Origin: a virus
Lineage: Duplodnaviria; Heunggongvirae; Uroviricota; Caudoviricetes
Direction: 5' to 3' (one strand)
IMG/VR virus record: IMGVR_UViG_3300038412_000041
DNA: 33,101 nucleotides
The position numbers and the translations under genes were made by a program. Below the pieces are notes generated by a model. It did not search any database. It was not told where the DNA came from and saw only the letters and a program-made list of their open reading frames with translations. This document shows, one piece after another, positions 1 to 33,101 of the stretch (the stretch's first letter is position 1; each line of letters opens with the position of its first letter).

Positions 1-239
1 TTTTGTTCAGGAGCTTTTGCAGGCATATTTCCCAATACTTCGTTTACCTTGTCAGCAAATGCTGTAGGCAAAGAGTTAATGTTTTGTGGTTGCAACCCTC
101 CAGTCAAAAACTTATGCTCCTTAGCCAGGTGTGAGTCAAATGTTGCTTGTGTATGAGGGTCCCAAACGCCGTCTACAGGTTTATGTAAAAGATGTAGATC
201 ACTAAGGATTGTTTGGATAGCACGTACTAAGATATTCAT
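1..239 (-). CDS. Hypothetical protein, N-terminus only (runs off the left edge); possible peptidoglycan-binding (PG_binding_1-like) N-terminal motif
   Basis: Not in the ORF track. ATG at 239 lies 7 nt after AGGAG (247-251) and the frame stays open to position 1: MNILVRAIQTILSDLHLLHKPVDGVWDPHTQATFDSH... The pattern VRAIQ..L......VDGVW...T resembles PGBD helices. Confidence 0.75.
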   Translation of the reverse strand, partial: MNILVRAIQTILSDLHLLHKPVDGVWDPHTQATFDSHLAKEHKFLTGGLQPQNINSLPTAFADKVNEVLGNMPAKAPEQ

Positions 240-253
240 TGTAAAGCTCCTAA

Positions 254-3200
254 TTATTTCTTGGTTGTATTAGTAACACGCAAGTTGTTGAAATCGGCCA
301 AAACCTCTTTCTTGTTTTCGATATCAAACTCTGCAAACATTTTCTTCAAGGCAGTCTGCATATCCTGCTTACTCTTAAAGAATGCTTGAAGTTCTCCGCC
401 CCATGGACCAGTCCACTTGACTCCAGGTACTGCAACACTTTTAACCTTGCTCAAAGACGCTGCATTAACTCTGGCATTCAAACAGATATTTACAACACTG
501 CTTTGCTTCTGTCCAACAATGTAAAGATAAGGCTTGATTACACCAGCAGGAGCCGCTTTAATCTGTTCAAGGTTAAAGTTTGTTCTTTGACCTTTAGACA
601 GAGCTTGCAAGAACTTTTGAATGTCCTTGTGTTCAGTCCACAGTTCAAGATCAGCCATTAAACGCTTTCTATACTTTGGCTCAATCTTAACCTTCTTCTC
701 AACAGCAGCAATCCATGCACCAAGGGCTTTAGGAGACAATACTCTTGCGTCATAGTATTTTTGAGCAGGCAGGAAACCGTAAGCTTTGAGTTGTTTCTCA
801 GCAGCAACTACGTTCTCATTTTCTGCATCAACAGCAAGACCAGGGTAATTGTCGTAAGACATTACGAACAACTCAAATCCGCCTAACTTGCCTTCAGGGT
901 CTTTCTCTGGCAAGCGTTTGTTGGTTTTTCCTGTCTTTCTGCCAACATCAACTTCTTTTGGAACAACAGGTGTATCTTTAGCACCAACCTTTTTAGCAAT
1001 CATAGACCGCACATCCAAGCCAGAGATAGAAGGTTTAGTGATTACCCAACATGCAGCCAGTGGTACGGAAGCAGTACTACCATCAGGAGTAGTAACTCGT
1101 ATAGTGTTTGGTTTACCACCACTAACCGAGTTATAATCCTTGGCTATACAATCTCCGTATGCTGTATGGACGCTCAACCCTTCTGGCGACCAGTTTGGAT
1201 CATCCCACATAATAGGCGCATTCTTGGCACGTTTATTGGTTGATACATACTCCAAGAAAGGGACAAGACCTAATGATTCAGCACCATAAAGTTGCATACG
1301 TGGAGTATAAGGCATCTTCATTAAGAAGCCAGAATCAGGAAGTACTTTGCCAGTAGGCATCGTATATCCTTCTTTGCGACACTGTGGGCTATCTCTAAAC
1401 GTGGCATACTCACGTTCCTGAATCTGCTGATATTGCTCATAAGCTTGAAAGAACTCTCTACAACCACCTTCAGGGTCTTGCCAGTCATTAATGTTGAAAA
1501 TGTTCTTCTTAGTAAGTCTTAATGGAGGTGGTGCTTCCAAATTCATATATTCAGGTGAATTTGAGTTATAGAATTTTACGGTAGCAATCAGTTTACTAAA
1601 CATCCTGCTGTTCTTAGTAACGTCAATCGAACGGTCAACAAATACCCAGTCAAAGTGAATACCATGACCACCGTTTTCTTCCATACGTGGATCATTCATG
1701 GTAGGTCTATTCATTCTAGACTCACCCTGCTCTAACGTGCCGTAATTCCAAACAGTCTCAAGTCTAATGATTCTAGACACGACTTGAAGGTTATGTCCGG
1801 TATTAATAGATTTTTCGCAACCAACCAAAATCTTTTTCTTTGGGTTAGACACAAACTGCGCCAGCAACTCGTCACCATTAGCAGAAACATAATGAATTGC
1901 CTGTTCTTGCAAATCTGCAGGCAAAGCTTCATATACAGCAGTGGCAGAGTTTACATATTGGGTCCATACAATAATCTTCCCAACTGTACCTGAGTTCAAA
2001 TGCTGCTTAATGATGCTGATTGTTTTCAAGGTCTTTGGTGATATAGAATCTTTACCAGTCAAAGATTTTCCGAGAGGATCAGCAGTCGGTGCCGTCAAGA
2101 AGCCTTCTAGACGAGCCAAATAAAAGTTTAGAGGACCATCCAACAGATCGTCAAGGTTGTCATCACTATCTTCTTCCTGTTCATCAGCGTCAGCATCCCT
2201 AGCACCAGTCTTGAATGAATTACGAAGAATTGGGTTTTCATTTAAAGCAATATCGAACTCGGCTCTGGTCTCCTTCAAGATTGCCAAGTACACAAGTTTT
2301 TGAGCTTCCGTCATTTCAACAGGATAGAAAACGTCTTGTCTTCTAGGAAGCAACGCAGCCCACTCTTTTCTAGACACACTGATAAAGGAAGATGTTTCAG
2401 CCATCTTATCTCTAATCAGCTTTTGCGCCATAGGTATAGGAGCGTTTCTAATATTGCCTTCATCAAAGTATCTTTCAGCAAATGCAGCAGTGTCACCGAA
2501 AGCTTGAGGATCAATTAGACCATACTCTCCTACAACGTCAGTTAATGAGTCACTGATGTAGGTACCAGACATTTGTACCTTGTACGGAATGGAAGAAATG
2601 AGACGCATAACTTCACGATTCCGATTACCGTTACGTGTCTTAAGGAAATGTGATTCATCCATAATGCACATATCCCAAGGAACACGCTTCAGAAACTCTG
2701 CATTCAAGGAAATCTTTACGTCAGTATTACCATACGTAAAGTTAACGAGTCTCGTAGAGTTTCCTTTTGGAGCAATAAAGTCATAGTCTGTGACAAAGAT
2801 CGTGTTTACCGGAGCGCCTTTGCAAAGCTCAATGAGTTTCTCTTCTCCCCACCGTTTATCTTGCAAGGCAGCAGAAGAAATATTAACCACGTTCATCTTG
2901 CCTGCAAAAATCCATACAGCATCATTGATGTAGTTGCTGACAAGATTTTGAGGACAAAGCACTAATGGGCGTTTAACCAAACCTTCACCGATCAAGTATG
3001 CCGCATACATAAGACCTAGAAGAGTCTTACCACCACCTGCATCAACACTGAACACAGCATTTTTAGGCTTGTTCTTGAGATAGTTCCACACTTTAACTTG
3101 GTGCGGCATCAATTCTACCGAACCACTAACGTATGGGATGTTAGGCATTTCAATATCATCAATCGGATCAAGATCAGGATTGATGTAAGCTTTGCGCTCT

Positions 3201-4939
3201 TCCAAGTCCTTGGCTTCTACCTCATGCAGATTGCTTCCATAATGGATCAGTACTTTCAAAGTACCTATCGTATCAAGCATAGATGGAACAGATAGAGAAC
3301 CAAAAGCTGCATCAGGATTCTTCTCAACCTCTACTAGAACCTTAGAGTAGTATTCAAAAATAGCCCGCAGTACACCAGAAGGAGAAGTTTTAGATAGCAA
3401 AGTCATGGTAGGATGACTTTGATGTTGCTCAACCCAACCGTGCAAAGTTTGGTACTCTTCAGGTGTTAAATCTCTTTCTTCGTTTGGCGAACGTCTATTA
3501 GAGTAGGCTTGGTTCAAGGCATCAATAGCAATAGCCATTGAACCCCACACATCTTTATTTTCAAACTTTTGCCGAGCGTTACCCATATCTTCGATTGAAG
3601 TGTATGGGTCACTATATTCTGGACCAGAAGGAAGTTTAAAACCTAAACGCTTTCCGTGATCTTTAGCGAAAGCAAAGGCTTTGCTCACTTGTGTGGATAT
3701 GGAAGCAGTGTCAACCAAAGAAGCTTTCAAGTAGGCAAGGATTTGATTAGCTTGAACAGGTCTGAACATACTAATGTCACGAATACGGACACTAGCGTTT
3801 TCACCTGTATATGCCATTTTGCCATTATGCCAATCAACATACATTAGCATGTTCTGGCCTCTAGGCTTCAACTTGCGTACTTGTCTTCCGTCTCTACTCG
3901 TATCCGTTACGTATTCATTAGATTCAGGATCAACCGTATCTTGTCGCGTCCAATCACCATCTGGTTGCATTCCACCTTCTTCAATAGCAGCTTCGACAAA
4001 CTCTGGAGAAATACTTTCTCTTGGAATCCAAGTAATAATGCCTTTATTAGTTACTGACAAATCTTGGTCATTGGTTTGAGGTTGAAGAATGATGCCTGTT
4101 TGTTCGTTATCACTCGCAATTTTGCTTACTGCTACGATATGAGGAGAATAAGAACTCTCACCATTACCATTCTTTTTAAATACGTCAGCTTGAAGGCGTG
4201 AGACATACTCTACAAGTTGATTATACTTAATGCCGTCACCTTCTTCTTGAGTGATGTACTCGGCCATAACATCACTAATAAAGTATTCGGCAAAGGCATG
4301 CCATATTCTAGCAGACCAAGCAGTAACTACCAAGGAACGCGAGTAACCATTATCCGGCAAAGTTTTCTTAAGGACTTCTAGTTGACCTTCGCCCATTCTA
4401 TCATTAAACGCTTTTACGCCAGGAGCACCAATAAGTCTGAAGCCACGGATGGCGATTTCACAGTCATGACCTATTTCTGGATCAGCGTCAGGTAGAGTAG
4501 CGAATACTTTTTCAAGACCTGCTGCAAGATTTCCAATATTGATATCTACAGGGCTTTCTAAATTCCAAACACCAGGAATCTTTGCTTCGATTTGTGCCTT
4601 GAGTTGGTTAGCATTGATATTAAAGAACTCAGGATAAATATCCATTATTGAAGGCACAGAAAAAGATGGCATGTACACCAAGAACCCTTTATTTACTTTT
4701 CGGATTCTAATGAGTTCAGCCAACTCCTTATCTGTAAGTCTGTTATATTCCTTAGCCATATCATCTTCGTTTTCCAGACGTGCTATAGGACTTCCACCTA
4801 ACATCTGTGAAAACTGATTCTTGGCGTATGCATAGGCCCTCACAAGTCCACCAGGACTTCCAAAAGCACCTAGCATTGTTGACTCTTCTAAGGCATGCAG
4901 CTTGCTCTTGTCCAAGTTGATAACAGAGATTTCTTTCAT
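254..4939 (-). CDS. Large SNF2-family (superfamily 2) helicase/ATPase, 1561 aa
   Basis: Motifs: I (DAGGGKT), Ia (LVLCPQNLV), II (MDESH), III (MSGT), IV (IIVWTQY), V (SINTGHNLQ), VI (EQGESRMNR). Extensions of about 600 aa (N-terminal) and about 400 aa (C-terminal) are unassigned. ATGA overlap with the upstream gene. Confidence 0.9.
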   Translation of the reverse strand: MKEISVINLDKSKLHALEESTMLGAFGSPGGLVRAYAYAKNQFSQMLGGSPIARLENEDDMAKEYNRLTDKELAELIRIRKVNKGFLVYMPSFSVPSIMDIYPEFFNINANQLKAQIEAKIPGVWNLESPVDINIGNLAAGLEKVFATLPDADPEIGHDCEIAIRGFRLIGAPGVKAFNDRMGEGQLEVLKKTLPDNGYSRSLVVTAWSARIWHAFAEYFISDVMAEYITQEEGDGIKYNQLVEYVSRLQADVFKKNGNGESSYSPHIVAVSKIASDNEQTGIILQPQTNDQDLSVTNKGIITWIPRESISPEFVEAAIEEGGMQPDGDWTRQDTVDPESNEYVTDTSRDGRQVRKLKPRGQNMLMYVDWHNGKMAYTGENASVRIRDISMFRPVQANQILAYLKASLVDTASISTQVSKAFAFAKDHGKRLGFKLPSGPEYSDPYTSIEDMGNARQKFENKDVWGSMAIAIDALNQAYSNRRSPNEERDLTPEEYQTLHGWVEQHQSHPTMTLLSKTSPSGVLRAIFEYYSKVLVEVEKNPDAAFGSLSVPSMLDTIGTLKVLIHYGSNLHEVEAKDLEERKAYINPDLDPIDDIEMPNIPYVSGSVELMPHQVKVWNYLKNKPKNAVFSVDAGGGKTLLGLMYAAYLIGEGLVKRPLVLCPQNLVSNYINDAVWIFAGKMNVVNISSAALQDKRWGEEKLIELCKGAPVNTIFVTDYDFIAPKGNSTRLVNFTYGNTDVKISLNAEFLKRVPWDMCIMDESHFLKTRNGNRNREVMRLISSIPYKVQMSGTYISDSLTDVVGEYGLIDPQAFGDTAAFAERYFDEGNIRNAPIPMAQKLIRDKMAETSSFISVSRKEWAALLPRRQDVFYPVEMTEAQKLVYLAILKETRAEFDIALNENPILRNSFKTGARDADADEQEEDSDDNLDDLLDGPLNFYLARLEGFLTAPTADPLGKSLTGKDSISPKTLKTISIIKQHLNSGTVGKIIVWTQYVNSATAVYEALPADLQEQAIHYVSANGDELLAQFVSNPKKKILVGCEKSINTGHNLQVVSRIIRLETVWNYGTLEQGESRMNRPTMNDPRMEENGGHGIHFDWVFVDRSIDVTKNSRMFSKLIATVKFYNSNSPEYMNLEAPPPLRLTKKNIFNINDWQDPEGGCREFFQAYEQYQQIQEREYATFRDSPQCRKEGYTMPTGKVLPDSGFLMKMPYTPRMQLYGAESLGLVPFLEYVSTNKRAKNAPIMWDDPNWSPEGLSVHTAYGDCIAKDYNSVSGGKPNTIRVTTPDGSTASVPLAACWVITKPSISGLDVRSMIAKKVGAKDTPVVPKEVDVGRKTGKTNKRLPEKDPEGKLGGFELFVMSYDNYPGLAVDAENENVVAAEKQLKAYGFLPAQKYYDARVLSPKALGAWIAAVEKKVKIEPKYRKRLMADLELWTEHKDIQKFLQALSKGQRTNFNLEQIKAAPAGVIKPYLYIVGQKQSSVVNICLNARVNAASLSKVKSVAVPGVKWTGPWGGELQAFFKSKQDMQTALKKMFAEFDIENKKEVLADFNNLRVTNTTKK

Positions 4940-5244
4940 TTAAGTTTGCCTCTTAAAATTTCCCAATTGATATACGTGGCTTCTATAAGGATGGAAGCTA
5001 CTTTAAACTGCTCAAGCAGATAATCAAGAAGTTCTTTTGCGTAATCAGAATCAATAAAATTATCAAAGTAATCTACCCCATAAAGATTAGCGGCAGACAC
5101 GGCTCCTTGAGAATCATTCATTGTCGCAAAATATGTCTTTACCGCTAACATCCTACTCTCACGTTCTTCTTGTGTTAATGGAGGATTCTTTAAAGCTTTG
5201 TTTTCAGCCTGTAATCTAAGATAGCTGTCTAGAAGTGATCCCAT
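4936..5244 (-). CDS. Hypothetical protein, about 102 aa
   Basis: ORF track entry. Start moved from TTG 5256 to ATG 5244, which follows GAGGA. The stop overlaps the SNF2 start. Confidence 0.75.
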   Translation of the reverse strand: MGSLLDSYLRLQAENKALKNPPLTQEERESRMLAVKTYFATMNDSQGAVSAANLYGVDYFDNFIDSDYAKELLDYLLEQFKVASILIEATYINWEILRGKLK

Positions 5245-5282
5245 GTTATTCCTCAATACTGGATAAATATACAGTTATTAGG

Positions 5283-5318
5283 GCTACTAGACTATACATA
5301 TAGTAGCATAAAAAGCAA
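5283..5318 (-). promoter_or_regulatory. Putative sigma70-like promoter (TTGCTT-N16-TATAGT) overlapped by a 7-bp inverted repeat
   Basis: Minus strand reads TTGCTT (5318-5313), 16 nt, TATAGT (5296-5291). GCTACTA (5283-5289) and TAGTAGC (5301-5307) flank the -10 box. It sits in one of the few intergenic gaps. Confidence 0.4.
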
Positions 5319-5324
5319 CAAAAA

Positions 5325-6053
5325 TCAAGCGTGTTTTATAAGGGTAAATAGCTGTTTTGAAATGTCTTTGTCTTTAAGCTTTTTGGCAAACGTGTAGCAA
5401 AGAGATATAAGCAGGTATATCTTGTTTGATACAAGCCAAGGAAAACTAAGTCCAGATAATCCAGCACCGAGAAGAGAAAGAAGCATTAAGCCTTTAGGTT
5501 CTCCAAGCAGTGTTACCAAAGTGTAGTGTCCTTGCATTGCATCAACAACATCAGACAAGTCAAAATCATAATGTGGATCACCTGTATAAGCACCGTTTAT
5601 ACAGGCAAATAAAATCAATCCAGCAAGGGCTACGCCAGTTAATACTTTCAATGCTGGGTATCTATCAATAACTTCTTGAGCGGATATTGCTTTTGCTTTT
5701 AGTTTTTGGAAAATGTCACTCTCATGCATTTCCTTAAAAACATGAAGTAGTGTTCTCGACAAAAGACCAAGAGTACCTTTCAAAGCTTTGAATATTGCCG
5801 TTATACTAAACTTGAAGGCCTTCAATAAATCAAAGCTTTCTCGACTAGAAAATATTGCTACTAGCTGTTTAAAGTCTAGTTTGGTTTTTGAGGACAGTTT
5901 CTCTATATCTTCTTTCACTTCGTTTACTATTGAAACTACACCTTTAGAGATACCAGAAATAGAAAAAGCTAGTTCCTCATTAGAGGAAGTTAGCACTCTA
6001 CAGTAATCCTCATATGTCACACTGCTTACTTCTACAGTAGATAGTATCCTCAT
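5325..6053 (-). CDS. Hypothetical membrane-associated protein, about 242 aa
   Basis: Likely start is ATG 6053 (MRILST, after AGGT) rather than GTG 6101, which overlaps the HNH gene. Hydrophobic segments VLTGVALAGLILFACING and LMLLSLLGAGLSGLSFPWLV. Confidence 0.75.
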   Translation of the reverse strand: MRILSTVEVSSVTYEDYCRVLTSSNEELAFSISGISKGVVSIVNEVKEDIEKLSSKTKLDFKQLVAIFSSRESFDLLKAFKFSITAIFKALKGTLGLLSRTLLHVFKEMHESDIFQKLKAKAISAQEVIDRYPALKVLTGVALAGLILFACINGAYTGDPHYDFDLSDVVDAMQGHYTLVTLLGEPKGLMLLSLLGAGLSGLSFPWLVSNKIYLLISLCYTFAKKLKDKDISKQLFTLIKHA

Positions 6054-6067
6054 TTGTTTGTACCTAT

Positions 6068-6340
6068 CTAAAATTCGTGAACGTGCATAGCTCTGTGACA
6101 CTTATAGCATAGAGTAATTTTGTTTCTAGGTGTATCTGCACCGTTTCTTGATAGAGGCAATATGTGGTGAACATGAGCCGTTGCTTTTGTAACAGGAGCG
6201 TTGCAACGTCTGCATTTAAAATTGTCCCTTTGGATTATTAAGAGGTTATCTTCAAAACGTTTTCGTATTGTCGGTCTTTTTGCATAGGTTGGCTTTGTTG
6301 ACGCATATCGTAGGCTCTTTATTTTTCTTCGTCCAAACAT
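6068..6340 (-). CDS. Small HNH endonuclease, 90 aa
   Basis: RDNFKCRRC...HVHHILPLSRNG...N...LCYKCHRAMH: two CxxC pairs plus the HNH motif. Confidence 0.88.
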   Translation of the reverse strand: MFGRRKIKSLRYASTKPTYAKRPTIRKRFEDNLLIIQRDNFKCRRCNAPVTKATAHVHHILPLSRNGADTPRNKITLCYKCHRAMHVHEF

Positions 6341-6954
6341 GTTTGAACCCTATGTGCAAAGTTGATGGCATCATTTGTATTGTTACGTAGTTCCTTCTCT
6401 AGCATATCCAACCTATTGACTGTAAGTATGATAGGACAGTTATCAGTAAACCCACAAACAAACATATTGTTGACTATACGAGAACCACCAGCTATGAAAA
6501 ACTTAGCGTTATCTTTTTCCCACTTAATCAAACCTTGATCGGCATTGTATAAAACGTTAGATACAAAACTGTTGAGGTTTGCTGCAAGTGTTTGGATGTT
6601 TATAGGGTTCAACGATGACTGACTAATCAACAAACGACGCACTGCATTAAATAAGCGTGAATATTGTGATAAGCGTTTTGCTAATGCTGCTACAGTATCT
6701 TCTACAGGATACGAGAAGCTCTCGTTGGCTAATATACCTCTGATAACTGGTATACCTCCAGTAACTTCCGAGTACTCAATGTTAATTTCTGATTTCATAT
6801 TTAGGTCAACAACATCTGGAAGATGAGGTATCACAGTTACGTCATACTTTAAATATCCAAACTTTACGTCTACCTTTTTGATATCAATCTTGCCAAGTCT
6901 GGACAATAGCTTTAGCAGCTTATCGAAGTTTTCCACGTTTCCTCTACTCTCCAT
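6319..6954 (-). CDS. Hypothetical protein, 211 aa
   Basis: Long ORF with ATG, overlapping both neighbours; no family recognised. Confidence 0.75.
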   Translation of the reverse strand: MESRGNVENFDKLLKLLSRLGKIDIKKVDVKFGYLKYDVTVIPHLPDVVDLNMKSEINIEYSEVTGGIPVIRGILANESFSYPVEDTVAALAKRLSQYSRLFNAVRRLLISQSSLNPINIQTLAANLNSFVSNVLYNADQGLIKWEKDNAKFFIAGGSRIVNNMFVCGFTDNCPIILTVNRLDMLEKELRNNTNDAINFAHRVQTCLDEEK

Positions 6955-7555
6955 TTACTGCGCGTTTAATTGTTATAGCTGTCTTTTCATACAGGTCTTG
7001 CATAAAGGCAGCAGACTCTCTGATATCAACATCCAATTGTGCAGCTATTGTGTCTATATGTTTAGGCATAACTTTGTCGTTCAAGAAACCTTTCAAAAGC
7101 ACTTGCTGTTGCAGCAACTTTTGCAACAAGTCTTTGAACATTGGCTCAAGAGCGGTTCTTACTAGGGATTCTGCTAGGGCTGCTCTATCGTTAGATGCTT
7201 CTAAGTCTTGTCCTAGTTCTCTTGCAGACTGGATCAAGGCATTGAAAGCATACGCTTGACTTTCTCTTTTACCTTTTCTATATTCTTTTTCAGCTATAGG
7301 TATCAGAGCAATAACGGCGGAATAAGCGGTCTTCCTAAAAGTAGATAACGCACCATCAATATCACCATTGTCTATAGCTAAGATGATATCCTTTCTCTTT
7401 ATACCAAATGTAGAAGCCGTCTTCTTTAACATTGAAGATGTGGCTTCTGCCTTTATTATTGCATTCTTTTGCTTTCTGGTAAGAATTTTGATCGGTGCAG
7501 GTAACTGAGCTTGCTTCTTATTTGCTTCGTACCTTGATACTTTAAAGTTTGGCAT
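6944..7555 (-). CDS. Hypothetical alpha-helical protein, 203 aa (basic N-terminus)
   Basis: Long coupled ORF, helical composition, no family recognised. Confidence 0.75.
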   Translation of the reverse strand: MPNFKVSRYEANKKQAQLPAPIKILTRKQKNAIIKAEATSSMLKKTASTFGIKRKDIILAIDNGDIDGALSTFRKTAYSAVIALIPIAEKEYRKGKRESQAYAFNALIQSARELGQDLEASNDRAALAESLVRTALEPMFKDLLQKLLQQQVLLKGFLNDKVMPKHIDTIAAQLDVDIRESAAFMQDLYEKTAITIKRAVNGE

Positions 7556-7558
7556 GGT

Positions 7559-8080
7559 TTACCTGAATGCAGCCAGTCTTATAATCTTGTCAGACTTGTG
7601 CCAGTATATTGAGATGCTGCCTTTTCTTAACAACTGTTGACCAGCAACATCAATAAACTTGAAGGATTTGGTCTTTAGATAAGCAACAAGTTTTTTCCAA
7701 GTATCCTCACTTACTTTCTTTCGGCTGGCACATATCAACATGTCTCTGGTTTCTGAGGTCTTGGTCATGTTCCAACCATTACTATCAAAAAACTTTACCA
7801 GCTTGTCGTAAGTACCTTTGTCTTCAGGTGGGAAAATACGGATCAATGTGTAAATGCGTTTGTATTTCTCAATCAGTATTTTTCTGTGGATACGGTCTGT
7901 TAGTATGAATCCCTGTCCATCTTTTTTAACAGTGCAGTTAAACATTTTTGAAATGCGCTGCATACATACTAAAGGACTTTCTCTGAAACAACCATCAATG
8001 TTATGGTCGTTGTCTACCCAATCCCATTTAGGTGCACCTGGAGACAAATCAAGTTTCTTTAGTGTGGATATACTTAACAT
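7559..8080 (-). CDS. Hypothetical protein, 173 aa, Lys-rich
   Basis: ORF with 3-nt gaps to both neighbours. Confidence 0.7.
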   Translation of the reverse strand: MLSISTLKKLDLSPGAPKWDWVDNDHNIDGCFRESPLVCMQRISKMFNCTVKKDGQGFILTDRIHRKILIEKYKRIYTLIRIFPPEDKGTYDKLVKFFDSNGWNMTKTSETRDMLICASRKKVSEDTWKKLVAYLKTKSFKFIDVAGQQLLRKGSISIYWHKSDKIIRLAAFR

Positions 8081-8083
8081 GTT

Positions 8084-8383
8084 TTAGTCTACGTAATATA
8101 GCGCACAACCTGCAACCGGATTATAATCTAGATAGCAATGGAAACCTTTAGCTACTAGATTACCTTTTACAGTCAGTATTGAAAAACCTACTTTTGTTAG
8201 ACACTCTGAAAAGGCATCTTCCAGAGTAGAGCTATTAACTTTAGATGTAACTGCTAAAGGGAAAGACAACGGTAGTACTTTGTATCCTCTATCCGTTACC
8301 AAATCACCTACAAGAAATTTGGTTGAAAGCGCACGAATGGCTAAATCCAAGCCTTCAGTCGCAGCAGTTTCTATAGTTTTCAT
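8084..8383 (-). CDS. Hypothetical protein, 99 aa
   Basis: ATG preceded by AAAGGAAC; fits operon packing. Confidence 0.7.
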   Translation of the reverse strand: MKTIETAATEGLDLAIRALSTKFLVGDLVTDRGYKVLPLSFPLAVTSKVNSSTLEDAFSECLTKVGFSILTVKGNLVAKGFHCYLDYNPVAGCALYYVD

Positions 8384-8403
8384 CTTTGTTCCTTTGTTTA
8401 TAG

Positions 8404-8433
8404 TTGACTAATACATGGCATTAAATTAGTCAA
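8404..8433. repeat. Perfect 9-bp inverted repeat TTGACTAAT-N12-ATTAGTCAA (operator or hairpin)
   Basis: Read directly: 8404-8412 and 8425-8433, filling the gap between two genes. Confidence 0.6.
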
Positions 8434-8435
8434 AA

Positions 8436-9617
8436 TTAACTTGAAGAGTTGAAGCTACCGACTACCTCTACTTGGATATTCTTTGTTTTGTTGTCCAAAT
8501 ATATGATTGACAGCTTCCTACCATCAACAACGTTTCTGGAGGATCGTAAGTATCTTGTCGTTTGGACCTTTATTTGTTCGTAATCTTTGAACAGAGGTTT
8601 GATAAAGTCTCCAGTGTTCTTTATAAACCAATCTATAAAGGCAAGCAACAATTCATTAGTGCAGAGCAGATTCTTCTTTGTAGGCTTAAATTGAACTAAT
8701 GTCATCACATTCTCAACACCGACATTGGATGAACCTAAGAAAGCTGCAACTGGATCAGCATTCCAAAAAGATATAGGTGAATCAGGGTCATGCCAATCTA
8801 TCTTGGAGCCTATAGTGAGTTCCTTTTTGGTTCTATAAGTCTTGAATAGCTTCTTAGACTTGACACTACCAAGTCCACGAATAGCTACTAGAAACATCAC
8901 TAGCTTGTCAAAATCATCCTGCTGGTGGTTAACGGATATTTCTATTTGTGGTTTCTTAAACTTGCCTGTGTATCTGTCATGCAAAAGTGCGTCTAGATTA
9001 GGTATGTAGTACTGGAACACTTCGCGTTTGGCTTTATATGATAGAGCAGACCACCAAGATAAGGCATGTTTTTCGTTGAAAGTTTTTGCAGCAGAGGTTA
9101 TTGGTTCTTTGTAAGCATAAGGTTGTTTAGTATCACCGTTTTCCAACCAATCCTTAAACACATCTGGATGTACTTCTGTGATAGTACCTAAACCGTTCCA
9201 GTCATCTGTATAGTTTTCTAGATAACCATACATGGCTGCTTTGGTATTAGGCCAACCGAGCATTATTTTATGCTCATCGAAATCAGTAGAATCCTCTACC
9301 AATTGATCTACTATATGGAATGGACCTACGTAATCTATGTCGGTACCTGGTTTGATAAAGATATCTAAATGATCTTTGTCTTTTCCGATAGTTCCTTTAA
9401 TATAACCATAATGGCTCTTCATTGGAGGCCACTCTGGTCTACGTCTTGAACCTGCTGGATTCTCAATAGCTATATCAAGACCACACAAACGAAGATGGCC
9501 TTTCTTATACATGCCAGCTTGTTTGTGTTCATCTAATGGTTCAGGTCCATCATTCAGAGGAGAAGTTGCTGCATCATGTGCCAGATCATCAATATCTGTT
9601 AATTTTTTAATCTCCAT
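8436..9617 (-). CDS. InPase (inorganic pyrophosphatase-like, polyvalent-protein type) domain fused to an unassigned C-terminal domain, 393 aa
   Basis: AHDAATSPLND..P...K.AG.YKKGH....GLDI.IENP.GS.R...HYGYIKGT.G.D.DHLDIFI is the characteristic InPase pattern of phage polyvalent proteins. The C-terminal ~215 aa are unrelated to it. Confidence 0.82.
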   Translation of the reverse strand: MEIKKLTDIDDLAHDAATSPLNDGPEPLDEHKQAGMYKKGHLRLCGLDIAIENPAGSRRRPEWPPMKSHYGYIKGTIGKDKDHLDIFIKPGTDIDYVGPFHIVDQLVEDSTDFDEHKIMLGWPNTKAAMYGYLENYTDDWNGLGTITEVHPDVFKDWLENGDTKQPYAYKEPITSAAKTFNEKHALSWWSALSYKAKREVFQYYIPNLDALLHDRYTGKFKKPQIEISVNHQQDDFDKLVMFLVAIRGLGSVKSKKLFKTYRTKKELTIGSKIDWHDPDSPISFWNADPVAAFLGSSNVGVENVMTLVQFKPTKKNLLCTNELLLAFIDWFIKNTGDFIKPLFKDYEQIKVQTTRYLRSSRNVVDGRKLSIIYLDNKTKNIQVEVVGSFNSSS

Positions 9618-9849
9618 TTTTGTCAGCCTTGAACATTCCGATAAACATTAATAGAAAGAGATAGAGGGTCATTACAGCGTACATTATGAGGTGCAATGCA
9701 ATGACAAAAGCTAGAGGGAGCCAGACCGGAGCAAATACTAAAAGCCAAGGAATGTTTGCTATCTCCAAGGCTTTTAATGCCACAAGAAATCCCATGATTT
9801 TTAATGGTAGATAAGAGTCAAACTTTAGACTAAGAAATTTTGGAAGCAT
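9607..9849 (-). CDS. Small membrane protein, 80 aa
   Basis: Almost entirely hydrophobic. LKALEIANIPWLLVFAPVWLP resembles the LKL.G.I.WSW..V..P.W small phage membrane family. Confidence 0.65.
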   Translation of the reverse strand: MLPKFLSLKFDSYLPLKIMGFLVALKALEIANIPWLLVFAPVWLPLAFVIALHLIMYAVMTLYLFLLMFIGMFKADKNGD

Positions 9850-10465
9850 TTGTTGCGTCTCCTTGTTGACTCTTTAGTTTGGACACTAGTGTTTCTAAAG
9901 GACCTCGAATATTAAGTATTTCTGACTGTGAAGCGTTTATAGGCAAACTATCAAGACGATTATTTAATTGCAGGATTAATGTTCTCAACTGATCTTGCTC
10001 TACATTTATCGTGTTAAAAGAGCCATCATCTAACTCTTCCTTTATAGACTCCCACTCTATAATCTCCCGCATTCTGTCTTCGCCTACTTGTCTTAATTGT
10101 GCTTGCTTGAATAGGCACTCGTCCAAGTCTACTTTATACTCATCACTCTTAAACACATCTTCTTCAGTACTGATTAGGTCTTTGAGCTTTCTTATCTTTA
10201 TTTCGTTTCTTCTATAACTAAAGCCTTCAATCATCATATTTTCAAGCATTAATGTTTGTTCTCTTACTGCTTGCCAATATTTTGAGGCTTTCGTAGGAAA
10301 AGAAGCGTCATTGAGAACTACATAACGCATTTCAACACTGGTCCTATATACCTGTCGTTTTTCCCAAGCTTCAGTTAGAGTAGGTAACAGATGGTGTAGA
10401 TTGTCTATAGCATCTTCCGAAAGAAAACCTGGTAGATTCTCACTATACTTTTTGACAGGTATCAT
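9830..10465 (-). CDS. Conserved hypothetical coiled-coil protein, 211 aa (possible fibre chaperone)
   Basis: GAGGT RBS. The motif LND..FPT.ASKYWQ.VREQ...D.MREI..W...K.ELDDGSF is one I recall from aquatic phage fibre/oxygenase loci; this is not verified by search. Confidence 0.75.
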   Translation of the reverse strand: MIPVKKYSENLPGFLSEDAIDNLHHLLPTLTEAWEKRQVYRTSVEMRYVVLNDASFPTKASKYWQAVREQTLMLENMMIEGFSYRRNEIKIRKLKDLISTEEDVFKSDEYKVDLDECLFKQAQLRQVGEDRMREIIEWESIKEELDDGSFNTINVEQDQLRTLILQLNNRLDSLPINASQSEILNIRGPLETLVSKLKSQQGDATNASKIS

Positions 10466-10476
10466 AACATTTTACC

Positions 10477-11073
10477 TCAAGCAAATTCAGTCCAACCAGT
10501 CATTATGTACTTCTCATTAGAGAGTGGAGGATTGCCGCGATGCGTCCACGGATAGTTTGGTGGAAATATCAGCAGTCTTCCTTTCTTTGGAGATATACGT
10601 TTTGACAGGTAGAGAAATTCAGTTTCTCCACCTTCCTCAACGTCATTTAGATACAGCAAATAAACTCCAACGCGGAAGGCCATGTTTTTAGTGCCATCTT
10701 CAGAGTGCCAAACGTGGTATCCTCCACAAGGCATCGTCTTTTGTAACTTGTATGTATAAATCGTGTGCTGGTCATAGTCATATAATGTACTATAACGTTC
10801 CAGATATTCCTTATAGCACTGTTCCCAAAATACAGTATTAAACTCACCTATGTAATTCTGAATGTTTGGATAAGAGAATGCAATCTCTTCAATGTTTGCA
10901 GGATTCAAACAAACTGAATTGTCATTCTTAAACTTCTCTTGCTCAGGTCGCTCAAATGTCCTGTTGTTATTCTTGCACCAATCAAAATACTTGATTAGGT
11001 CTTCACAAAACTTGTCAGAGAAGTATCCATCATACATACCTACAAAATTATCGTATACCGATTTGGTAGCCAA
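10477..11073 (-). CDS. 2OG-Fe(II) dioxygenase (prolyl-4-hydroxylase-like, cyanophage type), 198 aa
   Basis: GYHVWHSE (HxE), YLLYLNDVEEGGETEF, FPP..PWTHRGNPP (distal His), KYIMTGW (2OG-binding Lys). TTG start 7 nt after AAGGGG. Confidence 0.9.
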   Translation of the reverse strand: MATKSVYDNFVGMYDGYFSDKFCEDLIKYFDWCKNNNRTFERPEQEKFKNDNSVCLNPANIEEIAFSYPNIQNYIGEFNTVFWEQCYKEYLERYSTLYDYDQHTIYTYKLQKTMPCGGYHVWHSEDGTKNMAFRVGVYLLYLNDVEEGGETEFLYLSKRISPKKGRLLIFPPNYPWTHRGNPPLSNEKYIMTGWTEFA

Positions 11074-11084
11074 GATATTACCCC

Positions 11085-11693
11085 TTATCTAAATGTAGGA
11101 CCACAAGACCACACTACCAGAGTTCTTCTAATACCTTTTGTTACTGGCGTAACTCTGTGTAAAACGTAACTAGGAAATACTGCTACTAAGCCTTTCTTCT
11201 TCATAACTGCTTGAGGTTCGCTTGTAGTCAGTATCTCAAGATCACCACCTTCATATTCGCTGCTATCAGACAATTGTAAGACTAGTGACAGCTTTCTTGG
11301 AGGATGCCCACTACTGCTGAATCCTGAATCAAGATGCCAAGTATAGTGGCCTTCTCTCTCACCGTTATAAACTGTATATTGAAGGTGTTCACTGAAACCA
11401 TAGATATCAAAACGATAAAATTGACCATTCAACATTCTTAAGATGTGAGCCAATCTATCATAAATCCAACCTGTGTCTTGATTATATTCTATCCACGATA
11501 TTGAGGATTCTCTAATCTTTGAATAGTCATCCTCTTTATCTGCTCCGTGAATTGTTGCCTTATCTTTTTCTAGTGCATCACCTATTGAAATGATGGATTT
11601 AATTTCATCCTCAGTAAATCCATCATCCCATGTAACAAACGGATGTTCAGCCAAACCGAAACTAGGCATAGGTGGAAATCTGTAATCGCTCAT
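11085..11693 (-). CDS. 2OG-Fe(II) dioxygenase (PKHD/P4Hc-like), 202 aa
   Basis: HYTWHLD (HxD), RKLSLVLQLSD..EYEGGDL, FPSYVLHRVTPVTKGIRRTLVVW..GP.FR. Confidence 0.92.
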   Translation of the reverse strand: MSDYRFPPMPSFGLAEHPFVTWDDGFTEDEIKSIISIGDALEKDKATIHGADKEDDYSKIRESSISWIEYNQDTGWIYDRLAHILRMLNGQFYRFDIYGFSEHLQYTVYNGEREGHYTWHLDSGFSSSGHPPRKLSLVLQLSDSSEYEGGDLEILTTSEPQAVMKKKGLVAVFPSYVLHRVTPVTKGIRRTLVVWSCGPTFR

Positions 11694-11733
11694 ATCAAAC
11701 CTTACTTTTGTTATTGAAACAAAGTATTTACAA

Positions 11734-13167
11734 CTAGTAAAGTGATGTTTGTCTGTTCCAACTAACGTTCACTTTTCCAGGTAATACTCCAGTTCCAATA
11801 GTAACAGCGTATACACCTCGCTTAATAAACGTTGTGTTTACATTGTTTGTAGGTGCAACAGAGCTTGTGCCAGAACCTCCTGAATTGCCAGCTTGTCCAG
11901 GCCAAGAGTTAGGAGCAGCACCACCTGGATTACCAGAATAACCGCCATTTCCAGGAGCACCATTACTACCGGCTGTTCCTGGATTACCTGGATTACCGGC
12001 AGTACCTGCAACACTAGAGTTGCCAAGAGTACCAGGGTTACCAGCAACACCACCATTGCCTCCATTACCACCACCAGGATTGTACATAACACAGTTACCA
12101 CTAACATTACAAACCATGTTATATGTAGCACCAGTTCCACCAGACCCACCAGTTCCACCACCGCCACTACCAGCAGCACCGGCATTACCTGGATTACCAA
12201 ATAAAGAGAAAGCCAAACCATTAGGAGCCGCAGTATCGTAGGCTAGATTACCGGGACCGTAGTTACCTGTATTACCAGCAGAACCTCCAGGACCACCGAC
12301 ACCACCAGTTCCGTTATTACCTGGATTGCTTGCATTACCGGGATTGCCTGGATTACTAGCAGCACCAGCACTACCAGGATTACCAGCACCACCACCACCA
12401 CCACCATAACCACCAGGACCACCGACTCCACCATTACCAGCGGCACCACCAGGTACTGGATTACCTGGGAATGATATAGTTCCAAATACTGTTGCATTAC
12501 CAGCACCACCAGGACTACCGACGGTACCTGGATTACCAGGAGTCCCACTACTACCTGGACTACCAGAGCCGCCACTACCACCATACATACCAGGCCAAGA
12601 TGTAGGTGCAGCTACTCCAGAGCCACCAGGGTTACCAGCCGTACCACTCATATACAAAGATGATTTACTACCTGGATTACCACCAGCACCGGCATTACCT
12701 GGACTACCACCAGCACCACCTGGACCACTTGGCCCTGCACTACCGGCGGAGCCTACATTTCCACCTGTTGCTGGTGTGTAAAGACTAGTGCTATATGATA
12801 GAGTACCACTGATATACGTTCCAGGACTACCAACACTACCAGGACCACCACCGCCAGGATTACCAGTGGAACCAGCGTTACCAGGATCACCAGCTAAACC
12901 TCCTCGATTGCCAGTACCAGCGCTACCTACTAATGTTTGACCTGGACCACCAACACCAGCGTATCCAGAGCCACCAGGATTACCAGCATAACCGATACTG
13001 CCAGAATTACCCGGATTACCGGGACTACCTGGATTACCAGTACCAGGAGCACCAGCAATAACACCAGAAAAGACACCAAAAGGTACTTTAAAATTACCAG
13101 AAGTGTTTATAGTTGCCGATCCTGCAGGAGCAATGTTTGGTCTTAAAAACTTTAAAGTCATTTGCAT
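11734..13167 (-). CDS. Glycine-rich Gly-X-Y (collagen-like or polyglycine-II) virion fibre protein 2, 477 aa
   Basis: Interrupted Gly-X-Y runs with roughly 35 X-Pro-Gly motifs, about half of them Asn-Pro-Gly. Non-repetitive termini match the 488-aa paralogue. Confidence 0.85.
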   Translation of the reverse strand: MQMTLKFLRPNIAPAGSATINTSGNFKVPFGVFSGVIAGAPGTGNPGSPGNPGNSGSIGYAGNPGGSGYAGVGGPGQTLVGSAGTGNRGGLAGDPGNAGSTGNPGGGGPGSVGSPGTYISGTLSYSTSLYTPATGGNVGSAGSAGPSGPGGAGGSPGNAGAGGNPGSKSSLYMSGTAGNPGGSGVAAPTSWPGMYGGSGGSGSPGSSGTPGNPGTVGSPGGAGNATVFGTISFPGNPVPGGAAGNGGVGGPGGYGGGGGGAGNPGSAGAASNPGNPGNASNPGNNGTGGVGGPGGSAGNTGNYGPGNLAYDTAAPNGLAFSLFGNPGNAGAAGSGGGGTGGSGGTGATYNMVCNVSGNCVMYNPGGGNGGNGGVAGNPGTLGNSSVAGTAGNPGNPGTAGSNGAPGNGGYSGNPGGAAPNSWPGQAGNSGGSGTSSVAPTNNVNTTFIKRGVYAVTIGTGVLPGKVNVSWNRQTSLY

Positions 13168-13182
13168 GATTGGATTTCCATA

Positions 13183-14649
13183 TCAATGAGGTAGAGCTAT
13201 TTGTCTTCCCCAACTAACAGTGACTATACCTGGTAAAACACCAGTCCCTATAGTTACAGGATAAACTCCGCGAAGAGTAAACGTTGTAGGAACAGTAGTG
13301 GTTGGAGAAATGGCTGCACTTCCAGCTTGTCCAGGTTGTCCATACATACCGGGCCAAGTAGATGGAGGTGTTCCACCTGGACCACCAGCACCTGCTCCAG
13401 CGCCGGATGCACCAGTAGCTCCAACACTCCCATTATTACCAGCAACTCCGTTAACTCCAGGACTACCAGCAGTACCTGGATTACCAGGTATACCAGGTTG
13501 ACCAGCACCACCGCCTGTACCACCACCTGGATCATATAGTGCCGCATACCCAAGTGATGAATTTTCAACAATCCATGTTGAACCTGTACCACCATTACCA
13601 CCACTACCGCCAGTACCAGCAGGTGCTGCTCCAACAGTACCAGCCGTTCCACTTGTACCAGAATTGCCGACTAGCGCCCATTGGACTGATGTATTGACAA
13701 CACCTGAATAATAGAGAGAACCAGCAGTTCCAGAGCCACCAGGAGCACCTGCAGCACCACCAGGACCACCGCTTCCACCAAGACCTACTGTTCCATTAGT
13801 ACCGTTAGTACCGGCAGTTCCAGGAGTACCAGCACTACCTTGACTGCCAGACGTACCAGCAGCACCAGGAGTTCCACCAGCACCACCGGGACCACCAACT
13901 CCACCAGCACCACCAGCACCACCTGGAGCAGGCTGCGGTTGAAAAGTTATAGCGCCAAAAGAAGATGCTGTACCTTCACCACCTGGACTACCATTTGCGC
14001 CAGCTACGCCAGGTGCACCAGTTGGACCTTGTGCTCCCCAATTGCCACTACCACCATACATACCAGGCCAACTGGCTGCTGGACTTACACCAGATGTACC
14101 TGGACCACCAGCCGTTCCATACATTGATGATGTAGGTAATCCATTAGAACCAGGAGCTCCTGCATTACCAGATTGTCCAGGACTACCACCACCTTGTGGG
14201 CCAGTACCACTAGTACCTTGTGAACCAGCGGTTTGAGCAGTATTAAGACTTGTTACCCAGTTGGCTGCTGGTGATCCAGGAGCACCGTATGGATTTATTG
14301 GAGCATAAGCACAACCATCACCACCTCTACCACCACCACCAGGTTGTCCCCAAGCTCCTCCAGTACCAGAGCCGCCAGCAGTACCTCCAATACCGGCTGC
14401 ACCACCGATTCCGGCTGAACCACCAGGACCACCGACTCCATTATAACCACTAGTGCCGTTAGTACCATAACCACCAGGACTACCAACAGTACCAGGTTGA
14501 CCGTCTGTTCCAGGAGTTCCAGTTCCAGCTACTCCAATGACTTCACCAGCTAAAACACCAAAAGGCATCCTAAAGTTGCTGGATGCCGTTATGGTGACTG
14601 AACCAGGAGACATAATGTTAGGACGTAATAGTTTAAGCCCTATTTGCAT
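13183..14649 (-). CDS. Glycine-rich Gly-X-Y (collagen-like or polyglycine-II) virion fibre protein 1, 488 aa
   Basis: Interrupted Gly-X-Y runs (TPG, QPG, SPG, APG). N-terminal LRPNI..GSVTITASSNFRMPFGV; C-terminal RGVYPVTIGTGVLPG.V.VSW.RQ. Confidence 0.85.
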   Translation of the reverse strand: MQIGLKLLRPNIMSPGSVTITASSNFRMPFGVLAGEVIGVAGTGTPGTDGQPGTVGSPGGYGTNGTSGYNGVGGPGGSAGIGGAAGIGGTAGGSGTGGAWGQPGGGGRGGDGCAYAPINPYGAPGSPAANWVTSLNTAQTAGSQGTSGTGPQGGGSPGQSGNAGAPGSNGLPTSSMYGTAGGPGTSGVSPAASWPGMYGGSGNWGAQGPTGAPGVAGANGSPGGEGTASSFGAITFQPQPAPGGAGGAGGVGGPGGAGGTPGAAGTSGSQGSAGTPGTAGTNGTNGTVGLGGSGGPGGAAGAPGGSGTAGSLYYSGVVNTSVQWALVGNSGTSGTAGTVGAAPAGTGGSGGNGGTGSTWIVENSSLGYAALYDPGGGTGGGAGQPGIPGNPGTAGSPGVNGVAGNNGSVGATGASGAGAGAGGPGGTPPSTWPGMYGQPGQAGSAAISPTTTVPTTFTLRGVYPVTIGTGVLPGIVTVSWGRQIALPH

Positions 14650-14653
14650 GATA

Positions 14654-14980
14654 TCACTTCTTTCCTAGATTATAAAGCTCCAAAAAGTTGCTGGCCTTTA
14701 ACACTTCTAGATCAGTAAAGTATCGACGAGGATACTGTGATACAGACAAATCATCATGAACTTCTGTGTAGATCAGAATTGGGAACTTGGTAAACTTGGT
14801 ATCTTCCCACCAAGTACTTAAAGGACCAAAGACTTGAGGGTGTTGGGCATCATCTGAATAGTGTAGGACTTGATGCTTTACGCCGTTGTCCGTCAAAAAC
14901 TTTTTCATTTCCCAACAAGCGTGTGCATCTTCAGTGAGACCTGTATAAAGATTGATATCATCAAGCTTTGTTATAGCCAT
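14654..14980 (-). CDS. Glutaredoxin/thioredoxin-fold-like protein, 108 aa, single Cys
   Basis: NLYT....AHACWEMKKFL.DNGV.HQVLHY...TKFPILI has glutaredoxin-like spacing, with AxxC in place of CxxC and an FP cis-Pro-type motif. AAGGAG RBS. Confidence 0.6.
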   Translation of the reverse strand: MAITKLDDINLYTGLTEDAHACWEMKKFLTDNGVKHQVLHYSDDAQHPQVFGPLSTWWEDTKFTKFPILIYTEVHDDLSVSQYPRRYFTDLEVLKASNFLELYNLGKK

Positions 14981-14993
14981 TTTCTACTCTCCT

Positions 14994-16181
14994 TTAATAA
15001 ACATTAGCCATTGTAAGACTACCAAACCAAAATGCACCATTGTTAGTGGTGAAGAAGGCAAGCACATCCACTTGGTTAGCACCTGTGGACAAAACTGGTA
15101 ACGTACCTTCTGTATAGTGAGCGTTTGTTACAGACATTGTTCTATTGCCTGTTGCATCTTGTCTCAATATCAAAGTCGCGGATATTGGAGCATTTGATAC
15201 AGGAGGCACATTTATGAATGTGAATGCTACATTATTAGCTAAAGTTATATCAAAAACATTAGCTAATGAAAAATCCAAGTTGTAGGCTGAAGCTGAGACT
15301 GTGGCTGTCAATACTGTTTCCTTAAAACCAGCCGTGTACATATAGTACAAGTCACTCTGGTAAATAGTAAAAGTATCTCCGACAGAAGGAACTGTGCTTA
15401 AAGTGTTGACGACAAAGGCATTTGAAGCAGCAGATTGAACGTATCGCGCAATACCTTTATCTGCACCACTTGTAAACTCTACAATGAACCTGTTTGATGC
15501 TACTGCCGTATATATCTGTGCAGGCAATCCAGTACATGCAATAGATGTTGCTGTAGTACCACTACCTACAACACCAGAGTAGTATGGAACTCTATGAGTT
15601 GAGAAACTCCACAAGGCATTGGCACTTTCTCTCAAAGCTAGTGTAGGATTACCATTTTCATCACCGCTCTGTATTGAATAAGCATTAGGCAACGTCAGAT
15701 TGCTGGCTGAAGAAAGGTTATCTGGCAAAGCTATTTCAATAAGGTTTGCTACTGATAAGTTTTGATTGGTAAATGTAATGTTGCCTACAATATTTGAATA
15801 AGTCAGTGCTGCAATAAATGTAATGGTGTTTCCAGGAGTGCTACCAGTAGTTGCTGTCTTTTCTTGGAGTGCTGAAAGGGAAGTCAGAGCAAACAATGTA
15901 CCACTAGATAAGTACAAACCAACTTCACCGAAAAAGAAGTTACCTACAGTCTGATCGAGCTTTACTGTGTAGTCTAGCTGGTCATTGTTTACCACAGAAA
16001 AATTGTAGATAGTTCCTGTATACAATACAGTTCCGTGAAGTGCAGTATCCGTCACTGCAGGTGTGTAATTATAAGCACTACCTACTTGAACAGATGTTAT
16101 CTGTATAGGAATACCAGTAGCTTGTGCGTTAAGCAACGCTGCAATACCACCATTGGTTATCGTAAAATTATAAGCTGACAT
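14994..16181 (-). CDS. Short tail-collar fibre / baseplate-attached fibre protein (DUF3751-like N-terminus), 395 aa
   Basis: N-terminal ITNGG.A.L.A...G..I.ITS.QVG...GNF.FGEVGLY...G.LFA matches P2 gpH/DUF3751-type anchors. C-terminal domain LDFSLANVFDITL...TLILRQDATGNRT...P.LST.AN.VDVL.F. Confidence 0.8.
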   Translation of the reverse strand: MSAYNFTITNGGIAALLNAQATGIPIQITSVQVGSAYNYTPAVTDTALHGTVLYTGTIYNFSVVNNDQLDYTVKLDQTVGNFFFGEVGLYLSSGTLFALTSLSALQEKTATTGSTPGNTITFIAALTYSNIVGNITFTNQNLSVANLIEIALPDNLSSASNLTLPNAYSIQSGDENGNPTLALRESANALWSFSTHRVPYYSGVVGSGTTATSIACTGLPAQIYTAVASNRFIVEFTSGADKGIARYVQSAASNAFVVNTLSTVPSVGDTFTIYQSDLYYMYTAGFKETVLTATVSASAYNLDFSLANVFDITLANNVAFTFINVPPVSNAPISATLILRQDATGNRTMSVTNAHYTEGTLPVLSTGANQVDVLAFFTTNNGAFWFGSLTMANVY

Positions 16182-16205
16182 TTTGTTTCCTTTAAAATGG
16201 TACTA

Positions 16206-17735
16206 TTACGACAATACCTCAGTTGATCCAAGAAGTGTACCAGTTGATCCAGTGCCTCCATATACAACTGAAGAAGCATTGTTACCCGATCCACTAGCAA
16301 ATACTCTGCCTGTATTCATATTTTTACCGTAAAAACTCCAAACACCATTGTTGTAAATCTCAGCACCTGCATAAACACTAGATGTTGTAGGACCACCAGC
16401 AACAACTAGAGAAGAACCTGTAGCAACGGAACCGACTCTTGCGTTATGTAGATTTGGTCCAGCAACCCATGTAGTACCATTATATGTTTCACTTGTGTTT
16501 AGAACTGAAGGTGTGTTGTCCTGTCCAGCAATAGCTATTGCATTGGTAGGATTTCCTAGACAACTTAGAAACTCTCTGGCTGACAACATTGATCCACCAG
16601 CAGTCCAAGAACCTCCATTATAAGTCTCGGTTGTAGCTATCGTAGAAGTTCCGTTATTTCCTCCAACTGCTAAAGTTGACGTATTGCTTCCAACTAAAGC
16701 TAGTCCTGATCTGGCAGTACCCATAGCAACTCCAGAAGTCCACGCAGTACCGTTGTAGGACTCGACTGCGGTAGTAGGAGTTGTTCCAGTATTTCCACCA
16801 GCACACAAGGCAGCAGTTGGAACACCAGTACCACCATGATTCTGTCTAGCAGTTATCAAAGAAGAACCAGAAGTCCACGAACCTGCATTGTATAGCTGAC
16901 TTGTCGAAACAACTGCGGAACCTGTATTACCACCAAAAGCTAAACTGGTGATGTTTGACCCACATGCTGCTAAAGCTGAAACAGAAGTAAGCATGTTTGA
17001 GCTTGTAGTCCAAGCAGGATTTGGCAGGATCATTGTAGTGTTCGTTATAGATTCGGCAGCAGACATACTTGCAGTCATTGCTAACCCGTAGTATACGGCA
17101 CCTATAGAAATGTTTCTGAACACCACGTTTGCAGGTGCTGCAAACTCTAAAAGTACACTAAAGTCGTTAACGTTAACGGTCAAATTAAAATTAGTGTAGA
17201 CCGTCACATCATAGTGACTTGTAGGAAACCACATTCCGCCTTGCCAAACTGGAGTACCAATACCAGGGTCACCCTCTGTTAAGAAATTATGGTACGTGTT
17301 ACCTGGTCCAACTTCTGCCCACAACTGTTGAATCTGCACCACCAAATCATTTGTAAAGCCTAAATAGTTTCCCCAAGATGGAGTTCCTTGTTCAACGAGA
17401 AACTGCACAGAGTGTTTAATAAACACGTTGTACACGTCTCTAGGCATATTTGATAGACCTGCATAACTCATACCGACTAGAGCAGCTAACGATCTTCTGG
17501 TTGATGTAGGATTCCACTCAATGCCGTTTGATTGGTAATCGTTACCATCAAGCATTGCTACACCTGTTTTGGCAGCTAACGCATCTGGATGGAAGTCGTT
17601 AACGTCTCGTATGTAGGAAAGTTTCTGTGTCGGTATATCAACATAATTTCCTAATACAGTATCTAAAGCATTAGCCAGATCAACCCAAACTGGATTGTCT
17701 TTCAAATATAGAGGTAGTCTGTCTGCGTAACCCAT
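16206..17735 (-). CDS. Baseplate wedge protein (gp7/gpI-like N-terminus) fused to a six-repeat Kelch-like beta-propeller, 509 aa
   Basis: Lies between the gp6-like and fibre genes; N-terminal RLP.YL......DL..ALD. From about 17020 to the end are six ~45-aa repeats W....M..AR......G......GG.......E.YNG. Confidence 0.8.
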   Translation of the reverse strand: MGYADRLPLYLKDNPVWVDLANALDTVLGNYVDIPTQKLSYIRDVNDFHPDALAAKTGVAMLDGNDYQSNGIEWNPTSTRRSLAALVGMSYAGLSNMPRDVYNVFIKHSVQFLVEQGTPSWGNYLGFTNDLVVQIQQLWAEVGPGNTYHNFLTEGDPGIGTPVWQGGMWFPTSHYDVTVYTNFNLTVNVNDFSVLLEFAAPANVVFRNISIGAVYYGLAMTASMSAAESITNTTMILPNPAWTTSSNMLTSVSALAACGSNITSLAFGGNTGSAVVSTSQLYNAGSWTSGSSLITARQNHGGTGVPTAALCAGGNTGTTPTTAVESYNGTAWTSGVAMGTARSGLALVGSNTSTLAVGGNNGTSTIATTETYNGGSWTAGGSMLSAREFLSCLGNPTNAIAIAGQDNTPSVLNTSETYNGTTWVAGPNLHNARVGSVATGSSLVVAGGPTTSSVYAGAEIYNNGVWSFYGKNMNTGRVFASGSGNNASSVVYGGTGSTGTLLGSTEVLS

Positions 17736-17736
17736 A

Positions 17737-19587
17737 TTAATTCAATCCTTGACTTCGACCGACAGCTATATTAGGAGTGACCACTATATTTGTACAGTTA
17801 GGATAGTAGATACCAAAACTATCTATCTGTGGTGGAACTACACTTGTATTTGGAGTACTCCAAGTATCAGTATATGAACTAGAGGAACCTGGTATCTGAG
17901 CTAACAAGCCAACATTACCAGAAGTACCTCTTATCACATAGATACGCACAAATTCATATCCACCAATAGGGTCCCAAGATACTTCTACGTTTGTACCTCC
18001 ACTAGCACTAACCGTATATGATATAGCGATAGGTAGAGACTCACCAGACGTTGTTGTTGCACTAGCTGAGATAGCTGACGCACCAGGAGTATACGCAGAT
18101 ATTCCAGAAACAAAGTATGTAAGGTAGGTTCCGCCAACGGAAGAGCCAGTGCCTAATGCAGTCTCTACTACATTCAAGTCTGTTAGATTAAACGAAGTAG
18201 CAAGATCAGAAGTAGGGCCTAGCAACTTTGTGTATTGTATTGCAGGATCAGATTGCATTGCTGCATTAGTTATATCTGACATATACACAGTTTGACCTAT
18301 ACTACCAAGACCTAAAGCAGTATATGTTTGCAATGCGTTTTCCGCATTAGTCTGAGCTTGAACCAAGTCTGCTGTAGGATCGCAAAAAATAGACATTTGA
18401 ATCTGATAATTTACAGGGACTGGCGTAACGAAATATAGATTTGTAGAATCCATACTTCTAGCTTCAAACCAATCCTTAAAATTCTGTTGTTGCGTTGTAT
18501 TCCAAACAGACGTTGTTAAAAGCGCCGTCCTTATTGCATTCATGTATGTAACAATATTAGGAGCTACTGTTCTCTGACCGTCAAGCTTTGCATCAATAAC
18601 GCCAGGGTATGTAACGGCTACAGCATTGTATTCTGCATTGTTGACTGCTCTATCAAAAGCAGCGAACAAAGCAGGGCCAACCTTCTGATATGTTGACGGA
18701 TTTGCTTGATCTGCTCCACCTACCAAACCAGAAGTAGCTACTGCTGTTATGTAGTTGGCATTGGAATTGTAGGTTATAGTTGTTCCGTTGAATGACGGGT
18801 TGTTACCCAATACACCATTACAAGTAGCATACGTAATGCTAACTGTTTCATTAGGTCCAGGCATTGTGGCAAAATTGTTATTACCAAAGTTTAGTTCTAG
18901 TTGACCTAACTTAGTTGTTCTATCTTGTACAGCCGGTTGAGGAGCAGTAAGAGTATTTGTACCTGCACTAACTGAAACTGCTGCTGCATAATGCCACAAA
19001 CCATCAGTAACTACAGGTATGTCTGAACCAGCTATGGATACCTGAACATCAACATCTGAAACGGTAAAGCTCTGATCTGTTGAAATAAACGTTTGAAATG
19101 GATTACCAGTACCTTGTACTTGTGCGTTAACTACAGTACCCAAATATAAATTTACTGACTGTGAGGTTTGTGTAGATGAAAATAGTATTGCTGTTCTATT
19201 GAACAAAGCACCTGATGGTGAATTAAATACAGAGTATGCAGGAATTGCATAAGGCAGCCCATCATTTGGTTTTGTTATAGTGACAGTACACGTAGCAGGA
19301 ATCTTTCTAGTAAGCCTAACCGCATCCATACGCATTGCAGCAAAGATGCTGGATTTTAGACGTGCTGTATTAGGAAAAGCTTCTTGCAAGGCACGTTCAT
19401 TTGCAAATATTGCAAATGTAGTATTGGTTGCTATAAACTCTAGCAGAGATTGGCCTGTACTATCTGCCAACATGTCCTGCCAAATAGTTCTTGTTGGAGT
19501 GTTTGAAGATACAAGTTCAGCCTGCAAATCAGCAACAAGCTGCTGTATATCTACACGAACAAGACTTGTGTTAGCATTAGTTGCCAT
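17737..19587 (-). CDS. Baseplate wedge protein (T4 gp6 / P2 gpJ-like) with C-terminal FN3-like extension, 616 aa
   Basis: STGQ.LLEFIA......ANERALQEAFP.TARL.SSI...; FDRAV...EY..V...YPGV.DA; located directly downstream of gp25. Confidence 0.88.
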   Translation of the reverse strand: MATNANTSLVRVDIQQLVADLQAELVSSNTPTRTIWQDMLADSTGQSLLEFIATNTTFAIFANERALQEAFPNTARLKSSIFAAMRMDAVRLTRKIPATCTVTITKPNDGLPYAIPAYSVFNSPSGALFNRTAILFSSTQTSQSVNLYLGTVVNAQVQGTGNPFQTFISTDQSFTVSDVDVQVSIAGSDIPVVTDGLWHYAAAVSVSAGTNTLTAPQPAVQDRTTKLGQLELNFGNNNFATMPGPNETVSITYATCNGVLGNNPSFNGTTITYNSNANYITAVATSGLVGGADQANPSTYQKVGPALFAAFDRAVNNAEYNAVAVTYPGVIDAKLDGQRTVAPNIVTYMNAIRTALLTTSVWNTTQQQNFKDWFEARSMDSTNLYFVTPVPVNYQIQMSIFCDPTADLVQAQTNAENALQTYTALGLGSIGQTVYMSDITNAAMQSDPAIQYTKLLGPTSDLATSFNLTDLNVVETALGTGSSVGGTYLTYFVSGISAYTPGASAISASATTTSGESLPIAISYTVSASGGTNVEVSWDPIGGYEFVRIYVIRGTSGNVGLLAQIPGSSSSYTDTWSTPNTSVVPPQIDSFGIYYPNCTNIVVTPNIAVGRSQGLN

Positions 19588-19591
19588 CGTA

Positions 19592-19975
19592 TTACCTCAA
19601 GAAAGAGAAGGATGCTGTATCGGTTATTCCGCTTTGTACTATGGTATATCCGACCTGAACATCATAGCCGCTACCGCTTTGAGATATAGCCACAGTTGTT
19701 AAGTTAGGAATTATTGTTATGCGTTTTTCCCACTTGCGTATTGCTTGAATTATTCCTATACGTATTGCACTTGCCGTTGATACACTTATATTTCTCCACA
19801 ACAAGATAGGTAAGATAGAACCAAAGGTTGGATTCCAACCACGACTACCAATAGGGCACCGCAATATGTTGTAGATCGAACCGTGTATATCATCGGCATC
19901 TGTAAGAATGAACGGTTTTCCATTTATCCCTACTTGTCCATTTAAGTCTGTCCAGGTTGGTTTATCAGACATCAT
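19592..19975 (-). CDS. Baseplate wedge subunit (T4 gp25 / GPW_gp25 family), 127 aa
   Basis: I.GSI.NIL.CPIGSR..NP.FGS.L..LL...I..AI.KWE.RI. Confidence 0.92.
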   Translation of the reverse strand: MMSDKPTWTDLNGQVGINGKPFILTDADDIHGSIYNILRCPIGSRGWNPTFGSILPILLWRNISVSTASAIRIGIIQAIRKWEKRITIIPNLTTVAISQSGSGYDVQVGYTIVQSGITDTASFSFLR

Positions 19976-19983
19976 TTAACCTC

Positions 19984-20256
19984 TTATGCTGTAGTTATAT
20001 TTGGCGCAAAATTTCCATTCAACGTAGCTCCACAACCTGTAACTGAACCAGCGATAGCCAAGGCTTTTCCATTTGATATACTATTGGATGCACCTGTAAG
20101 TATTGCAGTAACACCGTGGCCGCTTATAGGACATGAGTGCAAATCACCTACAACACATACAGCACCAGCAGCAGTTAAAAGGTGCGTGCCACTAGCTGAC
20201 GTAACTGTACCACCATGACTAGAGGTTGTACCTAATATAGCTACTTGAGAAGGCAT
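19984..20256 (-). CDS. PAAR-family spike tip protein, about 90 aa
   Basis: A.LG..SSHGG.V..AS...VGDLHSCPI.GHG...I...NGK..A..G..TGCGA.L with His/Cys zinc ligands. ATG 20256 is preferred over TTG 20262. Confidence 0.9.
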   Translation of the reverse strand: MPSQVAILGTTSSHGGTVTSASGTHLLTAAGAVCVVGDLHSCPISGHGVTAILTGASNSISNGKALAIAGSVTGCGATLNGNFAPNITTA

Positions 20257-20271
20257 AATCAATATATCCTA

Positions 20272-20844
20272 TTAAGCAACAGTAAGCGTACCATTAACGT
20301 TAAGGTTCTGATCCATTATAATGTTGTCCGTAAACGTTACTGGTCCAGTATGTGTCCAATTAGGTGCTTTTGTTGTCAAATTACCTGCAAAATCTATAGT
20401 TCCACTTCCATCAGGATTTATATGTATCACTGTGCCTGAACTATGAGAAAACTCAAAGTCTTTAGTTAACCTATCAAAGTAAAAGAAAGACCCATCTGGA
20501 AAAGCTCTGCCAACTCTGTTAGGGTAGTTTGTCTGGAACACACTAATTACTTGTGCAGGTGTCAGAACAGTAGATGTATACATTGGCATATGTGGGTCAC
20601 CATTCTGAAACTTTACGACAACTATACTACCTACCAATGGTATATCTTGGCTTCCAGCAGGTGCTACATGACCACCACCACTAGCATCCGACTTAATACA
20701 CCAAGGTAAATCAGCATCAACAACATTGTCATGACGAACAGGTATGCGAACTTGCAATCTCTGTAGATATAAAGGATCAGAGTTGGAAACTACTGTCCCC
20801 AACATTTCTCCATCTAATCCTGTTCCGCTCTTTATAGTTTCCAT
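20272..20844 (-). CDS. Baseplate central spike (gp5/gpV OB-fold plus short beta-helix, no lysozyme), 190 aa
   Basis: G.VV.N.DP..L.R.QVRIP..H......LPW...IP.VGS.V.V.F.NGDP..P.Y; immediately upstream of PAAR. Confidence 0.9.
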   Translation of the reverse strand: METIKSGTGLDGEMLGTVVSNSDPLYLQRLQVRIPVRHDNVVDADLPWCIKSDASGGGHVAPAGSQDIPLVGSIVVVKFQNGDPHMPMYTSTVLTPAQVISVFQTNYPNRVGRAFPDGSFFYFDRLTKDFEFSHSSGTVIHINPDGSGTIDFAGNLTTKAPNWTHTGPVTFTDNIIMDQNLNVNGTLTVA

Positions 20845-22011
20845 TTATAAGTCCCTTTGAGCGTTCTCTGGGTCTTGTCCATGGCCTGCTCTAATGAGTG
20901 ATAACTTCTCACAATATATAGCATTTGGTCCGGCATAGACTACCTTTGAATCTACAAAGTAATAACCGTCTGTATCAGTGTCGTGGTAAGGCCTACCGTC
21001 AGCCAATGAAGGAACTCTTGCTTTAACTTGAACTGCATCAAACAAATCAATATTAGTCTTACCCATATTAAGAGTGGTAAGTCTTGTAGAGTTTGCCTTA
21101 ATTAATCTCTTATTCTGGTATATAGCAGTGTTGTAATTTGGGTGTGTATTTCCACAATCAATAGAACTAAACTCAATCTTTCTTCCATCTACTAACAAAC
21201 CCTTTACTTCAGCATTCATGCTTAGTATAGGAGCATTTCTTGAGTGTTGCACTGTGGTTTGATAATCTAAAGTAGGGTTGTTGCTCAATACAGACTGGTT
21301 TTGCTGTGTGCCATGATAAGCACCTTTATAATTCATAAAGCCACTTACAGACTTAACTTTCCAGTCAAGTACAGGTACGAAACTACCGTCCGTTGTCATT
21401 TCACCAAGTACGAGTTGTGGAATGGTAGGACTATACTTATACTCACCTACATTCTTATATCTAAGCGTACCATCATGTGATACACCTATAAGAAAAGAGG
21501 ACAAGTTAGAGTTCCAACCAGCACTAGCTATTAAATTAGCAAACGCACACCACTTTAATCCAGCAGGTATCCAAGTCATTGAGTCTTGGGATGAATCACC
21601 TTGATACTTCATGCCACAAGCATTGGCAATTACTGATAAAGCGCCTTGACTTGAATCTGTAATAGACGCAGTACTTGTACCTCCAAAGAATAGAGGATAA
21701 TCCATGTAGAGGACTAGTCTTACATTGCTACCTGTAGAGTCGGCATGAATGTTCGGAAGAAACAAACGCATGTTATATGTGGCAGCTACTTCTCTACTTG
21801 GACCTATTGTCAATACAACAGGCAAACCATCGCTTGTTGTCACCAACTTTTTAAATATACCTGCTGGGTCAGATAGTGATATATCAGCAACAGGTAGATA
21901 CTGGTTTCTACCACTAACTACAAAAGCATAGTTCAGCACCATATTTTGATCAGGTGTCAAATCAACTGAACCAGCAGTAATGTCCAGATATAAATGCTCT
22001 GTACTTATCAT
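20845..22011 (-). CDS. Baseplate hub protein (T4 gp27 / P2 gpD-like), 388 aa
   Basis: Position between gp53-like and spike genes, size, A..CG..Y..D...D.MTW pattern, and C-terminal GYY.V...... Confidence 0.7.
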   Translation of the reverse strand: MISTEHLYLDITAGSVDLTPDQNMVLNYAFVVSGRNQYLPVADISLSDPAGIFKKLVTTSDGLPVVLTIGPSREVAATYNMRLFLPNIHADSTGSNVRLVLYMDYPLFFGGTSTASITDSSQGALSVIANACGMKYQGDSSQDSMTWIPAGLKWCAFANLIASAGWNSNLSSFLIGVSHDGTLRYKNVGEYKYSPTIPQLVLGEMTTDGSFVPVLDWKVKSVSGFMNYKGAYHGTQQNQSVLSNNPTLDYQTTVQHSRNAPILSMNAEVKGLLVDGRKIEFSSIDCGNTHPNYNTAIYQNKRLIKANSTRLTTLNMGKTNIDLFDAVQVKARVPSLADGRPYHDTDTDGYYFVDSKVVYAGPNAIYCEKLSLIRAGHGQDPENAQRDL

Positions 22012-22370
22012 AGTGTAACTACCTGACCAACTTGGTTTACACCTTGTGAGCCAACAACAGAAGCAGCTAAAAATGCCTGAACACTATCAAAAGATGGTAT
22101 GCCCCAAGAATCTCCAGGTATCATATCAGTCATCGGGTTTATCACACCATTGATCCAGCACAGTACCCACCAAAAATCAGTGGTTCCATAAAACTTATAG
22201 CTTAATAGCTCTGGAAAAGGACAATCAGAAGCTTTAAGCGTATAGAGTTGAGTAATGTTAAATGTTGTAATGTCAGGAGTTAGATAGCCTGCTTGCAACC
22301 AATCAGCAATCTTGTACAGACCGTATTGCCTGTCATAAACATAAACAACTGGCACAAATTGCGCTCTCAT
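22008..22370 (-). CDS. Baseplate protein (T4 gp53 / LysM-like), 120 aa
   Basis: PELLSYKFYGT.DFWWVLC.INGVINP...G....IPS. Confidence 0.85.
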   Translation of the reverse strand: MRAQFVPVVYVYDRQYGLYKIADWLQAGYLTPDITTFNITQLYTLKASDCPFPELLSYKFYGTTDFWWVLCWINGVINPMTDMIPGDSWGIPSFDSVQAFLAASVVGSQGVNQVGQVVTL

Positions 22371-22371
22371 T

Positions 22372-23472
22372 TTATGCTAACCCACTTAGAGTGTTCATTA
22401 CGTTTGAAGCGGCAGAGGCAACTGAGCTATTACCAAATAGACTGCCAAAGCCACCACTGAGGTTTGCTTGGTTTTGCTTTAGTGGTGTAGGACCAGAAAC
22501 CAAGAACCAGGACTTTACGTCCTCTATCGTCGGATTATTGTGAGTAGCTATTTCCAAAGTTACAGTTATGGATACTGGTATGTTGTCTCTAGTCATCAAT
22601 ACCTTAAAATTATTGGAAACGCCAGTCACAACTACCGAAGGTATCAATAGATACTGTCCAATGATAAGAGATATTTCTCCATCAAAGGAGAATGATTTTT
22701 GCAAAGCACTGAGACCTTCTTTGATAGCAGTAGTTGCACCTGCAGTTTTTGGCACACTGTTTGGAGGAGTTGCCGCTCCAGATATTGCTTGATAATTAAA
22801 AACGGATTCTGCATCATAACTAGGCAAAAACCCTAAAGCATTTTGTACAATGGTTGTTGGATTAAGAAAATTCTCTATGGATGAACCTATAGCAGTCAAT
22901 GAGTTTGTCAAATCTTGGGCGAGCTTCATTTTTGGACCAGGAGCCGTAAAGAAACCTGCTGCGTCTCTAGATGGCAACACTAAAGTATAAATATCAACCA
23001 GCGTCTCTATCAGATTTACAGGTCCAGTATCAGCGACAAACGTTATCGGAAGATTAAACGTTACAGGTGAAGAACCAGTCCAAAATTGTGTACTCATGCC
23101 TTGAGTAACAAACTTTTTCCCAAGTAATGTACCTAAGACGTTAGCTGCACTAGCCAAACCATTGTCAGAGAAAGGTTGACTCCACTCCGAGCGAAAGTCG
23201 TAACTTAACTCATCAGGCAGACTACCACTAATTGTTATGCCTCTATTTGGATCGGTCTGTGTATCATCTGTAGGTCCACTTCTAACTATAGTTACAAGAT
23301 ACTCAGGACGTAACTCTGGTTTCACAAAGTCGGCAGGGTATGTGGCAGACTTTGCGTTTGTATTCAAACCTAGAGCAGACGTAATTGGGCTAAGTAGTTG
23401 TTGTCCTCCACTACTTATTAGTGATCCACCTGCTTGAAACAATCCGCCAGTTATCGTGTCTAATATTCCCAT
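22372..23472 (-). CDS. Tail-tube initiator / baseplate-tube junction protein (gp48/gp54-like), 366 aa
   Basis: W.GS.P..FNL...F, ISL.IG.YL....VV..VS..F......P.S..V.L; follows the tape measure gene. Confidence 0.65.
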   Translation of the reverse strand: MGILDTITGGLFQAGGSLISSGGQQLLSPITSALGLNTNAKSATYPADFVKPELRPEYLVTIVRSGPTDDTQTDPNRGITISGSLPDELSYDFRSEWSQPFSDNGLASAANVLGTLLGKKFVTQGMSTQFWTGSSPVTFNLPITFVADTGPVNLIETLVDIYTLVLPSRDAAGFFTAPGPKMKLAQDLTNSLTAIGSSIENFLNPTTIVQNALGFLPSYDAESVFNYQAISGAATPPNSVPKTAGATTAIKEGLSALQKSFSFDGEISLIIGQYLLIPSVVVTGVSNNFKVLMTRDNIPVSITVTLEIATHNNPTIEDVKSWFLVSGPTPLKQNQANLSGGFGSLFGNSSVASAASNVMNTLSGLA

Positions 23473-25835
23473 TATGCGAATACTCCAGGAGTATTTAGTA
23501 TCAATAAGCCTTCATCAGATACAAAGCTTGGTATGGCGCTCAAATTCAACGTGCTTCCAGTTGGCATCAACACAGGTGCTTGTGTGGTTGCAGGAGTTGA
23601 GGCTTCTGGTGCTGCTTGTTCTTTAGCAACTGCACTTTCTCTGTTGTATTTAACTTCTGGTGTAGTAGAAGCAGTTGCTTGAGGTGCACCATTATATGCT
23701 GCATTATAAGCCGCAACTTTTGCAGAGGTAACCATATTGTCACCGTGCGACAGCTTATCGTATACTTGAGTGAAAGTCCTATGTGATCCGTCCTTATTAA
23801 AGAATAGCTCAGGATTGCTTTTTGCTGCATCTGGATATTTTGCAGCAGCATCACCAGTAGGATTACTCAAAACACTCTTTAAAAAGTCTTTTGCCCCTGA
23901 AGCTCCGAGAAAATGAGACATATATAGATTTTCAGGTGTAGCTTCAATTCCAGAGGCTGCCAATGATGCCTGGTTATTCTTTATTAATTGCGCTGCCATG
24001 ATAGCATTAGCTCTAGGATCGTTCTTATCACCAATACCGATTCCATAAGTTGAACCATACAAACGAACCATGTCAGCCCATGTCTTATCAGTAAACTGGT
24101 AAAGACCTGATGCAGAACTACGAGGATTTTTGGCATTGCTGTCAAACTTGGATTCTGTGTTTGCTATAGCCATCATCAGACCAGGATCAATACCTACAGT
24201 TTTAGCTGCTGATAATATAGCATCTGATATTTGTGATCCTGGTTTTGGAAGACCCATCTTTGATAATGACTGCACACCGTAAGCTGATGTTGCTGCACCT
24301 TGTTTTTCTTTGTCTGCTTGTGCTTTTTTGATGCGTTCTTTTATTTCTGCCTGTATAACCTCATCACTAATAGCATTTGGATTTTCTGCATCAGCATAAA
24401 GATAATGCAACAGACTATCCAAAGCTTTACTATCTCCTCTAGCAGCGGCGTCATCAATTTGGCTTTCTAAAGTCTTGTGCGACTCATAAGCAGCAATAAC
24501 ACCTGCTAAAGCTATACCTATAGGTGTTGCAGCAAATGAAGCTAAAGCAGCAACAAACTTACCTACTTTTCCAAGTAAACCAGATAGCGTGACAAATGCA
24601 GAGCCTTCAAGTAGTGTCTTGAAAAAGTCACCTACTTTGTTAACTCCAGACCACACTTTATCTAACAAAAAGGATAGACCAGAAACAAGTCCTCCAACCA
24701 AACCACCGAACGTCCCACCTTTACCACTCTTACCTCCAGTAAGTTTGTGTTTGGCGTCTTCTGCTGTTACCTCTGCTTTTCTGTTAGATTCTTCTTGCAA
24801 ATCTGCATTAGTCTTGCCTTGATTTCGGATTTCCTCCAAAACCTTCTTGCTTTCTTTTAGTTCTTCAATGATTTTAGATACAGGGACTCTACCAGCTTCC
24901 AAATCTTCATTTTCACGAAGTCTTTCTCCAGCCCTCTTCAATTCTTCCATCAAGTGTGGATGGGCATAGTTACCACCACCTACACTCCCAGAAGAACCAC
25001 GTTTAGTAGATTTGTCGGACTTAGTAGCAGGTTGTTCTTCCAATTCTACAACGTCTTCTACTTCTTGTTGTTGCCTACCACCATGTTGATCTTCTAATTC
25101 ACTCTTTAGCTTTTCTCCGTACTTTTCAGACTTTTTAAGGGCACGACGATTAAAGAAATTCTTAAAGTACTTTTCAGTATCCGTTACTTGGTTCAACGCA
25201 CCTACTAAATAACCAGCAGGACCAAACAAAGACATTAGACCAAACTTGAATGCTGAGTTATGTGCTTTACCTAAAGCTTCTGCCCTACTGATTGCTTTAT
25301 CTTCAAAGGCGCGACGTTTATCTTCTACTTTTTCAATACCTTCACTAAAAGCGTCAGTCAAACCTTCAAGAAATTTCGTTCTTTCTCTAGTGGCCTCATC
25401 TGCTGCTTTACGTGATGTTGGATTAGCACCTTCCAAAAGCTTCTTATCTGTAACTGTTGCTTCTACGCGGTTGTATTCCTTAAACCATTGAACCATTGCT
25501 TGCTTTGAAATGGTGCCCTTCTCAAGTTCATAACCACGTTTGAGAAGGGCTTTCATAGTTTCAGTATCTTTCTTATCAAGCTGTTGGTTTGTAGAAACAG
25601 CCTGATAGATTGCTTCCATTGCTTTTACATACTTGGAGAGACCTTCTCTCGTAATAGTATCAGCAAACTGTGTGTCCTTTACTCGCTTTCTTTCAGTATT
25701 GGGCGTTTTGTTTGAGTCTTGTTGTCCCTGACTAGAAGGATTTTCACCCGTTGCTTGAAAAACGGTGTCTTCCACCTTCTTACCAAGAAGATGTTTTCTG
25801 TAACCACTTAGACTTTTACTTCCGTTTTTCCGCAT
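23472..25835 (-). CDS. Tape-measure-like protein with C-terminal lytic transglycosylase (SLT) domain, about 787 aa
   Basis: Helical N-terminal region. SLT motifs AIANTESKF, SASGLYQF..TW, LYMSHFLG (about 23750-24235). Start is likely ATG 25835 (GGAG 7 nt upstream), not TTG 25874. Confidence 0.82.
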   Translation of the reverse strand: MRKNGSKSLSGYRKHLLGKKVEDTVFQATGENPSSQGQQDSNKTPNTERKRVKDTQFADTITREGLSKYVKAMEAIYQAVSTNQQLDKKDTETMKALLKRGYELEKGTISKQAMVQWFKEYNRVEATVTDKKLLEGANPTSRKAADEATRERTKFLEGLTDAFSEGIEKVEDKRRAFEDKAISRAEALGKAHNSAFKFGLMSLFGPAGYLVGALNQVTDTEKYFKNFFNRRALKKSEKYGEKLKSELEDQHGGRQQQEVEDVVELEEQPATKSDKSTKRGSSGSVGGGNYAHPHLMEELKRAGERLRENEDLEAGRVPVSKIIEELKESKKVLEEIRNQGKTNADLQEESNRKAEVTAEDAKHKLTGGKSGKGGTFGGLVGGLVSGLSFLLDKVWSGVNKVGDFFKTLLEGSAFVTLSGLLGKVGKFVAALASFAATPIGIALAGVIAAYESHKTLESQIDDAAARGDSKALDSLLHYLYADAENPNAISDEVIQAEIKERIKKAQADKEKQGAATSAYGVQSLSKMGLPKPGSQISDAILSAAKTVGIDPGLMMAIANTESKFDSNAKNPRSSASGLYQFTDKTWADMVRLYGSTYGIGIGDKNDPRANAIMAAQLIKNNQASLAASGIEATPENLYMSHFLGASGAKDFLKSVLSNPTGDAAAKYPDAAKSNPELFFNKDGSHRTFTQVYDKLSHGDNMVTSAKVAAYNAAYNGAPQATASTTPEVKYNRESAVAKEQAAPEASTPATTQAPVLMPTGSTLNLSAIPSFVSDEGLLILNTPGVFA

Positions 25836-25836
25836 C

Positions 25837-25992
25837 TTATTTCTCCATTTGGTCTGCTCTTTCCTTCTTTGCAATATCCGCTCTATGCATCAACACTTTA
25901 AAATCTATGGAATAATCCACGTTGATACCCCAGTGCGACATTACATTGAGCATCATGTTCTCAAGAGTTTCGTAGTTTACGACCGGGTAAAA
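25837..25992 (-). CDS. Unannotated chaperone-associated frame (gp51 / lambda-T-like); expressed by +1 frameshift or from ATG 25956/25953
   Basis: Open frame FYPVVNYETLENMMLNVMSHWGINVDYSIDFKVLMHRADIAKKERADQMEK* fills the gap and stops 1 nt before the tape-measure ATG. Confidence 0.65.
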   Translation of the reverse strand, partial: FYPVVNYETLENMMLNVMSHWGINVDYSIDFKVLMHRADIAKKERADQMEK

Positions 25993-26938
25993 AGTTTAGC
26001 GGGCTAATGAGAAGAGTAATCTTCTCCGTCGCACCGCACTCCTTGCAAGTAGTTTCAGCAATTTCCTTAACGTCGTGTTCTACAAGCTCGATCCAGTCTT
26101 CTAATTCGTCTAAAATTTCAGGGTCTGGATGGTCAGTCAACCAACCTTTAAAGTAAGCTCTGCGTTCTGCTATGGTAGAACCATAGTGTTTACGGTTAAT
26201 ATGTGAGGCATATTTGTTATACCAAGCATTTTCAGAGTTTTGTTCTCCTTCTTCGTCTTCTACAAGATCACCAACTCTTGCTACATCAAGGTAAAGACCA
26301 TAGTTTGCAAAGAAGTTTCTTGCAAACTCATTAGCTTCTTCTACCTTTAACGGAACTTCTTGGAGACTAGAATTTGTCATAACAAACTCATTATCCAATG
26401 TATCTGCATTTTTCTTGCCTTCACCTACAGCAGCAACGTGTGTTACATCAACGCAGCGCCAAGGTATGGTGTGTGGGACTTTCTTATAACTGTTAACTCT
26501 CTGCCAGTACATTAACCAGTGAAAATCACCTACAGTAAGATCATAAGGACTCATGGTAATGCAAGCACCCATAGCATCTACTTCGTGGCGAAAAGCTTGC
26601 TCCACGATTGCTCTGTGCATCTTTTGAATCTCATGGCCTGAAAATGGTCTAACAGCTAACGTCTTTTTATCATACAAGGCCAACTTAGATGGCATGATAG
26701 AAGATACGTCAACATATCTTGAATCTGTATGTACTTTTGGATCGGATGCTACTATAGGGGTTTGTGGTGCTGTTTGCAGTACTGGTTTTGGTTGTTGCGT
26801 TTGAGGATTGAGAGGGATAGTGGTTTCTTGCTTTACTGTACCCTTAGTTCCAGCTTTAGCATTCACAGCTTGGACTAGGGCAGCCATATCCATAGTTTGA
26901 GTTTTACCCAGCTTAGGGTTTTTGCTATTAATCGTCAT
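25961..26938 (-). CDS. Tail/baseplate hub assembly chaperone (T4 gp26-like), 325 aa
   Basis: MPS...Y....L.VRPF...E, DLT.GDF..L.Y..R.NSY, C-terminal CKECG; lies between tube and tape-measure genes. Confidence 0.75.
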   Translation of the reverse strand: MTINSKNPKLGKTQTMDMAALVQAVNAKAGTKGTVKQETTIPLNPQTQQPKPVLQTAPQTPIVASDPKVHTDSRYVDVSSIMPSKLALYDKKTLAVRPFSGHEIQKMHRAIVEQAFRHEVDAMGACITMSPYDLTVGDFHWLMYWQRVNSYKKVPHTIPWRCVDVTHVAAVGEGKKNADTLDNEFVMTNSSLQEVPLKVEEANEFARNFFANYGLYLDVARVGDLVEDEEGEQNSENAWYNKYASHINRKHYGSTIAERRAYFKGWLTDHPDPEILDELEDWIELVEHDVKEIAETTCKECGATEKITLLISPLNFLPGRKLRNS

Positions 26939-26970
26939 TTTAAACCTCTGCTAAAAAGCTTAATCGTGAT

Positions 26971-26987
26971 GGATGCCGTTCGCATCC
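26971..26987. terminator. Intergenic GC-rich hairpin GGATGC-cgttc-GCATCC (possible terminator or processing site)
   Basis: 6-bp stem with 5-nt loop in the 57-nt gap. There is no immediate U-run on the coding strand. Confidence 0.3.
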
Positions 26988-26995
26988 GTTCTTTA

Positions 26996-27748
26996 TTACA
27001 GGAAGGTCAATGCTTGAGTTACTAACTGTGATGCATCACTCTTTACTTGTTGAAACAAGGAATTAACAGAGCTTCCATTTTTTGCAGTTGCTACACTTAC
27101 TAACATACCATCAACGCTAAAATTAGCAGAAATGGTAGTTCTTCCAGCTTGTGATGAACCTAAAGAAATGTTGCTTGCTTTTGTAGGCCAACATCCATAA
27201 TACAAGAGAGACATTACTGTTGACTGTTTAGTGTCCTGCAAAACAATTGTTATATTCTGTTTGTACTCTGAAGGATATCCCATTAACCCTGTTGATCTGC
27301 TACCTACTTTATCAAACCAAGATTGTAAGTATCCAGTAGTCGTACCTAACCGATCTTCGTAGAATACCAAAGTAAGACTATCGGTTTCAATTTCTACAGG
27401 CAAATAGATTCGCTGCCCACCACGGAAAATGCCAGGACTAACACCAAACTGAGTTATCGGTAGCTCTGGCACTTCCTCAACGTAAGAAGCTAAATCGTTT
27501 TTATCATTAGGTAATACAACAGACCAGTCTAGGTTTATGTGAGGGTCTGGGCGGTTAATAGCTCTACCTAACCAACCTCTTGGATTAACAGAGCTTAGAC
27601 TGGCCCCAAACTTACCTAAAGCACCACTTGCTTTTCCTACAACTTCATTAAGTCCTTGCTCGGCAGCAGACTGAAGACCACCACCTATAAAATTGGTGGT
27701 GTTCGCCAGGAAATCTGTGCCGTTACTATCGAAGCCGAAGAAAGCCAT
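26996..27748 (-). CDS. Tail-tube-like protein (gp54/gp19-fold tube initiator), 250 aa
   Basis: LP......F.G...YLP......L.L.FYED......Y.QSW...V......G..GYPSEYK.NI.I.L.D. Confidence 0.75.
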   Translation of the reverse strand: MAFFGFDSNGTDFLANTTNFIGGGLQSAAEQGLNEVVGKASGALGKFGASLSSVNPRGWLGRAINRPDPHINLDWSVVLPNDKNDLASYVEEVPELPITQFGVSPGIFRGGQRIYLPVEIETDSLTLVFYEDRLGTTTGYLQSWFDKVGSRSTGLMGYPSEYKQNITIVLQDTKQSTVMSLLYYGCWPTKASNISLGSSQAGRTTISANFSVDGMLVSVATAKNGSSVNSLFQQVKSDASQLVTQALTFL

Positions 27749-27760
27749 TGGTTTTACCTC

Positions 27761-28285
27761 TTATGCTTTACCTGCAAAAATTTGCGTGTAGTCATAAGAC
27801 AGAGTTGCTTGTACAGGTACAGCACTAGATTGAGTACCGTCAAGCTGAACATCTGACATTGACTTGATAAAGGAATTATAAATGTTAACTGTTGCAATTA
27901 TGGATTGAGTATCATCATACAGGTACAATTTCGACGTGGTAGAGTACTGTGCCTTATACGCACCAGTGGTCGCAATAATATCCTTAGAGTAAGCAAGCCA
28001 TGCCTTCAACTTCATAATTACGTATAGATCACGGGTTTCTTGGAACTGCAAGCTAACTTCGTGAGTAAACGTAGTGCGACCAGCAAACTTTAAAGTGATA
28101 CCGTGGAGAGATACCTCAACTTCATCCTTAGTTTCACCAGGGATAGAGGCTTGATTACAACGAAGTGTCAAGCCTCTACCATCACCACTACCGGGAATAC
28201 TAGGAACAAACCACTCAAATTGGTAACTCTGGAGTGGATCAGGTAAAGCTGCAATATCGGATAGCCCAATTCTTGCCATTTTCAA
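27761..28285 (-). CDS. Tail tube protein (T4 gp19-like), 174 aa
   Basis: DPL.SY.F....P......L..RC..ASIPG.....V.V..HG....FAGR..F...V.L.F.E; directly after the sheath gene with AAGGAG RBS. Confidence 0.9.
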   Translation of the reverse strand: MKMARIGLSDIAALPDPLQSYQFEWFVPSIPGSGDGRGLTLRCNQASIPGETKDEVEVSLHGITLKFAGRTTFTHEVSLQFQETRDLYVIMKLKAWLAYSKDIIATTGAYKAQYSTTSKLYLYDDTQSIIATVNIYNSFIKSMSDVQLDGTQSSAVPVQATLSYDYTQIFAGKA

Positions 28286-28298
28286 TTCTCCTTAAATA

Positions 28299-30704
28299 TT
28301 AACCAGCAGCCAGAAGAGCCGCTTCTTGGAAGGACAGACCAGCCTTAGTAATGATAGTTCTCAGCAAGATTCTCTGAGTAGGCATCGTCGGCAGAATGTA
28401 AGTATCCACATGCAGAATACCTTGATTCACGTCATTCAGCGGGTTGTTAGTGCTGTTAGATTCAATATCGTAATTCTGAATCTGACCAGCTTGTTTCTTT
28501 GCTTCCAAGTAATCGGTGATTAAACTAACTATGCGATCTTCTGTAGCAGGATCATCAGCACTCCACAGACTGCCCATCAGCGCTTTCTGGACTGCCTGCT
28601 CAATGTTGTTAATCATTCTACGAACAGGAACGAAAGACAAGGCACTCATTTCTGATTGCAGAGTCCAAGCTTCCATAATGACGTAGCCAAGACCAGGAAA
28701 CTGTCGTACATAGTTAACCTGATTGGCACTCATTAAGTCCATATCCGCTTCGTCATAAACAACACGCACACCGTTTACAGGCAGTACGCCATATTGCAAG
28801 CCAGCAGGAGCTTGTGCAGGACTGCTGTTTGAATCGGCGTAAGCATATTGTGCTGCAACGTATCCACTAACAGGCACAAGAATTTGATTACCATTATAAG
28901 TATCAGTAATCAAGACGTCAGGTGTGTAGAGAGCGGAAGCGTTAGAGTTAAGATTAAGCTTGTTCATTCTGTAATCAACGGCACCTGCTGCTGTCTGTGA
29001 AGTGCTAGGCATATCCAAGATCGTAGTGCAATCCTGACGGGTTCTAGCAATCAAGTCCATCGCTGTTTGAACGGCAGGTGTAGAATAACCACCGTTGATT
29101 AGCATGTTGACACTAACAACGGTTTTGGACACATAATTCTGCCAGGCAGCAATGATATCAGAATCAGCAACAGCAACTCCTGAACTACCACCACTCAAAG
29201 GCATCTTTGGAGTAGAGTATACAAGAGGAACTGTAGTGTAACTTGCAGCAGAGTTGACACAGGCAATATAGTTCGATCCATTGGTTGCATCATTGATGAC
29301 CGTATCCATCTGCGTCTGTTGGCCTAAACCATTAACGTTTGCTTGCAGTGTTACAGCAAACGACTCAACAGGAGACGCACTGTTTTGAGTAAGATCATAT
29401 ATTTGAACACTGAAAGTATTTGTTCCTGTATATGTAGTTGGATACGTCTTTGTGGTATCAGGTACAAGCAGACCAGTATCAGTAAATGAGTTGATTGTGG
29501 TTGTACCCAACAGACCGATAGTGTTGGCAACTCTACCATACACTCTGTAGGAAGTTGCTAGAGGGTCGGCAGTCCAATTCAGTTCAACAACATTACCTGA
29601 TGTTCCAGGAGTGATCGTAGTCATAACTGGCAAAGTTTCACCAGCAGCATTTACCTTAGTGACATAGTATGTGTACAAGGATGCTTGTAACGTGCTACCG
29701 GCAAACGTAAAGTCTTGAACATATACACTGCCAACAAGGTTAAACAAGTATTGACCAGCAGCAACAATGCTTGGAGGTTGTGTAGTTACAAAAGTCCAAG
29801 TGCCAGTTGTTGAGGAATATCTGTAGACACCATTCTGACCTGCAGTAGTTTGGCCGTTAAACAAGCACAGATCATTGTTTTGTACTGTTATACCTCCAAT
29901 GGTCCAGACGTACTGTGTCCAAGAGGTACTTCCAACTGCGGTTACAGTCCAGATATGTGAGGTCGAAGTATCAAAAGCAATAGTTGAGGTACTTTGCGTC
30001 CAAGCACCACTAGTGTTAACAAGCCACACACCATTCTGTGAAGGAATAGTTTGAGCTACAAGCAACACATATTGGCCTGTAGTTAAAGCAATACTGTTGA
30101 TTGTAACTGCACCTGTCAAAGTTGCTTGGTTAGCAAGAGATACTGTTGCTACTTGAGTAGGAGCCGTAAGGTTGTAATTGGTTAATGCAAGTTCCTGAAC
30201 AGTGGTTGACAGAGAAGCAGTAACCGTTCCAAGGGGAACCAGGTTGTTACTAGCAATCCCTACTGCCACATTACTAGCATAAGAGCCAGGTCCAACAGCA
30301 AAGAAATATGCAAGATTCTGCTCAGTGCTGGTTGATCCGTTAATCGAAGAAGCCGGGTTAAAGCTTACAGGGTTCGATAACGGATAGTTGAATTGAGAAC
30401 TAGTATTGACAGACAGGTTCTGCAAAACGGAACCACCATAAACAGCACCTGCGCCAACGGCGCGAGTAGGATATAGTGAATTTGCTTGTTGCAAGAAAGC
30501 CAAGGCACAATAATGTCCATAGCTAACTTGAGGATTAGGTTTCCCATACATTGCAATGAACTGCTTAACATTTGTAGTCCGTTGCATACCAACAGGGCCT
30601 TGCTTGGATGCAAAAACTATAGCAGCGGCAGAGTTGATAGCGTTTGCAATTACCGCCGACAAATCCAACTCTGACAGGTATACGTCTGAATGATTATTAG
30701 ACAT
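28299..30704 (-). CDS. Tail sheath protein (T4 gp18-like) with inserted accessory domains, 801 aa
   Basis: N-terminal VY.SE.DLS, GP......T....F...YG.P. C-terminal APAG...G.L, QVNYVR.FPG.G.VI, VRR..N.IE, G.L.V...I.PT.P...I.L. Confidence 0.95.
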   Translation of the reverse strand: MSNNHSDVYLSELDLSAVIANAINSAAAIVFASKQGPVGMQRTTNVKQFIAMYGKPNPQVSYGHYCALAFLQQANSLYPTRAVGAGAVYGGSVLQNLSVNTSSQFNYPLSNPVSFNPASSINGSTSTEQNLAYFFAVGPGSYASNVAVGIASNNLVPLGTVTASLSTTVQELALTNYNLTAPTQVATVSLANQATLTGAVTINSIALTTGQYVLLVAQTIPSQNGVWLVNTSGAWTQSTSTIAFDTSTSHIWTVTAVGSTSWTQYVWTIGGITVQNNDLCLFNGQTTAGQNGVYRYSSTTGTWTFVTTQPPSIVAAGQYLFNLVGSVYVQDFTFAGSTLQASLYTYYVTKVNAAGETLPVMTTITPGTSGNVVELNWTADPLATSYRVYGRVANTIGLLGTTTINSFTDTGLLVPDTTKTYPTTYTGTNTFSVQIYDLTQNSASPVESFAVTLQANVNGLGQQTQMDTVINDATNGSNYIACVNSAASYTTVPLVYSTPKMPLSGGSSGVAVADSDIIAAWQNYVSKTVVSVNMLINGGYSTPAVQTAMDLIARTRQDCTTILDMPSTSQTAAGAVDYRMNKLNLNSNASALYTPDVLITDTYNGNQILVPVSGYVAAQYAYADSNSSPAQAPAGLQYGVLPVNGVRVVYDEADMDLMSANQVNYVRQFPGLGYVIMEAWTLQSEMSALSFVPVRRMINNIEQAVQKALMGSLWSADDPATEDRIVSLITDYLEAKKQAGQIQNYDIESNSTNNPLNDVNQGILHVDTYILPTMPTQRILLRTIITKAGLSFQEAALLAAG

Positions 30705-30738
30705 GTTTATTAGCTCCTAAAATACCAGAAGTTTTCAT
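30697..30738 (-). other. Possible 13-codon mini-ORF (MKTSGILGANKHV*) with its own AGGAG, overlapping the sheath start
   Basis: AGGAG at 30748-30744, ATG at 30738, TAA at 30699-30697. TTAGGAGC occurs twice, 30 bp apart. Confidence 0.3.
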
Positions 30739-30755
30739 GAGTGCTCCTAATTTAT

Positions 30756-30950
30756 TTATGCTTTAGCCGCAAGACTATCAATGATACGCAGCTTCGGGTA
30801 CTTTACCATGCTATTAGGATGCACGGAAACTCCGGCTCCAAGCTTTACAGTTGCGAAAGGTTGCACATGAACAGTATCTACTGTTCCTTGTTGATTCATA
30901 ATCATTACTTCTGCTTTATGTGAGTAAGGGTTCTGTACAGAGAGAGACAT
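30756..30950 (-). CDS. Small hypothetical (virion?) protein, 64 aa
   Basis: ATG 30950 follows AAGGAG; the TTG start in the ORF track overlaps the upstream gene. Confidence 0.75.
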   Translation of the reverse strand: MSLSVQNPYSHKAEVMIMNQQGTVDTVHVQPFATVKLGAGVSVHPNSMVKYPKLRIIDSLAAKA

Positions 30951-30963
30951 TTTCGGTTGCTCC

Positions 30964-31380
30964 TTAAACAATTATGCACGATATGGAGGTTGCTTTTAGA
31001 TTCAGTGTATTCAATAACGTTATATTGAGAATTGAAGTAGTAACTATGAACAGTGTATTCAATCCAAGGTCCACTTGTTCATTTGACGGCAAAGTTACTA
31101 AAATATGAACAGGTGAGTCACTACTGACAACGGTTACGGCATTACCTGATGGAGCAACTAAAACTTCAGTAGATATCGGACCACCAGAAGGAGCAACTGT
31201 TAATTCAACTTGCTGATCTAGAAAACCACCAGAAGGATTTTGAACTGCTGCTCTCACGTTCATTACATTGCGAATATAACGAGAGGTAGCAACAGAGCAA
31301 GCCAAGTCCAACACTAATGTCTTACCTAAAGAATTAGAACCTGGTGTTGGAATTGAATTTATGTTAGGTCCAAAACTCAT
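30964..31380 (-). CDS. Hypothetical beta-rich protein, 138 aa (paralogue of the C-terminal half of the next gene)
   Basis: AAGAGG RBS; shares LVLDL, SP(V), DLGLNT.F.VT and NTLN motifs with 31423-32106. Confidence 0.8.
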   Translation of the reverse strand: MSFGPNINSIPTPGSNSLGKTLVLDLACSVATSRYIRNVMNVRAAVQNPSGGFLDQQVELTVAPSGGPISTEVLVAPSGNAVTVVSSDSPVHILVTLPSNEQVDLGLNTLFIVTTSILNITLLNTLNLKATSISCIIV

Positions 31381-31422
31381 TGCATACCTCTTTTCATTTC
31401 TTTGACTAAAATTAGTTGAATT

Positions 31423-32106
31423 TCAAATAACTATATACTCGATTTCTACAGGTTCTTGGTTCAATGTATTTGAAATTAACAGGCTTTTTACGTTGTATGT
31501 AACGACGAACATTGTGTTTAAACCTAAATCATAAACGCTTAGACTAGGCATTGTAGCTATAATGGATACAGGAGAGCTTGCTACAACTACCAAGCCTATA
31601 CAGTTTTCAGGTAAATCAATCACTGTTGATGCAGGAACAGTAACTACTGGTAGAGTAAATGATTGTTGTAATAGCTGATTATCAAGATTGTTTAAAACGA
31701 ACCTGAGCGATTTTAAAGGTCGTGTGTAAATATCATTTAGTCTTAACACGTCCAAATCCAAGACTAGTGAATTTGAAAGGTTGAACTTAGGATCAATATT
31801 TAAACATTGCTTTTGACCAGGATACAAAAAGTTTAAGCTAAATCTCTCATGTGAATAAAGTATAAGGAAAGCTCTTAGTTCACCAGCCTGGAATGTTGTG
31901 TACCCTTTAACTACAGAAAATTGTTTGAGAATAGTCTGCACAAGCAGTTCACTAATTAGCTGTCCTTTCTCAGCTACTAATTGCTTTCCATTAGTATTAA
32001 CTGTTATCTTTTCAAGGATTGCAGATGAAGACTTATCTCTCTGGGTTTCAGTACCGTAGAGATAGGTATCTAATGTAACGTCTGCATATGCGGCGTTAGC
32101 AAACAT
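31423..32106 (-). CDS. Hypothetical protein, 227 aa
   Basis: Long ORF; C-terminal ~120 aa are paralogous to the 138-aa protein; no obvious RBS of its own. Confidence 0.75.
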   Translation of the reverse strand: MFANAAYADVTLDTYLYGTETQRDKSSSAILEKITVNTNGKQLVAEKGQLISELLVQTILKQFSVVKGYTTFQAGELRAFLILYSHERFSLNFLYPGQKQCLNIDPKFNLSNSLVLDLDVLRLNDIYTRPLKSLRFVLNNLDNQLLQQSFTLPVVTVPASTVIDLPENCIGLVVVASSPVSIIATMPSLSVYDLGLNTMFVVTYNVKSLLISNTLNQEPVEIEYIVI

Positions 32107-32196
32107 TTAGCAGTTATTAAAATTTGCAAATTCTGGAACAGTCTGTGTTACTACTGTTCCATATTCATTAAATGTAGATAAGACAAACACAGTCAT
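32107..32196 (-). CDS. 29-aa ORF in frame with and abutting the 227-aa gene (TAA-ATG)
   Basis: AAGAGGAAACCAA-ATG at 32196; MTVFVLSTFNEYGTVVTQTVPEFANFNNC*, followed immediately by ATG at 32106. Confidence 0.5.
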   Translation of the reverse strand: MTVFVLSTFNEYGTVVTQTVPEFANFNNC

Positions 32197-32243
32197 TTGG
32201 TTTCCTCTTAAGATTATTAAACAATTCCAGCAGTTTGTTAAAA

Positions 32244-33101
32244 TCAATAAGTAATTACTTCAAGTATTTGCGCCCCAACAAAGCCTGTATTTTGATCTTG
32301 ATAGGTAGCCAATATCTGGCTACTAGATAAAAGTGTCAAACTCATGGCAGATTGCTGTGTTGCAGCGTATGAAGCAACACCCGGTAGTATTCCAGTAGTA
32401 AAACCAAGCGCGGCGTCCATTACAACAGGCACGCAGTAACCAGATGGCTCTGGCACATTTCTATATGTAAAGTATCCCATAGACTTGGATACACAAACCA
32501 TAGCTTGAGGCAGGCCGCTGCCAATGGAAGGAAGAGAAATCGCAGCAGTATTAATGATAACAGAGGTTGATGTCACAGCAAAAACTGCAAGTTGTACCAC
32601 CCCACCTGTATTAAGTTGATAGGATACTAATACACCGGTTGTACCAGGGACAATAGACGCCGTTATAAGAACAGGGTTAACATTATTAGTGCCGGGTGGT
32701 GGCAAATCAACAGGTGTTCCTGCTGTTATAGTTGTACCGGCTATGGCAAGAGATACGGCCCCAAGAAAGCTATTAGTTCCATCGAAATAGAATACACCAA
32801 CACTCGTAGGAGATACGGCTACAGCAACTCCTAAAGGAGAACTAACTGCATTACAAACCTTTATTGTTCCAACAGTAATTGTGGTTCCTGAGACTGTAAG
32901 AACTACTGCTTCAAGAAAGGTAGAAGTTAGATTTTGATAGGTTACTATGCCCGTTGTAGCTGTTAATCCAGCCGACGAAACGTAATTAGTATTAACCGCA
33001 TTACAGACCGTTACTGCACCAGCAGTCACAACGGTGCCTGCCACTGTCAGGACAACAGCCTCTAAAAATGTAGAGACAGTATTCTGGTACGATACTACAA
33101 A
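32244..33101 (-). CDS. C-terminal part of a beta-propeller-like repeat virion protein (truncated at the window edge)
   Basis: The frame is open to 33101 (FVVSYQNTVSTFLEAVVLTVAG...), so the GTG start at 33044 is internal. It carries ~50-aa repeats VxY.N..S.FL.AVVL.V.GT..T.G. Confidence 0.8.
   Translation of the reverse strand, partial: FVVSYQNTVSTFLEAVVLTVAGTVVTAGAVTVCNAVNTNYVSSAGLTATTGIVTYQNLTSTFLEAVVLTVSGTTITVGTIKVCNAVSSPLGVAVAVSPTSVGVFYFDGTNSFLGAVSLAIAGTTITAGTPVDLPPPGTNNVNPVLITASIVPGTTGVLVSYQLNTGGVVQLAVFAVTSTSVIINTAAISLPSIGSGLPQAMVCVSKSMGYFTYRNVPEPSGYCVPVVMDAALGFTTGILPGVASYAATQQSAMSLTLLSSSQILATYQDQNTGFVGAQILEVITY

Follow-up and report, generated by a model that had tools for sequence, protein, structure and literature searches.

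Among the systems closest to the locus described here are those that hydroxylate collagens and collagen-like proteins. The animal enzymes, namely prolyl 4-hydroxylase (P4H; alpha2-beta2, with PDI as beta), P3H and the lysyl hydroxylases, resemble it in the X-Pro-Gly motif, in the several 2-oxoglutarate (2OG) oxygenases that act, or in the phage would act, on one Gly-X-Y protein, and in a thioredoxin-fold enzyme partner, which in the phage is putative. The catalytic domain of C-P4H-II alpha and LH3 are weak matches of one of our phage oxygenases, ox198, and P3H1 is a weak match of the other, ox202; the phage enzymes differ in being about 200 aa long, without the peptide-substrate-binding domain.

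Two viruses of eukaryotes offer partial parallels. PBCV-1 encodes a P4H (5c5t) of the same Pfam family, from the second-best class of PDB matches for ox198; it also encodes proline-rich repeat proteins that are thought to be P4H substrates, the enzyme being known to act in vitro on Pro-Ala-Pro-Lys-type repeats rather than on Gly-X-Pro. Unlike in the phage, neither a glycine-rich gene nor a second oxygenase or thioredoxin-fold gene lies next to the gene for this enzyme. Mimivirus combines collagen-like virion-fibre proteins with a modifying enzyme, L230, a bifunctional lysyl hydroxylase/glycosyltransferase whose target is lysine, which is then glycosylated; the phage glycine-rich proteins are, in contrast, nearly Lys-free, and no glycosyltransferase occurs in the window region.

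Among bacterial proteins, the P4H of Bacillus anthracis (3itq, 5hv0) is the best solved relative of ox198, likewise a small single-domain microbial enzyme with Lys ten residues past the distal His. Collagen-like peptides serve as its substrates in vitro (PMC8968730). It has no assigned natural substrate, and no conserved cassette with a collagen-like gene is known for it. BclA, the collagen-like protein of the B. anthracis exosporium, carries Pro in X (Gly-Pro-Thr). The phage differs further in the H-x-E of ox198, in place of H-x-D, and in its second, different oxygenase. For ox202, the best solved relatives are of the PiuC/YbiX type (3dkq, 9ghl), with which it has H-x-D...H...R in common; these are bacterial proteins linked to iron uptake, for which no substrate is named in the literature found.

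Gene layout and the small proteins

The window, i.e. the whole stretch of viral DNA analysed, spans 33,101 nt and derives from a large tailed phage; its glycine-rich pair and two oxygenases sit among tail-fibre genes. The cassette consists of six co-oriented, real ORFs, following a fibre gene that itself comes after baseplate genes (Table 1). From this fibre gene through the six, the successive spacings are 13, 4, 15, 40, 11 and 11 nt. A Shine-Dalgarno-like stretch precedes every one of the six, and a search for terminator-like sites between them found none; with the tight spacing this makes the layout operon-like. A sequence-only reading had described six co-oriented genes with 4-40 nt gaps downstream of a fibre gene, and both the coordinates and the PF12571 match agree. 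Most related loci have a homologue of the N-terminal domain of the fibre protein ahead of the cassette, and this protein is the probable anchor for the downstream products.

Table 1. Features of the cassette and its upstream context
Feature	Coordinates	Strand	Basis
Baseplate-associated Kelch-repeat protein, 509 aa (context)	16206..17735	-	phrog_27227 8e-31
Tail-collar-type fibre protein, 395 aa	14994..16181	-	PF12571 6e-15, residues 2-130; many tail-fibre PHROGs
Glutaredoxin-fold protein, 108 aa	14654..14980	-	AlphaFold2 + Foldseek
Glycine-rich protein 1, 488 aa	13183..14649	-	predicted split beta-sandwich; interrupted Gly-X-Y tracts, Pro in Y
Glycine-rich protein 2, 477 aa, paralogue, richer in G-N-P-G	11734..13167	-	composition, AlphaFold2, hhalign
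ox202, 2OG-Fe(II) oxygenase, PKHD/PiuC-like, 202 aa	11085..11693	-	PF13640 1.2e-14
ox198, 2OG-Fe(II) oxygenase, collagen-P4H-like, 198 aa, TTG start	10477..11073	-	PF13640 1.6e-11
Helical phage protein, 211 aa	9830..10465	-	Atlas clusters; no family

The 108-aa protein had no match in Pfam, PHROG or NCBIfam searches. Its AlphaFold2 model (mean pLDDT 93.4) finds glutaredoxin 1 as the best Foldseek match in the PDB (3msz, E 3.7e-4, TM 0.63/0.78), so that the thioredoxin fold proposed from the sequence stands. The PDI-like redox role does not: there is no CxxC, and the single Cys, Cys22, is not conserved in the homologue alignment, which excludes it. A PDI-like partner role is only an analogy. 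Unlike PDI, this is a single-domain protein, and its gene lies beside those of the putative substrates, separated by 4 nt from the first glycine-rich gene downstream, and not beside those of the enzymes. Homologues immediately precede the glycine gene at the majority of related loci, and the protein is a candidate chaperone or partner.

The 211-aa protein, without a family in Pfam, PHROG or NCBIfam, falls in phage-only Atlas clusters of predicted helical structure. Its gene was not found in the 17 other glycine-protein loci checked, at odds with its earlier inclusion, as a "coiled-coil" partner, in the fibre system. Among 79 IMG/VR loci found with the 211-aa protein, an ox198- and/or ox202-type gene follows in 78, and in 68 of the 79, representing another phage lineage, homologues of the Kelch-type protein lie upstream of the block. 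The 211-aa protein would thus be a partner of the oxygenase pair, not of the glycine proteins.

Glycine-rich proteins with Pro in the Y position

The two glycine-rich proteins are paralogues (52% identity) with similar compositions (Gly 31.6% and Pro 9.4% in the 488-aa protein; Gly 31.7%, Pro 9.9% and Asn 10.7% in the 477-aa protein). Scoring Pro as Y in G-x-P-G and as X in G-P-x, we obtained Y:X ratios of 23:1 for the 477-aa protein (binomial p 3e-6) and 17:2 for the 488-aa protein (p 7e-4), and 650:39 across 19 family members. The two proteins hold 37 and 28 X-Pro-Gly sites, of which G-N-P-G is the most frequent in the 477-aa protein (14 sites); the predominance of Pro in Y and the dozens of X-Pro-Gly sites had been noticed from the sequence alone. 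Bacterial collagen-like proteins normally place Pro in X, with Thr in Y, and lack hydroxylation (PMC8968730). This habit of Pro in X, stated in the sequence-only reading too, is also that of the fibre adjoining the cassette in one related locus (L008), of the usual Gly-Pro-Thr type (Pro in X, 53/94), and contrasts with the Y-position bias of the glycine family.

The Gly-X-Y runs are interrupted in both proteins, the longest reaching 23 triplets in the 488-aa and 11 in the 477-aa protein, and Pfam Collagen scores of 16-17 bits lie below the threshold of 27.2. AlphaFold2 is confident for the 477-aa protein only at residues ~10-60, 205-245, 345-362 and 430-477, parts that jointly superpose on compact beta-sandwich domains (Z as high as 6.6). 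In this prediction both termini, which are conserved in the family, and the internal islands would build one small beta-sandwich from which the Gly-X-Y tracts loop out, a poor fit to the canonical parallel collagen triple helix. Given this modelled topology, the classic fibre of N-terminal anchor, collagen stalk and C-terminal knob was rejected; the proposed Gly-X-Pro fibre proteins keep their composition and Pro in Y, and lose the stalk.

The glycine-rich proteins are probably derived Gly_rich_2 (PF21722) proteins. The N-terminal motif of the 477-aa protein aligns to the Gly_rich_2 N-terminus (hhalign probability 87%, E 4e-6), the two having in common an N-terminal T-F-x-x-S-G-x-F-x-x-P-x-G-V strand, a C-terminal G-x-V-x-V/I-x-W/Y strand, a tail-fibre location and, often, a position directly upstream of ox202/ox198-type genes. 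However, the window proteins fall short of the Pfam model and carry long Gly-X-Y tracts (Asn in X, Pro/Ala in Y) in place of poly-Gly loops, whereas the Gly_rich_2 proteins that typically neighbour oxygenases are Pro-poor.

Oxygenases and their linkage to the glycine-rich genes

Both oxygenases score above the PF13640 threshold (55 and 45 bits). The motif of ox202 is H120-x-D122...H179...R189, with triad and Arg invariant in 33 homologues. That of ox198 is H123-x-E125...H178...K188, the H-x-E replacing the H-x-D usual for the enzyme family; among 86 homologues H120, H123, H178 and K188 are invariant or almost so, with E125 retained in 98%. Against the PDB, the ox202 family profile is led by PKHD-type 3dkq (7e-15) and PiuC (2e-14), after which come mostly characterised protein prolyl hydroxylases (B. 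anthracis P4H, PPHD 4iw3, algal P4H, PHD2, P3H1); ox202 itself stays well under the NCBIfam equivalog cut-offs (67 vs 143 bits for the best model, 37 vs 399 for YbiX). Matches of the ox198 profile are limited to collagen-type prolyl/lysyl hydroxylases (B. anthracis P4H 3e-14, PBCV-1 P4H 1e-6, human C-P4H-II alpha 0.012, LH3 0.016). Both enzymes thus belong to the protein prolyl-hydroxylase superfamily, with intact active sites for iron and 2-oxoglutarate, in keeping with the two 2OG-Fe(II) enzymes first proposed.

For linkage, the query was limited to residues 1-50 of the glycine-rich protein and matched 26 loci in IMG/VR and 26 in JGI metagenomes. All 40 loci whose contig reaches the relevant side have a PF13640-type oxygenase no more than about 1.3 kb away; many of these loci are near-copies, and the independent lineages number about a dozen, not 40. 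The sequence-only reading had proposed just this neighbourhood comparison, and had named homologous fibres commonly free of oxygenases as evidence against itself; no glycine gene without an adjoining oxygenase was seen among the 40 assessable loci. Four gene orders occur: (i) Gly-ox202-ox198, in the window and most loci; (ii) Gly-small ORF-DUF6065-ox202, in L098, L100 and L101 (the L130 contig stops within the DUF6065 gene); (iii) ox202-ox198-Gly, in L097, L102, L119-L123 and L128; and (iv) Gly-ox198-ox202, in L126. Since the DUF6065 protein takes the ox198 place in some loci, the collagen-P4H-type enzyme is not indispensable. L128 alone has no ox202-type call among assessable loci where that position is not lost at a contig end, and one of its two ox198-type ORFs may be the ox202 counterpart.

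The cassette is present in several phage backbones, and what flanks it changes markedly from locus to locus: sheath, tube and baseplate genes in the window, sheath/tube-like ORFs in L009, and, in L001, L007 and L098, genes of lysis type and other tail genes. Cassette-linked ox198 genes form one supported, exclusive clade of 15; a separate second ox198 pair (L097, L102) is likewise linked to the glycine family. Together, the glycine-rich genes and the oxygenase pair make up a conserved unit.

We read the cassette as a fibre accessory unit in which the oxygenases hydroxylate the adjoining glycine-rich proteins, and give this a probability of about one half (0.52). The two glycine-rich proteins would belong to the virion as components of a fibre or adhesin, joined to it by the upstream tail-collar-type protein. 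Both oxygenases would act on them inside the infected cell, during assembly or ahead of it, ox202 and ox198 taking different sites or positions, with 4-hydroxyproline at X-Pro-Gly sites as the likeliest product; hydroxylation might stabilise polyproline-II or collagen-like packing. The glutaredoxin-fold protein could assist the glycine-rich proteins as a partner or chaperone without redox function, and the 211-aa protein could be an accessory to the oxygenase pair. On this reading, some phages would complete the chemistry of their fibres by themselves; our literature search found no published description of this for phages, and the earlier reading knew of no experimental one.

The oxygenases might instead modify the fibre module otherwise than as collagen-type proline 4-hydroxylases, which we consider unlikely. 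Their target could be another residue (Asn, Asp, Lys, or Pro at C3), or a conserved beta-sandwich core residue common with Gly_rich_2, or a different protein of the fibre or baseplate, for instance the Kelch protein. Relatives at 40-50% identity adjoin Gly_rich_2 proteins that are poor in Pro (1-2%) and free of X-Pro-Gly, adjoin Kelch proteins, or lie between capsid and tail-completion genes of cyanophages. At least 16 loci have an ox198 relative directly 3' of a Pro-poor PF21722 protein (6/7 members in one clade), and both oxygenases also have close relatives that lack a glycine-rich neighbour, e.g. between gp23 and gp3 in T4-like cyanophages. With relatives in such places, the enzyme family taken together has no fixed link to X-Pro-Gly. 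The near-constant enzyme is ox202, the one whose nearest relatives are without a known substrate; Pro29 and Asn21 are conserved in the N-terminal strand of the glycine family, and Asn occupies 35% of X positions in the glycine-rich tracts. Against this, the characterised relatives of both enzymes are prolyl or, weakly, collagen lysyl hydroxylases (the exceptions being EctD, one unnamed 2OG oxygenase and the PiuC-type proteins), and the known Asn/Asp hydroxylases come from other families. Lys is almost missing from most glycine proteins (1-7 in 16 of 19), and the strong, conserved Pro-in-Y bias would be left unexplained. The Asn hydroxylation and later glycosylation once envisaged found no support in this analysis, and the interpretation of the sequence-only reading is partly supported, its observation confirmed.

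It is distinctly improbable, in our view, that the oxygenases serve auxiliary metabolism or host takeover, with proteins of the host, nucleic acids or metabolites as targets, their linkage only reflecting tail-fibre regions as hot spots where accessory genes enter and swap as blocks. Their PHROG, phrog_61, is classed as auxiliary metabolic, several such genes lie away from fibres in hundreds of cyanophage and pelagiphage genomes, and the EF-Tu hydroxylase PPHD is among the bacterial relatives. The literature likewise treats phage oxygenases of this kind as auxiliary metabolic genes, with substrate unassigned (PMC9599517, PMC11706807). Yet adjacency to the glycine gene persists through four gene orders and backbone transfer, the cassette-linked enzymes have a clade of their own, and the 79 loci with the oxygenases in 211-aa/Kelch context, taken as controls (0.52 Mb), contain no glycine-rich ORF, so that such ORFs are no general feature of these regions.

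Finally, the glycine-rich proteins could be unmodified adhesins of polyglycine-II/polyproline-II helix bundles, with oxygenases and small proteins aiding assembly non-catalytically as scaffolds or chaperones, as the kinship with Gly_rich_2, a predicted loop topology favouring antiparallel packing over a collagen triple helix, and the loss of catalytic cysteines from the thioredoxin-fold protein would allow, but this is very unlikely, the metal- and 2OG-binding residues being kept nearly throughout both homologue sets, a conservation that argues for catalysis.

The cassette and its two oxygenases

Every long ORF of the 33 kb lies on the minus strand, and together these form the tail module of a myovirus (see table). 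The baseplate J-like protein is nearest, at no more than 31.5% identity, to its counterparts in phages of 220-230 kb (Xanthomonas phage PhiXhv-12, Ralstonia phage phiRSL1), which makes a large, uncultured myovirus the probable source; among 50,697 phage records, megablast with this region found no match and so no close DNA relative. The six cassette ORFs are co-oriented and tightly spaced, as the sequence-only reading described them, with gaps of 13, 4, 15, 40, 11 and 11 nt, a Shine-Dalgarno-like stretch before each, and no terminator-like site found between the genes. Over 11700-14700, the two glycine-rich genes, G+C climbs to 0.50-0.52 from about 0.39, an increase that their GGN and CCN codons explain and that is no sign of foreign origin. 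The InPase-domain protein and the SNF2-type helicase, whose genes come next after the cassette, have domains that match ones in giant DarB-like and polyvalent virion proteins, and both may be ejected internal proteins.

Coordinates of features in the window and in compared loci
Feature	Sequence	Coordinates	Strand	Remark
Sheath	window	28299-30704	minus	
Two tube-like proteins	window		minus	tail module
Tape-measure/transglycosylase protein	window		minus	tail module
Baseplate hub and wedge proteins	window		minus	tail module
Baseplate J-like protein	window	17737-19587	minus	
Kelch-repeat protein	window	16206-17735	minus	first gene downstream of wedge genes
Tail-collar fibre N-terminal domain protein	window	14994-16181	minus	PF12571, E 6e-15; followed by the six cassette genes
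108-aa protein	window	14654-14980	minus	cassette; thioredoxin fold
488-aa glycine-rich protein	window	13183-14649	minus	cassette
477-aa glycine-rich protein	window	11734-13167	minus	cassette
ox202	window	11085-11693	minus	cassette; 202-aa 2OG-Fe(II) oxygenase
ox198	window	10477-11073	minus	cassette; 198-aa 2OG-Fe(II) oxygenase
211-aa protein	window	9830-10465	minus	cassette
InPase-domain protein	window	8436-9617		PF18823, 1.4e-38
SNF2-type helicase	window	254-4939		1561 aa
Tail-collar-type fibre	L008	3-2330		upstream of cassette
Kelch, 211-aa and oxygenase genes	L054	3-5517		
DUF6065 gene	L098	11525-12229		PF19541
DUF6065 gene	L100	10471-11178		PF19541
DUF6065 gene	L101	7099-7803		PF19541
DUF6065 gene	L130	1905-2553		PF19541
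Locus with three or four oxygenase-type genes	L121	4269-4835		
Locus with three or four oxygenase-type genes	L123	3333-4001		
Locus with three or four oxygenase-type genes	L102	1363-1941		
ox202-like gene and neighbors	L105 (PhiXhv-12, PV764601.1)	5856-9664		

Both oxygenases pass the PF13640 threshold (ox198 with 45.4 bits against a cut-off of 27, and ox202 likewise). Compared with all solved structures, a profile of 20 ox198 homologues matched collagen-type hydroxylases only: B. anthracis P4H (3e-14), PBCV-1 P4H (1e-6), another P4H (6iuq) and, more weakly, human C-P4H-II alpha (0.012) and lysyl hydroxylase LH3 (0.016). The ox202 profile (19 homologues) found PKHD-type proteins first (3dkq, 7e-15, and PiuC), then B. 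anthracis P4H, the EF-Tu prolyl hydroxylase PPHD (4iw3), algal P4H, P4H-TM, PHD2 and P3H1. The presumed catalytic residues of ox198, H123-x-E125...H178...K188 together with H120, are invariant or nearly so among 86 homologues; K188 lies ten residues past the distal H178, and the first motif reads H123-S-E125, with Glu in a position that is usually Asp in the family, and around this motif the HMM alignment to B. anthracis P4H is inexact. Those of ox202, H120-x-D122...H179...R189, are invariant among 33 homologues. Conserved residues and solved relatives point to two probably active members of the protein prolyl/lysyl-hydroxylase superfamily, of different subtypes. Although ox202 has the H-x-D...H...R motif, it was rejected as a YbiX equivalog, scoring far under what NCBIfam demands (67 bits where NF003974 requires 143, and 37 where the YbiX model requires 399); judged by these scores it is a relative, and no orthologue, of YbiX/PiuC. 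The papers found on PiuC/YbiX do not name a substrate of PiuC.

Both enzymes also match phrog_3531, which is labelled 'ferrochelatase', and an ox202 homologue is so annotated in some cyanophage records (e.g. NC_070962.1); the label is used in the pelagiphage literature as well (PMC9599517). Since these proteins look like 2OG oxygenases, the name may be a misnomer.

Recurrence of the oxygenases beside glycine-rich proteins

More than 597 relatives of ox198 occur in IMG/VR. The nine closest loci (61-71% identity) repeat the series tail-collar-domain gene, thioredoxin-fold gene, glycine-rich gene, ox202 and ox198 as far as the contigs reach; locus L007 shows the two oxygenase genes only because its contig starts just upstream of them. 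The flanks are T4-like baseplate and sheath genes in L009, a primase-like gene in L008, and lysis-type genes with different tail genes in L001, L007 and L098, and with flanks differing so sharply the cassette sits in several phage backbones.

The reverse search was blind to the oxygenases, its query being the N-terminus of the glycine-rich protein only (a four-sequence alignment, A3). It yielded 26 loci from IMG/VR and 26 from JGI metagenomes, and a PF13640-type oxygenase lay within about 1.3 kb in 23/23 and 17/17, respectively, of the assessable ones (40/40), i.e. those whose contig runs past the relevant side of the glycine gene; the other 12 end inside or at the edge of that gene. Homologous fibres without oxygenases, the counterexample envisaged by the sequence-only reading, did not occur among these 40. 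Many of the linked loci are near-copies, and we estimate the independent lineages at about a dozen. Four gene orders were seen: (i) Gly-ox202-ox198; (ii) Gly-small ORF-DUF6065-ox202, in L098, L100, L101 and L130 as far as the contig reaches; (iii) ox202-ox198-Gly, at times with DUF6065-like and PhyH-like genes between, in L097, L102, L119-L123 and L128; and (iv) Gly-ox198-ox202, in L126. Of the 86 ox198 homologues placed on a maximum-likelihood tree, 15 that are cassette-linked make up a single, supported and exclusive clade, and those of L097 and L102 a second, distant pair. Searching 185,579 bacterial and archaeal genomes with the glycine-family N-terminus found no relative, and gave neither a prophage nor a cultured host; the collections searched likewise yielded no cultured phage with the cassette.

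Some loci depart from the usual gene content. (i) In the four loci of the second gene order, DUF6065 (PF19541) takes the place of the collagen-P4H-like oxygenase; an ORF of 69-76 aa precedes it in L098, L101 and L130, no ox198 gene was found in these loci, and DUF6065 has no relative among solved structures. (ii) Three or four oxygenase-type genes surround one glycine-rich gene in L121, L123 and L102; the extra oxygenase of L102 is a PF13759 protein, and those of L121 and L123 are PhyH-like and DUF6065-like, by eye only.

The 211-aa protein, proposed from the sequence as a coiled-coil partner in the fibre system, had to be dropped as a core member of the glycine cassette: its gene was not found in any of the 17 other glycine-protein loci checked. 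It belongs to no family, falling in helical, phage-only clusters. Among the best 79 loci of its 417 IMG/VR relatives, 78 have an ox198- and/or ox202-type gene after it and 68 have one to four Kelch-repeat genes before it, and no glycine-rich ORFs were found in these 79 (0.52 Mb). The 79 are one lineage, so they add one further independent observation, not 79. The window thus joins two recurrent sub-modules that have the oxygenase pair in common, one of tail-collar, thioredoxin-fold and glycine gene(s), the other of Kelch gene(s) and the 211-aa gene. The order Kelch gene(s), 211-aa gene, ox198-type, ox202-type (L132-L210, from IMG/VR, and e.g. L054) is a very abundant marine-phage synteny. Genes for 2OG-FeII_Oxy_5 (PF13759) are interleaved in L054 and L061, both of the loci scanned for it.

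The glycine-rich and thioredoxin-fold proteins

The 488-aa and 477-aa proteins are paralogues (52% identity) with 32% Gly and 9-10% Pro. That Pro falls mainly in the Y position, as first read from the sequence, holds for both: G-x-P-G against G-P-x occurs 17 times against 2 in the longer (p 7e-4; 28 X-Pro-Gly sites) and 23 against 1 in the shorter (p 3e-6; 37 sites). It is a trait of the glycine family, in which 19 members together have Pro 650 times in Y and 39 times in X, with 116:5 in L009. Over 3035 triplets in Gly-X-Y runs, X is Asn in 35%, Ala in 18% and Thr in 14%, and Y is Ala in 31%, Pro in 21% and Gly in 18%; charged residues are rare in most members. Prokaryotic collagen-like proteins most often have Pro in X and Thr in Y, and are mostly unhydroxylated (review, PMC8968730). 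Both registers meet in L008, where the tail-collar-type fibre upstream of the cassette has a classic Gly-Pro-Thr region (of its 94 triplets, 53 carry Pro in X and 50 carry Thr in Y), whereas the glycine protein adjoining the oxygenases has Pro in Y only.

A classic collagen stalk was rejected for the window proteins on three grounds: Pfam score, interruptions and loop topology. They reach 16.2 and 17.5 bits for Pfam Collagen (PF01391), under the threshold of 27.2, and their Gly-X-Y register is often broken, the longest runs being 23 (488 aa) and 11 (477 aa) triplets. Homologues extend to 1775 aa; that of L003 passes Pfam Collagen (49.3 bits), and uninterrupted Gly-X-Y reaches 137 triplets in L002 and 87 in L009. 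All share a conserved N-terminus of ~40 residues and C-terminus of ~25. The AlphaFold2 model of the 477-aa monomer is confident only at residues about 10-60, 205-245, 345-362 and 430-477, which are the non-Gly-X-Y islands; the Gly-X-Y tracts (pLDDT about 30) are placed as loops of one beta-sandwich. With VIA-align, the separated segments superpose together on single compact beta-sandwich domains (~100 residues, rmsd ~3.3 A), including a Klebsiella phage baseplate protein and TNF/C1q-type jelly rolls; as Z is at most 6.6 for all matches, below the tool's own noise level and rated possibly non-specific, we take the resemblance to such jelly rolls and phage baseplate domains as a lead rather than a fold assignment. 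A Foldseek search of AlphaFold DB clusters returned noise only (E >=0.5).

The window proteins do not match the Gly_rich_2 (PF21722) Pfam model even at E up to 10, and hhalign of the family's N-terminal alignments with Gly_rich_2 gives a probability of 87% (E 3.9e-6, 21 columns). The termini resemble PF21722, with an N-terminal strand motif and a C-terminal G-x-V-x-I-x-W/Y strand around Gly-rich loops. Because of this resemblance, and because the separated segments align on a single domain, we read the family as putative derived Gly_rich_2-type proteins whose Gly loops would have grown into Gly-X-Y tracts leaving and re-entering one domain. With such a modelled topology, a single parallel triple helix would agree less well than antiparallel polyproline-II-type packing or a pairing of outgoing with returning helices.

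For the 108-aa protein, no sequence family matched, tblastn against the 50,697 phage records gave nothing, and searching for related loci with it alone found none. The sequence-only reading had given it a thioredoxin fold, and the fold stands: the AlphaFold2 model (pLDDT 93.4, from an alignment of 14 homologues) best matches glutaredoxin 1 (3msz, E 3.7e-4, probability 1.0, TM 0.63/0.78), its further matches being glutaredoxins, thioredoxins and GST N-domains, and P67, the Pro ahead of strand 3, is invariant. A PDI-like redox role falls because the cysteines are missing; the family has no CxxC, and the single Cys22 is Ser, Asn or Gly in homologues, with no second Cys. On the model, this is a redox-dead thioredoxin-fold protein. 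Its gene abuts the glycine gene (gaps of 2-23 nt) and does not abut the oxygenase genes.

Candidate hydroxylation of virion proteins

The most economical reading is that the oxygenases would hydroxylate proteins of the fibre module, and would do so within the cell because of their requirement for Fe(II), 2OG and O2. For this cassette that would mean the glycine-rich proteins, with Pro of X-Pro-Gly as the likeliest residue; to the hydroxylation of Pro in fibre proteins we assign a probability of roughly 0.5. Tentatively, and with the odds somewhat against the joint claim, several unrelated phage types might have in common a mobile cassette for forming hydroxyproline in the adhesins of their own virions, on a substrate of new beta-sandwich architecture. 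Very long Gly-Asn-Pro and Gly-X-Ala tracts would loop out of the small beta-sandwich and pack into hairpin bundles of polyproline-II or collagen-like type, stabilised by hydroxylation, and the glycine protein would be served by two different dedicated hydroxylases and by a thioredoxin-fold chaperone that lacks cysteines.

That the enzymes modify another residue or protein of the fibre module seems to us unlikely, though it is the nearest rival. The wider contexts of the enzymes limit the collagen-P4H reading. In at least 16 loci a Pro-poor Gly_rich_2 protein has, as its immediate downstream neighbor, a relative of ox198 at 40-50% identity, and Gly-rich tail proteins, mostly Pro-poor, stand just upstream of ox202/ox198-type genes in the more distant contigs L016, L019, L020, L023-L026, L029, L035-L038, L043, L045, L046 and L052; 7/8 of the Gly-rich neighbors scanned match PF21722 (9e-33 to 2e-5), and one oxygenase clade has a Gly_rich_2-type neighbor in 6/7 members. 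Around remote oxygenases, 16/20 Gly-rich ORFs fall within 1.5 kb, where simulation gives a mean of 10.2 (P 0.004), a moderate enrichment on which the main case does not rest. The best cultured relatives of ox198, in cyanophages S-RIM12 and P-RSM1 (40% identity), lie between the gene for the major capsid protein and that for tail completion, and no glycine protein was found near them; Pelagibacter phage HTVC008M has five oxygenase-type genes adjoining neck genes; and PhiXhv-12, the closest cultured relative of the window by baseplate protein, has an ox202-like gene in its baseplate module, flanked by two paralogous proteins of unknown function. Given these contexts, and the DUF6065 loci in which no ox198 gene was found, the superfamily as it occurs in phages is not tied to X-Pro-Gly, as only the cassette-linked lineages are.

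Less likely still is a host-directed or metabolic role, the oxygenases being merely co-mobile with fibre genes. 2OG-Fe(II) oxygenases rank with the most frequent 'auxiliary metabolic genes' in marine phages, and the literature found treats phage 2OG oxygenases only as such; in the cassette loci an oxygenase stays beside the glycine gene through all four gene orders. A service to assembly without catalysis is improbable, given how well the presumed catalytic residues are kept.

Prolyl 4-hydroxylation is already known from animal collagen P4H, chlorovirus P4H and B. anthracis P4H. For phages the sequence-only reading knew of no precedent, and full-text searches agree: collagen-like proteins of phages and prophages came up, but no report of their hydroxylation by a phage-encoded enzyme. 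If hydroxylation of the fibres is true, it would be, among the reports found, the first case of a phage virion protein hydroxylated by an enzyme, part of the marine-phage 2OG-Fe(II) oxygenase family would be structural-maturation rather than metabolic genes, and it would overturn the working rule by which collagen-like sequences of prokaryotes and phages carry no hydroxylation. With unbroken linkage across 40 loci and four gene orders, the question is testable with a handful of proteins. Small single-domain hydroxylases and a matched natural Gly-X-Pro substrate would also be useful for hydroxylated recombinant collagen-like materials.

A last observation concerns the PhiXhv-12 paralogues, which have in common an N-terminal P-P-T-L-x-S-V...E-F-G-G motif; by eye, several glycine-rich proteins of other loci seem to have similar N-terminal stretches.
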